Part shown: piece after piece, positions 1-64,000 of the stretch
How positions within the stretch are numbered: position 1 is the first letter of the stretch
How the letters are laid out: each line of letters begins with the position of its first letter
Assembly: GCA_963827235.1 (NCBI GenBank)
Contig: CAWHAE010000010.1
Coordinates: forward strand, 352,001-416,000
DNA: 64,000 nucleotides
Direction of reading: 5' to 3'
DNA from: an uncultured bacterium
GTDB taxonomy: Bacteria > Chloroflexota > UBA5177 > JANWHV01
Program-made: the position numbers and the translations under genes
The notes under the pieces: generated by a model
What the model saw: the letters and a program-made list of their open reading frames with translations, nothing else
Database searches by the model: none
Told to the model about the DNA's origin: nothing

Positions 1-790
1 GCCACGATGCCACCTGGCAGCGTCCCGATGTGCCGGTCGAGCTGCTGGGTGGCAGCACCATAGGGGCGGGCGTCAAGGTGACCATCGCGCCCGGCGCTAC
101 CGTGGCGATGGGCCCCAATGCCTACCTGTCCGTGCAGGGCACGCTCCTGGCACAGGGCACCGACGCGGCACCAATCGTCTTCACCAGTGCCTCGTCACAG
201 CCCAAGCCTGGTGACTGGCAGTACATTCGATTCGACGGATCCGGCGCCGCCGGCAGCGTGTTCGACCACGTGCAGGTCTTCTATGGCGGTGGCGGGGATG
301 GCAACGCTCTCGCCATGCTGTCGCTGACGGGAGGAGCCAATCTCACGGTGAGCAACGACGTCTTCAGCCAGGGCGCCGGGCTGGGGATGTCGATTGACGA
401 CGCGACTCGCCCCACCGTGACCGACTGCATCTTCGCCGGGAACGGCAGCTACGCACTCGAGGCGCCGGTCGACGACCTCGGGCTGATCACCGGCACCAGC
501 TACGGGCCGGACCAGACGGGCATGCAGGTGCGTGGCGGCGCGGTCAGCCACGATGCCACCTGGCAGTTTCCCGATGTGCCGGTCGAGCTGCTGGGTGGCA
601 GCACCATAGGGGCGGGCGTCAAGGTGACCATCGCGCCCGGCGCTACCCTGGCGATGGGCCCCAATGCCTACCTGTCCGTGCAGGGCACGCTCCTGGCACA
701 GGGTACCAGCGCGGCGCCAATCACATTCACCAGTGCCCTGGCATATCCCAAGCCGGGCGATTGGCAAGTCATCCGGTTCGACGGCGCCGG
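1..790 (+). repeat. Intragenic tandem repeat, period 546 nt (182 aa)
   Basis: GCCACGATGCCACCTGGCAG... starts at 1 and again at 547; copies nearly identical over about 190 nt, then diverge. Confidence 0.9.
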
Positions 791-1094
791 GGCGAGTCCC
801 AGCGTGCTGGACTATGTGCAGATTCTCTACGGCGGCACCAATGCCGGTGACTTCGGCATGCTGTCCGTGACCGGGGGTGCCAGCCCAACCGTCACGAACT
901 GCCTAGTCGCCGACGCTGCGAAGATAGCAGTCTGGGTGGGAGACGGCCATCCTACCATCGCTTACTGTAGGTTCCGAGATGATGGCGGCGCGGCAATCAG
1001 CATCCCCGCAGCAGATCCAGCGCGTATTCACGACAACACCTTTGCGTCCGGGCAGGCGGGAGTACAGGTGCGGACTAACGGCGAACCGTTTTGA
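3..1094 (+). CDS. C-terminal part of a right-handed parallel beta-helix repeat protein (5' truncated by window)
   Basis: Frame is open from nt 3. Repeated GTLLAQGT..APIxFTS..PGDW..IRFDG module and N/S/T-rich beta-helix turns, typical of secreted or surface proteins. Confidence 0.8.
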   Translation, partial: HDATWQRPDVPVELLGGSTIGAGVKVTIAPGATVAMGPNAYLSVQGTLLAQGTDAAPIVFTSASSQPKPGDWQYIRFDGSGAAGSVFDHVQVFYGGGGDGNALAMLSLTGGANLTVSNDVFSQGAGLGMSIDDATRPTVTDCIFAGNGSYALEAPVDDLGLITGTSYGPDQTGMQVRGGAVSHDATWQFPDVPVELLGGSTIGAGVKVTIAPGATLAMGPNAYLSVQGTLLAQGTSAAPITFTSALAYPKPGDWQVIRFDGAGASPSVLDYVQILYGGTNAGDFGMLSVTGGASPTVTNCLVADAAKIAVWVGDGHPTIAYCRFRDDGGAAISIPAADPARIHDNTFASGQAGVQVRTNGEPF

Positions 1095-1321
1095 GCCACG
1101 CTGCTGCCGGGCACGGTGCATTTGTTAGCCAGGCAGCACCGACGGACGGCGCTCAAGCGAGCCACTCCGCATCAGGCTACGTGGGTGGTCCCATCGGGGC
1201 AGACTGAGCGCCGTCGGTGGCTTTCGTGCCCACGGAATCGATCATCGCTTCCAGCGAAACCGACTGAAGCTCATGGCCTGTACCAGATGAGGACACGTAG
1301 CGCGAGAGCATCGGTCTCGCG

Positions 1322-2179
1322 CTACGTGAGGGCCTGGCGATAGAGCGCGATGAGCTTGCCCCAGGCGCGCTCAGCAGCCGGCTCATTGTAGATCGGTACG
1401 CCGCGCTCCACCGGCATGTCCGGGATGCACCAGCCGTGCAGAGCGCCCGCATAGACCTCGACTTCCGCGGGTACTTGCGCCGCCGCGAACTCCTCTCGCA
1501 GCCTGTCTTTAGCCTCTGGTTGCCGCGTGTCGTCGTTCGCGGCAATGCCGAAATACATGCGCGCCCTGATCTTGGGAGCGAGCAGATGCGGACTATCCGG
1601 CTTCTCCGTGACCAGGCTGCCGCCGTGGAAGGAGGCTGCGGCCCCTACACGCTGGGGGAGTGCCGCGGCGGTCCTGACCGCCAGCGCACCGCCCATGCAG
1701 TAGCCCTGCGTGCCGATCGGCCTGGCGGTGTCGACCTGAGGCTGTGCATCCAGGAAGGCGATGTAAGCAGTGGCATCCTGTTCCAGGGCACCGGGCGCGT
1801 GCAGCGGCGCGACCAATTGCTGGAGTGCCGCCCGGTCGGCCGGATTCTGGAAGCTGAAGGAGCCGGTCAGGACGGGTGCCCTGGACGAGCGATAGTAGGG
1901 GTTGGGCACCAGCACGGCGTAGCCATCCGCCGCCAGCCGCCTGGCCAGATCCCGCATCACCGGGCGGAGCCCGAATGCGTCCGGCCAGATGAGGACGCCG
2001 GGGTGGGCGCCGGACACCGGGTGCAGGAGGACGGCGTCGCAGAGGCCATCGGGAGTCGGGACCACGACGTCGGCTTCCGCAACCGTCAGCGCTGAACCTA
2101 CCCGTGGCGCGGCGGAGGTGCCGGCGTGCTCGCGGCGCGCATGCTGCGATGCCGGCGTGTCCAGCCCGTCATCTGTCAT
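1322..2179 (-). CDS. Dienelactone hydrolase family protein
   Basis: GYCMGG nucleophile motif, WPDAFGLR, FHGG, HGW; AAGGGAAGG RBS before ATG at 2179. Confidence 0.9.
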   Translation of the reverse strand: MTDDGLDTPASQHARREHAGTSAAPRVGSALTVAEADVVVPTPDGLCDAVLLHPVSGAHPGVLIWPDAFGLRPVMRDLARRLAADGYAVLVPNPYYRSSRAPVLTGSFSFQNPADRAALQQLVAPLHAPGALEQDATAYIAFLDAQPQVDTARPIGTQGYCMGGALAVRTAAALPQRVGAAASFHGGSLVTEKPDSPHLLAPKIRARMYFGIAANDDTRQPEAKDRLREEFAAAQVPAEVEVYAGALHGWCIPDMPVERGVPIYNEPAAERAWGKLIALYRQALT

Positions 2180-2574
2180 CGATGAACCTTCCCTTTTCAT
2201 AATCGACTGCGCCAGTTCGGCGCCGGCCCGCTCCACGGTGTGGAAGGGGCCCCATCGATCATGCCCCCAATGTTGCCGAATGCCAATCCGGGGTCCGGGC
2301 TTCCGCGCCGCGCCTGCCGGCGCTGTCATGAGGCGCCCCGGCATTGCGGGGCGACGGGCACCAGCGCCAGTGAGGGACCAGCTAACCTTCGCACTTCCCC
2401 ACTGCCCTGGAACAACGCGATGCAGTGCGCGCTGCACCACCGGAAGCGTTGGCGTGTGCCCGCGACTTGTCACCGGGCCAGGCAATTGGAGTACCCACAA
2501 TGGTCGAGCGAGACGAGCTAAGTGCACGCTTCGCCCACATTTGTCCAGTATGGCGATAGACAATAGTGAGAATA

Positions 2575-2583
2575 TGCTATACT
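2575..2583 (+). promoter_or_regulatory. Extended -10 promoter candidate for the OsmC-like gene
   Basis: TGcTATACT in an AT-rich patch about 45 nt before the ATG; TTGTC-N13-GACAA inverted repeat just upstream. Confidence 0.5.
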
Positions 2584-2626
2584 TGGCTATCAGGTCGCGA
2601 CTACTTCGGAAAGAAGATGAGGTCCC

Positions 2627-3160
2627 ATGGCTGCAGAATCTACGAGCACCACCGTCAATCTGGGCTTCGACCAGCAGCAGCTCGAGGGGCTGATCGCCGC
2701 GGTCAAAGCGCAGCCCGGGGTCGGGAAGACCGTCTGGCAGGCGCGCACACACTGGCTGGGCGGCTTCAGGAGCGAGGCCCACATCCGCGATTTCAGCATC
2801 CAGATGGACGAGCCGCCGCCCTTAGGAGGCTCCAATACGGCACCGAACATGGTCGAGGTGGTGCTCGGCGCCTACGGATCGTGCTTGACCACCGGCTACG
2901 TCATGAACGCGGCGCTCCGCGGCATCAAGCTGGAGTCCGTAGACATCACGCTGGAGGGAGATCTCGACCTCGGCGGATTCTTCGCCCTGTCGCCGGACAC
3001 CCCTCCGGGCTACACCGGTATACGTACCAGCGTGCAGCTGACCGCGCCCGAGGCGACACCTGAGCAGCTAAGGGATCTGCACGAGCACGTTCTGAAGACC
3101 TCTCCGGTGGGATCGATCCTCACGCGGCCCGTCAGCATCGAGACCACGCTGAGTATCTGA
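2627..3160 (+). CDS. OsmC family protein
   Basis: DEPPPLGGSNTAPNMVE..GSC and EGDLDL.GF motifs; C-terminal SPV in place of CPV. Confidence 0.88.
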   Translation: MAAESTSTTVNLGFDQQQLEGLIAAVKAQPGVGKTVWQARTHWLGGFRSEAHIRDFSIQMDEPPPLGGSNTAPNMVEVVLGAYGSCLTTGYVMNAALRGIKLESVDITLEGDLDLGGFFALSPDTPPGYTGIRTSVQLTAPEATPEQLRDLHEHVLKTSPVGSILTRPVSIETTLSI

Positions 3161-3966
3161 ATCGGAGCGGCGACCGATCCGGTACTCCGCACCGATAAAG
3201 ACGGACGGGTCGCTCTATCCTGCCGACGTTCGGGTCCGCCGCGCCATGTTCGGCGAGCGGCGGACGGGACGGCATCGCGGCACGGAGGGTAGAACAGCGC
3301 GTGACTCCGTGCGCGTGGACGATCATCACGGTCGCGCTGCACAGCGGTCTCTGCCGAGCAACGGCGGATCGACACGGGCACGGAGCCGCCTCCGGGACCC
3401 TGCCCCAGCCTGCATAACATTGTCCGCCCGCCGACCAGCACCCGCCTGGCCGGCCGCACAGCCGGGACGCGTCGACCAGACGCAGTATTTCGAGTTGCAG
3501 ATCGCCGTCATTGTCCGGCGCATACGCCGATTTCCGGCACGCCGATCAGCGCGCCCGGCGCTCTATCACCAGCCTGGTAGACTGCAAGTAGGGTGCAAAT
3601 GGCGCTCGAGCCCGGCAGCCCTTCGCGGGTGATTTAGCGCGTACCGCCATGGTTTGGGCACAGGTGAGGCGGCATGTGCGAGGCTACGTCGATTCATCCA
3701 TGCCAGCACTGCTGGACGGTCAGGCGCTACGAATCCGACGACCATTCGGTGCAGACTTTCCACCGGATCCGCCATGCTGCCGCGAGCCCGTTCCAGGCTC
3801 TGCGTATCAGCCCCAGTAGTTGAGCTTGCCGGGGCCACCCCAAATGCCGAGTTTTCGGCAGAGGTGAGATTCGATTAACCGGCATTGACGGAACACGGCA
3901 TCGATACTGCGAAGCCTCGCGTGGGCTTCCCAGTCTCGCATCCGGTTCGGAAAGGGTTGGCGGTCC

Positions 3967-5340
3967 ATGCGCTTCTTCTTCGCCATCGTCACCGCGGGGC
4001 TCGTCATCGCAGCAGTCTGCGGACTGGCCAACACCTGGGACGGCAGCTACTACCTGTTCCGCACGCTCGACAGCCGAGTACCATATGTCACGCACCAGCG
4101 CGTGCTGGACTTTGCCCTCAGTGCACCCAGCCTGGCAGCGAGCTATTTCACGGCAGACCTGAGCTCCATCCGCGTCGTCTTTGGCCTTTCGTACATCCTC
4201 TTGCCTTTGGCGTCGCTGGCGGCATGCTGGTGGATCGTGCGCAAGAGAGCACCGGCGCTCTTCGTCTGGCCGGCGCTCGGTATCGGTATCGGCATGGCTC
4301 CGGGAATGCTCAGCCTCACCACCGAGGCAAACGAAGCAGTGGAGCTGTTCTGGCCGGTTCTGCTCAGTTTGCTGATCGGAATGCCTCGGGAAACCATGTG
4401 GCTGGCGGCGACCATGACCGTGCTGACCTTCTTCACTCACCCCACGTCGGCGGCAATCCTCGCCTTCGGAGCCGTGGTAGCGATTGTGGTCGCCTCACGG
4501 CGGAGCGATGAGCGGCCGATACTGGCCGCCTGGGCGCAAGGTTTGGCGCTGCTGGCCATCGCTCGCTACGTGTTCATCCGCCCCGACTCCTATGAGCAAG
4601 GCGAGCTCTCCCTCAGCACCCTGACCGATAGCTTCAAATCCGCCGTAGAAGGGACGCCACTGTGGGCGCTGACTCTGGCCTGGATAGCGGGCGTGCTGAT
4701 CATCGTCGCCCCATTCGCAGCCAGGCGATGGTCGGCGCAGACGGCGATGATGGTGCGATTCTATGGGGCTGCCTGCGCTGTTGTCGCCGGCATGCTGCTC
4801 ATCTACTGGGCGCAGGACCCGTCGAGCTGGGGCAATGAGCTGTCGTTCAAGGGCTGCGTGCTGGCCGTCTCTGTCCCGTTCTTCCTCCTGGCAACCGCCG
4901 ATGCCCTGGCCGGCGTCTCCCTCAACAAAGACCCCCTTGACCAGCGTGAGGGCCGATTCAGAGTGGGGATTGCCCAGGCTGCAGGCGTCGTTCTGTTTGC
5001 TGTGCTGGCGATCCAAGGCACGCAGTTTGCAGGCCTAACCGATCGATTGCGACAGGAGCTGGCGACGAGCAAGTCGCCCTGCCTGGGCATCGACCAACTA
5101 CCGTACCTGCAGCAGACGGGCCTCAATCACTGGTCGCTCTCCAGCCTTGCCCTTCTGGTGCAGCCCGAGAAGCCGCGCGTCATCGTGCTGTTCGACAACA
5201 CCTGCAAACAGGCCGAGCAAACGGGACGGTTTCAATTGATCAATTGGGACTCGGGCAGCTCCAGCACCACCTGGTTTGACCTGTCGCTCGTGCGTTCGCG
5301 CCTTGCCGCTCAGCGCACTGCGATAGCCAAGATCCGGTAG
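3967..5340 (+). CDS. Hypothetical polytopic membrane protein with soluble C-terminal tail
   Basis: 457 aa with about 11-12 hydrophobic segments; GGAAAGGG RBS; family not recognised. Confidence 0.75.
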   Translation: MRFFFAIVTAGLVIAAVCGLANTWDGSYYLFRTLDSRVPYVTHQRVLDFALSAPSLAASYFTADLSSIRVVFGLSYILLPLASLAACWWIVRKRAPALFVWPALGIGIGMAPGMLSLTTEANEAVELFWPVLLSLLIGMPRETMWLAATMTVLTFFTHPTSAAILAFGAVVAIVVASRRSDERPILAAWAQGLALLAIARYVFIRPDSYEQGELSLSTLTDSFKSAVEGTPLWALTLAWIAGVLIIVAPFAARRWSAQTAMMVRFYGAACAVVAGMLLIYWAQDPSSWGNELSFKGCVLAVSVPFFLLATADALAGVSLNKDPLDQREGRFRVGIAQAAGVVLFAVLAIQGTQFAGLTDRLRQELATSKSPCLGIDQLPYLQQTGLNHWSLSSLALLVQPEKPRVIVLFDNTCKQAEQTGRFQLINWDSGSSSTTWFDLSLVRSRLAAQRTAIAKIR

Positions 5341-5638
5341 GCGACCGCGCTCGTATGCAACCTACTTCACCGGGGGCGCACAGTCCGGCACGATGCGCGC
5401 GGTGAGACCAGAGGGGTGCTCCTGAGCAGCCCGGATAACAATCCCGGCTGGACCGCACCTGACGCAGGACCGGTAGTCTAGAACCGATGGTCACCGATAG
5501 CGGCGGCGGTATCGTCGCCGCTTCCTCTTGCCGGATGCTCGGCGCTTCCCGTTCCAACCAGGGCGGTGGGCTGCCGCCACAATGACTCAACTGACCCGAG
5601 TTCTGAGCAGTTGATGCGATTGATCCTTGCCGTCCGCC

Positions 5639-5665
5639 TAAAGTTTTCTGTGCACGTGCCGATAG
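5639..5665 (+). promoter_or_regulatory. Sigma28 (FliA/SigD)-type promoter upstream of MCP
   Basis: TAAAGTTT-N11-GCCGATAG, one mismatch from consensus TAAAGTTT-N11-GCCGATAA, 65 nt before the chemoreceptor ATG. Confidence 0.8.
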
Positions 5666-5729
5666 ATGAGTGCAGGTGCCTCCGTGACTCCGTACGGTCG
5701 ACCCACGCGAACGAAAGGAACAAGGCGCG

Positions 5730-7808
5730 ATGTCGTGGTTCAGGAATCTTGGCCTCATGTCCAAGCTGCTTGGAGCGTTCATGACAATGTCTCTCCTCGC
5801 ACTGCTAGTCGGTGCAGCGGGCCTAGTCGGACTCAACAACATCAACAGTCGCGCACAGACGATGGCCGACCGCTCGACGCCGGCCATCGTCGACCTGCTG
5901 ACGCTCCACGACAATATCAACTGGGAGATGCGCGCCATCCGCGGCGAGATTCTCGCTACTACAGCCGCGAAGATTGCCGATGTGAGCGGTGATGCCGTGA
6001 CCGCTCGCGCGAACATGCTGGCGGCTTTCAAGAAGTTCCAGGCGCTGCCCTCCCTGAACGCGGCCGACGCCGGCGCGACCGGGCGGATTGGCACGAACCT
6101 TAGCGACTTCATCACTCAGAGCGCAAAGGTGCAGCAGCTAGCAGCCGTGAACACGCCCGCCGGAAAGGCAGCGGCCTTCCAGCTGTCGGGAGGGCCCCAA
6201 GCCGATGCGATCGATCGCATCGACCCCGACTATCAGCTGCTTCTGACAGACGCTCAGAAAGCCGTCGATACCGCCGCCGCGAACGCGAACACGACGTACC
6301 GCGACGCGCGGCTCGCGCTGGCCATCGTGCTGATCCTGACCGTCCTCTTCGCTATGAGCCTGGGCGTGCTGATAGCCCGATCGCTGGTTCGCCCGCTTGC
6401 CGAGGTAGCCCACTCGTTGAACGCCGCGGCGGGTGGCAGCATCGCCGGCCTGGAGGCCGGCATGCAGGCCCTGGCCAGGGGCGACCTGTCGATGGCCGCT
6501 GCCGCGGCGGCTGTGCCGCCAACCTACACGAGCAGGGACGAAATCGGTCGGACAGCCGACGCCGCGCGCCAGATCGTCGCCAAGATACACGGCACCATCG
6601 ACGCCTACGAAGATGCTCGGGCCGAGCTGGCAGGGATGATTCAGCAGGTAGATCGATCGGCAGAACAGGTGAGCATAGGCGTTGCCCAGCTTGCAGATGC
6701 CACCCAGCAAGTGGGTCTAGCCAGCTCCCAGATCGCCCGGTCGATCGAGGAAGTGGCTCGCGGCGCGGCGGAGCAGTCCAAAGATAGCGCCGCGGCGACC
6801 GCCCAGATGACGAGCCTTGACGTGGCGATCACGCGCGTGTCGAGCGGGGCCAAGATACAGCTTCAGACGGTTGAGCAGACCAACCAGGCCGTCGCCGAGG
6901 TTCAGGAGGCCCTCGAGGCCACAACGCAGAACGTCAGCGCCGTCAACGGCGCGGCCGGTCGGGCTGCAGCCACGGCGAAATCCGGCGGAACGGCCGTGGC
7001 ACAGACCATCTCGAGCATCGACAGTGTGCGGGCTGCCGTGAAGAACAGCGCCGATCATGTCGAGGCGTTGGGCAAAGGTAGTCAGGAAATCGGCCAGATC
7101 GTGGAGGCCATTGACGACATCGCTTCCCAGACCAACCTCCTGGCTCTCAATGCCGCGATTGAAGCGGCTCGCGCCGGGGAGCACGGCAAGGGCTTTACTG
7201 TGGTGGCGGCCGAAGTGCGCAAGCTCGCCGAGCGTTCAAGCAGCGAAACCAAAGAGATCACGCTGCGCATCAATGCCATCCAGCAGCGGGTTACCGAGGT
7301 AGTCCAGGCCATGGCCGCGGGCATCAGGGAGGTGGAACAGAGCGCTACTCTTGGTCGCCAAGCCAGTGCTGCCCTGGAGAGTATCCTCGGTGCGGTGGAG
7401 GAGACCCATACCCAGGCCGCGGCAATCACCGGCGCGGTCGGCACAATGGCCACAGGCATGGCAGCCCTCAGCTCGGCATCGGAGAGACTTGCCGCGGTCG
7501 CCAGGGAGACTACCGATGCGGCCGGGCAGATGCAGGAATCCGCGCAGCTGGTGCGAAGCTCGATCGAAAGCATTGTCGCCGTGAGCGAGGAGAGTGCCGC
7601 TGGGGCCGAGGAGGTCTCGGCATCGACGGAGGAACAGAGCGCCACGGCCGAGCAGATGAGCGCGGGAGCGCAGGAGCTCGCAGCCTTAGCTTCCGGACTG
7701 AAGACACAGGTGGCTCGATTCACGATGGCCAAGTCCGACGGTGTGGCCGCTCGGGAGCATCTTCAAGAGAGCAGCTCGCCGGCAAACCGGCCCAGCAGCG
7801 CTGCCTAA
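5730..7808 (+). CDS. Methyl-accepting chemotaxis protein (TM-4HB sensor-TM-HAMP-signalling domain)
   Basis: [40 protein letters not shown] hairpin tip; two TM helices; DEIG HAMP motif; EEQSA methylation sites. Confidence 0.97.
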
Positions 7809-7841
7809 GCGCATGCCACGCCGGAAGCCACATTGGCAGCG

Positions 7842-7877
7842 CCCGCCAAGCGCGGAGTACACTCCGCGCCTGGCGGG
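7842..7877 (+). terminator. Stem-loop downstream of MCP
   Basis: CCCGCCAAGCGCGGAGT-ac-ACTCCGCGCCTGGCGGG with one mismatch; weak U tail. Confidence 0.55.
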
Positions 7878-8314
7878 TTCAACCTCGGCCTGACTTCTGG
7901 TCGTGTCGTGGGACAGCAGTGGCCGCTTCGCTCTGTCAACGTGGAAGGGCCACGCCACGAGCCCCCAGCACCGGGAAGCGATGGACGCGGCCCTGGCTCT
8001 GCTCAAGCGGTAAGGCGCAAGCGAGCTGGTGAGCAACGCGACCGAGGGCGGTGCCATAGCTCCCGAAGACCAGGCCTGGACGGTGCACGACTGGACACCG
8101 CGTGCGTGCGCAGCCGGGCCGAAGCACACCGCGATCGTGATGCCAAAGTCGACCGTGTCGCAAATGGGTATGAGCAAGATCGTGGGTGGTGGAGACACAG
8201 GGCAGAGTGACGCACGCGCCCCATTCACGGATCTTGCATCGGCGTACACCCCATTCATGCGCGCGCCACCCGGGTAAGGTCGTCGCGGAAAAGTGCACTG
8301 TCGGTGAATTGCTA

Positions 8315-8343
8315 TTTACCACAGCTGCGATAGCTGCTATGCT
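8315..8343 (+). promoter_or_regulatory. Sigma70-type promoter for small ORF at 8457
   Basis: TTTACC-N17-TATGCT with extended TG. Confidence 0.5.
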
Positions 8344-8456
8344 GAATGCAGTAGAGCAAACATCGATGCACTCTGAGTGAACCAGGAACCGTGCGCAGCC
8401 CGAGTGTGCCGGCCGCAGGCACCACCACAACGTCGATTCCGGAAAGGGGTACGACG

Positions 8457-8705
8457 ATGTATCTCGTCAGCAGATTCCGTCAGGTCAGTTTTGTCCGCGG
8501 CCCGCGCATGCGACTGGTGTCTATTCCCGCGGCGCTCGAGGCGCGCTATCCAGAAGGTGCGCGTCTGGAGTCACCACCTGCCGCCGGTGCTCAACGACCC
8601 CAGCTGCAGTGCAGGTGGGACGAGGCGCAGCGGTCCGACGTGTGCCTTGGAGGTGAGCGCTTCCGTGGCAGCGACATGCTCATGCACTGGATGCCGGTCC
8701 ACTGA
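8457..8705 (+). CDS. Small hypothetical protein (82 aa)
   Basis: GGAAAGGGG RBS before ATG and an upstream promoter; family not recognised. Confidence 0.55.
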   Translation: MYLVSRFRQVSFVRGPRMRLVSIPAALEARYPEGARLESPPAAGAQRPQLQCRWDEAQRSDVCLGGERFRGSDMLMHWMPVH

Positions 8706-9008
8706 CACCGGGCTGGGCCTTGGCCTCGCGCAAACAGACGTCGAAGCATGCCGGCGTATACAGTGCCTGTGCTGGCGGTTGTGCTCCCGGCAGCCCACCG
8801 TTGGTGCCGGTTACGGCTTCGTGTCATCGAGCGCTATGACGCCAACGCCGGCACCCTGGGCGATGACCTGCACCACGTCGCCCGGTCCGACCAGCGCGAG
8901 CGTCGCCTGCAAGCCGCCGGTGCCTCGACAACCGCGCGCCATCGGCAGGTCACGTGAGCCGAACGGCACCTGGCAGCCGGGTATGGCGACGGCCTTGAGC
9001 GGGCGTGG

Positions 9009-10607
9009 CTAGTGCAGCGGATCGCCCAGGCGCAGAGTGTCCAGATCCAGGTCGCGCTGAACGCGACGCAGTGCCTCGTCCCCGATCACGTTGCGGTTGC
9101 GCAGTGCCACAAGAGCGCCTCGTTCGGCGTCGAGGAGATCCTTCCGCAGAGCCTTCACCGAGGTGCCGTTGGCTTGCCCCTGGGGCCTGACGCCATCCAG
9201 GCTATCGAGCCGCGCGAGGCGGCGCTCGTAGCGCAGGCGCAGATCGGCGATGAGGTCCTGGGCCGCCTCATCGCCGGCTATCTCGTCACGCGCCGCCCAG
9301 ATTCTGAGGCGTGCCAAAGCCGCTCGTGAGATGGCCAGCCGTGCCAGCCGCTCCTCGCGCTCGACGGTGCCGTCTTCCGCCACCCCCAACCAGCGAATGA
9401 GCGGCGCCAGAGTGAGGCCCTGGCCCACGAGAGTGACCACGATCACGCCAAAGGTCAGGAACACAAGCAGGTCGCGATCGGGAAATGCGCCGTGCATGGC
9501 GGCCGAGGGCAGCGCCAGCGCCGTGGCCAGGGCGATGGCGCCGCGCAAGCCGGCCCACGCCAGGATGCCCTGCTCCGCACTCGTGGGTGCAGGCACCGCC
9601 GCGCCGTTCCGCTGCCTGCGATGGCTGGCGAGAGCGGCACCGGGATAGACCCAGGCTATACGGAGCGCAATCACGATGGCGCTCACCAGGGCTGCTTCGC
9701 CGATCAGCGCGGGGAGCGACCGTCCAGACAGGTCCAGCACGATAGGATGCAGTTGCAGGCCCACCAGGATGAACGTGAGGCCGTTGATCACGAACGTGCC
9801 AAGTTCCCAGATTGCATCGGCCTGAAGACGAGTCTCAGGAGCGATCGCCAGCGGTGAGTGCCGGCCCACATAGAGACCCGCCGAGACGACCGCGAGCACC
9901 CCGGATGCGCCGAGCAGGTCGGCCGGCAAGTAGGCAGCGAAGGGTGTCAACAAGGTCACCACGCCTTCTACCCGGCGATCGGCGATGCGCCGGCGGAGGC
10001 CCAGGACACCAGCGCCAACCAGCAAACCGGCGACGACTCCACCAACCCCGGAGACAACGAATTGCAGGACGGCAGCGGCAAGCGAGAATGAACCGTGTAC
10101 CACGACGCCCACGGCGCTGCCGTACAGCACGAGTGCAGTAGCGTCGTTGACCAGGCTTTCGCCTTCCAGAATGACGACCACGCGCCCCGGTACGCCGAGC
10201 CGAGCCATGATCGAGCCGGCGGCAACCGCATCGGTAGAGGAGACGATGGCACCGAGGACGAAGGAGACCGCCCAGGGCAAGCCCAACAGTACGTGGGCTG
10301 CAAGAGCCACGCCGACCGTCGTCACGATCACCAGGCCGAACGCCAGCGAGGTAATGGGGAACAAGTTGGCCTGGAAGTCACGCCACGAGGTGTGCAGCGC
10401 GTCCCAGTACAGGAGCGGCGGCAGAAAAAGCAGGAACACGAGGTCGGGCTCGAGCACAATGTCCGGCAGCACCCTGTTTGGGACAAAGCCGAGGAGCAGA
10501 CCGCCGAGTACCAGCAGTATGGGATAGGGAATGTCTAGACGGTTGGCCAGCGACACCAGAGCGGCGACTGCTGCAAGCAGAGCCAGCACAAGGGCGATAT
10601 CGTGCAT
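9009..10607 (-). CDS. Na+/H+ antiporter, CPA1 family
   Basis: FLPPLLY, STDAVA, EGESLVNDATAL and GLRGAIALA motifs; C-terminal LDL helix. Confidence 0.95.
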   Translation of the reverse strand: MHDIALVLALLAAVAALVSLANRLDIPYPILLVLGGLLLGFVPNRVLPDIVLEPDLVFLLFLPPLLYWDALHTSWRDFQANLFPITSLAFGLVIVTTVGVALAAHVLLGLPWAVSFVLGAIVSSTDAVAAGSIMARLGVPGRVVVILEGESLVNDATALVLYGSAVGVVVHGSFSLAAAVLQFVVSGVGGVVAGLLVGAGVLGLRRRIADRRVEGVVTLLTPFAAYLPADLLGASGVLAVVSAGLYVGRHSPLAIAPETRLQADAIWELGTFVINGLTFILVGLQLHPIVLDLSGRSLPALIGEAALVSAIVIALRIAWVYPGAALASHRRQRNGAAVPAPTSAEQGILAWAGLRGAIALATALALPSAAMHGAFPDRDLLVFLTFGVIVVTLVGQGLTLAPLIRWLGVAEDGTVEREERLARLAISRAALARLRIWAARDEIAGDEAAQDLIADLRLRYERRLARLDSLDGVRPQGQANGTSVKALRKDLLDAERGALVALRNRNVIGDEALRRVQRDLDLDTLRLGDPLH

Positions 10608-11002
10608 GCGCGATCTCCACCTCCAGCATACGTGGCCCTGGTGCCACGGACCAGGACGACGGCATCCGGTTCTTGCTGGGCGCCCTGCCGGACCACGTCC
10701 CTGTCGCCGGTCGCAAGGTTGGTCAGGGCCCGATCAGAGTAGTGTGCGCCTATCCCGGCGTCGTGGTAGGATGTGTTCTGGCGCATATTGCACAGTCCGG
10801 TTTGGTTACCGATAGACGAGGCACATGCCTGTTGCGAATGCCGTGGCGGATAGCCGGCTGCGAATGGCGGCCGAGGTTGGCGCGGGCGGTATCAACCTGG
10901 CGTTCGACCGGAGACAATCTCGCGGTGTATATTCGGAGGTATGCGCGGCACAGGGCGTGCTCGCCGGAGATGGTATCAAGCTGGCCATGAGGAATAATCG
11001 AC

Positions 11003-12214
11003 ATGTCGTATGACCAGCGAGAACGCCTTCAGCGGCTCCGTCTTGCGCGCGGCCAGAACAGTGTACGCTTCGAGGCTGCGCAGTCCGGCGACGAGGGAGG
11101 CTGGAGTCCGGCGGTTGCCGCGATGCAGCGGCGGGGCGGCGGTCGAGGCGGCGCATTGATCGCGCTGCTCATCCTGGCGGTGCTGGCAACCGTGGTCCTC
11201 GGGGGCCTCGGCTATGCCGTGCACCAGTTTCACTCGTCGGCGGGAGGGCCGCGCAAGTCGGTCACTTTCGTGGTAGCGCCGGGCGAGAGCGTAAGCACGA
11301 TCAGCGACGCCTTGCAGAAGGACGGCATGGTGTCGAGCAGCCTCATGTTCAGGCTGTACTATCAATTCCTGCGCCCATCGGGCACCATCCAGGCGGGCCC
11401 CCATTTGCTCAACAGCGACATGGCCATGGACGACATCGCGAAGGTCATCCAGTCGCCGCCGGTTGTCGTGGTAGCAACGCCGGTTCCCGTACAGAACCAG
11501 TACAACATTCTGGCCGGAAAACGAGCCGAGGAAATCGCCACCATTCTCAGCAAGTATGACGTCGCGTCATATGACGACATTCTGCATGAGATCTATCACG
11601 GGAAGTACGACTACTGGTTCCTCAAAGGCCTTCCGGCGGGCGCGTCCCTGGAAGGTTTTCTGGCGCCCGGAGAGTACACGTTTCTGCCGCACTCGTCCGC
11701 GCACAGCGTCGTGGCTCTGATGCTGCGCAAGTTCGGCCAAGAGTTCACTCCCGCGATGGTTGCGCAGGCGAAGCGCAGTCACAGGAGCATCTATCAGATC
11801 GTGACGCTGGCCTCGATTATTCAGCGTGAGAACTTCCTGCCGAAGGTGCAGAAGGCGATTGCCGGCGTCTTCTACAACCGTCTGAACGATACCTCCGGCG
11901 TCACGGCGCAGAGGCTCAACTCCACGGCCACGGTGCAGTACGCCACCGGCTACAGCAAGGCAAAGAACACGTGGTGGCCGCCGGACGCCGACCTGGACAC
12001 CTCGATCGACTCCCCGTACAACACCTATCTGCACGCCGGGCTGCCGCCGGGACCAATCAGCAATCCAGGCTTGAGCGCTCTTGAGGCCGCGCTGAACCCG
12101 ACGCCTTCCAAGTGGCTGTTCTTCCAGGTCCTCACGGTCAAGGGCCACGCTCATACCTACTTCTGCGAAACATATGCCTGTTTCCAGAGCCAGGGCGGCG
12201 TCGTTCTGCAGTAG
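11003..12214 (+). CDS. mltG: Endolytic transglycosylase MltG
   Basis: N-terminal TM; LEGFLAPGEY, LASIIQRE (catalytic Glu), SPYNTY..GLPPGPISNPG. Confidence 0.93.
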   Translation: MSYDQRERLQRLRLARGQNSVRFEAAQSGDEGGWSPAVAAMQRRGGGRGGALIALLILAVLATVVLGGLGYAVHQFHSSAGGPRKSVTFVVAPGESVSTISDALQKDGMVSSSLMFRLYYQFLRPSGTIQAGPHLLNSDMAMDDIAKVIQSPPVVVVATPVPVQNQYNILAGKRAEEIATILSKYDVASYDDILHEIYHGKYDYWFLKGLPAGASLEGFLAPGEYTFLPHSSAHSVVALMLRKFGQEFTPAMVAQAKRSHRSIYQIVTLASIIQRENFLPKVQKAIAGVFYNRLNDTSGVTAQRLNSTATVQYATGYSKAKNTWWPPDADLDTSIDSPYNTYLHAGLPPGPISNPGLSALEAALNPTPSKWLFFQVLTVKGHAHTYFCETYACFQSQGGVVLQ

Positions 12215-12738
12215 GACCCGCCGGCAGCGAGCCGGATGCCGTCTCAGGCCAAGGTGAAACCTACAGGGGCGAGCGAGGTCCGCGCGTGGCGGCACCTGCA
12301 CGCGGGTGCCCGCAGGATTCGCAAGACGAGCCTTCCAGGCACGCACAGCCGCTACCGGTGCGGGCACGGCTCGTGTTCAACGCCGCCGGCCTGTCCGGAG
12401 CGGCACTCGCGCGTGCAGCCGCGGGCAGGTGCACCCAGTGCTCCCCCGCGGCAGGCGCGAGGGGTCCAACGCTGATAGCGTGCCGGCAGGCACTTGGCAA
12501 CTGCTCGGCATCCTCTCTACATCCTCTTAGCTCGCACTCACCGCGCACTTAGTCCGCTGCTCTAGTCTAGAGCCATGAGGTTCGAATGGCCACGATGGTC
12601 CGCCGAATCTCGGGTTTCCAGCAACACGGTCCGCTCAGTCGGACAACAGTGTGCAGCCGCCAGGGTGAGACGTCAATCCGCAGCCGCGGTTAATGCCTGG
12701 GCGAGTCGCTCGACCGAAACAAGAAAGGATACAGTTCC

Positions 12739-13743
12739 ATGATCGCTACTATGCCGGCTCAGGCTCCGCAACTGGACATTCCTCGTCCCCCCGCGGCGAC
12801 CGCCACGCCGATCGTCTACTCGCTCGTCGCGCCGGTATTCAACGAGGCCGAGACGCTGCGGCAGTTCTACAGCCGCGCGATGTCGGCGCTGGAAGACCTG
12901 GAGCAGCCGTTCGAACTCCTTCTCGTGAACGACGGCAGCAGCGACGGCTCAGATCGAATCATGCGCGAGCTGCAGATGCGCGACTCGCGCGTACGCGTGA
13001 TCGAGCTCTCGCGAAACTTCGGCCACCAGGCCGCTATTACCGCCGGCCTGGCGCAGGCTCGCGGGCAGGCGGTCATCATCATCGACTCCGACCTGCAGGA
13101 TCCGCCGGAGCTGATCCTGGAGATGGCGGAGCGCTGGAAAGAGGGCCTGGAGGTCGTCTACGCGCAGCGAGCGGCGCGCGCCGGCGAGACGCGGTTCAAG
13201 CTGTTCACGGCGGCGCTATTCTACAGGCTGATCGGCCGGCTCACCGACGTGAACATCCCGCGCGATACCGGGGACTTCAGGCTTCTGGACCGCAAGGTCG
13301 TGGACGCACTGGTAGAGCTGCCGGAGAAGCACCGGTTCATGCGCGGGTTGTCGGCGTGGGTCGGATTCCGCCAGGGCGCGGTGCGCTACGAGCGCGCCGA
13401 GCGCTACGCGGGCAGCACCAAGTATCCGCTGCGCAAGATGCTGCGCTTCGCCATGGACGCCGTTACCGGATTCAGCTACATGCCCCTGCAGCTTGCCACG
13501 AGCCTTGGATTCTCACTGGCCGGTCTGAGCCTTCTCGCCATCCTGGTCACCGCGTTACTGCGCCTGGTCGCCGGCGTAGTTGTCGCGCAGGCCACCGCGC
13601 TCATGCTGGCGCTCCTGCTTGGCGGCATCCAGCTTATCTTTCTCGGCGTGATAGGCGAGTACCTGGGCCGGATCTACGACGAAGTGCGCCAGCGCCCGCT
13701 CTATATCGTGCGCGACGTGCTGGAGAGCCCGGTCAAGCAGTGA
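12739..13743 (+). CDS. GT2 polyprenol-phosphate glycosyltransferase (GtrB/YkoT-like)
   Basis: PVFNE, VNDGSSDGS, SRNFGHQAA, DSDLQDPP, TGDFRLLD; two C-terminal TMs and GEYLGRIY. Confidence 0.93.
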   Translation: MIATMPAQAPQLDIPRPPAATATPIVYSLVAPVFNEAETLRQFYSRAMSALEDLEQPFELLLVNDGSSDGSDRIMRELQMRDSRVRVIELSRNFGHQAAITAGLAQARGQAVIIIDSDLQDPPELILEMAERWKEGLEVVYAQRAARAGETRFKLFTAALFYRLIGRLTDVNIPRDTGDFRLLDRKVVDALVELPEKHRFMRGLSAWVGFRQGAVRYERAERYAGSTKYPLRKMLRFAMDAVTGFSYMPLQLATSLGFSLAGLSLLAILVTALLRLVAGVVVAQATALMLALLLGGIQLIFLGVIGEYLGRIYDEVRQRPLYIVRDVLESPVKQ

Positions 13744-14036
13744 AGCCGGTTGTCGTTGAATATGGCCTCGTACCATGGCCGTGCGCGGACACAGCATCAG
13801 AGGGCTGCAACAGAAGCCCATCGATGGGCGCCACTTCGGCAGGCCGTGGGCGAGATGCGCGAACAGGCGCCGGCGGCCTCGTGCGGTGCAGACGGCAGCG
13901 CGCCCGCTCGCCCACGTAGCCGAGCGAGCAGGCGTCGGGTATCTTAAGCACCGAGCAGACCGGCAGGGACGCGGGAGCCCGGGCTGGTTTCCCGGCATCG
14001 CGCGACGATGGGCAGCGGCCCAGGGGAGAATGCGTC

Positions 14037-14912
14037 ATGGAACGCGGGTTGCGGGCTGGCGAGCAAGCGAGCGCGGACGGCGGTGTCCCGTCCGGACCCG
14101 CCGCGATCCTGGTAATCGGTGCGCATCCTGACGATGCGGACGAAGGAGCGGGCGGGTTGGCGGCCCTGTGCGTGAGGGCAGGTCATCGCGTGCAGTTTGT
14201 GTCGCTTACCAACGGCGACGCCGGGCACTTCCAGACGGGTGGCGCAGCACTGGCGCGGCGCCGCCGAGAGGAAGCGCGGCGATCCGGGGCCGTGCTGGGC
14301 ATAGAGTATACGGTGCTCGATATCCACGACGGCGCGCTCGAGCCCAGCCTGGCCAATCGCCGCATCGTGATCGACCTGATCTGCCGGGCGCGGCCGGATC
14401 TCGTGCTGACCCACCGGCCGAACGACTATCATCCCGACCACCGCTACACGGCGGCGCTCGTACAGGACGCGGCATACATGGTGACCGTGCCCGAGGCCGT
14501 GGGCCTCACCCCGGCGCTTGCCGAGATGCCATGCATCGCCTACATGAGCGACACCTTTCGCCGTCCCTACCCGTTTACTCCCGAGATCGTGATAGATATC
14601 GACGACGTGCTCGCCCTCAAGATGGACATGCTGCACCAGCACGGCTCGCAAATGTACGAGTGGCTGCCGTATTCGCGTGGGCAGCTTGGGCAGGTACCCT
14701 CCGGCGAGGCCGACCGGCGCGCCTGGCTCACTTCTCTGTACGCGCCGGTCTCCGCAGCCGTCGCCGATCGCTACCGCCTACAGCTCGTCGAGCTCTACGG
14801 AGCCACGCGAGGAGAGCGCGTCCGCTATGCCGAAGCATTCGAGATCTGCGAGTACGGTGCGCCGCTCACGCCGGAGCTGCGGCGCAGGCTGTTTCCTTTC
14901 CTGCCGGAATAG
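14037..14912 (+). CDS. PIG-L/LmbE family N-acetyl deacetylase
   Basis: GAHPDD and DYHPDH metal-binding motifs; RREEA. Confidence 0.9.
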   Translation: MERGLRAGEQASADGGVPSGPAAILVIGAHPDDADEGAGGLAALCVRAGHRVQFVSLTNGDAGHFQTGGAALARRRREEARRSGAVLGIEYTVLDIHDGALEPSLANRRIVIDLICRARPDLVLTHRPNDYHPDHRYTAALVQDAAYMVTVPEAVGLTPALAEMPCIAYMSDTFRRPYPFTPEIVIDIDDVLALKMDMLHQHGSQMYEWLPYSRGQLGQVPSGEADRRAWLTSLYAPVSAAVADRYRLQLVELYGATRGERVRYAEAFEICEYGAPLTPELRRRLFPFLPE

Positions 14913-14945
14913 CAGGGTCTCACTACGCCGATCGCCGCGTCTCCG

Positions 14946-16286
14946 TCACGCGGCGAAGGGCTCGCCCGAGCGTGCGGTCGCGGTTCTCAGCTTGCGCAGG
15001 TGCCCGCATTCATCCAGGTCGAACAGCTCCCTCGCGTTCTGCTGCATCAGCCTGGGCACCAGGTCGACTGCCTCAGCCGCGGTCAGCCAGCCATCGGCCA
15101 GCAGCCGCTCCAGAGCGAGAGCCAGCCCCTGCTTAGCCAGCACCGCATGGCCGGCCACGTTTTCTACGGTGGCGTAGTCGCCGCCGAAGCAGAGTACTTT
15201 GTTTGCCGGTGCCGCGAGCAGATACTCGGTCAGGAAGCGCACCCCGGCAGCCGGGTTGAGAATCCACGCCCAGCAGAGATCGACGTAGGCGTTGCGGTAG
15301 TGCTTGGCCAGGGCAATGAACTCGTCCTGGTAGGGATAGCCGATATGCATCAGCACGAAGCGAGCATCCGGGAAATCCTGCAACAGCGAGCAGAGATCCG
15401 AGGCGTTCTGCCGCACGCGATGCAGCGGCATCACGCCGGTACCCGAGTAGTAGCCGCAATGGAGCTTGACGGGCAGTCCCGCGGTGACTGCCTTGCCCAA
15501 GCAATAGCGCATCAGGTGATCCTCGAGTGCTCGACGCTCATCTTTTGCCAGCAGATCTCCACGTGAGAAGCGGGCAAAGAGCGGTGCAGCCGCGTGGGCG
15601 GGCACATCCTCGAACGCCAGCCGGCGAGTGTAGGCGGCGAGGCTCTTGGCGGCGACGGCTCGGGGCCCGAATCGCGCGAAGGCCCAGTCGATCACCTCGT
15701 GCCACCCCTGCAGATCGCTCGCCGCCAGCCCGCTCAACCGGCACATGCCGGCAATGTCCAGCTCGGTGGTGAACGGTAGGAAACTGAGATCCTGCAGGAG
15801 GTATGCGGGCTCGGTGGTCTCACACATGGGTGCCGTCTCCAGCGAGTTGACCTGGCAGGTGAGCACGCCTGCGCGTCGCAGGATATCGGCGTAATGTCCG
15901 GGCCGCACTCCACCAGCCGCGAGCTCGACGCCGATCCGCTCGCAGGCGGCGACGTCCCATTGCTGCACGCCGTAGAGGACCCTGGCAGTCTCGGCCACCG
16001 CGCGCATGTAGCCCGTGTGGCGTGTGCGCTCCCACCAGGGGCGCAGCAGCTCCCACTTGGCGGCCACTCCTACTTCCGGATCGAAAAGGCGTGTCCGCTC
16101 CCGAGCCGGCATCCCGGCTGCCGTGAGGTCGTCCACCGCGTAGTGTGCAAAGAGCAGCGCGAAGTCGGTGCACGGTTGCAGCGTGGGGTGTCCGCCCGCG
16201 CCGCGCGCCCTCGTCGCTGGTTCCAGCAGGTGCTCGTGCGTGTCAATCCACGCCGAGCCCGCGATTGTTTCTCGCAGCACGTTCAT
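14946..16286 (-). CDS. Amidohydrolase family protein (Amidohydro_2-like)
   Basis: IDTHEH, LHCG, LMHIGYP and FGGDY motifs; start could also be 16304. Confidence 0.85.
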   Translation of the reverse strand: MNVLRETIAGSAWIDTHEHLLEPATRARGAGGHPTLQPCTDFALLFAHYAVDDLTAAGMPARERTRLFDPEVGVAAKWELLRPWWERTRHTGYMRAVAETARVLYGVQQWDVAACERIGVELAAGGVRPGHYADILRRAGVLTCQVNSLETAPMCETTEPAYLLQDLSFLPFTTELDIAGMCRLSGLAASDLQGWHEVIDWAFARFGPRAVAAKSLAAYTRRLAFEDVPAHAAAPLFARFSRGDLLAKDERRALEDHLMRYCLGKAVTAGLPVKLHCGYYSGTGVMPLHRVRQNASDLCSLLQDFPDARFVLMHIGYPYQDEFIALAKHYRNAYVDLCWAWILNPAAGVRFLTEYLLAAPANKVLCFGGDYATVENVAGHAVLAKQGLALALERLLADGWLTAAEAVDLVPRLMQQNARELFDLDECGHLRKLRTATARSGEPFAA

Positions 16287-17032
16287 CTCTTCAGCCTCCC
16301 GCATTCCGGTGCATTGCCAGGTCGCCGGACTTGACGGTGCATAGCCTCCGGCCGCGGCCGACGGATTTCCGGGTCGCTCGACCCAGGTGACGGCCGATCG
16401 TCGAGCTCCCGCTGCGCCCACCCCGGCTGCAGACCAAGCCTTGCCAGACACCTTGTGATCGCCGCCGGCCGTTGCAGGCGGCAGGGAGCCGTCACCCCCC
16501 AATCGGCGTTCACGCAGGAGTTTGGCCTCATGCATCCGGGCCGTTCAGGACAGAGACTAAAGCCGCGGGCCGGCGATGTCAAGCAATGCTGCTGGGAAGG
16601 CTTTCCGACGCCGGATCTTGCGCGCTGATCCTCTGCCGGATCCCATATGATGTGGTCCGGACTGCCCGGCGCCTTGTGGAACCGGGCGGCCTACTGCGCA
16701 TGGTCGCTACACGCGGACGGTCGGCGCTAACAGAGGCGAGCGCAGGCGAAAGACACTGCCCCTGGTGCGCGTGCTCTCCATACTGCCTACCAACGTCTAC
16801 CGGGCGCGCGACGGGCCTGACCAGTTACGCCGGCTCCGGCAGGGCGCAGGCGATGCGGATAACTTCGGTCATTCTGCAGGGGAGGATCGCGACAGCGCGG
16901 ATGCCTGCTGGGTCTGCATGACGGTGCCAAAGCCGCTCGGCGCGCCCGTCGAGCAGCGGTTGAGCGCCGACTGCCGGCAGGCACATGGGCATGATGCGGT
17001 ACCGTATCATGATGGCCGGAGGACACGCGGAG

Positions 17033-17794
17033 ATGCTGAATCCGAAAGAGCGCTTCTCGACTCGTGTCGAAAACTACGTGCGCTACCGGCCCGGCTATCC
17101 GCCGGCCGTGATCGACGTGCTGCGCCGCCAATGCGGGCTGGACGGTTCCTGGGTGGTCGCGGACGTCGGCTCCGGACCGGGCAACCTGGCGCGGCTGTTC
17201 CTGGATAACGGCAACGCGGTGGTGGGCGTGGAGCCGAATCGCGAGATGCGTGAGGCCGGGCAGCGTCTATTGGCCGGCTATCCACGCTTCACCAGCGTGT
17301 CCGGATCGGCCGAAACCACTCTGCTCGACGACGCCTCGGTGGACCTCGTCGTGGCGGGGCAAGCGTTTCACTGGTTCGACCGAGACCGCTGTAAGCCGGA
17401 GTTTCGACGCATTCTGCGGGGGAAGCGCTGGACAGCACTGGTCTGGAACGATCGGCGCACCGGGACCACTCCGTTCCTGGCGGCCTATGAGCGGCTTCTC
17501 GAACGCTATGCGACTGACTACGCGACAGTCCGGCACCGGAACGTGACGAGCGACGAGGTGCTCGGCGCTTTCTTCGCTCCCCGTGAGCCGGCCAGCGCGT
17601 CCTTCCCCAACAGGCAGAGTTTCGACTTCGATGGGCTGAAGGGCCGCCTGCTGTCGTCATCCTACGCGCCGGAACCAGGCCGGCCCGGTTACGAGGCGAT
17701 GCTGGCTGACCTCCGGGCGGCGTTCGACACCTACCAGTCCGGCGGGACGGTCAGCTTTGACTACGACACCCAGGTGTATTACGGCCAGATCTGA
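17033..17794 (+). CDS. Class I SAM-dependent methyltransferase
   Basis: Y.RYRPGYP, DVGSGPG, GVEPN, GQAFHWFD. Confidence 0.92.
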   Translation: MLNPKERFSTRVENYVRYRPGYPPAVIDVLRRQCGLDGSWVVADVGSGPGNLARLFLDNGNAVVGVEPNREMREAGQRLLAGYPRFTSVSGSAETTLLDDASVDLVVAGQAFHWFDRDRCKPEFRRILRGKRWTALVWNDRRTGTTPFLAAYERLLERYATDYATVRHRNVTSDEVLGAFFAPREPASASFPNRQSFDFDGLKGRLLSSSYAPEPGRPGYEAMLADLRAAFDTYQSGGTVSFDYDTQVYYGQI

Positions 17795-17918
17795 GCCCAC
17801 GATCGGCCAGCCTGTCGACCCTATACGGTTTAGAGAAGCAGGAAACAGACTCAGGTCTCGCGGACGGGCGCAATCAATCCGGCGGATGGCGACACCGGCA
17901 TGCGGGTACCCAGAGCCT

Positions 17919-17940
17919 CCCCGCGCTGAAGCGCGCGGGG
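17919..17940. terminator. GC hairpin between convergent genes
   Basis: CCCCGCGC-tgaagc-GCGCGGGG. Confidence 0.4.
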
Positions 17941-17966
17941 CATCAGGAGCATCGATGGTCGACGGG

Positions 17967-18851
17967 CTACCGTAAATTGCTCTCCCGAAGAGCTATCTGC
18001 AGGGCTTGCGCAAATGGCGTGCGGCGTCCGAGACGGCGTTGCTCAGCCCGCGCGCAATCCAGCCGGCAGTCGTGAGGTCGCGGGGCAGCGGCAGCAGGGG
18101 CCGGATCCGGCCGGAGGTGCGCGGTAGAGACGCCCAGGACCTGCCCCATGATCCGGGCCATCGCATACCTGGTCAGGCGCTCGTCGCCGCACCAGTGCCA
18201 GATGCCACTCATGTCCTGTCCTGCCAGACGCAGGTCGATCATCTGCCGGCAAAGCACGGCGAGATCGTCCACGTACGTTGGATAGCGCTGCTGCCAGTCG
18301 TCCAGTGCCTTCGGTTGTCCGCCGCGCACGTCGTGCAGGAGTCCGGTGACCGAGCACTCCTCCGCGTACTCAACTCGACCGTACAGGAGGCCGACGCGAA
18401 GCACTGCAGTGTCACCGGACTGCGAAAGGACCGCGCGCTCGCCGTCGAGCTTGGTCCGTCCATAGAGATTGAGCGGGCGCGTCGTATCGTCCGGACTGTA
18501 CGGCGGCCGCGTGCCGTCGAATACGTAATCGGTCGACAAGAACAGCAGCCACGAGCCGAGAGTGCGGGCATGGCGAGCTAGGGCGGAGGTGGCCTCGACG
18601 TTCAGCGCTCTGGTGCCCTCGGGATCGCGCTCGCCCGCGTCGGGCCGACGTTGGGCCGCGCCGTGCACGATCACCTCGGGACGCTGCTCGTCGAGGTAGG
18701 CTGCGGTGGCATCCCGGTCCAGCAGGTCGAGCTTTGTCAGGCCGGCTGCTGCTCGGGTGAGGGCAGTGCCGGCCGGCCGGTATGCCGCCAGCTCGCGCAT
18801 CAGCGCTCTGCCCAGCAGCCCGCTGGCCCCGGTTACCACCACTCTTGCCAT
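17967..18851 (-). CDS. RmlD/MAT2B-like extended SDR (dTDP-4-dehydrorhamnose reductase family)
   Basis: TGASGLLG, STDYVFDG, PLNLYGRTK (YxxxK), RYPTYVDD. Confidence 0.88.
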   Translation of the reverse strand: MARVVVTGASGLLGRALMRELAAYRPAGTALTRAAAGLTKLDLLDRDATAAYLDEQRPEVIVHGAAQRRPDAGERDPEGTRALNVEATSALARHARTLGSWLLFLSTDYVFDGTRPPYSPDDTTRPLNLYGRTKLDGERAVLSQSGDTAVLRVGLLYGRVEYAEECSVTGLLHDVRGGQPKALDDWQQRYPTYVDDLAVLCRQMIDLRLAGQDMSGIWHWCGDERLTRYAMARIMGQVLGVSTAHLRPDPAPAAAAPRPHDCRLDCARAEQRRLGRRTPFAQALQIALRESNLR

Positions 18852-19178
18852 GCCGCTCCCTCCCCTCGCTCCGGCCGAGCTCACAGGCAGCCGCGCCGGA
18901 CGTGATACGATTGCTGTGCCGGCTCAGCGCGGACGCCGCGACGTCGCACCCGCCGGCATTGTCAGCTGCAGCACAGGGCTCACCGTAGCCGCCGCCGACT
19001 GGAGATACGCCGCAGTGCACGGCTCACGCTATTGTCTCACTCGAGTTCACGATACCAGTACGGCGGCATTCGTCGCCGCGACCGGGGAGCGACCGCCGGA
19101 TCGAGCCGGACTGCTCGCCGCGAAGCTCCGCGGGATGCCGGGCAGGTGCGCGCCGGCGCTGCCTGCCCTGCGCCGCCG

Positions 19179-20117
19179 GTGAGCGTGTCGCGAGGATTCG
19201 GCTGGCCCGACGCCGGCGTGCTGTTCGCGTCAGCGCTGTGGGGCCTCAACTACACGGCGGTCAAGGTCGGGTTGGAAGATCTGCCGCCGACCGTATTTGG
19301 CAGCCTGCGATTCGTCATCGCCACCGTGCTGCTCTTCGCTCTGCTTGCCGTGACCGAGCGAGGCGCTAAAGTGGCCCGAGCAGACGGCGGGCGGCTGCTG
19401 CTGATGGGCGCGCTGTCCATCGGCGTCAATCAGATCCTGTTTCTCGACGGACTGCGCCGTACCAGTGCCTCGGTCGGAGCCATCACTTTTGCCTGCGCCT
19501 CGGCCTTCACCATCCTGCTGGCAGTCTTTCTCCTGGGCGAGCGCGCTGGCCGGCGGCTCTGGCTCGGCATCGCACTGGCCAGCACCGGCATCGCCATCAT
19601 CGTGGGTCAGGGTTCCGCCGGCGGTGCGCAGGCAGCGCTGGGCGACGTGGAGATCTTCTTCAGCGCGCTGGCCGTAGGACTCACGTCGCTTCTTGCCAAA
19701 GACGTGCTTCAGCGGTACTCCGCTCTTCGCGTGACTGCCTGGTGCTCGTTCTGGGGTCTGTGCTGCCTGCTGCCGTTCGGCGCCATCGCGCTGCCCACAG
19801 TCCATTGGTCGAGCGTGCACCTGCACGCCTGGACCGCCCTTGGCTTCACCTCTGTCGGTGCCTCCGTGATCACCCTCATCCTCTGGTACGCCGGGATCGC
19901 CCGTATCGGCGTGACGCGTGCGACTGCCTACGGCTACTTGCAGCCCATCCTCGGAGTCGTATTCGCCGCAGTGTTGCTGGGCGACCATCTGACGGCGCGC
20001 CAGCTTGTCGGTGGTGCTGTGGCGCTCGTCGGGACGTGGCTGGCCAGTGCTGCGACGATCGCACCGGCCCGTTTACCGGAGGTAGCGGAGCCGGAGCAGC
20101 GCCCCGGTGTCGCGTAG
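19179..20117 (+). CDS. DMT/EamA family transporter
   Basis: LWGLNY, LRF and YLQPILG..LLGD motifs; about 10 TMs; start uncertain. Confidence 0.9.
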   Translation: MSVSRGFGWPDAGVLFASALWGLNYTAVKVGLEDLPPTVFGSLRFVIATVLLFALLAVTERGAKVARADGGRLLLMGALSIGVNQILFLDGLRRTSASVGAITFACASAFTILLAVFLLGERAGRRLWLGIALASTGIAIIVGQGSAGGAQAALGDVEIFFSALAVGLTSLLAKDVLQRYSALRVTAWCSFWGLCCLLPFGAIALPTVHWSSVHLHAWTALGFTSVGASVITLILWYAGIARIGVTRATAYGYLQPILGVVFAAVLLGDHLTARQLVGGAVALVGTWLASAATIAPARLPEVAEPEQRPGVA

Positions 20118-20279
20118 CGTGCGCTTGGCCGCGCCCCGCCCCGCGCCTGCAAGACAGTCCCCGCCGTGTCGACGGCTCGCGGGCGCGGGGCGTCGTGCCC
20201 GCCTAAGTCCAACGCGGTTCACATAAGGAAGAAACTGGGCAAGCGCGGACGCTAGCGCACTCAAGTCCGCGCTTGGCGA

Positions 20280-20341
20280 GCCGATGCGTCTCCCCGCGGT
20301 GAACCGCAGGGCATCAAGCGCGCGCCGATGCGTCTCCCCGC
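20280..20341. repeat. 18-nt perfect direct repeat x2
   Basis: GCCGATGCGTCTCCCCGC at 20280-20297 and 20324-20341. Confidence 0.7.
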
Positions 20342-20360
20342 TAAGTACACCGTATTCCGC

Positions 20361-21365
20361 CTAAGCCACCCGCGCAGGCGGCGAGATCGTCTTGCCGGGA
20401 TCGCGCTCCGCGAGGCCGCCCACGGCCTGCTCGATGCGCGACAGGACGGCCGAATCCAGCTTCACCTCGACGGCCTTTGCATTGGAGCGGATCTGCTCCG
20501 GACGCGAGGCTCCAATGATCGCTGACGCTACGTGCTCGTTGTGAAGCACCCAGGCCAGGGCGAGCTGGGCCATGGTCAGGCCCAGCTCGCCGGCAATCGG
20601 CTGCAGGTTTTGCACGCCGGCCAGGATCTCATCCGACAGCAGCCTGCTGATAAAGGTAGCGCCGCCCTTCGCGTCCGTCGCGCGGCTGCCTTCAGGCAAT
20701 GGCGCGCCAGGCTTGTACTTCCCGCTCAGCACGCCCTGCGCGATCGGGGAGAAGACGATCTGCGAGATGCCCAGCTCCGCCGAGGTTGGTATGACCTGGG
20801 CTTCGATCACGCGCCATAGCAGGGAATACTGTGGCTGATTCGAGATGAGCTGGAAGCCAAGCTGCTTCGCCAGTCCCTGCCCGGCGCGAATCTGCTCGGC
20901 GGTCCACTCGCTGACGCCGATATACAGTGCTTTGCCCTGCCGCACGACGTCGGCAAATGCCTGCATGGTCTCCTCGAGCGGCGTTTCGAAGTCGAAGCGG
21001 TGCGCCTGGTACAGGTCGACGTAGCCGGTGCGCAAGCGCGTCAACGAGGCGTCAATGGACTCGAAGATATGTTTGCGGGAGAGTCCTGTATCGTTGTGGC
21101 CGCCCGGCCCTGTCGGCCAATACACCTTGGTGAAGATCTCGAGCGACTGCCTGCGCTCACCCTTCAATGCATCGCCAAGCACCTCCTCGGCGGCACCATT
21201 CGCGTAGCCGTCCGCCGTATCGAACGAGGAAATGCCCGCTTCGAGCGCCGCCCGGACGCATTCTTTCGCCGTGGCGCTCTCGATCTGAGATCCGTGCGTG
21301 ATCCAGTTGCCGTAGGTGAGGGCGGAGATCTTCAGCCCGCTCTTGCCGAGGTACCTGTATTCCAC
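20361..21365 (-). CDS. Aldo/keto reductase (Kv-beta/Tas-like)
   Basis: YRYLGKSGLKIS, FDTADGY, IFTK, DLYQAHRFD, YIGVSEW, SPIAQGVLSGKY. Confidence 0.95.
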   Translation of the reverse strand: MEYRYLGKSGLKISALTYGNWITHGSQIESATAKECVRAALEAGISSFDTADGYANGAAEEVLGDALKGERRQSLEIFTKVYWPTGPGGHNDTGLSRKHIFESIDASLTRLRTGYVDLYQAHRFDFETPLEETMQAFADVVRQGKALYIGVSEWTAEQIRAGQGLAKQLGFQLISNQPQYSLLWRVIEAQVIPTSAELGISQIVFSPIAQGVLSGKYKPGAPLPEGSRATDAKGGATFISRLLSDEILAGVQNLQPIAGELGLTMAQLALAWVLHNEHVASAIIGASRPEQIRSNAKAVEVKLDSAVLSRIEQAVGGLAERDPGKTISPPARVA

Positions 21366-21838
21366 GGTCGATTGGTCCTTTCTGGCGGCTTTCGCCTGCA
21401 CGGGCGCGGATACGACTTGCCGCGGCCGTGGAAAGAGTGATATGCGACGATTTTCGGTGCAGACACGAATAAGGATACTCCGGCTGCCTCAAGTCAGGGC
21501 CGAACGCGGTGTCCGGCACGGCCAGTCTCCTGTTCGATTTCACGGCTCGGCACCGACGCGGTGGCCCGAAGCCAACGCGGTATACTGCCGGAAAGGGCAG
21601 AGTAGCCGGCCTCGTCGGCCGCACTCGAGCAGCGCGCGGCGGCGTCTGAGCCGTGCTTCGGCGAGAGGCCGGAGCACCGATGGAGCTGCCCGAGAAGTCG
21701 CATCTCGCGGACGATCCTACCAGCCACGGCGTCATGCGCTCGAGCCACAACGGCATGGCCTTTGCTCGGCGCGCGACATCTACGTATGACGATGAACGCG
21801 CAGAACCTGCGCGTGCCGGCGAAAGGGAGCCCACAGCG

Positions 21839-22975
21839 ATGATGACACACCGGGAACGAACGATGGCGGCCTTGAGCTATCGACCTTACGATCGATTGCC
21901 ACTGATCCATTTCGGCTTTTGGAAGGAGACGCTCCAGAAATGGCACGGCGAGGGACACCTCACGGCTGAAGAGGCAGCGGGCTGGGAGGACGGCAACCGG
22001 TTCGACCGGCTCATCTCCGCGAAGCTCGGCTTTGACTTCAACTGGATGAACTCGATTTTTCCCTGGTTCGATCGCTACGGGATCGGCCTGGTGCCGCCCT
22101 TTGAGCAGCGCCTGATCGAGGAACGGCCGGACGGCACGCGGCTGCTCCAGAACGTCGACGGCGTGGTCGTGATGAAGAAGGCAGGAGCAGTGTCCATTCC
22201 TGCCGAGGTGGATCACCTGCTCAAGGATAGAGCGAGCTGGGAGGCACAGTACCTGCCGCGGCTGCAGTATTCGCGGGAGCGGGTAGACGAACGGGCGCTG
22301 GAGAGGATGCGCGACGAGGCGAAGGAAGAAGACCTTCCGCTCGGCATATACTGCGGCAGCATGATCGGCCGCGTTCGGGAGTGGTGCGGCCTGGTCGGCC
22401 TGAGCTACATCGCCGCGGACGACGAAGGCCTGTTCTATGAGATGATCGACACCTATGCGGATCTGTGCTTCCAGGTGGCGGAGCAGGTACTGGCCACCGG
22501 CATACACTTCGACTTCGCGCACTTCTGGGAAGACATCTGCTTTAAGGGCGGCCCGCTGGTGAACCCGCGCATGTTCGATCGCAAGATCGGTCCGCACTAT
22601 GCGCGTATCGTGAACCTGCTGCACGAGCACGGCATCAGCATCGTGTCTCTGGACTGCGACGGCAAGATCGACCGGCTGCTGCCGACGTGGCTCAACGCCG
22701 GGGTGAACACGATGTGCCCTATCGAAGTCGGCACCTGGGGCGCCAGCATCGGGCCGTGGCGCGAACAGTACGGCACCCAGATCCGGGGAGTGGGCGGCCT
22801 AGCGAAGCACGTGTTTGCCCAGGATCGCGACGCGGTCGACGCCGAGATTCGGCGGTTGAAGCCGCTCATCGAGCTCGGCGGCTATGTTCCCTGCCCCGAC
22901 CACCGGCTGCCACCGGATGCGGAGTGGGAGAACGTGCGGTACTATTGCGTGCGCATGCGCGAGCAGTTTGGCTAG
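21839..22975 (+). CDS. Uroporphyrinogen decarboxylase (UroD/MtaA-fold) family protein
   Basis: MTHRER..AL N-terminus, WEDIC.K.GPL, DCDG, GGYVPCPDH. Confidence 0.85.
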   Translation: MMTHRERTMAALSYRPYDRLPLIHFGFWKETLQKWHGEGHLTAEEAAGWEDGNRFDRLISAKLGFDFNWMNSIFPWFDRYGIGLVPPFEQRLIEERPDGTRLLQNVDGVVVMKKAGAVSIPAEVDHLLKDRASWEAQYLPRLQYSRERVDERALERMRDEAKEEDLPLGIYCGSMIGRVREWCGLVGLSYIAADDEGLFYEMIDTYADLCFQVAEQVLATGIHFDFAHFWEDICFKGGPLVNPRMFDRKIGPHYARIVNLLHEHGISIVSLDCDGKIDRLLPTWLNAGVNTMCPIEVGTWGASIGPWREQYGTQIRGVGGLAKHVFAQDRDAVDAEIRRLKPLIELGGYVPCPDHRLPPDAEWENVRYYCVRMREQFG

Positions 22976-24750
22976 ATGCCGGTGCCGAGTCCCTGGCCGG
23001 CCAACAGCTGAGCTACCTCGCCGGCGGTGGCCAGCGAGCACGCCTTCGCGGCCAGGTCGCGCAACCGGTTGTAGTCCAGCGTTCTCAGGCGATCGCGAAC
23101 CGGGAGCAGACGAGCGGGTCCAACGCTCAGCTCGTCGACTCCGAGGCCGACCAGAAGGGGCATCTCCTGCAGGTTGCCTGCCGACTCGCCGCAAGCGCCG
23201 ACCGGGCACTGGGCCGCATGGGCCGCCTCTACCACCATGTGCACCAATCGAAGCACGGCTGGATGCTGGAAGCGACAGAGATCCGCCACGCGCGAATTGC
23301 CGCGGTCGCAGGCCAGCGTGTACTGCACCAGATCGTTGGTGCCGATGCTCAGGAAATCCGCCTCGCGCGCCAGTGCCCCGGCGATCAGCGCCGCTGCCGG
23401 CACTTCGATCATGGCGCCTATCTTCAAGGGTGCCGCGAGGATCGGATGCAGATCGGCGCACACGGCCTCGACTGCTCGGCGAGCCCGGATGAACTCGTCG
23501 AGCGTCGTGATCATGGGGAACATGAGACGCAGCTCGGTACCACACAGCGATGAAGCGCGAAGCAGGGCGCGAGCCTGCGCGGCAAACAGCGCCGGCTCGT
23601 CCAGCAGTATTCTGATGCCGCGCCAGCCCAGAAACGGGTTAGCTTCATGCCCGAAGTGCAGGAACGGGAGCGGCTTGTCGCCGCCGGCGTCCATCGCTCG
23701 TACGACGACTGGGCGAGTGCCGACTTCCCGCAGGACAGCGGCATACGCTTCGCTCAAGGCGTCTTCGCCGGGTGCCTCACCGTCTCCGGTACCCAGTGTC
23801 GCCAGCAGGAATTCGGTGCGCAGCACGCCCACGCCCTCTGCCCCGTTTGCCACGGCCAGCCTCGCCTCGGCGACGCTGCTGGCGTTGGCTGCCAGCTCCA
23901 CCCGATGTCCGTCCGACGTATGGTAGGGCGGTGGGGGCAGGTCCTCCGAGCGCGTCTGGCCCGCGGCGCCGGCCCGACCGCGTTCCAGGTGCGCGAGGCG
24001 TTCCGCGTCAGTGGGCTCGACGAGCACCAGGCCGGCGCTGCCGTCGACGAGCAGGTCGGTGCCGGTTTCGATCGCGCCAAGCGCGGCGGCTACTCCGACA
24101 ACGAGGGGAATACCAAGGCCGCGCACCAGGATTGCAGTGTGCGCGGTTGCGGTGCCCTCCGCCAGCACGATGCCCTGCACGTGCTCCCGCTGCAGGGCGG
24201 CGATGCTGCTCGGCGCCAAGTCCTTGGCGACGAGGACGTGGGGAGCGGTAGGAAAATGCGGCCTGCGGGCGCCGGCGGCACCGGCTAGAACGTGCAGAAC
24301 TCGCCGTTCGACGTCGCGCAGGTCGGCGGAGCGGGCGCACAGATAGGGATCAGGCAAGGCCTCGAGCTCAGAGGCCGCCGCCTCCAGCACGGACGTAACG
24401 CCGATCTCAGCCGTGCGGCCTTGCTCGGTGATTGCCTCGTACATGGGACCGAGCAGCGAGGGATCCTGCAAGAACAGGGCGTGTACCTCGAAGATCGCGG
24501 CCTCGTCGGCACCGACCTGCGCGCGCATGCGACTGGTGAGCTCCTCCAGATCGTGAATGGTACTCGCCAGCGCCACGTCCAGGCGGTGGCGCTCTGCTTC
24601 CCGCGCTTCGCCCGCCGGCACCAGCTCACGCCTGACCTCTCCCATGGTGGTCGCCGGGTCCGGATGGCCGAGCACGAACGCGACTCCGTATCCTATGCCG
24701 GGAGAGGCAGCGATGCCGGTCAGTCGCCGCGTCCTGTTCATCTCCGTCAC
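22972..24750 (-). CDS. ptsI: PEP-protein phosphotransferase (PTS enzyme I)
   Basis: TAHTAIL phospho-His motif, GVGVLRTE, DAGGDK, NPFLGWRGIR, SIGTNDL.QY, CGE. Confidence 0.95.
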   Translation of the reverse strand: MTEMNRTRRLTGIAASPGIGYGVAFVLGHPDPATTMGEVRRELVPAGEAREAERHRLDVALASTIHDLEELTSRMRAQVGADEAAIFEVHALFLQDPSLLGPMYEAITEQGRTAEIGVTSVLEAAASELEALPDPYLCARSADLRDVERRVLHVLAGAAGARRPHFPTAPHVLVAKDLAPSSIAALQREHVQGIVLAEGTATAHTAILVRGLGIPLVVGVAAALGAIETGTDLLVDGSAGLVLVEPTDAERLAHLERGRAGAAGQTRSEDLPPPPYHTSDGHRVELAANASSVAEARLAVANGAEGVGVLRTEFLLATLGTGDGEAPGEDALSEAYAAVLREVGTRPVVVRAMDAGGDKPLPFLHFGHEANPFLGWRGIRILLDEPALFAAQARALLRASSLCGTELRLMFPMITTLDEFIRARRAVEAVCADLHPILAAPLKIGAMIEVPAAALIAGALAREADFLSIGTNDLVQYTLACDRGNSRVADLCRFQHPAVLRLVHMVVEAAHAAQCPVGACGESAGNLQEMPLLVGLGVDELSVGPARLLPVRDRLRTLDYNRLRDLAAKACSLATAGEVAQLLAGQGLGTGI

Positions 24751-24755
24751 CCTGC

Positions 24756-25403
24756 CTAGTCGCGGAGGCTCTCCGCCAACGTCTGGAACAGGTACATCGT
24801 GCTGGTGGCACCTGGATCCTGGTGGCCGGCGCTCCTCTCGGCCAGGTAGCTAGCGCGGCCCTTGGTAGCTATCAGTGGTATGGTAGCGCCGGCACCGTAC
24901 TCGGCGGCGCCGGCGCTCGTTGCCGCAATCTCACCGAGCGGCTGCCCCCGCCGCAACGCCGATTGAAAGGCATCTACCGCCGGCCAAAAGGCGTCGAGCA
25001 TCGTCTTCTCGCCTCGACCGCTCCTGCCACGCGCCGCAACTCCCTCGCAGGCCAGGTCGAGTGCGGCGCCGAGCTCGGCGGCGCTCGCCGAGCTCTTCCC
25101 GGCCAGCGCGCCGCCCATGCGCAGGAAGGCGGTGCCGTAGAGAGGTCCGCTGGCCCCCCCGACGCTGGAAATCAGGGTAGTGCCGATCAGCCTGAACAGG
25201 GTGCCCAGATCTTCGGCTTCCGTGGCCTCGAGCTTCTGCACCACGGCGGTGAACCCGCGGTCCATGTTGATGCCGTGGTCGGCATCGCCGATCGCGGAAT
25301 CGAGATCGGTCAAGTACTCCTTGTTCTGCCGCAGGCGTTCGGCGAACCGGCGCATCCAGGCCGTCGCCCGGCTCACGCTCATGCAGTTGGAGCCTGGCGT
25401 CAT
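24756..25403 (-). CDS. dhaL: Dihydroxyacetone kinase ADP-binding subunit
   Basis: LDSAIGDADHGINM.RGF, GGASGPLYG, GEKTMLD, KGRASYL, DPGATS. Confidence 0.95.
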   Translation of the reverse strand: MTPGSNCMSVSRATAWMRRFAERLRQNKEYLTDLDSAIGDADHGINMDRGFTAVVQKLEATEAEDLGTLFRLIGTTLISSVGGASGPLYGTAFLRMGGALAGKSSASAAELGAALDLACEGVAARGRSGRGEKTMLDAFWPAVDAFQSALRRGQPLGEIAATSAGAAEYGAGATIPLIATKGRASYLAERSAGHQDPGATSTMYLFQTLAESLRD

Positions 25404-25407
25404 CTGA

Positions 25408-25713
25408 TCACTTCTCGCCAAAGCCGCTCTCCAGGAGCGCCCTCACGGCATCGAGGGCCGCTTCGGCGTCCTCGCCCTCGACGTGTATGCGCAGAGTATC
25501 CCCTTGCCGCGCGGCCAGGCGGAGCAGATCCATCAGGCTGCGGGTGCTGGCCGCACCGTTTGGCGTGTGCAGAGTGACGGCGGATCGGAAGCGGGCGCAC
25601 TCCTTGACCAGTGCAGCAGCCGAGCGGGCATGGAGGCCCGCCTTATTCGGCACCACGACTACCGCCTCAAGAGCGTTGGCTCCGTCGCCTGCACTGCTAT
25701 TCTGTCGTTCCAT
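25408..25713 (-). CDS. ptsH: HPr family phosphocarrier
   Basis: GLHARSAA (His15 motif, P to S) and RSLM (Ser46 equivalent). Confidence 0.88.
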   Translation of the reverse strand: MERQNSSAGDGANALEAVVVVPNKAGLHARSAAALVKECARFRSAVTLHTPNGAASTRSLMDLLRLAARQGDTLRIHVEGEDAEAALDAVRALLESGFGEK

Positions 25714-25769
25714 TGCCGTCGTGTGGTTCCTCCAGTGGCGCGCGTCCGTGGAGGGGCGCGTACTAGCAA

Positions 25770-26186
25770 TCAGGTCGACTGGGTCGACGCCGGCGGTAGG
25801 TTCTTGGGAAATCGCCTGGCCTCGTCCGCCGACGCGGCGATCTGGGCCAGTGTGAGTCCCATGCCCGCGTTCACGGCAGCCAGGACCGCACCCTCGACCA
25901 GCGGGGCGTCACTCACCACCACGCGCCGGCGCTGGTCCGGCGTGAGCCGCTCCACGGCAACCTCGGTGCTCATTACCGCGCTGCCCAGGTCGACGAAGAC
26001 CAGGGTGCCGTCGGGATTGTCCAGCTCAAGCAGTGCCCGATTAATCTTCTCTACGCTCGTGCCCAGCCCTCCTTCCGGAGCGCCTCCGGCAGCGCGCACC
26101 GGCACGCTGGGCTGCATTTGGGCGAGCAGCTCGGCGAGCCCGGCTGCAAGGCGGCTGCTGTGCGACACAATGACAATCCCTATCAC
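25770..26186 (-). CDS. dhaM: Dihydroxyacetone kinase phosphotransferase subunit (stand-alone EIIA-like)
   Basis: GIVIVSHS, LGTS, DLGSAVM, DAPLVEG. Confidence 0.93.
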   Translation of the reverse strand: MIGIVIVSHSSRLAAGLAELLAQMQPSVPVRAAGGAPEGGLGTSVEKINRALLELDNPDGTLVFVDLGSAVMSTEVAVERLTPDQRRRVVVSDAPLVEGAVLAAVNAGMGLTLAQIAASADEARRFPKNLPPASTQST

Positions 26187-26231
26187 GGCTTACGCTCCTC
26201 AATCATGCCCGACCACCCTTCAGATTCCGAG

Positions 26232-27245
26232 CTATCGTATCGGACCATGCTCCCAGGACAGGGCGGAGGTTCGCACCGGCGCATCCCACAGGCGGATGAG
26301 CTCGTCGTCGAGCTTCAGCAAGGTGAAGGAGCAACCGGCCATGTCCAGCGAGGTGATGTAGTTGCCCACCAGGCAACGCACGATCGAGATCTCACGCTCT
26401 TCCAGGAGCTGGTCGAGCAGGCCGAACATCAGGTACAGCTCGATCAACGGGGTACCGCCCATGCCGTTCACGAGAGCCAACACCCGATCGCCGGTCCGGA
26501 AAGGCAGATCTTCCAGAATCGGCACGGCTAGAAGTCCGGTGATCTCTCTCGCGCTCTTGAGCGACTCGCGACGGCGGCCCGGCTCTCCGTGGATGCCGAT
26601 GCCCACCTCCATCTCGTCGTCGGCCAGCGCGAAGGTAGGTTTGCCGGCTGCAGGTACCGTGCAGCTGGTCAGGGCCATGCCCATGCTCCGACCCTGAGCG
26701 ACGACTTTTCGCGCCACGACGGCGACCTCATCGAGGGCGGCGCCTTCCGCGGCGCGGGCACCGGCGATCTTTTCCACAAGCACTGTCACGCCGACACCGC
26801 GACGACCCGCGGTGTAAAGGCTATCTTTGACTGCCACGTCGTCGTTGGTGATCACGGTCTCCACGGGGATGTCCTCGGCGGCGGCGAGCTCCGCGGCCAT
26901 CTCGAAGTTCATCACGTCGCCGGAGTAGTTCTTGACGATGTGCAGGACGCCCGCGCCGGCGTTCACGGCCCGGCTCGCGGCGAGCACCTGATCCGGCACC
27001 GGTGAGGTGAAGATAGCGCCGGCACAGGCAGCGTCGAGCATGCCGGGCCCAACGAAGCCACCGTGGAGGGGCTCGTGGCCGCTGCCGCCGCCGGAGATAA
27101 TGCCCACCTTGCCTGAGACAGGAGCGTCGCGGCGGACAACCAGGTGGTTCTGGAAGTCGATGCGCAGGAGCTCGGGATGGGCCGCCGCCATCCCCTGCAG
27201 CGCCTCGTCTACCACAGCGCCGGCAGCGTTGATCAGCTTCTTCAT
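26232..27245 (-). CDS. dhaK: Dihydroxyacetone kinase substrate-binding subunit
   Basis: [35 protein letters not shown]. Confidence 0.97.
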
Positions 27246-27491
27246 CGTAGGGGTCTCCTCATGGTGCACATCTACTGTACCGCTCCGCCGCCGTCGCTCG
27301 CCATCCCGGGCAGGACGCTTCGAGCAGGTGCGATCGTAGCGTGCGACCGGGGCCCATGGCGGCACGCCGGCACCGAGGTGTCGGTATCATTCCTCCTGAG
27401 TTGCCCGGCGTGTCTCCCATCGTCGAAAGCCGCCGGACCGGCGCGGCACTGAGCCCGGTTCCACGGCATCGGCGATAGAGGATGCTAGCTG

Positions 27492-29024
27492 CTAGTTGTG
27501 CGCGCCGGCATCCCCAGGCTGCGCGGTTCCAGACGGCGCCTGAACGCGGCGCAGCGCCAGGCCAAGCACGGCGGCTGCCAGGGTGAAGGCGACCACGACG
27601 TGGAATGTGTCGTCGAATGCCGCGGCCGCTGCCGCGCTCAGTAACCGCTGCACGTACACGGGGTCCTGCGCCTGGCTCGCGTGTGCGGCGAGCACCTGCT
27701 TGGCGGCGTCGACGTGCATGGTGGAGCGCGAGGAAATCAGGGTGGACAATAGCGCTACCACCAGCGACGCCACAACCAGCTCCGAAGCAGTGGTCAGAGC
27801 GCTGACACTGTCGGCGAGAGCGCGAGGTGCCGTGTTGAACGTCTGCGTCATCAGTGGCATGACCAGAAGGCCGGCGCCGGCGCCAAAGAAGGCCAACGGG
27901 CCGATAAGGTCCCAGCCCTGGGTCGTGTTGCTGATTGTTGCCAGCCAGAGGCACCCGATCGTCATGACGGCGCCGCCCGCTACTACCAGTGGCCGAGCTC
28001 CGAGGCGGTTGAACAAGAGGCCACCCAGGGGCAGAAACACCGAGGCAGCTACGACCTGGGGCAGGAGCGAAAGCCCGGTATCGAGTGCGCCGTATCCTCG
28101 TACCTGCTGCAGGAACAGCGGTACCGCGAACAGGCCGCTGAAAACGGTGGCGTATCCAGCCCATTGGGCGACCATGGCCACGTCGAACTCCGGTGCGCCG
28201 AAGACGCGCAGCTCGACCAACGGGTTTTCCGTATGCAGCTCGGCGAAGATGAAGGAGACCAGCGCGATGGTCCCAGCCGCGAGGCCGCCGATCGTGTTGG
28301 CTGAGGACCAGCTCGTGGCGCCCTCTGATATACCGTACACCAGGCAAGCGAAGGCCATGGGTGCCAGTATCATGCCGGGCAGGTCGAATGCCGTTTGCGC
28401 CCGTCGAGCCACGGCCGGCATCGTGAGCAGACCCAGCAGCACGGCAATGACGCCGATCGGCACGTTGACCAGGAAGATCCAGCGCCAGCTCACGTCCTGC
28501 ACGAGCCAGCCGCCGAGGACCGGCCCCAGTGCGGGTGCGACCAGGACGGGCATACCCAGTATGGCGGCCACGATGCCTATCTTCTCGGGCGGCGCCAGCC
28601 GGTAAACGTAGGCCAGACCGATTGGAAAGACCATGCCGCCGCCTATGCCCTGCATCACTCGAAAGGCGATGAGCATGCCGCTACCCTGCGCGGCGGCGCA
28701 CAGCCCCGAGAAGAGGGTGAAGACGGTAATGGCGACGAGGAGCGTCGGCCTGGGACCGAAGCGCTCGGCTAGCCAACCGGCCAGCGGGACGGCCGTAGCC
28801 ATGGCCAGTGTGTAGCCGGTGATCACCCACTGGACGGTTGAAAGCGGATCGTGAAACTGCGCAACCAGCGTGGGTATGGCGACGTTCGTGGCCGTGGAGT
28901 CCAGCACCACCATGAACACGCCGACCACGATGGCCACGAGCGGTGCCAGCATGCCGCGCAGAGTGAGTGCAGGCGACTCTTCCTTCACAGGCGCCGGGAT
29001 AGCGTGGATTGCTTGCGAGGTCAT
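27492..29024 (-). CDS. DHA2 (EmrB/QacA-like) MFS efflux transporter
   Basis: LDSTATNVAIP, GWLAERFG, GPVLGG..SWRWIFLVNVPIG; about 14 TMs. Confidence 0.93.
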   Translation of the reverse strand: MTSQAIHAIPAPVKEESPALTLRGMLAPLVAIVVGVFMVVLDSTATNVAIPTLVAQFHDPLSTVQWVITGYTLAMATAVPLAGWLAERFGPRPTLLVAITVFTLFSGLCAAAQGSGMLIAFRVMQGIGGGMVFPIGLAYVYRLAPPEKIGIVAAILGMPVLVAPALGPVLGGWLVQDVSWRWIFLVNVPIGVIAVLLGLLTMPAVARRAQTAFDLPGMILAPMAFACLVYGISEGATSWSSANTIGGLAAGTIALVSFIFAELHTENPLVELRVFGAPEFDVAMVAQWAGYATVFSGLFAVPLFLQQVRGYGALDTGLSLLPQVVAASVFLPLGGLLFNRLGARPLVVAGGAVMTIGCLWLATISNTTQGWDLIGPLAFFGAGAGLLVMPLMTQTFNTAPRALADSVSALTTASELVVASLVVALLSTLISSRSTMHVDAAKQVLAAHASQAQDPVYVQRLLSAAAAAAFDDTFHVVVAFTLAAAVLGLALRRVQAPSGTAQPGDAGAHN

Positions 29025-29269
29025 CCCAGATGTCCTTTCCGAACTGGAATGTGAGCTTGGCACGGGCGAGCAGACGCCGGTGTGACGACGCCGGCTGCCG
29101 TGGCCGTGGGCGTTCGTCTCGGGTGGAAGTGGTGGAGAGCGAGTCAGTGTCTACTCATGCACACACTCCTTCGGGACGGATACCGTCGGGCCGGCCCGCT
29201 CGAGCACTGGCTCGGGCGATGGAAATGTGAGCCGCAGGACGACCTGTGCGCATTCTCACGACCGATCGG

Positions 29270-29370
29270 TTGATATACTTATGCTATGTATCGGAACTTG
29301 CTTACTGTTACGAGACTTCCAGCTATATATGAGATAGTTACTATCATAACGATAGAGTCTATATCATGTT
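29270..29370. promoter_or_regulatory. AT-rich divergent promoter region with candidate TetR operators
   Basis: Palindrome GATAGT-T-ACTATC near 29333-29345 and further GATA..TATC elements between divergent MFS and TetR genes. Confidence 0.55.
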
Positions 29371-29448
29371 CTGTATGCTGTCAAGCGGGCCGCGTGCCCG
29401 GTTCGCGCCGGAAGCGGCTTCACTGCCACGGCGGAAGAAGGAGGACCA

Positions 29449-30036
29449 ATGGAACCCATGGTTCGCGAGCGGCCGGATCGACGGGTGCGTCGTACGCAGA
29501 TGGCGCTTGCCAAAGCACTGATCGCGCTCACCCTCGAGCGCGGCTACGACGCGATCAGTGTTCGCGACATCACCGAGCGCGCGGACGTGGGCTACGCTAC
29601 GTTCTTCCGCCACTTCTCGGACAAGGACGCCCTGCTCGCCGACGTGCTGCAGGTGGTGCTGGAAGAGCTTCCGGCCGAGCTGACGCGATCGGCATTCATG
29701 CCTGACGCAGCGGGTGCCATATTCGTATTCGAATACGTTCGGCAGCACAGCGAGATCGTGGGTGTGCTCTTGCGCACCCCCGCGGTGCGGCAGAACGTGC
29801 TCGACATGTGTCTGACCATCGCGCGGGCTAAACAGGATCTGAACGCAGACGGGATCGTGCCTGCCGAGGTCGCGGCATACTACACGGTCTCGGCAGCGCT
29901 CGTGCTCATCGATTGGTGGCTCGCACAGGGCATGCCCTACACACCGGAGCGGATGGGCGAGATCGCCTACGAGCTGCTTATCCGTCCCCGCCAGGCAGCG
30001 GCGTTGGAGGCGGAAGCCGGGCCTCTGCCGTGTTGA
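29449..30036 (+). CDS. TetR/AcrR family transcriptional regulator
   Basis: DRRVRRT, ISVRDITERADVGYATFFRHFSDK HTH. Confidence 0.95.
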   Translation: MEPMVRERPDRRVRRTQMALAKALIALTLERGYDAISVRDITERADVGYATFFRHFSDKDALLADVLQVVLEELPAELTRSAFMPDAAGAIFVFEYVRQHSEIVGVLLRTPAVRQNVLDMCLTIARAKQDLNADGIVPAEVAAYYTVSAALVLIDWWLAQGMPYTPERMGEIAYELLIRPRQAAALEAEAGPLPC

Positions 30037-30103
30037 CCGGCAACCCGGTTCGTGCGCGAGTCAACGGTCGCCTTTCGGCATCCGGCCTATGCGCGCGCCA
30101 GCC

Positions 30104-30132
30104 TTGACAGCGGGCACTTTCCGATATAGTAT
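30104..30132 (+). promoter_or_regulatory. Sigma70-type promoter of plsY
   Basis: TTGACA-N17-TAGTAT. Confidence 0.65.
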
Positions 30133-30237
30133 CGCTCGTATAGTTCCAGGTGGGTCATATGGAATGACGTGACTACCACATGCGCAATGCCGGTCGCCGA
30201 GACCGCGCGGCAGGAACCACGCACTGGAGAACGTGAA

Positions 30238-30861
30238 GTGGAAATCGGTCGGTACGTGTTGGCGATCCTGGCCGGATATGTCCTTGGCTCGATTCCAAGT
30301 GGTCTCCTGATCGGCCGGTTGTGGCGAGGCGTCGACATTCGCGACTTCGGCAGCGGCAAGACCGGCGCCACGAACGTGCTGCGTACGCTGGGCGCCTTTC
30401 CCGCCGCGCTCGTAGCCGGCATGGACGTCGGCAAGGGGCTGGCAGCGTTGCTGGTCGCCCACATGCTCACTCAAAGCGTGGCCGCTGCCAGCCTATCGGG
30501 CCTTGCCGCCGCACTTGGACACAATTGGCCCGTCTTTGCGAGCTTTCGCGGAGGGCGTGGCGTACTCGTTTCCTTCGCCATCTGCTGGGTGCTCTGCTGG
30601 CCGGCCGCTCTGATTGGCACGTGCATCGGCGTCCTGATTATCGCCACGAGCCGCATCGTATCGCTGGGCGTACTGATCGGCGTCGCCCTGGCGGCAGCGT
30701 CGGCGATACCGGCTGTTGCCGTGCAGCACGCATCACCCTGGGTGCTGGTGTACGCCCTGGTGAGCGCTGCGCTGATCGTCGTGCGTCACTGGGACAACAT
30801 CGAGCGCCTGCGCGCCGGTACCGAGCGCAAGCTGGGGCAACCGGCCCGTCCTGTCGCGTAG
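30238..30861 (+). CDS. plsY: Glycerol-3-phosphate acyltransferase PlsY
   Basis: [49 protein letters not shown]. Confidence 0.95.
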
Positions 30862-31059
30862 GAGCTGCGTCGCGGATCGCGGCTACTCGATCGCATCGAG
30901 GGCGACATTGGACGATGCGACCCAACTCCCGGTGCTATACCGAAGCCACGGTCAAACCCGCAGGCTCTGCTCGAGCGCGCCGGTGGACTCACGGAGGCGG
31001 GCAGGAAGCCAGTGGTCCCGGGCTGGGGTCACATCCGCGGATCCCGGCGTGGCTTGCCT

Positions 31060-33252
31060 TCAGGCGCCTGCGCAGCAGTCCGGCAGGAGGCCCACGGCGA
31101 CCACATCTTCCAACGCCGCGACGACGTCCGGGTCAAACCGGCTGCCCGAGGCATGCCGTATCTCGGCCACCGCCTCCTCCGGCGTCATCGCGTCCTCGGA
31201 GGGGCCGTGCGTGGTGAGGGCATCGTACTCATCCACTACGGCTACGATACGCGCGGCCAGAGGGATGTCCTCTTCGGCCAGACCGTCCGGATATCCCTTG
31301 CCGTCCCAGCGCTCGTGGTGAGCGCGGATGACCGGCGCCAGGCCGCGCAGTGCCGGGACGCGACCGACCACTTCGGCGCCGGTAGCCGAATGGCGGCACA
31401 AGATGGCCCGTTCCTCGGCGGTGTGTGGTTCCGGCATCCGGAGGACTGCGTCGGGCATGGCGACCATGCCCACGTCGTGGAGCCGCGCGGCCATCTTCAC
31501 CATGTGCGCGTCTCCGGTATCAAGATGCAGCACCCGGGCGATGCAGAGTGCCAGCTCGGCCGCGCAGATCGTATGCCGGGCGGTGCAGGAATCCCGAGCG
31601 TCGACCAATGCTGCCAGTGCTTCCACGGTGCCGGTTACCGTGGCTTCTTCTCGCGAGCCGTCATTCCCGGCCTGCCCTGCTGAGTCGCCGGCCACGCGCA
31701 CTCGATTGCGTCCCAGGTGCTTGGCGTCATACATGGCTCGGTCGGCGGCCTCCACCAGTGTTTCACTCCTGGTGCCGTCGGCGGGATAGACCGCGACGCC
31801 GATCGAGCAGGTCAGATGAATGCCGCCGGCGGCTGGAAAGGAGTGAGCAGACACGGCGGCGCGCACCCGCTCGGCGGCCTGAGCCGCCTGCGTGTCGGTC
31901 TCCGGAAGGAGCATCAAGAATTCCTCGCCGCCCCACCGCCCCACCGTGTCGGTGCCGCGCAGGCCCCTGCGCATGACGGTTGCCAGATCGCGCAAAATCA
32001 CGTCGCCCGCGGCGTGCCCATAGCTGTCGTTGACCGCCTTGAAGTGGTCGAGATCCAGAAACAAGACGGCGCAGGATCGACTGTAGCGCTGGGCGCGGGC
32101 CAACTCCAGCTCGACGGCGTTCACCATGGCGCGGTGGTTGGGCAAACCGGTGAGCGGATCGGTGGTGGCCAACGCCTCCAGCTGGGTATTGGCCGCCGCC
32201 AAGGCCCGATTCATGCGCAGCGTCCGGCCAGTCTGGCTTGCGAGCTCGTGCGTAGCCAGGATCTGCCGAATCAGCACGACGGTCGTCAGCACCGCGGCAC
32301 ACAGGTACATGCCCGGCTGAAGCGCTACCTTCCCATGTGCGCTCACTCCCCAGATCAGCACCCCGACCGCCGGGACGCCGGCGTAGGGTTGCAGCGTCTT
32401 CCACACAACCGGCGCCACTACCTCCGGTGCCGGCGTCACCTCGGTCGCAGCGTCCTCCACGGCTCCGGCAGCGGCCAGCACGGCCAAGCCTATGAGGCTG
32501 ATGGCCAGAGTCCAGCCAGCCTCCAGCAGGCTGCCCTCGACGTACGTGCCCTGCAGGCTCTGCACATCGAATATGCTGTCGCAGAGGATGGAGGCGAATG
32601 TGCCTCCGGCGAGCAGCAACACCGTCGGGCGCATCGCCTTCATGATCGGACGGCTGACCAGCAAGAACAGGCAGGCTGCCTCCAACAGATCGCCGAGGGG
32701 GTAGGCCGTGCCCACCACGTCGGCCAAGCGGTCGTTGCTGCTTTGCAGCACGGTGGGGCCGAGTACAAAATACCAGCTGAAGGCTGCAACGGCCGCCATC
32801 ACTAACAGACCATCGGAGACGAGACGCAGACGCGCGGTGTGCGAGATGGCGCGCGCAGGCAGCAGAACGACGCCGGCGACGAAGAATGGGTAGTCGCTCA
32901 GATATGCGGCGTCGGCCCAGGACGGAAACGGCGACTGGTGCAGGATCTGGCTGTAGATGGTATAGAGCAGCTGGCCGAGTGTGTAGAGCGCCAGATAGAA
33001 CAGCAGACATCGGGGTGACCACCGGGCCGCCCTGGTGTGCGGTGGCCTCCAGAGTGCGCGCGTACCCCAGGCGACCAGCGTGAAAGTCACTACCGAGCCG
33101 GTAAGTTCGATCCAGTTGGCTATCGCCTCCGATCGGTCGCTCGGTCCCGGCTTGAACAGCAGCCATGCGGCGAGTGCGGCGGTAATGCCCAGCAGGCAGG
33201 CCGCGGTAACAACGAAAGCTCGGCGACCGGCGGGCCGCACACTCTCGATCAT
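31060..33252 (-). CDS. Membrane-anchored diguanylate cyclase fused to an HD-GYP domain
   Basis: About 9-10 N-terminal TMs; DPLTGLPN, DLDHFK.VND.YGH, RWGGEEF; LHDVG, HHERWDGKGYPDGL. Confidence 0.93.
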   Translation of the reverse strand: MIESVRPAGRRAFVVTAACLLGITAALAAWLLFKPGPSDRSEAIANWIELTGSVVTFTLVAWGTRALWRPPHTRAARWSPRCLLFYLALYTLGQLLYTIYSQILHQSPFPSWADAAYLSDYPFFVAGVVLLPARAISHTARLRLVSDGLLVMAAVAAFSWYFVLGPTVLQSSNDRLADVVGTAYPLGDLLEAACLFLLVSRPIMKAMRPTVLLLAGGTFASILCDSIFDVQSLQGTYVEGSLLEAGWTLAISLIGLAVLAAAGAVEDAATEVTPAPEVVAPVVWKTLQPYAGVPAVGVLIWGVSAHGKVALQPGMYLCAAVLTTVVLIRQILATHELASQTGRTLRMNRALAAANTQLEALATTDPLTGLPNHRAMVNAVELELARAQRYSRSCAVLFLDLDHFKAVNDSYGHAAGDVILRDLATVMRRGLRGTDTVGRWGGEEFLMLLPETDTQAAQAAERVRAAVSAHSFPAAGGIHLTCSIGVAVYPADGTRSETLVEAADRAMYDAKHLGRNRVRVAGDSAGQAGNDGSREEATVTGTVEALAALVDARDSCTARHTICAAELALCIARVLHLDTGDAHMVKMAARLHDVGMVAMPDAVLRMPEPHTAEERAILCRHSATGAEVVGRVPALRGLAPVIRAHHERWDGKGYPDGLAEEDIPLAARIVAVVDEYDALTTHGPSEDAMTPEEAVAEIRHASGSRFDPDVVAALEDVVAVGLLPDCCAGA

Positions 33253-33711
33253 CGTGCTGTTCTCGCCCTGCCTCCCGTGTTCGCGCTGGTCCGCCCCAGC
33301 GCACCATACGCCATACCTGGCCGCGACACTATCCCCATCTCGGCGGTCTCCATTTGTCGGATTCGTGCCGGCACGCGGTCAACGCAGCCAAGCATTTGCG
33401 AAGGGTGACGCGGTGCGGTACCATTCGGCGACGACAGGAAGCCTGGTGTGGGGACCGGATGAAAGCTTCCAATCCTCTCGACAACAGTCGCCCGGCCAAC
33501 CGCGGCGCCACGGCCGCGACCACTCACGGCCGGCAAGCGCGGCGTCACCACCCGGCACGAGGCGCGCCGCTCGACAGCCTGTGGCTCGATCGAAGTAGCA
33601 TGTGGCGTGGGGCGCCGAGCGGCAGATCGTCGCGGGATCGCTCCGGCATGGCAGGGCACGAGGCCTGAGTTGTTGGCCGCCAATGTGCAGGAAACCGCGG
33701 GGTGAAGAGCG

Positions 33712-34740
33712 ATGGCCAGAGTACGCAGCAGCCTTGGCGTAGGAATTGTCGGTCTGGGTCGCATGGGCGCCTTGCACGCCGAGCACCTGGAGGGGGCGAT
33801 CACCGGGGCGAAACTGGTTCTCGCCGTGGTCGATCAGGCCGACGTGCAGCGCATGTCTGCCCTGGTGCACTGCCCGATCGGCAGTACCATCGACCAGTTG
33901 ATCGAGAACCCCGCGGTCGAGGCAGTGGTGATCGTTTCTCCCACCAGCTTGCACGACGACCACATCGCTCGCGTGGCTGCCGCGGGCAAGCCCATTTTCT
34001 GTGAGAAGCCTATCGCCGACTCGGTGGACAAGGCATCCCGCGTGGTTCGGCTGATAGAGCACGCCGGCATTCCGTTCCAGACCGCCTTTCAACGGCGCTT
34101 CGATCCCGGCTACGCACGCGCAAAGGAGCTGATCACAGCGGGCGCGATCGGCAAGCCGGAAATGTTCCGGGGCATCTCCTGCGACTACATGCCGTCTCTC
34201 GGCTACCTGCGCACCAGCGGAGGCTTGTTCTGGGATCTGGGCGTGCACGACTTCGACGCCGCCCGATTCCTGATGGGCGAAGAGATCACGGCTGTCCACG
34301 CGACCGGTACCGTTCAGGTCGAGCCGGAACTGGCTGCGCTCGGGGACATCGACTACGGCATCGTGTCGTTGCGCTTTCGCTCCGGCGCGGTCGGCGTCGT
34401 GCAGAACTGCTGGCGTGCAGCGTGGGGATACGAGATCCGCGCCGAGGTCTATGGATCGACAGGCAAGGTAGTGACCGAGCTCGACGAGCGGGTCCCGACT
34501 CGCCTCTATACCGAGCGCGGTGCAGTGTTCGAGCGCTACCACAAGTTCGTGGAGCGCTTCCGAGAAGCCTATCGTCTCGAGCTGCAGGCATTCGTCGATG
34601 CGCTGCACGCCGGGTCGCCGCCAACGCCCGACGCGCTCGACGGACTGATGGGACTGCGGATCGCGGACGCTGCCACGACAAGCCACCGGGAGAATCGTTG
34701 GGTGGAGATCGAGGCCGGACGGCCGATGGCCGCCGAGTAG
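33712..34740 (+). CDS. Gfo/Idh/MocA oxidoreductase, inositol 2-dehydrogenase-like
   Basis: GLGRMG..H, FCEKP, FQRRFDPGY, SGGLFWDLGVHDFD, GYEIRAEVYG, F.ERFREAY. Confidence 0.88.
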   Translation: MARVRSSLGVGIVGLGRMGALHAEHLEGAITGAKLVLAVVDQADVQRMSALVHCPIGSTIDQLIENPAVEAVVIVSPTSLHDDHIARVAAAGKPIFCEKPIADSVDKASRVVRLIEHAGIPFQTAFQRRFDPGYARAKELITAGAIGKPEMFRGISCDYMPSLGYLRTSGGLFWDLGVHDFDAARFLMGEEITAVHATGTVQVEPELAALGDIDYGIVSLRFRSGAVGVVQNCWRAAWGYEIRAEVYGSTGKVVTELDERVPTRLYTERGAVFERYHKFVERFREAYRLELQAFVDALHAGSPPTPDALDGLMGLRIADAATTSHRENRWVEIEAGRPMAAE

Positions 34741-34751
34741 GCGGCGCTGGC

Positions 34752-35822
34752 TCAGGCCTGTGCCCAGGTGAGGATACGGCGCGGCGTCTCTTCCAGCAGC
34801 AATCGCTGCAGCTCGTGTCCGTGCCCGCGCTCGCGCAGGGCAGGCATGATCCGCGCGAGCAGATGCGCGTAGCCCGGGCCGCCGTGCTTGCGAAGCTGGC
34901 TCTTGGTGCAGATGTCGTGGGCGACCGCGACGTGCACGACCCAGCCTTCGGCCACGGCGGTCTCGATGGCCGCGATGCGCGCCGCGTCGGACGGCATGCC
35001 CTTGCCGCCATAGTCGTCTTCGTCGCCAAAGATGTCGTAGGAAATGGTCGCGCCGCGATCGACGAGCGATCGGTGATATGCCAGATCGGGCAGCGTGGCA
35101 TCGAGGTGGCAGAGCACGATCCGGCGCAAATCGGCGCCGGCGGTCTCGGCGACATCAAGCGCCTGGTGACCGGCATGCCCCCAGGGATCGAGATGGATGA
35201 ACAGCGGCGCTCCCGTCTCGTGCTGCACGCGCGCGGCGGCGCGCAACACCGCACTTTCGCGCGCAGTGATGGGATCGGAGGTACCGATCTCCCCGATCAC
35301 GCCGGCGCGGACCGGTTCGCCGTCCGGCGCCGGTACGCCGTCGAGCAGGTCTCGCCGTATGCGGCCGGCGATGGCGTCCTCGTCGTCGTGCTCGAGCCAT
35401 GCCGGGTGGGCAGCGTCTACATAGTGGCCGCAGCCCATTACGATGGCGAGGCCGCTACGCGTGGCTATTCGCCGCAGCGCGGCCGGGTCGCGACCGATGT
35501 CCGGCAGCGTCAGGTCGACAACGGTGCGCCCTCCGTGTCGTGCAAAGTGTCCTAGCTCTTCGCAGGCCAGCGACTCGTCGTCCAGGTACAGGTTGTCTCG
35601 CACGGCGAAAGGATCCAGCCGCACGGTGGCCATGGTGTCGGGACCAACGGGCAACGCCGCACGAGCGCGATCGGCGTCCGTGATCGGCGGCGTCAGCCAG
35701 ACCGACAGGTCGATAAAGATGTGCTCGTGGAGCAGCGTAGGCCCCAGCTCGCTCGTGGCGAGCGGGCCGAGTACAGTCATCACCGAGGGCTCAGCCATGG
35801 GTACAGACACTGTCGCTTCCAT
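34752..35822 (-). CDS. Phosphotriesterase-like (PHP/PTE family) metallohydrolase
   Basis: LLHEHI, GRDP..L, IGEIG, IH, CHLD, AHDI, GYAHL. Confidence 0.92.
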   Translation of the reverse strand: MEATVSVPMAEPSVMTVLGPLATSELGPTLLHEHIFIDLSVWLTPPITDADRARAALPVGPDTMATVRLDPFAVRDNLYLDDESLACEELGHFARHGGRTVVDLTLPDIGRDPAALRRIATRSGLAIVMGCGHYVDAAHPAWLEHDDEDAIAGRIRRDLLDGVPAPDGEPVRAGVIGEIGTSDPITARESAVLRAAARVQHETGAPLFIHLDPWGHAGHQALDVAETAGADLRRIVLCHLDATLPDLAYHRSLVDRGATISYDIFGDEDDYGGKGMPSDAARIAAIETAVAEGWVVHVAVAHDICTKSQLRKHGGPGYAHLLARIMPALRERGHGHELQRLLLEETPRRILTWAQA

Positions 35823-36147
35823 TACCTCGCAATGAGGTCAACGCGTCGAGGCAAAGGACGGCCCGGTGTCCCGACCTGCCGGCGCGCCCAGCGTAGCCGA
35901 TCGGGCCACCAGGAGACGGCGCTCACTCCACGCCAACTGGGGAAGGTACGCATGACCTCGACAGGACTATACTAGCATAGTGTCATGGAGGCGTGTTTGA
36001 GCGCATAGGCCGCGTCGAGCGTACGCGTCGGCCAAACCGGCTTTATGGCCTGAAGTCGGAGCCTGTCCCGCGGGCGTTGCCGATGCTTGACCGCGGACCT
36101 CGAGCTCTGCGCGCTTGAGGCGCCACGCCGGGCGCGGAGCCTGCCTG

Positions 36148-37260
36148 CTAAGAGCCCGTAGACGGCGGCGGAATCTGCTGCGGCCGACCGCTTTCCACTG
36201 CAGCCGCGATGGCCTGGAGCACCACCAGGTCTTGCCGGCCCTCGTGTCCAGAGGTCAGAGGCCGCTTACCTTCGACGGCGCACTGGTAGAAGTGCTCCAG
36301 CTCTCGCTTAAAGGCCTCCTCGTACGATACCAGCAGCGACTTCTCCGCAGCGGCGCCGTGGTCGAGCCCTTCCACCACGAGCGAAGTTGGCTCGCTACGC
36401 AGGAACGGCGAAGGGTAGCGCAGGGTTACGCGATCGGCGGCGCCATAGAAAGCCAGATCCATGCTATAGTGCGGCAGGTCGGGAAGGTTCACCCACGTGA
36501 GCACGCAGCGCACGGAGCTGGGGTAGCGGAAGACCACCGTGAGTCCCTCTGTCTGCATCCAGGCTTCCGCGCTGACCACGGCTTCCGGCTCACCCAGCAG
36601 GCCGCGCATTGCGTTCACCTCGTGTACGAGGGTGTCGAGCAGGATCACGTCATAGACCTTGCGTACCAGTGGCGGCGAATCTGCCCCCACGGCCTCGGCC
36701 AGCAGGGCCTCGCGTTCCGCGGTCAGCTCGGCAAGGGTCTCCGCGGGCAGGTCGTCGACGCGCACCAGCGGGTAGTGCGCGACGTAGGGACGGAAGGGTG
36801 CCTCCAGCGTGGTGATCTGGGCCAGGCGGAGATCCCGCAGCGCTCGTACCAGCGGCTGCGCCCGCTCGTAGGCAGGATCGAAGCGCTTCATGTTGCCGAC
36901 CATGAGCACTACCCCAGCCCGGGTGGCGGCGCCGATCATGGCATCCGCTTCGCGCAGCGTGAAGCACATCGGCTTCTCGACGAATACGTGCCGGCCCTGC
37001 TGCGCCGCGGCAATGGCGGGCAGCGCGTGGGAGCCTGCCGAGAGCACCATCACGGCGTCCAGCGGCTCTGTCACCAGGTCCTGCCATCGCGAATGCCGAC
37101 GAGAAACTCCGTACACGTCGGCGACCGCCGCCAGCGTGCCCGGGGAGATGTCACACAGCGCCGCGATCTCGAAGCGATCCTGCATCTCGCGCAGATACGG
37201 CAAGTGCATGACCTGGGCGATGAGCCCGCAGCCTATTACGCCAACGCGAAGCCGTTCCAT
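36148..37260 (-). CDS. Gfo/Idh/MocA family oxidoreductase
   Basis: GVIGCG.IAQ.MHLP, FVEKP, MKRFDPAY. Confidence 0.9.
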   Translation of the reverse strand: MERLRVGVIGCGLIAQVMHLPYLREMQDRFEIAALCDISPGTLAAVADVYGVSRRHSRWQDLVTEPLDAVMVLSAGSHALPAIAAAQQGRHVFVEKPMCFTLREADAMIGAATRAGVVLMVGNMKRFDPAYERAQPLVRALRDLRLAQITTLEAPFRPYVAHYPLVRVDDLPAETLAELTAEREALLAEAVGADSPPLVRKVYDVILLDTLVHEVNAMRGLLGEPEAVVSAEAWMQTEGLTVVFRYPSSVRCVLTWVNLPDLPHYSMDLAFYGAADRVTLRYPSPFLRSEPTSLVVEGLDHGAAAEKSLLVSYEEAFKRELEHFYQCAVEGKRPLTSGHEGRQDLVVLQAIAAAVESGRPQQIPPPSTGS

Positions 37261-37381
37261 CTGGTGCCTCACTTACGCACTGAGCCGGCACGTCCGGGCG
37301 TGTCGCCATCTACTGCTATCTGCCATGGCCGGCGCTCGCCAACACGGTATCTATCGGGCCGGCGAGCACCGGCCTGAGGCG

Positions 37382-38680
37382 CTAAACCTTCTCCGCCGCC
37401 AGGAGCGAGTCGACTGCACCGTGTACTTTGCGCACGGCGTCGACCACGTAGCTCATCACCGAGGAATCCTGGCCCGCCAGGGGATAACGCTCCGAGCCGA
37501 GGAGCAGCGAATCGTTCAAGAGGCTCGTCGCTTCCGGATAGGCAGCGGCATCGTACGTGATGTCGCGACTTGCCGGCGGCACCGTCCAGGGGAACTGGCT
37601 ACCGTAGCCCGCTCGCTGTTGGAAGAGCGGGTAGGCCGGAAGCGGCGTCGTGTGCCAGAGAACTGCCTCGACGCCCTCGGCGCGCAGGGCGCGCAGCATG
37701 GCATTGCGCAGGCGCAGTGGATCGGCGTCCAGCCCCATAGCCGCGGGATCGAGACGGAGGCGATACTTCTGGAACGTGTGGGTTCTGTCGTCCGGCACGA
37801 ACGGTGGCCGGATGCCCGGCAGATCGCGCAGGCCGGCGGTGAGAATGGCAGCGTTTGCCGCCGCGCGCGCGTTATTCTCGTCCAGGCGCCGGAGCTGGCT
37901 GCGAGTGAAGGCCGCGGGCATCTCCTGTGACCGGTGATTCCACCCGATGACGTAGGAGAAGTACGGCCGGAACAACTCCTCGTCGAGCCGGTCGGATCGC
38001 TCGCCGAAGATGCGGAACATGTTGGCGCGCTGAAGCAGCTTCTCGTCGTTCGTGACGAAGAACCCGCCTTCGCCGCCGGGCAGCGACTTGGTGAAGTTGA
38101 GGCTGAACGCCCCCATGTCGCCGATCGGGCCGACACGCTTCCCCTTGTAGGTGGCACCGTGCGCCTGGCAGGCGTCTTCGATCACAGCCAAGCCGTGCCG
38201 CTTGGCGATCGCCATGATCTCGTCGAGATCCGCGGGCAAGCCATGAATGTGAACCGGCATAATGGCCCGGGTTCTCGGAGATATCAGGGCTTCCACCTGG
38301 CTCGGCTGCAGGGTGAACGTGCGCGGGTCCACGTCCGCGAACACGGGGATGGCCAGGGCCTGCAAGATCGCCAGCGCCGAGGCAGAGAAGGAGAAGGCCG
38401 ACGTGATCACCTCGTCGCCCGGCCGGAGGTCCAGGGCCAGCAGGGCCAGGTGAAGAGCCGAAGTGCCGCTGTTGGTAGCCAGGCAGTACCGCGCGCCGAC
38501 GTATTCGGCGAACTCGCGCTGCAACGCCGACGCTTCCGGTGCTTCGGCGCCTCCTATGATTCCGCGGTCGAGGACCGCCATGACGGCGGCCTTGTCCTCA
38601 GGCAAGATGCGCGGCCAAGCCTGCTGAATGCCCGGCGGCATTGCCGGAGTACCACCTTGTATCGCCAATCGCTCGCTCAT
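37382..38680 (-). CDS. DegT/DnrJ/EryC1/StrS PLP-dependent aminotransferase
   Basis: NSGTSALH, GDEVIT, PVHIHG, IEDACQAHG, FSLNFTKSLPGGEGG (PLP Lys). Confidence 0.95.
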   Translation of the reverse strand: MSERLAIQGGTPAMPPGIQQAWPRILPEDKAAVMAVLDRGIIGGAEAPEASALQREFAEYVGARYCLATNSGTSALHLALLALDLRPGDEVITSAFSFSASALAILQALAIPVFADVDPRTFTLQPSQVEALISPRTRAIMPVHIHGLPADLDEIMAIAKRHGLAVIEDACQAHGATYKGKRVGPIGDMGAFSLNFTKSLPGGEGGFFVTNDEKLLQRANMFRIFGERSDRLDEELFRPYFSYVIGWNHRSQEMPAAFTRSQLRRLDENNARAAANAAILTAGLRDLPGIRPPFVPDDRTHTFQKYRLRLDPAAMGLDADPLRLRNAMLRALRAEGVEAVLWHTTPLPAYPLFQQRAGYGSQFPWTVPPASRDITYDAAAYPEATSLLNDSLLLGSERYPLAGQDSSVMSYVVDAVRKVHGAVDSLLAAEKV

Positions 38681-38849
38681 GCCTCGCTCCAATCGTTCAA
38701 GCGAATCGCTACTCTGATTCGCGGCCTACCGGGGAACAACGTGATAGCGCAAGTACTGTATCGGCTCTCGGGCCACGACAGAGGACCGCACGGCCGCGGC
38801 AGGCAAACATGCCCGACGTGTCGCGGCCGGCTCCGCCCGGACTCTGAAT

Positions 38850-38897
38850 TGTGCAAACGTTAGCACACATCCTAGCAGAGGGCACCCGGCATGTCAA
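38850..38897 (-). promoter_or_regulatory. Promoter plus LacI-type operator for the aminotransferase arm
   Basis: Minus strand TTGACA-N17-TAGGAT followed by near-palindrome TGTGCTAACGTTTGCACA (38850-38867). Confidence 0.82.
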
Positions 38898-39184
38898 TCC
38901 GCCGGCCACAAGGCAAAATCCGCGGCCACCGTTGGTCACTCACGCGCGCTCGCCGGGCCGCGTACGACGAGGTAGTGTCGAGCGAGCAGGCCATAGTGGG
39001 ATGTCGACGGCAGAGGCCGCGGATCCTCGTTTTTCTGAGCCGTGCAGGATGTCCGGCCGGACGGCTCCCTACTCGTTGCCGCCTTGGGCGAGGAGAAGCC
39101 GGGGCGCCGGCGCGCCATGAGGACAGTGCCTGCTCTCAGATCTCGAGCGGCCACGGCGGCCTGGAGTCTGGCTCAGATTCGGCG

Positions 39185-39232
39185 TTGACACTTCCAGGGT
39201 GCCGTGATAGGATAGCTGCTAACGTTGGCACA
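39185..39232 (+). promoter_or_regulatory. Promoter plus LacI-type operator for the ABC importer arm
   Basis: TTGACA-N17-TAGGAT followed by TGCTAACGTTGGCACA (39217-39232). Confidence 0.82.
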
Positions 39233-39443
39233 AGACTCGATCTCCATCTGCTGCGCGGGTTGTTCGCGCGCCGGTATCCGCCAGGGCCGCCTTTGCTCCC
39301 ATAGCTTCGGTATCGGAGTCGAGAATGCATTTGTTGACATCGTTTCCGAGCACTCCACGATGATCGCCCGGCACGGCGCATGGCGCCGTCGCGACCTCAA
39401 GCCTGGCCGCGTGGCAGATGCCGGCACACCGGCAGACCTGGGC

Positions 39444-40340
39444 ATGCGGGAGAAGCGACGGTCCTGGCTGCCGCAGGTTTCTCTGGCGCCGCTGCTTCTT
39501 CTACTCCCCGCCACTCTGCTGCTTGCAGTCTTCCTGGTAGGTCCGATCGTGCAGGCGGTCAGGGTGGCTCTGACAGACCAAGCGCTGACCGGTCCGCGCG
39601 CCAACAACTATGGCTTCATCGGACTGGACAACTTCAGGCAGCTCTTCTCGGATCCCGACTTCCACAGCGCGATCGTGGTTAGCGCTGAATACGTGGCCGG
39701 CAGCGTGATCGGCATCACGGCGGTCGGCTTGCTGTTAGCCTATCTGATGTGGCATGGCGTGCACACGGTGATCGTTCGCCTCGTCTCCGGTGTGGTGATC
39801 ATCGCCTGGGTCGTGCCCGAGATCGTGGCCGGTTTCGTCTGGCTGGCATTTGGAGGAAGCAACGGGACACTGGCCAAGATCCTGGAGCCGATCGCCGGCA
39901 GTGCGAACGGCAATGACTGGCTGGTCCGCGCGCCGCTCGTGCTGGTAAGCATGGCTACCATCTGGGCTACGACTGCCTTCTCCATGCTGGTATTCACGGC
40001 CGGGCTGCACGGCCTGCCTGAAGAAGTGCTCGAGGCGGCGACCATGGATGGCGCGAACCTCTGGCAGCGCATCTTCAGGGTCGAGCTTCCGATGCTGAAG
40101 AGCACCATCGGCACCACGCTGATCCTGGTCACGCTTTCGGTTCTTACCGACTTCACCCTGATCTATACGATCACGGGCGGCGGGCCGGGCACGGAAACCA
40201 CGACCCTGCCGCTGTACGTCTACCAGCAAGCAATCACTATCACCGTGCTGGGGTACGGTAGCGCCGCCGCCGTGCTGCTGGTGGCTGCTGCCGCGCTCAT
40301 TTCGCTGCTGTACGTAATCGTGCTCAGGATCGAGGTGTAG
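39444..40340 (+). CDS. Carbohydrate ABC transporter permease (CUT1, MalF-like)
   Basis: FIGLDNF, EVLEAATMDGA (EAA loop), TGGGP; start uncertain (39360-39444). Confidence 0.92.
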   Translation: MREKRRSWLPQVSLAPLLLLLPATLLLAVFLVGPIVQAVRVALTDQALTGPRANNYGFIGLDNFRQLFSDPDFHSAIVVSAEYVAGSVIGITAVGLLLAYLMWHGVHTVIVRLVSGVVIIAWVVPEIVAGFVWLAFGGSNGTLAKILEPIAGSANGNDWLVRAPLVLVSMATIWATTAFSMLVFTAGLHGLPEEVLEAATMDGANLWQRIFRVELPMLKSTIGTTLILVTLSVLTDFTLIYTITGGGPGTETTTLPLYVYQQAITITVLGYGSAAAVLLVAAAALISLLYVIVLRIEV

Positions 40341-40342
40341 CA

Positions 40343-41206
40343 GTGCTTGCCGTCCAGCATTCGTCTCGCCAACAGAAGCCCGCGCGCAGGCAGAGCTCCG
40401 CGGGGTCCGTGATCCAGCACGTGACGCTGTTCGCCCTGCTGCTGATGTTCCTGGTGCCGATGCTGTGGGTGCTCAGCGCGTCTATCGACGCGCACGCGTC
40501 GTTCGCGATCCAATGGCCGCACCTCTCCCTGGTCAACTTCCAGACCATCCTGACCGTCGACTACCTCTGGCGACCAATCGCCAACAGTCTCATTCTGGCC
40601 GGCGCAACGACGGTCGTGGTAGTGATTGCCGGAGTAACGGCCTCGTATGCGCTCTCCCGGCACCGGGCCTGGTATACCCGAGGCTACCTTTTCGCCATCC
40701 TCTTCGCCACCGGTTTGCCGGTGCAATTGTTGATGGTGCCGGCGTACACGCTCTTCCTGCAGCTCAACCTGCTCGACTCCATACCGGCTACCGTGCTCCT
40801 GCTGAGCGCCACGTCGCTGCCGTTTGCCATCTGGCTGCTTAAGAACTTTATCGATCATATTGCGCGCGAGCTGGACGAGGCCTCGCAGGTGGACGGTGCC
40901 GGCTCGTTCGATTGCATTCGCCTGATTATCCTGCCGCTGGCCGCCCCCGGCATCGCCGTCGCCGCCATGTTCACGTTCCTGACGGCCTGGGGCCAGTTCG
41001 TGATCCCCTACATCCTGCTGCAATCGCCGGACAAGTTTCCCGCTGCCGTCAGTATCTTCGATTTTATGTCCGCTCAGGGTCAGGTGCAGTATGGGCCACT
41101 CGCCGCCTTCACCCTGGTCTATTCGCTTCCGGTTCTGGCGCTCTACGCGGGACTGGCGAAGTTCTTCTCGGGAGCGTTCAACTTCGGCGGTGGCGTTAAA
41201 GGTTAG
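40343..41206 (+). CDS. Carbohydrate ABC transporter permease (CUT1, MalG-like)
   Basis: ELDEASQVDGA, ILPLAAPG, FLTAW, C-terminal GGVKG. Confidence 0.93.
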   Translation: MLAVQHSSRQQKPARRQSSAGSVIQHVTLFALLLMFLVPMLWVLSASIDAHASFAIQWPHLSLVNFQTILTVDYLWRPIANSLILAGATTVVVVIAGVTASYALSRHRAWYTRGYLFAILFATGLPVQLLMVPAYTLFLQLNLLDSIPATVLLLSATSLPFAIWLLKNFIDHIARELDEASQVDGAGSFDCIRLIILPLAAPGIAVAAMFTFLTAWGQFVIPYILLQSPDKFPAAVSIFDFMSAQGQVQYGPLAAFTLVYSLPVLALYAGLAKFFSGAFNFGGGVKG

Positions 41207-41300
41207 GAGTGCGGCATGTAGCACACAGTCCGGCGCGGAGGCAATCGCACGATTGGACGGCCTATCTTCGATCCATAAGCCCTTGTGGAGGGAGGGAGCC

Positions 41301-42758
41301 ATGTATTCGCGAGCACTTGACCCGGGCCCGGTCGCGTCGCCTCGACGCAGGCAGGGCGGGCGTATTCTCGGCGTTCTCGGCGCCGGTGCCATGATCACAG
41401 TTGCAACCTTCGCCCCGATGACCTTTCCCGCTCCCCAGGCTCGCGCGGCCACGGGAACGAGCACTTGCGCCGGTTCCGACGCGGTGCCAAGCGGAACCAC
41501 GATTTCCATCGCCTACAGCTCCGAGCAGGAATTCAACTCCAATCCGCAGGCTGCGCAGTGGTTCAGCATGCTCAAGAAGCAATTCGAGGCGGCGCACAAG
41601 GGCGTGACTCTCAAGCTGATTCCCATTCCCGGTTCGCAGACGAACTACCAGACCAAGATCCGCCTTATGCTCCGCTCTGCATCGACGGCACCCGACATCA
41701 TCCACGAGTGGACGCCCTACGTGCAGGATCAGGTGGATGCCAACCAGCTGGCACCGCTGGACGACTGTGTGGCGACCTGGAAGGACTGGTCTCTGTTTCC
41801 GCAGGTGATCCGCTATAGCGGTGCGCCTGGTCCCCATATCTGGCAGATGAACTCAGGTGTCAACAACTACGGCCTGTACTACGACGTCAACGCCTTCGCC
41901 AAGGCAGGTCTGCCTACGACCTGGACGCCAAAGAACTGGAACGACATCCTGACCGCCGCCCGGGCGATCAAGAGCAAGGTTCCCAACGTGACGCCGTTCT
42001 GGATGTATGCCGGGAACCAGCTGGCGGACCAGACCACGCGCCAGAATTTCCTTGACCTCCTAGCCGGTACGCGTAGCCCGCTGATGGTCGACGGTAAATG
42101 GGTGGTCAAGAGCCAGGGTCTGCTCGATACTTTCAACTTCTATCACACCGTCTTCAGCGACGGGTTGGGGCCGACGCCGTCCCTGCTCGATAGCCAGACG
42201 GCGGACGCCAACCTCACCGGCACCTACATGCCCAAGCAGCAGGTGGCTATCGCTCTGGTCGGCAGCTGGGCTGGTAGCTGGTGGATCAAGGGCGGCCCAG
42301 CTCCCTGGCCGGGCGCCATCCACGCCTATAAGGCGACGGCGTTGCCCACGGAATTTGGCCAGGCGCCGGGATATGTCACGCAGCTGAACGGTTCCAACTT
42401 CGTCATGACCAGCTACTCCCAGCACAAGAAGCTCGCCTTCGACTTGCTGGCGATGGCGGAGGATCACCAGTTCAACTTGCTGCACGCCTGGTGGTGCGGC
42501 GAAGTACCGCCGCGCACCGACGTGGCCACTGATCCGGTGTGGCTGAACTCGACCCCCTACTACAACGCGCAGGCAGCCAGCTGGAGCAAGTACGGCACGT
42601 TCACGCCATCCAGCAACTACTCGACAATCGAGACCGCGGTCGCGGAGTCCACGGGCGAAATCGAAGCATCCGGGACCAGCGGCCAGCAAGCGCTGAGCGA
42701 CTTTACCCGCCGAGTGACCCAGGTGCTCGGCAACAACTACGTGGCCACGGCTCCCTGA
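41301..42758 (+). CDS. Extracellular solute-binding protein (family 1, sugars)
   Basis: Signal peptide ending ARA; APDII, LYY....AKAG...PKNW.D; follows the permeases. Confidence 0.88.
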   Translation: MYSRALDPGPVASPRRRQGGRILGVLGAGAMITVATFAPMTFPAPQARAATGTSTCAGSDAVPSGTTISIAYSSEQEFNSNPQAAQWFSMLKKQFEAAHKGVTLKLIPIPGSQTNYQTKIRLMLRSASTAPDIIHEWTPYVQDQVDANQLAPLDDCVATWKDWSLFPQVIRYSGAPGPHIWQMNSGVNNYGLYYDVNAFAKAGLPTTWTPKNWNDILTAARAIKSKVPNVTPFWMYAGNQLADQTTRQNFLDLLAGTRSPLMVDGKWVVKSQGLLDTFNFYHTVFSDGLGPTPSLLDSQTADANLTGTYMPKQQVAIALVGSWAGSWWIKGGPAPWPGAIHAYKATALPTEFGQAPGYVTQLNGSNFVMTSYSQHKKLAFDLLAMAEDHQFNLLHAWWCGEVPPRTDVATDPVWLNSTPYYNAQAASWSKYGTFTPSSNYSTIETAVAESTGEIEASGTSGQQALSDFTRRVTQVLGNNYVATAP

Positions 42759-43098
42759 CACCGGGCAGGCGACGCGGTCGGGCGGACTGGCCAGGCGCTT
42801 GACGCCGTCCGACCGCGTTGCCATCCTCATCTTCTGCCATGACCTGTCCAAGCAATGCTAGAATGCCTAGCGGGCCGGGGGAACCCCGTACTCCCTCGCA
42901 CCACGCCGGTGTGATAGGGAGTGGGTCGCCGGGAGAGGCGCGGCGGCTGACCGCAGGTGCGTCGCCGGTACCTCGGCGGGCCCAATTACGTGGGCCGGCG
43001 AAGTGTGCCGGCTCGATCCGCCAAACCTGAGGCCCGGATGACGCCGAGGTGAGCCAGCTTGCCGGCGATGGCAAGCGCAGCACGGATTGTGACAGACG

Positions 43099-44181
43099 GT
43101 GGCTAACACGCGCAGGCGGGGCGAACGAAACAGTGGCCCGATCATCGAGCGGCGTGCCAGGCTCGAGGACGTGGCTCGGCTGGCCGGCGTGTCTCCGACC
43201 ACGGTCTCACGGGCCTTGCGCAACGATGCACGGATCAGCGAGAGTACTCGTGTGTCTGTTCAGCATGCCGCGAACCGACTCGGCTACATCCCGGATGCTC
43301 GAGCGAGCAGCTTGCGCGGGCGAGCCACCAGCATGATAGGGTTGCTCTTGCCCGACGTGGCCGATCCACTGCACGGTCAGCTCGCCATGGCGGTGGAGCA
43401 GGCGGCGTCGTCGGAAGGCTACACGGTGCTGCTCGCCAACGGCTTCTCGGACCCGGTGCAGGAGCGCCAGGCCCTGCAGCTGTTCGCCGGTCAGCGCGCG
43501 GACGGTATTGTGCTTGCCGGCAGCATGCTCAGTCCTCAGGAGGCCAATGCGCTGGTCAGTCCCTGCCCTGTCGTCTACCTGGGCGGCGAGAACGTCAGCC
43601 TTGCCGGCTACAAGAGCGAGCTGCCTACCGGCTCGATCCGGGCGGACGATATCAGCGGCGTCGAAGCGGCGGTACAGCACCTCCGCAGCTGCGGATACCG
43701 GCGTTTGGGCTACGTGAATGGGCCCGACCTGGCGTCGAACGTGACGCGCCGCGATGCCGCGCTTGCCGGCCTGGCTGCATCCGGCTTGACCTGCGCCCTA
43801 TACCCGTATCCCGGCGGCGTGGAGAGTCTTGGTGCGCTCAACGCCACGGTGCGTACGCTGCTCATCGATCGGCCGGAAGCACTCATTTGTTACGACGACG
43901 TGGTTGCTCTCGGTATCATGGATGCGCTACGCAACCATGGATTGCGCGTGCCGGACGACATCGGCCTGGTGGGATTCGACGATATCCCCTTTGCCGGTAT
44001 CGCCAATCCGCGGCTGACTACCATCGCCCAGCCCTCGGAAGAGGTCGGCCGCCGCGCTTGCGCCATGCTATTTGCCGGTATCAGGAGCGGCGAGCTGCCG
44101 GCGTCCTGCATGCTCCCGGTGCAGCTCGTGGTGCGGGAGAGCACCACCACCGTGCGCGATCGCGGGACGGCATATAGCTGA
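43099..44181 (+). CDS. LacI family transcriptional regulator
   Basis: LEDVARLAGVSPTTVSRAL, LGYIP..RASSL, VPDDIGLVGFDD, LTTIAQP, LVVREST. Confidence 0.96.
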   Translation: MANTRRRGERNSGPIIERRARLEDVARLAGVSPTTVSRALRNDARISESTRVSVQHAANRLGYIPDARASSLRGRATSMIGLLLPDVADPLHGQLAMAVEQAASSEGYTVLLANGFSDPVQERQALQLFAGQRADGIVLAGSMLSPQEANALVSPCPVVYLGGENVSLAGYKSELPTGSIRADDISGVEAAVQHLRSCGYRRLGYVNGPDLASNVTRRDAALAGLAASGLTCALYPYPGGVESLGALNATVRTLLIDRPEALICYDDVVALGIMDALRNHGLRVPDDIGLVGFDDIPFAGIANPRLTTIAQPSEEVGRRACAMLFAGIRSGELPASCMLPVQLVVRESTTTVRDRGTAYS

Positions 44182-44591
44182 CGGGACGGCCGGCGTACTT
44201 CCGACCCACATCACTTGAGGTCAGTCGCCTGCGTGGAGAGCGATTCAGAGCTCAGGATTTGCACTCACTCCGGAGCGGATGCTCGATCAGTGTGCGTCCG
44301 GCCCGAGCATCGCGTCTGCCCCGGTCTGGCGGCCCTATGCCTCCAGCCGGTATCCTGACCATGACGCCGAGGTTGGCGATAGGTCGAGCGCGGGAAGCGG
44401 GCGCTCGGTCGGCCTTTGGTCGGGTTTGCCCAGGAATCCCGAGTGAGTTGGTGATGAGCTGCTTCAAGAAGAGAAACGACTGGCGTGCAATACCTGGATG
44501 AAAAGGCGATGAGCGAGTCTCACGCGCGCGGCGTGAGCCGGAGAGATCCTTTTGCTGGGCGGTCGTCATATGGGTGCCGGCAGGCCTGCCG

Positions 44592-45440
44592 GTGACATTG
44601 CAAGCTCCCACGTATCTTGTCATCGGCCATGTCTGTCAGGACCACACCCCGTTTGGCATCAAGTGGGGCGGCACGGCGCTGTTCGGTGCTATCACGGCAC
44701 TGCGCCTCGGCGCGCGTGTCCGTGTGCTGACCAGCATGCCGGATGGCACGGAACGGCAAGCCCTGCCTGAAGGCATCGAGGTGCACAACGTGGCTACCAC
44801 AGTGCCGCTGACCTTCCGGCACGACTATATCAATGGGCAACGGCAGCTTTCCATCACGGCCACCGCGCCTGCATTGCACACGGAACACCTGCCGGAGGCC
44901 TGGCGTTCCTCGGATATCGTGCACTTCGGTCCCGTGGCGCAGGAGGTTGGCCACGATCTGCTCGGCGTATTCAGCCACTCGCTGACCGGTGGCTCGGTCC
45001 AGGGCTGGATGCGGGCCTGGGATGGGGTGACGGGCCTGGTAGCGCCGCTGCCGGCGGCCCAGCTACTGGCGTGGGCGCCTCCCGTTCAGAGCAGCTTCTT
45101 GAGCGAGGAGGACATCGGCGACCGGCGCGAAGTGATCGATTTCTACCGGGAGCAGCACCAGATAGTAGCTCTCACCGACGGAGCGCATGGAGCGACTATC
45201 TTCACGGCATCGTCGACCTTGCGCGTGCCGGCGGTGAAGGTTCACGAGGTGGATGCGAACGGCGCGGGAGACGTATTTGCCGCCGCTTTCCTGCTCCAGT
45301 ATCACCAGACGGGCAGCACGTTGCAGGCGGCACAGTTCGCCGCTACCGTCGCGTCTTTTCACGTAGAGCAGGTTGGGACGGCGGGGCTGCCTTCGCGAGC
45401 GGAGGCAGAGGCGAGGTGGCGCGAATTCTACGGCACGTGA
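44592..45440 (+). CDS. PfkB family carbohydrate kinase
   Basis: IGHVCQD, GGTA, TDGAHGA, VDANGAGDVFAA. Confidence 0.9.
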   Translation: MTLQAPTYLVIGHVCQDHTPFGIKWGGTALFGAITALRLGARVRVLTSMPDGTERQALPEGIEVHNVATTVPLTFRHDYINGQRQLSITATAPALHTEHLPEAWRSSDIVHFGPVAQEVGHDLLGVFSHSLTGGSVQGWMRAWDGVTGLVAPLPAAQLLAWAPPVQSSFLSEEDIGDRREVIDFYREQHQIVALTDGAHGATIFTASSTLRVPAVKVHEVDANGAGDVFAAAFLLQYHQTGSTLQAAQFAATVASFHVEQVGTAGLPSRAEAEARWREFYGT

Positions 45441-46179
45441 CGCGCCCACTCCGCGTCGACGCACGGGGGCCGTCACGGCGGCGGCCCGGGCGGCGCTCAA
45501 GATCGTGGCGCGCCGGTCCGTCGTGACCGCGGCAGACCGCACGCCGCGGCGGGCGCGGACGGGCGAACGCGGCGGCCAGCGGAGCAGAGGGCGCTAGCTT
45601 CGCTGCACCGCCGGAGCCCGAGCCATGCATGCCGCCCTCGTAGATCGATGCGCACGCAGCATGGCGCTGGTGTGTGATTGCCCAGCCGTCGACACGGCCT
45701 TAATGGCATGGCGGGGCTTCCGGTCGCCGGGCTCCATTCTGCTTTGATCTCGCGACGCTGGCGCCATGCCTGCCCCTTGTCCGTCGTCTTGACGGCGCCC
45801 ATCGGGCAGTATATGCTGTTGTCTTGTAATGATAGGATATCTGCCTTGTAGCGCCGTCTTGCCGCGGCGGATCGCGATGGCCCAGCCAGTGGTCCGCCGG
45901 CTTGCGGCTGGAGGGCATGCCATGCGGGCGGGCTGTCTGGAGTGAATGATGACGCTACAGGTCGTCGTCAACGTCTGCAAGCAGCCTGCCAACGTTCGCG
46001 CACTGCCTTGCGCCCCCGCGGGCACTGAGCTGCCGATGCCTGTCCCGGCCGAGGGGAAATCCGCACACGCAGCCAATGAAGCCTGGTGGCTTCGCTCCTG
46101 TATGACTCAGGACGGCAGAGCGTCACGCGAGATCGTCGCCCTGAGCGAGTACCTGGCACAGCTGCGACGGTCGACTGCT

Positions 46180-46208
46180 TTGACGACGTGGGCATGATCG
46201 TCTACTAT
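46180..46208 (+). promoter_or_regulatory. Sigma70-type promoter of the CUT2 ABC operon
   Basis: TTGACG-N17-TACTAT about 60 nt before the TTG start. Confidence 0.6.
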
Positions 46209-46269
46209 CCGCGTGGCATCTCATGGCGACCTGTGGCGCACGTGGTGGGATCAGCCGGGGGAGGACGAG

Positions 46270-47808
46270 TTGGCGCTGCTCGAAGTCGAGGACGTTAGCA
46301 AACACTTCCCCGGCGTTCAGGCGCTCACGGAGGTGAGTCTGGCTGTCGAGGCCGGCGAAGTGCGCGCGCTCGTAGGCCAGAACGGCGCCGGCAAGTCGAC
46401 GCTGGTGAAGTGTATCACCGGGGTGCATGCGCCCGACAATGGCCGCATTGTCTTCGGCGGCGACACGATTCGCACCTACGCGCCGAAGCACGCTTACGAT
46501 CTCGGTATCACAGTCGTTTACCAGCGCATGCAGCTGCTCCCCTGGCTGTCCGTGGCCGAGAACATCTTGCTCGGCCAGATGCCGGCAACAGGCGGTCTGG
46601 TGATCGACCGGAAGCGTGCCAACCGCGTCGCGCGCGATCTCCTTGGTCGATTCAAGCTGGACCTTGACCCGGAGACCCCTGTAGCCAGGTTGTCGCCACC
46701 TGAGCGCCAGGAAGTAGCCATCGCCAAGGCGCTCTATCGCCGGGCCAGACTATTGATACTGGATGAGCCGACCGCTGCTCTCGACGCAGTGCGCATCGAG
46801 CGCTTGTTCGATCTGATCCGCGAAGTCAATACCGATGGGGTGGCAGTCCTGTATATCTCACACCATCTGGAGGAGGTATTCCGGCTGGCTCATCGCATCA
46901 CCGTGCTGCGTGACGGACGCGTGGTGACCACCCAGCCCACAGGTTCGCTCAACCAGACCGAAGTAGTGACCCTCATGGCCGGCCGCCGCGTGCAAGTTGC
47001 CGGCGACTCGGAGAGGCCCGCATCGGGACCGGAAGCGGAACTAGCGGCCGGAGTCCCCATACTGGCGCGTGCTCCTGTCCTGGAATTCCAGCACGTTACT
47101 GCTGGTGCGCTGCAGGATATCGACCTGTCAGTGCACGAGGGCGAGATCGTCGGTGTCACCGGCGTGATCGGCGCCGGTGGAAATGACATCGCTCGCCTTC
47201 TCTTCGGTCTGAGCAAAGCCCAAGCCGGTCGAGTGCTGTTCGGCGGTAAGCCCTACATCTCGAAGGGCCCGGGGCACGCCATACGTCGCGGTTTGTTCAT
47301 GGTGCCTGAGGACCCGAGTGGTGAGGGACTGGTCCCCTTATTGTCCGTGGCCAGCAACATCACCCTGGTAGATCTCCCTGCCGTTACGCGGTTCGGCGTT
47401 CTGTCTCTGCAGCGCGAGAAGAAGTTGGCGCTAGGCTATGTGAAACAGCTGAGCATCGCGACAAGCTCGGTCAACACCAGCGTACGAAACCTGAGCGGCG
47501 GAAACCAGCAGAAAGTCCTGTTGGCAAAGGCGCTGCAGGCTCGAGCTCGGCTGCTCGTCTTGCAGGAGCCCACGCAGGGTGTCGACGTCGCCTCCAAGAC
47601 CGACATTCACCGTATTATCCGGGAGCTTGCAGTCCAGGGGAAAGCCGTTCTCGTCGTGGCGACCGATATTCGCGACCTGTTGTTGTTCGTGCATCGGATC
47701 GTGGCCCTACGCGGTGGCAGGATCGTTGCCGACGTGCCGGCTGCCGACACCAGTTACGCGGAAGTGCTGGACCTGACCGTGGGATCGCTGGGAGTAGAAG
47801 CGTCATGA
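46270..47808 (+). CDS. Sugar ABC transporter ATP-binding protein (RbsA-like, two NBDs)
   Basis: GQNGAGKST, ILDEPT, ISHHLEE, LSGGNQQK; GGAGG RBS before TTG. Confidence 0.95.
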   Translation: MALLEVEDVSKHFPGVQALTEVSLAVEAGEVRALVGQNGAGKSTLVKCITGVHAPDNGRIVFGGDTIRTYAPKHAYDLGITVVYQRMQLLPWLSVAENILLGQMPATGGLVIDRKRANRVARDLLGRFKLDLDPETPVARLSPPERQEVAIAKALYRRARLLILDEPTAALDAVRIERLFDLIREVNTDGVAVLYISHHLEEVFRLAHRITVLRDGRVVTTQPTGSLNQTEVVTLMAGRRVQVAGDSERPASGPEAELAAGVPILARAPVLEFQHVTAGALQDIDLSVHEGEIVGVTGVIGAGGNDIARLLFGLSKAQAGRVLFGGKPYISKGPGHAIRRGLFMVPEDPSGEGLVPLLSVASNITLVDLPAVTRFGVLSLQREKKLALGYVKQLSIATSSVNTSVRNLSGGNQQKVLLAKALQARARLLVLQEPTQGVDVASKTDIHRIIRELAVQGKAVLVVATDIRDLLLFVHRIVALRGGRIVADVPAADTSYAEVLDLTVGSLGVEAS

Positions 47809-48836
47809 GTGAGGAACCAACCGGAGGGCCGGCCGAGAACGCTATCCTTGCCGCGCCACCACCGCCGGCGGCACCTGCCCCCTTGAACCGGTCTCGAACG
47901 GGGAACATCGACCTCTACGCCTTCTGGCCTGTCGCGGTCATCGTGCTGGTTATCGTGATCACGTCGTTCAGGTCGGGCAATTACCTCAGCGTGACCAACT
48001 TCAAGAACGTTCTCAGCCAGATGTCGGTGTACGGCATTGTGACCATGGGTGAGTGCATCTTGCTGATCTCAGCCGGAATCGATCTCTCGGTCGGCGCCAA
48101 CATGGCTTTCTCGTCGATCTGCACCGGTCTGCTCTACACCCAGGGGAATTATCCCATGTGGCTGTGCATCCTCGCGGGATTGGGGGCCGCGGTGGGAGTC
48201 GGCCTCATTAATGGAGTATTGGCATCTCTGAACCGCGCTCATCCGTTCATCATCACGTTGGGAATGCAGGTCTTCCTTTACGGTCTGGCCACGCAGATGA
48301 CCGGCAGCGCTCCGGTCAACGACATGGGATGGCTGTATTCAGCCTTCGGTGCGGATCTGCCGAGTTATCCGCCTTTTTTTGGACTACCAAGCGTTGCGCT
48401 GCCGTTCATTGCCACGGTGATTTGTACCTATGCCTTCCTGCGCTGGAGCCCAATTGGTCGCCGGGCGTATGCGATCGGGGGTAATGAGGAGGCGGCCTAT
48501 CTGTCGGGCATCCCCGTGAGGGCGACCAAGATCATACTGTATGCCATCATGGGTCTGCTCGCGGGCATAGCGGCGATGGTCCTGGCGGGAAACATCGACG
48601 AGGCCTCGTTCAATCTGGCGCAGAACTATGAGCTTATCGGTATCGCCATGGCGGTTGTGGGCGGCACGGCGTTGTTCGGCGGTCGCGGAGGAGCGCTGCG
48701 ATCGCTTCAAGGCGTTGTCCTCTATGCCGTGGTGGCGAACGCCATATTCTTCGCCGGTTTCACAAACAACTACCAGCAGATGGCCCTTGGCATCATCATC
48801 ATCGTTGCAGTCATGGTGACACGGGCGCAGCGATAG
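47805..48836 (+). CDS. Sugar ABC transporter permease (RbsC-like)
   Basis: GIDLSVG, FIITLG, YAIGGNEEAA.LSGI, VVGGT.L.GG.G. Confidence 0.95.
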   Translation: MSEEPTGGPAENAILAAPPPPAAPAPLNRSRTGNIDLYAFWPVAVIVLVIVITSFRSGNYLSVTNFKNVLSQMSVYGIVTMGECILLISAGIDLSVGANMAFSSICTGLLYTQGNYPMWLCILAGLGAAVGVGLINGVLASLNRAHPFIITLGMQVFLYGLATQMTGSAPVNDMGWLYSAFGADLPSYPPFFGLPSVALPFIATVICTYAFLRWSPIGRRAYAIGGNEEAAYLSGIPVRATKIILYAIMGLLAGIAAMVLAGNIDEASFNLAQNYELIGIAMAVVGGTALFGGRGGALRSLQGVVLYAVVANAIFFAGFTNNYQQMALGIIIIVAVMVTRAQR

Positions 48837-48996
48837 CTACGACGAATGGGAGTCTGGAAGGGAGGTGCGGCGAAGGGAGCTGTTGATTGCGTGCAGCAAC
48901 TGCCGTGTGTGCGAGCGCTGCGGCTCGCACGTGTACTGCACGGGTGTTCATCGCACACGGATTCGGGACTCTTTTTCGAGACATAGGAGAGAGCAC

Positions 48997-50064
48997 ATGT
49001 CGAAGACGCTTCGAATTGCCATCTCGCTGACGGCAGCGGCCGGGTTGCTCGCCTCGTCCCTCGGTGTCACGGCCTCGGTGTCTGCTCACCAGGCGAAAGC
49101 GAGCAAGGGAACGATTGCCTTCTTGCGCTCTGGACCCGATCTGTACTATCAGGACGGACTGGCGGGCGCCGAGGCGGCTGCCACGCGGTTGGGCTACAAG
49201 GTCGTCGACTTTCCCAACCCGACCGTAAGCCCTGCTCAAGAGAAGACGAATATCCAGAATGCCATCGCGGACGGCGTGGTCGGCATAGATGGTTACTCGG
49301 TAGGTCTGGCGACCGAGACGGCCTCTATCGATGCCGCGGCGAGCGCGCATATCCCCATCTTCTTGATGTACGGATACAGCCACGCCTACATCGCCAACAA
49401 AGATGTGGTCGGATTCGAGCAGGTCAATCTCGAGAAGTACAGCTTCCCGGTCGGTCAGTACGTGAAGTCACACGTCAAGGGCGGCCAGCTCGCGATTATT
49501 ACGGGCCAGCTCGGACGTGGCGATGCCGAGGGGTACCGCACCGGTTTCTTGCAGGGTCTGGGTTGTGGCAACGATACGTCCGGTGCGTACGTGAAGTGCG
49601 GCAATATTGACTACGTCGATCAGGAAAGCGGTGGTTGGCTCCGCCCGACCGCGTACGCCAAAGCGCAGGACATCATCGCGAAATACCCCAATCTCGCGGC
49701 GATGTTTGTTGAGAACGAGGACATGGCTGTTGGTGCTCACAGCGCGCTCGTTGCCGCCCATAAGGACAAGCAAGTGATGCTCGTCTCCCAGAACGGCGCG
49801 CCCTACGGCCTCGCGGGCATCGCGGCCGGCTGGCTCCAGGCGTCTGACACCTGTTCGCCGTTCCTGGAGGGCATGGTATCCATCCGCTTGATCGATGCTT
49901 TCATCGGCAAGAAGGTCACGGGTGGTCACTTGTACTACTCGTACACCGTGTTTGTCACCAAAGCAAACCTGAATCAGGCAGTAGGTTGGAATCCGGCCAG
50001 CTCGGCGATCGACCAGCTGATGAAGCTTCCGTTGCCGAAGCCCGTAACACCGGCGCCCATGTAG
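48997..50064 (+). CDS. Sugar ABC transporter substrate-binding protein (RbsB-like)
   Basis: Signal peptide; ENEDMAVGA motif; position in the operon. Confidence 0.85.
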   Translation: MSKTLRIAISLTAAAGLLASSLGVTASVSAHQAKASKGTIAFLRSGPDLYYQDGLAGAEAAATRLGYKVVDFPNPTVSPAQEKTNIQNAIADGVVGIDGYSVGLATETASIDAAASAHIPIFLMYGYSHAYIANKDVVGFEQVNLEKYSFPVGQYVKSHVKGGQLAIITGQLGRGDAEGYRTGFLQGLGCGNDTSGAYVKCGNIDYVDQESGGWLRPTAYAKAQDIIAKYPNLAAMFVENEDMAVGAHSALVAAHKDKQVMLVSQNGAPYGLAGIAAGWLQASDTCSPFLEGMVSIRLIDAFIGKKVTGGHLYYSYTVFVTKANLNQAVGWNPASSAIDQLMKLPLPKPVTPAPM

Positions 50065-50483
50065 ACGCTTGCGAGCGCAGTCGTGGGTCTCACAACGTTT
50101 GACGCCCGGCTGCCAGTCCGCGTGAGTGTCGACAAGCACGGAGCAGCCTCGGCAGAAACAGAGGAGTCTGTTCTCTGTTTCTGCCGAGGAATCAGCGGGG
50201 CAGGGCAGTAACTCCTGTCGCGCCGGACCAGCCGCCTTGGCGTCGCCTACCACCCGACAAGCGCTGTCGGCACGCGTCCCGGGTTCCCCGCGGACCGGCC
50301 TCAACGCGATCGGGGGACTCTGCAGATGACGTTGCGGCGTGCGCCTTCCGGCCATGAACGTTCTCGGAAGCCCGTGACGGCCGGACGGGCGTGAGGCCGT
50401 CACGGCGAGAGGTGCTGCACACAGCGGAAAGTGGTCCCTTGCTCCAGAGCGTCGGCAAGCACGAAGGAGGAGATGGTTCATCC

Positions 50484-51341
50484 ATGAAAATCGGAATTGA
50501 TAGCTATTGTTTCCATCGGTTCTTCGGCGAGGTCTATCCCGAACAGCCGGCGCCGACTCGGTCCATGTCTATGGACGACTTTCTGGCATTCGCGCACGAC
50601 CTGAAGGTGGACGGCGTGTCACTTGAGTCCTGCTTCTTCCCGACGCACGAGGCCTCCTGGATGCGCGCCCTGAAGGCAAAGCTGGACGACTATGGCTTTG
50701 ACCGGGTTTACGCCTGGGGTCATCCCGATGGTCTGGAGGCAGGCAAGAATCGTCATGCGCTGGACGACATGGTGGCCCAGATCCCGAACGCCGCCATGAT
50801 CGGCGCACCGGTCATGCGCGTAGTGGGCAGCAGCCTCATGTTTCGGCACGAGCCTCACCGGCCGCAGCTCGAGATCCTGGCAGGCTGGTTCCGCGAAGCG
50901 GTGCCGGTCGCCGAGCGACACGGCGTGAAGCTGGCAGTAGAGAACCATATCGACTACACCGCCGATGAGATACTCTGGCTTGTGGAGGCTGTGAACTCGC
51001 CATACTTCGGTGTGAACTTCGATACCGGCAACTTCCTGCGGCTGCTTGATGATCCGATAGTGGGCATGGAGAAGTTGGCGAAGCACACGTTGGCGACCCA
51101 TATCAAAGATCTCAAAATCCGAAAGGGCACTTCGCCGAGCGAATGGTTCTTCTTCTCAAGCACGCCGGTCGGAGATGGCCTGGTCGACAACCAGAAGCTC
51201 GCGCAGATCCTCAACCAGGCAGGCTACCACGGCTTTCTGGCAGTGGAGATCGACCATCTGCACCCGGACTACGAGTACGATGAGCACGCGGCGGTGCGCA
51301 AGAGCGTGCAGGAGCTGCGTCGCATCGCGAGCAGCGTGTAG
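50484..51341 (+). CDS. Sugar phosphate isomerase/epimerase (xylose isomerase-like TIM barrel)
   Basis: AVENH, NFDTGN, THIKD, LAVE metal ligands. Confidence 0.9.
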   Translation: MKIGIDSYCFHRFFGEVYPEQPAPTRSMSMDDFLAFAHDLKVDGVSLESCFFPTHEASWMRALKAKLDDYGFDRVYAWGHPDGLEAGKNRHALDDMVAQIPNAAMIGAPVMRVVGSSLMFRHEPHRPQLEILAGWFREAVPVAERHGVKLAVENHIDYTADEILWLVEAVNSPYFGVNFDTGNFLRLLDDPIVGMEKLAKHTLATHIKDLKIRKGTSPSEWFFFSSTPVGDGLVDNQKLAQILNQAGYHGFLAVEIDHLHPDYEYDEHAAVRKSVQELRRIASSV

Positions 51342-51356
51342 GAGTGAGGATGGGTA

Positions 51357-52526
51357 GTGGCGATGACTGACAAGACAGTCAATGTGGCCCTCATCGGCAC
51401 CAAATTCATGGGAAAGGCGCACAGCAACGCCTGGTCTGGTGCATCCCATTTCTTCGAGCTTCAACGGCAGCCGGTTCTCAAGGTGGCGTGCGGACGTAAT
51501 CGCGAGGATCTTGTGCACTTCGCGCGGACCTGGGGGTGGGAGGAGATAGAGACCGACTGGCGCAAGGTAGTCGAGCGACCCGACGTCGACGTGGTGGACA
51601 TCGCGGTACCGCAGAATCTGCATCGAGATATCGCGGTGGCCGCCGCGAAGGCGGGAAAACATGTCTTCTGCGAGAAGCCGATGGCTCTATCTCTTGCCGA
51701 GGCACAGCAGATGCTTGAAGCCGCCCAGGTGGCCGGCGTGGTGCATTACCTCAATCACAACTACCGGCGTGCTCCCGCAGTGATGCTGGCCAAGCGCCTG
51801 ATCGACGAGGGCAAGATTGGACGTGTGTTCCACTGGCGCGGTGCGTATCTGCAGTCCTGGATTATCGATCCATCGTTCCCCTTGACATGGCATCTGCGGC
51901 AGGAAACGGCCGGGTCTGGGCCGAATGGTGATCTCAATTCGCACAGCATCGACCTTGCCCGCTACCTCGTGGGCGAGATCAGCGATGTAACGGCGATGAC
52001 CGCGCAATTCGTGAGCGAGAGGCCGCTGCCGGGCAACGGCGCGGCCACGTTCACCGCCGGTAGCGCGACCGAAGGTCAGACCGGCCGAGTCACGGTGGAG
52101 GATGCTGCGTTCGCAGTGGCGAGGTTCGCCAACGGTGCACTCGGTACGTTCGAGGCATCGCGCTTCGCCCTTGGGCGCAAGAACTTCAACAGTTTCGAGA
52201 TTTACGGGGACAAAGGTAGTATTCTGTTTGACCTGGAGCGCATGAACGAGCTGCAGTACTTCTCGGCCTCGGACCCCGAGTATGCGCAGGGCTTCAGACG
52301 CGTGATTGTCACCGAGCCGGTCCATCCGTATGTCTCGCACTGGTGGCCACCCGGACACATTATCGGCTACGAGCACACGTTCTTCCACGCCGTGGTCGAC
52401 TTCGTCCAGGCAATCGCCACAGGAGGAGAAATCGCGCCGAACTTCAGAGACGGTGTCGCGGAGACAGCCGTGCTCGAGGCGGTGCTACGGTCGGCGGCGA
52501 CCGGCCAGCGCGTTTCCGTGATGTAG
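51357..52526 (+). CDS. Gfo/Idh/MocA oxidoreductase resembling levoglucosan/glycoside 3-dehydrogenases
   Basis: IG..FMGKAHS, CEKP, NYRRAPAV, YLQ.W..DP..PL.W, FEASR, HPY...W. Confidence 0.85.
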   Translation: MAMTDKTVNVALIGTKFMGKAHSNAWSGASHFFELQRQPVLKVACGRNREDLVHFARTWGWEEIETDWRKVVERPDVDVVDIAVPQNLHRDIAVAAAKAGKHVFCEKPMALSLAEAQQMLEAAQVAGVVHYLNHNYRRAPAVMLAKRLIDEGKIGRVFHWRGAYLQSWIIDPSFPLTWHLRQETAGSGPNGDLNSHSIDLARYLVGEISDVTAMTAQFVSERPLPGNGAATFTAGSATEGQTGRVTVEDAAFAVARFANGALGTFEASRFALGRKNFNSFEIYGDKGSILFDLERMNELQYFSASDPEYAQGFRRVIVTEPVHPYVSHWWPPGHIIGYEHTFFHAVVDFVQAIATGGEIAPNFRDGVAETAVLEAVLRSAATGQRVSVM

Positions 52527-52611
52527 GTCCGCGCGCACCTGCTGTAGTGCATGCCGGACCGGCAACAGCCAGGCGTCGACGAGCCGGCCGGTCCGCAAAG
52601 CATGCGTATGG

Positions 52612-52647
52612 AGTTGACGGGGGCGACGCCCGTCGCCCCCGTCAACT
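52612..52647. terminator. Perfect 17-bp inverted repeat between convergent genes (candidate bidirectional terminator)
   Basis: AGTTGACGGGGGCGACG-cc-CGTCGCCCCCGTCAACT. Confidence 0.7.
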
Positions 52648-52709
52648 GCGCTGTTCGCCTGCGGGACTGCACTCCTGGCTCGGCTCCGGCGACAGCGAAC
52701 AGGCTCAGG

Positions 52710-53546
52710 TCACCGGTTGCCGAGCACGTGCTTGAGATGAGCCACTGACCTGCCAGCCTGTTCCACCGTTCCGCATTCGACCGAAAGCACGCCGGTGTAA
52801 TTAGCGTCGTCTAGTACGTCCACGACCTTGGCCCAGTCGACGGCACCGTCACCGCATGCGCAGCCCACCGGCGTGCCGGTCACACGACCGCGCTTCTCCT
52901 CGGCCATCTCGAAAGCAATGTCCTTCGCGTGCACGTGGACCACTCGGTCCACGACCTGCTTGAGATCGCGAATCGGATCGGAGCCGGCGAGGTAGCTATT
53001 CCCGGTGTCGAAGTTGATACGAATCCATGGTGACGGCACGAGCTCGACAATGCGGAGCAGGCCTTCGACCGTGGTCGAATACACTCCGTGGGGTTCGATG
53101 CCGACCAGGATGCCATAGCGTTCCGCCGTTTGCGCGACCACGGTGAGCGAGTAGCGCATTATCTCCCACGCCTGGTCTTCCTGCATCCAGGCTGGCTTGA
53201 TGCCCTCGTCCGTGTTGACCACCGGAGCTCCGAGATCCGACGCGTAGCGAATGGCCTGTCGCAAATACGGCACGCCCGCGTCAGGCCGCATTAGCGGCGC
53301 GTGCGCCGAAATGCCGGAAGGCTTGAGACCGGCCGCGGCCAGCTGGTCTCTGACCTCAATCGGGTCTTCCTCCATGGTGCGGAAGTGGTAGTAACCGGCT
53401 TCGATAAGCAGATCTCGTCCCGTCATGACGCAGGGTTCGAGATACTCGTAGCCAAGCTCGGCGGCCTTCGAGACAGCGTATTCGAAGGGTTTGTCCTCGT
53501 GTCGCACGAACTCCGCATTAATGCCTATGCCGATGTGACCAGCCAT
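52710..53546 (-). CDS. Sugar phosphate isomerase/epimerase (TIM barrel)
   Basis: GIEPH, NFDTGN, HVHAKD, LSVE. Confidence 0.9.
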   Translation of the reverse strand: MAGHIGIGINAEFVRHEDKPFEYAVSKAAELGYEYLEPCVMTGRDLLIEAGYYHFRTMEEDPIEVRDQLAAAGLKPSGISAHAPLMRPDAGVPYLRQAIRYASDLGAPVVNTDEGIKPAWMQEDQAWEIMRYSLTVVAQTAERYGILVGIEPHGVYSTTVEGLLRIVELVPSPWIRINFDTGNSYLAGSDPIRDLKQVVDRVVHVHAKDIAFEMAEEKRGRVTGTPVGCACGDGAVDWAKVVDVLDDANYTGVLSVECGTVEQAGRSVAHLKHVLGNR

Positions 53547-53777
53547 CACGCCAACCTTTCGAGACGAAAAAGCAGAGCTGCCGAATTCAACCCTGCTCAC
53601 GGTTGCTGCGATTACCAGGCTTGACTGTGTCGAGCATACACGATCCGCGTGAGCAGTCGTGCGATTCGACGCACCCACCGCCTGGGATGCACGGTTCCGG
53701 GCGCGCCTGCCACCAAGCGACAGTCACTCTCTGTGACAGGCCACGATCCGTGGTAGACGCAACGCCGAACCGTCCCA

Positions 53778-54119
53778 CTACGGCTGGCCTATGCTGTCCT
53801 GCACCATCTCCAGGACCGTTTTCAAGTCAAACGGCTTGAAGGTCAGCGTGCTGTTCTCTTCGGTGGCCACGTAGCCGTAGTAGCTGCTGACGACCACGCA
53901 CGGCTTTTTCCGTGGAACCGACCTGCCTCGCATCGCGCCTACCGTGCTGGTGTGGTCCGTGGCCAGCCGGGGCATATCGCAGAGCACCATGTCCGCGCAC
54001 CGTGCATCAACCGGCAATCCGGCTCCCGCGACCAGACTGCGGTATCCGGCCAGCTCGAGAGCCTGGATCAACATGTGCCCCACGTCGGGATCGTCTTGCA
54101 CTACCAGTATTGTCTTCAC
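53778..54119 (-). CDS. Single-domain response regulator receiver protein
   Basis: ILVVQDD, DMVLCD (phospho-Asp), VVVSS, KPF; AAGGGAAGG RBS. Confidence 0.72.
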   Translation of the reverse strand: MKTILVVQDDPDVGHMLIQALELAGYRSLVAGAGLPVDARCADMVLCDMPRLATDHTSTVGAMRGRSVPRKKPCVVVSSYYGYVATEENSTLTFKPFDLKTVLEMVQDSIGQP

Positions 54120-54335
54120 GGCCGCGACCCTTCCCTTTGCGGTCGCGGACGAGCAGAGGGAGGACCACGCGAAGCTGGTAAGCCGACCCCATCATCCACG
54201 ACGTACCTACAGTACAGCGCCTGCGTTACGAATTCGTGTAGCGGCGACGCGTTCGGCAACTCGAGGTGACCAAGTATGCCACAGTGCATGCATTATGGAA
54301 GACGGATACGTCCTTAGAGAAGATCCGGCCGCGCC

Positions 54336-55337
54336 CTAGACGGCGTCCGGCCTTGCCGGCAGCCGGTCGTATCTGCCGAGCTCCTGGAAAGCGCGGATAC
54401 AATGCCGGTAGTTCTCGTCGGACATGCCGATCGAATGATATTCCTCGACGTAGCCGACGAATCCGCCGTTATAGCAGCCAAGATTGTCGACCAGCCTTCC
54501 CGCCTCGCGATAAATGTCTTCCCGGCGGCCGCTTATCGCCGTGGTTTGATAGCTGACGGGGCACATGAAGCAGACCCTGCCGCCAAAGTCCCTGCCCAGC
54601 TTCTCGACGTCGTAGAGGTTGGGCTGGCTGACGTTCAGCAGGTCGACGCCGATCTCGATGAAGTCTGGGATGATCTCGTAGTAATAGCCGCAGCAGTGGA
54701 AGTACACGTCGAGGCCCAAGCTGTGCGCCAGGTCGAACTGCCTCTTGTATCTTGGCTTGAAGAATCTTCGCCACAAAGTGGGCGAGACGATCAGGTTCAT
54801 CTGCGTGCCCCAGTCATCGAAGAAGGCCACCCCGTGGAAGCCGTGCTCCGGCAGTTGGCGAATCACGTCTTCCTCGAAGCCGAACACGAGGTCGGCGAGG
54901 CGCTCAGCCTGGTCGGGCTCCTCGTACAGGTCAACGAGAAGCTGCTCGAAGCCGCGCAGGAAGGTCATGATCGTGAACCCGGTCAGGACCAGGCTGGCGA
55001 CGTAATAGCGATCGCCGTATTCCTGCTGGATCGCGTCGACATGGGCAAATCGCGTGCGGTCGTGTCCGGAGGGCAGCGGCAGGTCCGGCAACTGCTCCCA
55101 GCTCGTCAGAATCGCCTTCCTGGGCTGGCCCATCGTCTCATCGCGTTGCTCCCAGGTGAAGCCCCATTCGGACCGCTTCTCTGTTTCACCCATGAAGTGG
55201 CGCACGACGTCGATCAGGATGATGTCGGACTGGTCCTTGTCGGCGTTGAAGAACAGAATGGGAACGCGGTCCGGGCCGGTCATGTGCACGGCCCGCCTCA
55301 CGCGGTCGAGCCTGTTCATTTGCGGGCTCTCCATCAT
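54336..55337 (-). CDS. Uroporphyrinogen decarboxylase (UroD/MtaA-fold) family protein
   Basis: PDRVP, LRGFE.LL.D, DDWGTQ..L.VSP..WR..FKP.Y, FHCCG, EIGVD, NGG. Confidence 0.87.
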   Translation of the reverse strand: MMESPQMNRLDRVRRAVHMTGPDRVPILFFNADKDQSDIILIDVVRHFMGETEKRSEWGFTWEQRDETMGQPRKAILTSWEQLPDLPLPSGHDRTRFAHVDAIQQEYGDRYYVASLVLTGFTIMTFLRGFEQLLVDLYEEPDQAERLADLVFGFEEDVIRQLPEHGFHGVAFFDDWGTQMNLIVSPTLWRRFFKPRYKRQFDLAHSLGLDVYFHCCGYYYEIIPDFIEIGVDLLNVSQPNLYDVEKLGRDFGGRVCFMCPVSYQTTAISGRREDIYREAGRLVDNLGCYNGGFVGYVEEYHSIGMSDENYRHCIRAFQELGRYDRLPARPDAV

Positions 55338-55499
55338 ATGCTCGCCGGGAAACCGTCCTCATTCCACTGGCGGTCTTGACGTGGCTTCATCATCGCACAG
55401 CCGGCCTGAGCAGGAAAAGCCTGCCGGCGGCCGGCGCCAGGCGCGGGCGTGCCCCTCCTGCGACCGTCACCGGACGGCGACGCCCGGCTGGAAGGCGCG

Positions 55500-57068
55500 T
55501 CATCGCTCCCGCGCTGCGATCACGGCGTTGTAGAGCCACTTCTGGCGGGCCAAGGCATCCACGTATATCTGATGCCGCTCTTCGGAAGGCAGCAGGGAGG
55601 GTTCTAGCGTGGTGGCCACGGAATCCAGCCGGTCGATCGCGCCGAGGGCCTCCAAGGCCAGTATCGCGCTGCCTCTACTCGTCGCTTCGTCGAGGCTCAA
55701 GCGAGCCACCGGACAACCGAGAGCGTCGGCGATCATCTGAATCCAGGCGGGTGAATGCGCGAGAGCGGCGCCGCTGGCCACGATCTGGACCTCGTCTGTG
55801 TTCGACGTGTCCGTGCCATCAGCGGCCGCGGGCAGCTCGCCTCGCAGTATGCTCCAGACCTCGGCAAAGCGCAGGGCAACCGCCTCCATGCCCGCACGCA
55901 GGAGGTCGACAGGTCGGGTGTGGAGCGTGACACCGTCGAATACTGCGCTGGCACGTGATGCCCATCCGGTGCTGCGTTCCCCGGCCAGGAAAGGCAAAAT
56001 GGTCAGACCGTGGCTGTCAGGAGCCATAGCTGCCAGCTCAGCCTCGACAGCTTCCAGATCGGGAAGGTGCAGTGTGTCGCGCATCCAGGCGACCATGTTG
56101 CCGCCGGTACTGAGCACGCCGCCCATGGCAAGGCGACGGCGGTCAAGACGATACACCCATAGACCGTGCGGAATGGACACGCGATCGGACGGCCAGATCA
56201 CTCGCATGGCGCCGGATGTGCCGACCATCGCCACCACGCCCTCCGCCGTGCAGCAGCCGCTGCCGACATTGTTGGCAGGCCCGTCGGCCACGGCCGGGAA
56301 CCAGGGTATGGCGGAAAGGGGAGGCCAGCATTCGGCGTACGCGGGACGAAGCTTTCCCAGCGTCTCGGCCCGGTCGATCAGGGCGGGGAGCTGCGATTCG
56401 GTCAGGCCGACAGCCTGCAACATCTCCTGGTCCCAGCAACAACGGTGCTGGTCCAGCAAGCCCGAGCCCGAGGCTAACGAGATGGTGGTCGCGACCCGGC
56501 CGAACAGGTGGAAGTAGAGATAGTCGCCGAAGGACATCCAGGTGGCTGCTTGCCCGAACGTGGACGGATCGCCGCGTGCAACCCAGCGCAGCTTCGCCGG
56601 CGGGTAAGTGGCATGCAGCATGCAGCCCGTGCGCGCGTGTACGGCTTCCTCATCCAGCTCTGCCTTGAGCTCCGCCGCTCCGGCGGCCGCTCGAGTATCC
56701 GCCCACGTGTAGACCGGCGTGATGGCACGGCCATGGTCGTCGACTGCAAGCAGACTGTGCCAGAACGTGTCGACGGCCACGGCGCCGATGTGCCGGGCAT
56801 TCGTGCCGGCGCACCTCAGAAGCCTGTCGATGGCTACAAGTGCCAGGTCCACCATTGAATCCGCGTCGGCCTCTACGCCTCCGTCGGCCGTGGTGCGTAT
56901 GTGCTGCGGCACACAGACGGCCATCCCCTGGATGTCTCTGGCTCGAGCGTCGAACAGCATGGCACGTATCGAAGACGTGCCGACATCCACGGTCAGTACA
57001 AACGGCCGCCTGGCATCCTCGGCAGTAACGCTCTCGACGCGCCGGCTGCCAGAGGCATCCACGGTCAT
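55500..57068 (-). CDS. FGGY family carbohydrate kinase, gluconokinase-like
   Basis: DVGTSSIRA, WHSL, TWADTR, RTGC..H..Y, DGPANNVGSG, GTSGAMR, PFLAGERS.GW. Confidence 0.9.
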   Translation of the reverse strand: MTVDASGSRRVESVTAEDARRPFVLTVDVGTSSIRAMLFDARARDIQGMAVCVPQHIRTTADGGVEADADSMVDLALVAIDRLLRCAGTNARHIGAVAVDTFWHSLLAVDDHGRAITPVYTWADTRAAAGAAELKAELDEEAVHARTGCMLHATYPPAKLRWVARGDPSTFGQAATWMSFGDYLYFHLFGRVATTISLASGSGLLDQHRCCWDQEMLQAVGLTESQLPALIDRAETLGKLRPAYAECWPPLSAIPWFPAVADGPANNVGSGCCTAEGVVAMVGTSGAMRVIWPSDRVSIPHGLWVYRLDRRRLAMGGVLSTGGNMVAWMRDTLHLPDLEAVEAELAAMAPDSHGLTILPFLAGERSTGWASRASAVFDGVTLHTRPVDLLRAGMEAVALRFAEVWSILRGELPAAADGTDTSNTDEVQIVASGAALAHSPAWIQMIADALGCPVARLSLDEATSRGSAILALEALGAIDRLDSVATTLEPSLLPSEERHQIYVDALARQKWLYNAVIAARER

Positions 57069-58042
57069 TCGGCGAGCAGGTCGCGCAAGGCGGCGACGAC
57101 CTGGGGGCAGTCGGGCACGATGGAGCGCTCCAGGGGCGGGCTGTAGGGCACCACGGTGAAGGTGCCGTTGAGCCGGTGCACGGGCGCATCCAGGTCGTCA
57201 AAGCCGCGGGCCGTCACCTGGGCGGCAATCTCGGCCCCGATGCCGCAGGGGGCGTAGGTCTCGTCCACCACCAGCAGCCGGCCCGTCTTGTGCACCGAGG
57301 CCAGGATGCTCTCGATGTCCAGCGGGGCCAGGGTGCGCGGGTCCAGCACCTCCACCGAGACCGCTTCCCGGGCCAGCGCCTCGGCCGCCTGCACGGCCAG
57401 CGGCACCATCGAGCCCACCGCCACCACCGTGGCCTGGCTGCCCGGCCGCACCACCGCCGCCCGGCCGAAGGGGATCAGCTCCTCCTCCTCGGGCACCGGC
57501 CCCTTGCTGTTCAGCAGGGTGCGCGGCTCCATGAACACCACCGGGTCGTCGCAGCGAATGGCCGTCTTGAGCAGGCCCTTGGCGTCCCGGGGCGTGCTGG
57601 GCACCACCACGCGAAAGCCGGGCAGCTGGGTGAACAGGGGATAGTAGTTGCCGGTGTGATGGGCGCCCGAGGAGTCGCCGATGCCGATGCAGCCCCGCAG
57701 CACGATGGGCATGGTGAGCCGGCCGTCGCTCATGTACTGCACCTTGGCCGTCTGGTTGACCAGCTCCCCGATGCCGTCCAGGGCAAAGTCGAAGAACATG
57801 TAGTCCACCACCGGCCGGCTGCCCGTCATCGCCGCCCCCGTGCACAGCCCCGTGAAGCCCCGCTCGCTGATCGGCGTGTCGCGCAGCCGCTCGGCGCCAT
57901 AGAGCGCGAACAGGCCCAGCGTGGTGCCGAAGTTGCCGCCCCGGCTGCCGATCCCTTCGCCCACCACGAACACCGTGGCATCGCGCGCCATCTCCTCGGC
58001 CAGCCCTTCGCGCGCCGCCGCCGCATAGGTCATCTCTCGCAT
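57065..58042 (-). CDS. 2-oxoacid/acetoin dehydrogenase E1 beta subunit
   Basis: DTPISE.GF.G, NQTAK..YMS.G, DAKGLL, D.RTL.PLD, LDAPV.R. Confidence 0.93.
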   Translation of the reverse strand: MREMTYAAAAREGLAEEMARDATVFVVGEGIGSRGGNFGTTLGLFALYGAERLRDTPISERGFTGLCTGAAMTGSRPVVDYMFFDFALDGIGELVNQTAKVQYMSDGRLTMPIVLRGCIGIGDSSGAHHTGNYYPLFTQLPGFRVVVPSTPRDAKGLLKTAIRCDDPVVFMEPRTLLNSKGPVPEEEELIPFGRAAVVRPGSQATVVAVGSMVPLAVQAAEALAREAVSVEVLDPRTLAPLDIESILASVHKTGRLLVVDETYAPCGIGAEIAAQVTARGFDDLDAPVHRLNGTFTVVPYSPPLERSIVPDCPQVVAALRDLLAE

Positions 58043-58064
58043 GGCTCGCACCCCCACCGCCCTC

Positions 58065-59063
58065 TCAGGCCTCGCTATAGACGTGCCGGGTCGCCGTGCC
58101 GACCTCCGGCCAGGCACTCTGGGTGGCAAAGGTCACCGCCTCGGCCACCTCCGCCTGCACCGCCGCCTCCAGCGCCTCCAGCTCGTCTGCCGTCGCCTGC
58201 CCCTGCTCCAGCAGCCGCGTGCGCAGCCGCTGCACCGGACAGCGCGCCCGCCAGGACGCCACCTCGTCCCGCGTGCGATAGCCCGAGTCGCTCATCCCTT
58301 CCGAGTGCGGCCGCGTGCGGTAGGTCAGGCATTCCAGCAGGCTGGGCCCTTCCCCGGCCCGCGCCCGCGCCACCGCCTCCCCCGCCGCCTGGTAGACCGC
58401 CACCACGTCGTTGCCGTCCAGCCGCAGCCCCGGCAGCCCGTAGCCGCCGGCCCGCTCGGCCACCACCGGGTTGCCCGACACGCTGGCGAAGGGCACCTCG
58501 GTGGCATACAGGTTGTTCTCGCACACGTACACCACCGGCAGCTTCCAGGCCGCCGCCATGTTCAGCCCTTCGTGGAAGGCGCCGTTGTTGGCCGCCCCGT
58601 CGCCGAAGAAGGCCACGCTCACCAGGTCCGTCTTGCGCAGTTGGAAGGAGTAGGCCGCCCCGGTGGCCATCAGGATGCTCGGCCCCACGATGCCGCTGGT
58701 GCCCAGCACCCCCACCTCGGGCGCGAACAGGTGCATGCTGCCCCCGCGCCCGTGCGAGACCCCGGTCACCTTGCCGAACAGCTCCGCCACCAGGGCCCGC
58801 GGCGCCACCCCTTTGGCCAGGGCATGCCCGTGCCCCCGGTGCGTGCTCAAGATCACGTCATCCGGCCGCAGGTGGGCACACACCCCGCTGGCCACCGCCT
58901 CTTCCCCGATGTAGGTGTGGCAGGCCCCCGGGATCAGCCCCGCCTGGTGCGAGCGCGCCAACTGCTCCTCGCAGCGGCGGATCAGCACCATCTGCCGGTA
59001 CAGGGCCAGCAGCCGGTCCTTGTCCACCACCGCCGCCGCCTGCCCCGCCATCTGTGTCACCAT
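58065..59063 (-). CDS. TPP-dependent dehydrogenase E1 alpha subunit (AcoA/PdhA-like)
   Basis: H..IGEEA, STHRGHGH, GRGGSMH, FGDGAANNGAFHEGLN (TPP motif), ENNLY, TYR...H. Confidence 0.94.
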   Translation of the reverse strand: MVTQMAGQAAAVVDKDRLLALYRQMVLIRRCEEQLARSHQAGLIPGACHTYIGEEAVASGVCAHLRPDDVILSTHRGHGHALAKGVAPRALVAELFGKVTGVSHGRGGSMHLFAPEVGVLGTSGIVGPSILMATGAAYSFQLRKTDLVSVAFFGDGAANNGAFHEGLNMAAAWKLPVVYVCENNLYATEVPFASVSGNPVVAERAGGYGLPGLRLDGNDVVAVYQAAGEAVARARAGEGPSLLECLTYRTRPHSEGMSDSGYRTRDEVASWRARCPVQRLRTRLLEQGQATADELEALEAAVQAEVAEAVTFATQSAWPEVGTATRHVYSEA

Positions 59064-59095
59064 ACGGCTCGTTCCTTTCCCGTGCCGCGCCGGCC

Positions 59096-60436
59096 CTAGC
59101 GCACCAGCCAGAGCGTCGGCCGCTCGATGAACTCCTTCACCCGCCGCAGAAAGCGGGCCGCCGGCGCGCCATCGACCAGCCGATGGTCAAACGTCAGGCT
59201 CAGGGCCAGCATCTTGCGCGCCGCCAGGGTGCCGCGCTCCTCGTCCACCACCACCGCCCGGGCCACGATGCGCCCCACACCCAGAATGGCACACTCGGGC
59301 AGGTTGATGATCGGCGTGAAGGCGTCCACCTCGTACATGCCCAGGTTGCTGATCGTGAACGTGCCCCCGTGCAGGTCCTGGGCCGTCAGGCGCCCGCTGC
59401 GCGCCGCCGCGATCAGCGCCGCCGACTGCGCGGCGATGCGGCGCACCGACAGGGCGCCCACGTCCCGCAGCACCGGGGCCAGCAGGCCGCGCTCCGTGTC
59501 CACCGCCAGCCCGATGTTGACCGTGCCGTGCTGCACGATCGTCTCCCCCTCCAGCGAGGCGTTCAGCGCCGGATACTCGCCCAGGGCCAGGGCCACCAGC
59601 CGTGCCAGCAGGTCGTTGTAGGACACCGCTCCCTCCCCCGCCGCCGCCCCCTCCGCGTTGATCGCCTGCCGCAGCGCCACCAGGGCCGTCGCCTCCGCCT
59701 CCGTGGTCAGGGTCACCGGCGCCACCGTGTGCGCGCTGGCGCTCAGCCGCTCGGCAATCAGCCGCCGCACCCCGCCGACCCGCGCGCTCGCTGCCTCGGC
59801 GACCGGCGCCGCCCCCTCGGCCGCCTGCGCCACGTCGGCCCGGGTCAGCCGCCGCCCGCCCGTGCTGGCCGCCAGCGCCGCCACGTCCACCCCGGCCTCG
59901 CGCGCCAGCCGCCTCGCCAGCGGCGTCACCCGTGCCGCCGCCGGCTGCTCCGCCGCCGCCCGCACGTCGCGCTCCACGATGCGGCCCGACTGCCCGCTGC
60001 CCTGCAACGGCCGCCAGTCCACCCCCAGCTCCCGCGCCACCCGCCGGGCCCGCGGACTGGCCGCTGCCGCCTCGCGCGTCTGGGCCGGCAGCCTCGTGTC
60101 CCCGCTCGGGCCGGCGACCGGTGCCTGGGCGCTCTCGGCCGCTGCCGGCCGGTCGACCGCCTCGGGCTGGCTGGGGCCGGGCAGGGCCTCGCCGGGAGCG
60201 AGCAGGTAGCCCAGCACGGTGCCCACCGGCACCACCATGCCCACCGGCGGGCAGCCGGGCGCGATGCGCAGGATGCCGCGGTCGATGGACTCCACTTCGG
60301 TGACCACCTTGTCCCCTTCGACCAGGCAGACCACGTCGCCGACCTCGACCTGCTCGCCGTCCTGCTTGCTCCACTCCACCAGGCTGGCTTCATTGCCGCC
60401 CCAGCCGAGCCGGGGCATCACGATGTCTACCGCCAT
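59096..60436 (-). CDS. Dihydrolipoamide acyltransferase E2 (one lipoyl domain, two PSBD-like repeats)
   Basis: EGDKV lipoyl Lys; SPRARR and TPLARR subunit-binding motifs; GGTFTISNLG; FDHRLVDGA. Confidence 0.94.
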   Translation of the reverse strand: MAVDIVMPRLGWGGNEASLVEWSKQDGEQVEVGDVVCLVEGDKVVTEVESIDRGILRIAPGCPPVGMVVPVGTVLGYLLAPGEALPGPSQPEAVDRPAAAESAQAPVAGPSGDTRLPAQTREAAAASPRARRVARELGVDWRPLQGSGQSGRIVERDVRAAAEQPAAARVTPLARRLAREAGVDVAALAASTGGRRLTRADVAQAAEGAAPVAEAASARVGGVRRLIAERLSASAHTVAPVTLTTEAEATALVALRQAINAEGAAAGEGAVSYNDLLARLVALALGEYPALNASLEGETIVQHGTVNIGLAVDTERGLLAPVLRDVGALSVRRIAAQSAALIAAARSGRLTAQDLHGGTFTISNLGMYEVDAFTPIINLPECAILGVGRIVARAVVVDEERGTLAARKMLALSLTFDHRLVDGAPAARFLRRVKEFIERPTLWLVR

Positions 60437-60496
60437 CTCGCCACCCTCGTCGTCCTGCCCCTCGCCCCACCGCGCCTGCACGCCCCGGCAACATCA

Positions 60497-60511
60497 GTCA
60501 ACAGTATACAC
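60497..60511. promoter_or_regulatory. Candidate GntR operator upstream of E2
   Basis: GTCAACAGTATACAC (reverse complement GTGTATACTGTTGAC) matches the sites at 61661 and 63905. Confidence 0.7.
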
Positions 60512-60743
60512 AGCGCTACCGCCCGGTGCAATGCCACCCCCTGCTGCCCGGCGCCGCACCCACGCGCTCGCTCGCCACGGCACGCGCGGTGACCGTGGTC
60601 GCAGGAGGCGGCCATGACCACGGGCGCACCGCTCCCGCCGGGCGAGCACGGCTGTTCTCCCCGGCGAACCGCTCCGCCATCCCGGCCGGCCCGCCCGCTA
60701 CCCGAACGAGGTACCGAGGGCCGGCGGGCCGCTCGCCGCGCGG

Positions 60744-61517
60744 CTAGCCGGGCAGGTGCATGCTCACCGTCAGCCCGCCGTCCGCGAACAGCACGGCGCC
60801 CGTCACGTACGAGGCGCGCTCCGAGGCCAGAAAGACCGCGACATCGGCCATCTCGTTCGGCATGCCCACCCGCCCGAGCGGTATGTACCCCTCCAAGTTG
60901 AGGGGATAGGGTTCGAGCGCCGCGGCTCCGCGCCGCACGTCGATCGATCCGGGTGCGAGCGCATTGACGCGTATGCCCAACGGCGATAGCTCATCTGCCA
61001 GCGATCGCGTCATCATATTGATCGCCGCTTTGCTGGAGGCATAGTGGACATGCCCGTGGCGGGCGAGGACACTGTGCACGGACGAGATGAGCACGATGCT
61101 TCCCCGGCGCTTCGTGTCCCGCATGTGTGCGGCGGCGCGCCGAGCGCAAAAGAACATGCTCTTGAGATTGATGTCCTGCGTGCGATCCCAGTCTTCTTCG
61201 GTGAGATCAAACAGGGGACGCGGGTCGGTCAACCCCGCATTGTAGACGAGCACGTCGATAGCCCCGAGCGTGGCGACCGTCTCGTCGACCACCGCCTCCA
61301 CGTCGGCAACTCGACGCCCGTCCGCCGCGCACAGCAGGCAGCGACGCCCAGCGGCGCGCACCTCGGCGGCAACCTTCTCAGCACCCTCTTTGCTGGACTG
61401 ATAACTGATGGCCAGATCGGCGCCGGCGTCGCTGAATCCGCGTGCGATCGCGGCTCCGATGCCCGTTCCGGCCCCAATGACGGTCACTACCTTGCCCGTA
61501 AAGTCGATCGTATACAC
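60744..61517 (-). CDS. SDR family oxidoreductase
   Basis: GAGTGIG, YNAG, SS, YASSK, IRVNALAPG, PLGRVG, YVTG...ADGG. Confidence 0.94.
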   Translation of the reverse strand: MYTIDFTGKVVTVIGAGTGIGAAIARGFSDAGADLAISYQSSKEGAEKVAAEVRAAGRRCLLCAADGRRVADVEAVVDETVATLGAIDVLVYNAGLTDPRPLFDLTEEDWDRTQDINLKSMFFCARRAAAHMRDTKRRGSIVLISSVHSVLARHGHVHYASSKAAINMMTRSLADELSPLGIRVNALAPGSIDVRRGAAALEPYPLNLEGYIPLGRVGMPNEMADVAVFLASERASYVTGAVLFADGGLTVSMHLPG

Positions 61518-61660
61518 GGTCGCTCCCTGTCACTTCACCATGCTGCCCATCGCATTGCACGCGCCTGGGCTGTTCGAGTCCGTTCTCGCGCGATCTCGGC
61601 AGGAAAGCGAGCATGGCGAGCCTGCGCGCCGGTGCGCCTGCCGGCTTGATCCTGTACTGG

Positions 61661-61680
61661 GTCGATTGTATACTGTCGAC
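61661..61680. promoter_or_regulatory. Palindromic candidate GntR operator between divergent SDR and DHDPS-family genes
   Basis: GTCGA-TT-GTATAC-TG-TCGAC. Confidence 0.75.
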
Positions 61681-61750
61681 CGGAGTTGATCCAGCGCCGA
61701 TGCTGCGATGCGCGGCCGGACGCCGGCGCGCAATCGAGGGGAGAATGGTG

Positions 61751-62725
61751 ATGAGCGACCAATCCGCCACGAGCCGTACCGTACCAATGCGCCGGCGATT
61801 GACACGCGACAATCTTCACGGCGTGTGGGCCGCGGTGGCGACGCCGTTTGACATGGACGGTCGTTTTGACGAGGCGATCTTGAGGGAGAACGTGCGGCGC
61901 CTCTACGCGGCGGGCGTGCACGGGATCTACACCACCGACAGCGATGGCGAGTTCTACGCGCTCGAGCTCGACGAGTTCAAGCAAGTGGTCTCCGCTTTTG
62001 CCGACGAGACGCAGCGCCTCGGCGTCCCGGCTCAGGTGGGTGTGACCTGGTGCAACACGCAGGGCATGGTCGATAGGCTGCACTTTGCCGCCGACCACGG
62101 CATCCTGGGCGCCCACGTGGGGCATCCGTTCTTCATGCCCATGACGCCGGAGTCGTACAGGGAGTTCTGGCGTGACATGCAGCGAGCCGTGCCCGAGTGG
62201 TTCGCGCTGGTGCACTACAACACGCCGCGAGTGCACAACTACCAGTATGGACCTGACTATGCTCTGCTCGCACAGGATCTGCCCAATCTGATTGGCAGCA
62301 AGCACGTGGGCTCCAGCGTGCCAGAGTTCCTAACCTTGATGGCCAGCGCGCCGGAGCTGAGCCATTTCACCGGCGAGCATGCCATGGCGGCTTTCATGAT
62401 GCTGGGCGCTCGCGGCGTTTACTCGTGGTTTGTTAACTTCAACGCCGCCTACATGGTGTCGTGGTATGACGACATCGTGAACCGGCGATGGGAAGAGGCT
62501 ATCGCCAAACAGCATCGCATGCACGCCTTCATCACGGCGACGAGCATTCTGCAAGGGAACGGCAACCTGCACGGCATCGTCGGCAAGGCCGTGACAGCCG
62601 CATCGAAGTTTCTGGTGCCGGCGAACCGCACCCGAAAGCCGTACTTACCGATTCCCGATACCACGATTCGTGAGTTCCAGCGCCTCACCGAGGAGCAATT
62701 CCCCGATCTCTGCTGGCGGGGCTGA
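61751..62725 (+). CDS. DHDPS/N-acetylneuraminate lyase family protein (atypical)
   Basis: GVWAAVATPF..DG..D; GIYTTDSDGEF in place of GTTGE; HYNTP Tyr; IGSK Schiff-base Lys. Confidence 0.85.
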   Translation: MSDQSATSRTVPMRRRLTRDNLHGVWAAVATPFDMDGRFDEAILRENVRRLYAAGVHGIYTTDSDGEFYALELDEFKQVVSAFADETQRLGVPAQVGVTWCNTQGMVDRLHFAADHGILGAHVGHPFFMPMTPESYREFWRDMQRAVPEWFALVHYNTPRVHNYQYGPDYALLAQDLPNLIGSKHVGSSVPEFLTLMASAPELSHFTGEHAMAAFMMLGARGVYSWFVNFNAAYMVSWYDDIVNRRWEEAIAKQHRMHAFITATSILQGNGNLHGIVGKAVTAASKFLVPANRTRKPYLPIPDTTIREFQRLTEEQFPDLCWRG

Positions 62726-62773
62726 CCGCCGCTCGATGCCGGGTCGCCGCGCCCGCGAGTGCCGGGTGACGTG

Positions 62774-63541
62774 CTACTCCGGCGCCATGCCGACGGCGAG
62801 CGCGGCGCCACCGGCCTGCCGAGCCGTGCCGCGCGGACCGGCGTTTCTCTTGCGCTTGGGCGGGGCCGCCGTCTTGCTCGCCATGGCGCCGATGGTGATG
62901 CCCTGCCCACCGGTGAGATGGTCGTAGAGCAGCGCCTTGGCCGTCGCCGGCTCGTGCTGCTCGAGTGCAGCGACGATCGGGCGGTGCCCCGACACGGCCT
63001 TGGAGATGTCGTCTACCGTGGTGTCGGCTATGTCCAGTGTGGTCTCGATCAGCGTGGCCAGCGGCTCCCACGCGCTCCGCACGGCCCGGTTGCCCGAGAG
63101 CACGATCAGCGCGCGGTGGAAGGCCATGTCGGCGGTCGCAAACGCCTCCACTCGGCCCGCGGCCACCCCCTGCTCCATCTCGTCGATGTCGCGGTACAGG
63201 TCCGCTGCCTCTTCCTCCGTGATGCGCATGGCCGTGCGCTGAATGGCCAGCGTCTCCAGCGTCAGCCGGCACTCGTAGATGTCGGCGATGTCCTGTTGCG
63301 TCACGCCCACCACGTAGGCGCCGCGCCGCGGCTCGCTGCGCACCAGTCCTTCTCGCTCGAGCTGCGTGATCGCCTCGCGGATCGGTAGCCTGCTGACGCC
63401 GAAGCGCTTGGCCAGAGCCGGCTCTCTGAGGCGGTCGCCGGGAGCAAACTCCCCCAGCACGATGGCGCGGCGCAGGGTCGCGGCCACGCGTTCCCACAGT
63501 GCTTCAACCTGCACAATCTCCAGCTTATTGACACTCAGCAT
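62774..63541 (-). CDS. GntR family regulator with FCD domain (FadR subfamily)
   Basis: LRRAIV.G...PG.RL.E..LA..FGVSR.PIREA...L..EGLV; FHRAL; H..IV.A. Confidence 0.95.
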   Translation of the reverse strand: MLSVNKLEIVQVEALWERVAATLRRAIVLGEFAPGDRLREPALAKRFGVSRLPIREAITQLEREGLVRSEPRRGAYVVGVTQQDIADIYECRLTLETLAIQRTAMRITEEEAADLYRDIDEMEQGVAAGRVEAFATADMAFHRALIVLSGNRAVRSAWEPLATLIETTLDIADTTVDDISKAVSGHRPIVAALEQHEPATAKALLYDHLTGGQGITIGAMASKTAAPPKRKRNAGPRGTARQAGGAALAVGMAPE

Positions 63542-63904
63542 TCTTTGCCTCCCCCCGATTCACCTGCCCGTACGTTATCTCAGGCCGGCAGCGACGCGTA
63601 CCCACCTCCGTAGGGACCACCGGGCCAATCTCGACAATCGGGCACCGAGCTGAGCTGGTGGTCCGAGACTACCCCTAAGTGTACGAGACGGTCCAGGTTC
63701 TGTCCGCCGACACTACGTTTCCGGCCGGCTCGCACCGGGTTGGGCGACAAGACCGTGAGCCGCGGATTAGCCGCTTCCGAGTGTACCGTTCGAAGGCACT
63801 CTTCTGCCCAGCCGGCGCCCGACTCGCATCACGTCCTGCCTCCCGCATCATCCCCATGCCGCTATCGGGTGCGGCTCCCAGGCGACACGCAACTCCCACC
63901 ACGT

Positions 63905-63949
63905 GATGATTGTATACTATTGACAGTTGACGAACGGGCCTGCTACGCT
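63905..63949. promoter_or_regulatory. Candidate GntR operator overlapping a plus-strand promoter
   Basis: GATGATTGTATACTATTGAC (63905-63924) overlaps TTGACA(63920)-N18-TACGCT with extended TG. Confidence 0.6.
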
Positions 63950-63976
63950 CCGGCGACGGCGATTCCGAGTTCGCAC

Positions 63977-64000
63977 CGGGACGTGGTGAAGCTGGAACAC
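63977..64000 (+). tRNA. Probable 5' end of a tRNA gene (acceptor strand resembles tRNA-Pro), truncated by window
   Basis: CGGGACG acceptor strand, T8-G9, D-arm GTG..AGCTGG..CAC; promoter upstream; anticodon not visible. Confidence 0.5.

Follow-up and report, generated by a model that had tools for sequence, protein, structure and literature searches.

A putative accessory 2-oxoacid dehydrogenase complex in a predicted GntR-controlled sugar-acid module of an uncultured Chloroflexota bacterium

The genome of an uncultured Chloroflexota bacterium (UBA5177, JANWHV01) carries a gene cluster that we read, with a probability of roughly 0.55, as an inducible accessory 2-oxoacid dehydrogenase complex within a GntR-controlled sugar-acid module, probably acting on pyruvate from the pathway. 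This reading builds on direct observations of gene content, site conservation, paralogy to canonical pyruvate dehydrogenase (PDH) and neighbours that recur across phyla. The window is the whole 64,000-nt stretch that was analysed (GCA_963827235.1, CAWHAE010000010.1, positions 352,001-416,000, forward strand). A congener (G001) was used for comparison, and the genus set comprised five genomes.

Build of the complex and its relation to housekeeping PDH

Domain searches returned the gene content and the E2-E1alpha-E1beta-kinase-UroD run on the minus strand just as the original prediction had described them (Table 1), with a gap of 162 nt between the kinase and the UroD-like gene. Just beyond the window lie genes for Ldh_2, a D-2-hydroxyacid dehydrogenase, a second aldolase and an enolase-superfamily dehydratase.

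Table 1. Features of the cluster, with window positions and the basis of each assignment
Feature	Position	Strand	Basis or remark
UroD-fold protein, 333 aa	54336..55337	-	Pfam URO-D, predicted structure
FGGY-family sugar kinase, 522 aa	55500..57068	-	Pfam FGGY_N and FGGY_C
E1beta	57065..58042	-	Transket_pyr and Transketolase_C; start probably ATG 58042, longest ORF to 58129
E1alpha, TPP-binding, accessory clade	58065..59063	-	E1_dh 282.5 bits, tree, signature positions
E2 acyltransferase	59096..60436	-	Pfam domains; ATG 60436 agrees with profile starts
Operator-like site S1	60497..60516	.	Core and one arm; about 70 nt upstream of E2 start
Short-chain dehydrogenase (SDR), 257 aa	60744..61517	-	adh_short_C2 208.9 bits
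GTATAC half-site across SDR start codon	61503..61517	.	Probably chance
Operator-like site S2, 20-bp palindrome	61661..61680	.	Exact pattern match; between SDR and DHDPS-like gene
Divergent DHDPS/NAL-family class I aldolase-like protein	61745..62725	+	Pfam DHDPS 81.4 bits
GntR regulator with FCD domain, presumed repressor	62774..63541	-	Pfam GntR and FCD
Operator-like site S3	63905..63924	.	Divergent region between gntR and next UroD-like gene (start about 64136, beyond window end)

Judged by its domains and motifs, the complex looks intact. As in 2-oxoacid dehydrogenase complexes generally, an E1alpha with a TPP domain and an E1beta are accompanied by a three-domain E2 with the His/Asp motif, in which Pfam recognised one lipoyl domain (Biotin_lipoyl), two E3-binding stretches and a catalytic 2-oxoacid_dh domain, and which retains the lipoyl lysine in GDKV and the catalytic DHRLVDG (DHRxxDG motif). 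The cluster had been called E3-less, and this holds for the locus, as no gene on the window's contig scored as a lipoamide dehydrogenase above the TIGR01350 cut-off; it does not hold beyond the locus, where the same genome encodes two E3 proteins over that cut-off (C8:159159, 541 bits; C14:255111, 477 bits), and the E2 keeps two E3-binding domains. The E3 component would be supplied in trans from another locus.

Model scores, tree and genome content bear out the claim that the E2-E1alpha-E1beta set is distinct from the housekeeping PDH. The window E1alpha was rejected as the y type of PDH E1alpha (TIGR03182; 357.2 and 356.9 bits against a cut-off of 393.85), and a canonical E1alpha with its own E1beta and E2 is found elsewhere in the genome (C10:1014167, 439.4 bits). 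In a midpoint-rooted FastTree phylogeny of E1alpha, built without characterised references, a split with an SH-like support of 99 separated a 24-row clade, 23 rows of which score over the cut-off, from a 108-row clade that includes the window protein. Of 41 Chloroflexota genomes, 24 have an over-cut-off E1alpha, among them all four single-match genomes checked (G024, G025, G036, G037), and AceE or canonical PdhA was also found in three of five other genomes with the accessory type. The Caldilineaceae genomes G401 and G405 contained no E1 over either cut-off, so a sub-cut-off type may act as the main PDH there.

Relative to the canonical PdhA/PdhB/PdhC of alphaproteobacteria and mitochondria (TIGR03182 y type), the window set has the same domains and subunit types but differs in its sub-cut-off E1alpha, its separate clade and nine positions that are fixed differently between the clades, several of them in the TPP-motif and active-site loops. 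The resulting accessory-clade signature (STHRGHGH, GTSG, NNx[FY]ATEVPF, DGND) would fit changed specificity and lineage drift equally well. The E2-first gene order of the present genome (G000) and G001 is a further difference; it had been taken as a sign of a dedicated module and is better described as a local rearrangement, since only 2 of 80 related loci are E2-first, compared with 59 that are ordered E1a-E1b-E2.

Operator-like sites and the GntR regulator

The regulator has the domains of the FadR subfamily (PF00392, 72.5 bits; PF07729, 92.1 bits) and is 80% identical to its counterpart in G001. Four GntR paralogs are present in the genome, the one at a second, duplicated locus (the C9 copy, described below) being 91% identical. 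The motif GTCRAnnGTATACnnTYGAC had been reported at three sites; it is exact at S2, whereas S3 has two mismatches and S1 has four, with one arm intact. At two or fewer mismatches the pattern gave 2 matches against 0.01 expected. Nine copies of the core GTATAC lie in the window (2.85 expected) and 604 in the 7.98-Mb genome, four of them inside 3.4 kb at the locus. In G001, 40 kb contained exactly three GTATAC, all at the orthologous intergenic places (UroD/gntR, DHDPS-like/SDR and SDR/E2), with counterparts of S1, S2 and S3 at 1154111, 1153086 and 1151117, respectively. S1 is also kept in the C9 copy.

In addition, the five genomes of the genus contain 6, 5, 4, 1 and 2 copies of the half-site pattern GTATACWRTYGAC, and 0 each of its reversed control. 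Its occurrences lie before E2, between the SDR and DHDPS-like genes, between gntR and UroD, and before Ldh_2, a 2HADH-SDR-E1 group, enolase-type dehydratases and one further operon. Only three copies of the 13-mer GTCAAC-T-GTTGAC exist in 8 Mb, one ahead of the dehydratase and the other two ahead of Ldh_2 and of its counterpart in the C9 copy. The three intergenic sites thereby behave like conserved GntR/FCD operators, in line with the proposed regulon, and binding is predicted from the conservation in G001 together with the half-site counts. Taken at the level of sequence, the GntR-family regulator appears to switch on the accessory complex together with sugar-acid genes. As S2 overlaps a -10-like TATACT in a promoter scan and the GTATAC core doubles as this element, site conservation could partly reflect a promoter rather than an operator. 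The additional half-site that had been pointed out over the SDR start is indeed present, but as it is coding (M-Y-T) and absent in G001, it is probably there by chance.

Escherichia coli offers a known precedent in PdhR and the pdhR-aceEF-lpd operon, where a GntR/FCD regulator gene lies next to a PDH-type complex and acts through palindromic operators. The window shares the GntR/FCD gene adjoining a PDH-type complex and has palindromic operator-like sites, for which binding is predicted. It differs in that its E1 is a heterotetrameric alpha/beta type and not AceE, the locus has no E3 gene, the complex exists alongside a canonical PDH, and the regulon would include sugar-acid catabolic genes. 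The regulator itself was rejected as PdhR, scoring far below the equivalog model (NF007001; 52.9 bits against 330).

Sugar-acid genes around the complex

Relatives of the complex at 58-73% identity were found in Planctomycetota, Verrucomicrobiota, Chloroflexota and other phyla. Among the 80 related loci, recurrent neighbours were a 2HADH homolog (26), FAH (22), an Mqo-like protein (17) and a lactonase (16), with Ldh_2 (7), a dehydratase (5), KDPG aldolase (4) and UroD (3) being rarer; genus variants join E1 with 2HADH, DHDPS and Ldh_2. By homology, the set of 2HADH, lactonase, FAH hydrolase, Ldh_2 and enolase-type dehydratase matches non-phosphorylative sugar-acid catabolism. The notion of a dedicated catabolic module is upheld; in other phyla, relatives also adjoin genes for sugar-acid breakdown and, in some cases, UroD-like genes.

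Non-phosphorylative L-fucose, L-rhamnose and pentose pathways (MetaCyc; Watanabe and co-workers; SAR202 Chloroflexota, PMC10444878) use an SDR, a lactonase and an enolase-type dehydratase and end with an aldolase or FAH hydrolase yielding pyruvate plus lactate, lactaldehyde or glycolate. The enzyme set here is alike, but none of its members reaches an equivalog cut-off. In PMC10444878, a linked dehydrogenase complex, UroD-like proteins and GntR are each mentioned 0 times.

The SDR, 84% identical in G001, matches best the glucose 1-dehydrogenase subfamily among NCBIfam models (212.7 against a cut-off of 215). The DHDPS-like protein belongs to the DHDPS family (81.4 bits against 22.1) and was rejected as a DapA equivalog (65.2 bits against 206); one Lys and one Tyr line up with their counterparts in the NahE hydratase-aldolase, which we take to be the Schiff-base lysine and a catalytic tyrosine. 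Its orthologs outside the genus do not adjoin E1/E2.

The UroD-fold protein matches Pfam URO-D (52.2 bits against 23.9) and was rejected as HemE by score and as an MtaA/CmuA methyltransferase (TIGR01463; 44.8 bits against 235.4). Its predicted structure (pLDDT 94.9) has the (beta/alpha)8 UroD fold, with Foldseek TM scores of 0.72-0.76 to UroD and an MtaA-like M. mazei methyltransferase at 12-16% identity. In an alignment of 50 family sequences H214 and G217 are invariant, C216 is kept in at least 90% (H-x-C-G) and a DDxGxQ motif is present; with 5952 cluster representatives at E<=1e-3, the family to which the protein belongs is large and uncharacterised. The window proteins that were scanned included no corrinoid protein, and the UroD-like gene has no ortholog at the same place in G001.

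Substrate of the complex and competing readings

In the reading that we favour, an FCD-type GntR repressor would act at palindromic operators built from GTnnAC hexamers, in a 20-bp form (GTCRAC-n-GTATAC-n-GTYGAC) and a 13-bp form (GTCAAC-T-GTTGAC), with the window GntR as the putative repressor. Its regulon would include the PDH-type complex, the FGGY kinase, presumably co-transcribed by read-through from E1beta, the SDR, the DHDPS-type aldolase, the regulator itself and UroD-like genes, and would extend past the window to the Ldh_2, D-2-hydroxyacid dehydrogenase, second aldolase and enolase-superfamily dehydratase genes. The module would belong to a non-phosphorylative or semi-phosphorylative sugar-acid pathway, with the complex turning a 2-oxo acid released by the pathway into an acyl-CoA. 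Pyruvate is the default substrate because recurrent neighbours of the relatives release it (FAH hydrolase, KDPG aldolase and DHDPS-type aldolase), and it is the most likely candidate at a little under even odds, a related 2-oxo acid being the alternative. With the queries used, a pyruvate-releasing enzyme was found in only 20 of 46 loci of at least 12 kb, many of them from related Verrucomicrobiota. The keto sugar or 2-oxo sugar acid that had been proposed as substrate is indicated by nothing at these loci, where recurrent neighbours release pyruvate, and keto-sugar cleavage is the least supported option.

We consider it rather unlikely that the complex forms a new 2-oxoacid dehydrogenase specificity class, in which a non-pyruvate 2-oxo acid from the 2HADH and Ldh_2 pair (for example hydroxypyruvate, 2-oxobutyrate, or a 2-keto- or 2-keto-3-deoxy-aldonic acid) would be converted to an unusual acyl-CoA. 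The tight signature across phyla in the active-site loops, where the Glu of NNx[FY]ATEVPF never varies, points in this direction, as do the own loop motifs of each of the other Chloroflexota E1alpha subclades and the coexistence with canonical PDH. So does the 2HADH beside E1: its homologs in different phyla share 51-61% identity, and the models it matches best are those for phosphoglycerate dehydrogenase and glyoxylate reductase rather than D-lactate dehydrogenase, with Ldh_2 adding the opposite stereospecificity. However, the nearest solved E1alpha chain is human PDH (210 bits, compared with 157-169 for the branched-chain type), E1beta passes the PDH subfamily model NF006667 (337.2 against a cut-off of 321), the neighbours release pyruvate, and no enzyme that would process an unusual acyl-CoA further was recognised.

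An acetoin-dehydrogenase-like complex for the oxidative cleavage of an alpha-hydroxyketone or keto sugar (or its phosphate), whose substrate or product the kinase would phosphorylate, is improbable. AcoABC(L) resembles the window set as an inducible accessory E1alpha/beta plus E2, commonly flanked by an SDR or alcohol dehydrogenase gene and sometimes with a shared E3, and 17 of 66 related loci have an SDR no more than 500 nt upstream of E1alpha, which recalls how butanediol dehydrogenase is paired with the acetoin enzyme. Likewise, on Sinorhizobium meliloti pRM41A and a Rubrobacter indicoceani plasmid, E1alpha/beta sets (with E2 or a small lipoyl protein) stand in polyol/sugar loci amid sugar ABC transporters, kinases, GlpD-like genes and Zn-dependent dehydrogenases; these are 47-50% identical to the window set and have other loop motifs, and pRM41A carries its own lpdA and lipA, unlike the window locus without E3. 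Matches from the plasmid and Atlas searches bore generic names only. Against acetoin-type chemistry, the neighbours of the window type are sugar-acid genes rather than butanediol or acetoin genes, the E2 is a full CoA-acyltransferase as in 2-oxoacid complexes, and the AcoC-type model NF011457 matches its lipoyl region only (67.2 bits against 307). The kinase, which has a 4-nt overlap (ATGA) between its start and the E1beta stop, belongs to the FGGY family (FGGY_N 143 bits, FGGY_C 87.1 bits) and was rejected as XylB (226.1 bits against 380.25) and as GntK (212.4 against 648.55). Its only ortholog, in G001, is 74% identical and follows E1beta after a gap of about 200 nt, while none of 80 loci with related E1/E2 had an FGGY gene, and none of 45 metagenome loci of FGGY relatives had E1 alongside. 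The proposed coupling of kinase and complex is confined to G000 and G001.

Finally, the segment 57069..60822 was found by blastn to be duplicated at C9:57766-61516 with 99.76% identity, the C9 copy retaining some 80 nt of the SDR 3' end as a remnant. That the block is a redundant PDH copy lying by chance near catabolic genes, with the motif as a shared promoter element, is very improbable: the fresh duplication, a GC3 of 0.90-0.95 that stands out from the neighbours and the likeness of GTATAC to a -10 box are compatible with it, but G001 synteny spans block and flanks at 63-84% identity, the sites are palindromic, conserved and genus-specific, and the same neighbours recur across phyla.

Gene content and duplication of the locus

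The genome under study comprises 7.98 Mb in 21 contigs at 65% G+C, with its closest protein relatives labelled Chloroflexota, and the features of the locus are collected in the table below. A search of sequencing runs brought up no RNA run, and just three DNA runs contain 0.06-0.10 of the sampled words. The stop codon of E1beta overlaps the start of the FGGY kinase in an ATGA junction, which bears out the overlap originally called between these genes, and no terminator-like site was found in the 162-nt gap between the kinase and the UroD-like gene. E2 looks intact, as it retains its lipoyl lysine, its catalytic motif (DHRLVDG) and two E3-binding domains. The claim that the complex lacks E3, dihydrolipoyl dehydrogenase, holds for the locus, where no such gene was found, but not for the genome, in which two genes on other contigs pass the TIGR01350 cut-off.

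Features of the locus, with genes taken from the ORF listing and profile scans; window numbering runs on past 64,000 where marked as extended, and L011 is the stretch past the window end
Feature	Position	Strand	Remark
UroD-like protein (UroD333)	54336-55337	-	
FGGY kinase	55500-57068	-	
E1beta	57065-58042	-	
E1alpha	58065-59063	-	
E2	59096-60436	-	
SDR	60744-61517	-	
DHDPS-family gene	61745-62725	+	divergent family member
GntR/FCD regulator	62774-63541	-	
D-2-hydroxyacid dehydrogenase (2HADH)	71048-72088 (extended)		
Duplicated segment, E1beta to just inside SDR 3' end	57069-60822		99.76% identical to C9 copy
Duplicated segment, regulator	62851-63563		95% identical to C9 copy
Duplicated segment, second aldolase, 2HADH, Ldh_2	70057-73295 (extended)		99.7% identical to C9 copy
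Operator-like site S1	60497		4 mismatches, one arm intact
Operator-like site S2	61661		exact fit
Operator-like site S3	63905		2 mismatches
13-bp palindrome	L011:11281-11293 (C10:425281)		
13-bp palindrome	L011:12904-12916 (C10:426904)		
13-bp palindrome	C9:65912		Ldh_2 site of the duplicate locus

The duplicated genes (E1 and E2 genes, regulator, second aldolase, 2HADH and Ldh_2; 57065-60481, 62774-63541; L011:8082-11199) have a GC3 of 0.87-0.95, compared to 0.72-0.84 in the genes interleaved with them and 0.74-0.84 in the kinase, UroD-like, SDR and DHDPS-like genes. The PDH block itself is at GC 0.72-0.81 and GC3 0.90-0.95. This block was considered as a recent foreign island and rejected as such; recent import is unlikely because the congener G001 is syntenic here, at much the same identity inside the block as on either side.

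The three duplicated segments keep the same order on contig C9, in a compacted copy (C9:57766-65926) without the SDR, DHDPS-like gene, kinase and UroD-like gene. As this copy retains approximately 80 nt of the SDR 3' end, it was rejected as the ancestral arrangement and is therefore taken to derive from a window-type arrangement by deletion. The two copies may come from two strains, given an estimated genome contamination of 9%. Divergence between them is uneven, at 99.7% identity for the enzyme genes and only 95% for the regulator gene, for which gene conversion is one possible cause and the presence of a second strain in the assembly another. On its downstream side the C9 copy is followed (L009:6008-9872) by a DUF1638 protein, a family-less protein and a melibiase-like glycosidase, and a UroD-like paralog is located about 5 kb past its other end.

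Candidate operators and synteny within the genus

The palindromic motif originally described at three intergenic sites was found in its exact form at S2 only, with S3 and S1 deviating, but its presence at the locus is far from chance: the window holds two matches with at most two mismatches against 0.01 expected, and four of the 604 GTATAC sequences in the whole genome fall within 3.4 kb here. The 40-kb stretch of G001 contains exactly three GTATAC, one per orthologous intergenic region, so that all three sites of the motif scan are kept in the congener. The half-site proposed over the SDR start codon (61503) did not survive this comparison, as GTATAC is absent there in G001; it was rejected as an operator, and this fourth GTATAC is probably due to chance. 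The core of S2 can also be read as a -10-like TATACT.

The genus is represented by five genomes, in which the core-plus-arm pattern GTATACWRTYGAC was counted 6, 5, 4, 1 and 2 times, compared to zero occurrences of the reversed control in each. Further sites lie upstream of Ldh_2 in G001, of a 2HADH-SDR-E1alpha-E1beta-E2 cluster in the congener G002, of enolase-superfamily dehydratases in G002, G003 and G004, and of another operon in both G001 and the genome under study. In addition, the 13-bp palindrome GTCAACTGTTGAC is present only three times in the whole genome, always upstream of Ldh_2 or an enolase-type dehydratase; it consists of the operator arms without the central hexamer and replaces the 20-bp form at the Ldh_2 and dehydratase promoters. 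Because the core-plus-arm form and this hexamer-free form share their arms, the sites look like arrays of GTnnAC hexamers, which would suit a GntR regulator of the FadR subfamily. A similar core is present in the B. subtilis gnt operator. We infer that the adjacent GntR, one with four paralogs in the genome, binds the candidate sites; a PDB sequence search with this protein returned structural-genomics or distant entries only. The conserved candidate operators offer a convenient starting point from which to delimit the regulon and identify its inducer.

G001 shares the gene run of the locus (Ldh_2 ... GntR, DHDPS-like, SDR, E2, E1alpha, E1beta, FGGY) at 63-84% protein identity. The association of kinase and complex expected in other genomes is confined to the genome under study and G001: the only ortholog of the kinase is that of G001 (74%), about 200 nt from E1beta there, with other relatives at 51% or less; no FGGY gene lies near E1 in any of 80 E1-centred related loci, and no E1 or E2 lies near FGGY relatives in 45 metagenome loci, where these relatives are only 39-49% identical. 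DHDPS-like orthologs outside the genus adjoin peptide/amino-acid type transporters, an aminotransferase and MFS transporters, and none is linked to E1 or E2, so this gene is uninformative on the substrate. Different arrangements within the genus likewise bring E1 together with 2HADH, DHDPS aldolase, Ldh_2, UroD and GntR. In G001, the DHDPS-like ortholog (G001:C10:1152036-1153008, L104) is matched by two segments that overlap and differ in reading frame, owing either to a frameshift or to a fault in the assembly.

The proposed UroD linkage stood in part, with UroD-like genes beside E1 in three of the 80 related loci but no ortholog of UroD333 at the same place in G001. UroD-like genes border the regulon on both sides in the genome under study, with one more beyond and at least 10 paralogs in total, and they adjoin E1 again in three other phyla. 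The UroD333 model (pLDDT 94.9) is predicted by fold search to adopt the UroD/MtaA fold, and a sequence search against solved structures gave no match at E<=0.01. Its family, with 5952 cluster representatives, has an H-x-C-G motif in which H and G are invariant and C is at least 90% conserved; no corrinoid-protein gene was found among the window proteins scanned. UroD-fold proteins beside sugar-acid genes represent a large family without a function assigned in such a setting.

An accessory E1alpha clade and its neighbours in other phyla

On the PdhA equivalog model, which has a cut-off of 393.85, the window E1alpha reaches 357 bits, compared to 439 bits for a second E1alpha at C10:1014167 that is adjoined by an E1beta and an E2 of its own. 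Of 41 genomes of the phylum, a tally that takes in the unpublished G018, 24 have an E1alpha that exceeds the cut-off. Among genomes with a single match, four that were checked (G024, G025, G036, G037) have the over-cut-off type and three more (G022, G029, G031) the just-below type, and the larger genomes have several extra sub-cut-off paralogs. A FastTree tree of 132 E1alpha segments, built from HSPs covering at least 250 query residues and without the G018 locus, separated 24 rows (23 over the cut-off) from 108 rows, the window type among them, with support 99, the clades being defined by score only. The window E1alpha pairs with that of G001 (support 99) inside an 86-row subclade (support 100) that takes in 80 of the 81 rows from other phyla. 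The score, the separate clade and the canonical locus agree with the original prediction that this complex is distinct from housekeeping PDH. In five further genomes that carry the window type, AceE passes its cut-off twice and a canonical PdhA occurs once; the other two, both Caldilineaceae, have neither.

Near relatives mostly bear the generic PGAP name "thiamine pyrophosphate-dependent dehydrogenase E1 component", and one is called pyruvate dehydrogenase. A plasmid tblastn for labelled AcoA/PdhA yielded identities of 51% at most, to products with generic names, and the Atlas likewise supplied generic names. Nine positions are at least 85% conserved in both sets yet differ between the 85 window-type and 22 canonical rows, with STHRGHGH, GTSG, NNx[FY]ATEVPF and DGND in the former and YR[ED]HG, GGY, NNxYGMGT and DGMD in the latter. 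Other Chloroflexota subclades carry further variants of the same loops. This signature is compatible with a diversified specificity, without proving it. Some close E1alpha relatives (72-73% identical, 445-506 aa; P0006, P0008, P0010, P0055, P0111; L032:5926-7452) have a lipoyl domain fused at the N-terminus (PF00364 + PF00676).

The related set comprises 80 loci with E1alpha 58-73% identical, from Planctomycetota, Verrucomicrobiota, Chloroflexota, Acidobacteriota, Latescibacterota, Rokubacteria and others. The E2-first order, once read as distinctive, is not shared, since genes run E1alpha-E1beta-E2 in 59 of these loci and E2 is upstream in two. Of the 66 loci with sufficient upstream sequence, 17 have an SDR no more than 500 nt upstream of E1alpha; ten of 15 candidate SDRs were scanned, and all matched generic models only or fell below cut-off. 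Homologs of 2HADH (51-61% identical to that of the locus) are present in 26 of the 80 loci, followed by FAH hydrolase (22), Mqo-like oxidoreductase (17), SMP-30 lactonase (16), Ldh_2 (7), enolase-type dehydratase (5), KDPG aldolase (4) and GntR (3-4), counts that overstate independence as many Verrucomicrobiota loci are close kin. Examples of such operons are 2HADH, lactonase, Mqo-like, SDR, FAH, MFS, E1alpha, E1beta, E2, SDR, IclR; GH2 / 2HADH, Ldh_2, PfkB, UroD, E1alpha, E1beta, E2, LipA; GntR / E1alpha, E1beta, E2, 2HADH, Ldh_2, UroD, UroD; E1alpha, E1beta, E2 ... 2HADH, UroD, KDPG aldolase; and sugar ABC transporter, dehydratase, 2HADH, SDR, E1alpha, E1beta, E2. PDB sequence searches with 2HADH, Ldh_2 and the dehydratase returned structural-genomics or distant entries only.

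These gene sets match non-phosphorylative or semi-phosphorylative sugar and sugar-acid routes. According to MetaCyc and PMC10444878, the end products of such routes are pyruvate and, alongside it, lactate, lactaldehyde, glycolate or glyceraldehyde-3-phosphate. The same kind of routes are described for SAR202 Chloroflexota, but without a linked complex in the accessible sections of that paper (PMC10444878).

Proposed mechanism and candidate substrates

The mechanism with the best support is a catabolic regulon under repressor control, whose accessory PDH-type complex, sharing E3, would convert the 2-oxo acid supplied by the pathway into acyl-CoA. By default the substrate is taken to be pyruvate, because the nearest solved E1 is a PDH and pyruvate-releasing enzymes recur as neighbours. 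A serious rival is that the complex acts on a different 2-oxo acid, the product of the conserved 2HADH/Ldh_2 pair, as argued by the loop signature of E1alpha and by coexistence with canonical PDH. An extended form of this rival, which we consider less likely than not but of appreciable probability, is that the signature clade with its conserved 2HADH represents a further class of 2-oxoacid dehydrogenase complex in at least five phyla, oxidatively decarboxylating a non-pyruvate 2-oxo acid from sugar-acid catabolism such as hydroxypyruvate or a 2-keto(-3-deoxy)aldonate, and that the H-x-C-G UroD-fold proteins act in this pathway as an enzyme so far unrecognised. The reading with least support is an acetoin-type cleavage of a keto sugar. 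To our knowledge, only a few substrate classes of 2-oxoacid dehydrogenases are known: pyruvate, 2-oxoglutarate, branched-chain, 2-oxoadipate and acetoin.

The literature search brought up no account of a complex of this kind next to FGGY, UroD or sugar-acid genes. The parts are all of known kinds, and what is new is the delimited clade, its signature, the cross-phylum link to sugar-acid genes and the conserved candidate operators. In total, a well-separated multi-phylum clade has been delimited that coexists with canonical PDH, has its own loop signature and travels with non-phosphorylative sugar-acid genes. If pyruvate is used, degraders of rare sugars would carry their own inducible PDH capacity inside catabolic regulons; if it is not, the complex would have a new specificity and supply a missing step in sugar-acid turnover by bacteria abundant in soil and water (Chloroflexota, Planctomycetota, Verrucomicrobiota).

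Window positions 48865-53678 encode a ribose-type ABC binding protein and two xylose-isomerase-like TIM barrels, together with a GFO/IDH/MocA oxidoreductase that reaches 405.8 bits on the model for levoglucosan dehydrogenase, where the cut-off is 650; this layout is similar to anhydro-sugar or 3-keto-glycoside clusters. Positions 22972-27386 hold a dihydroxyacetone-kinase set of the PTS-dependent kind, in which Dak1 is accompanied by an EIIA-man-type protein and a PtsI-like PEP-utilising enzyme. Directly past the window end (L011:3967-7967), a second Dak1 is grouped with a TIM barrel, a Zn-dependent dehydrogenase and an SDR; both Dak1 sets are, we presume, reminiscent of tetritol/erythrulose routes.
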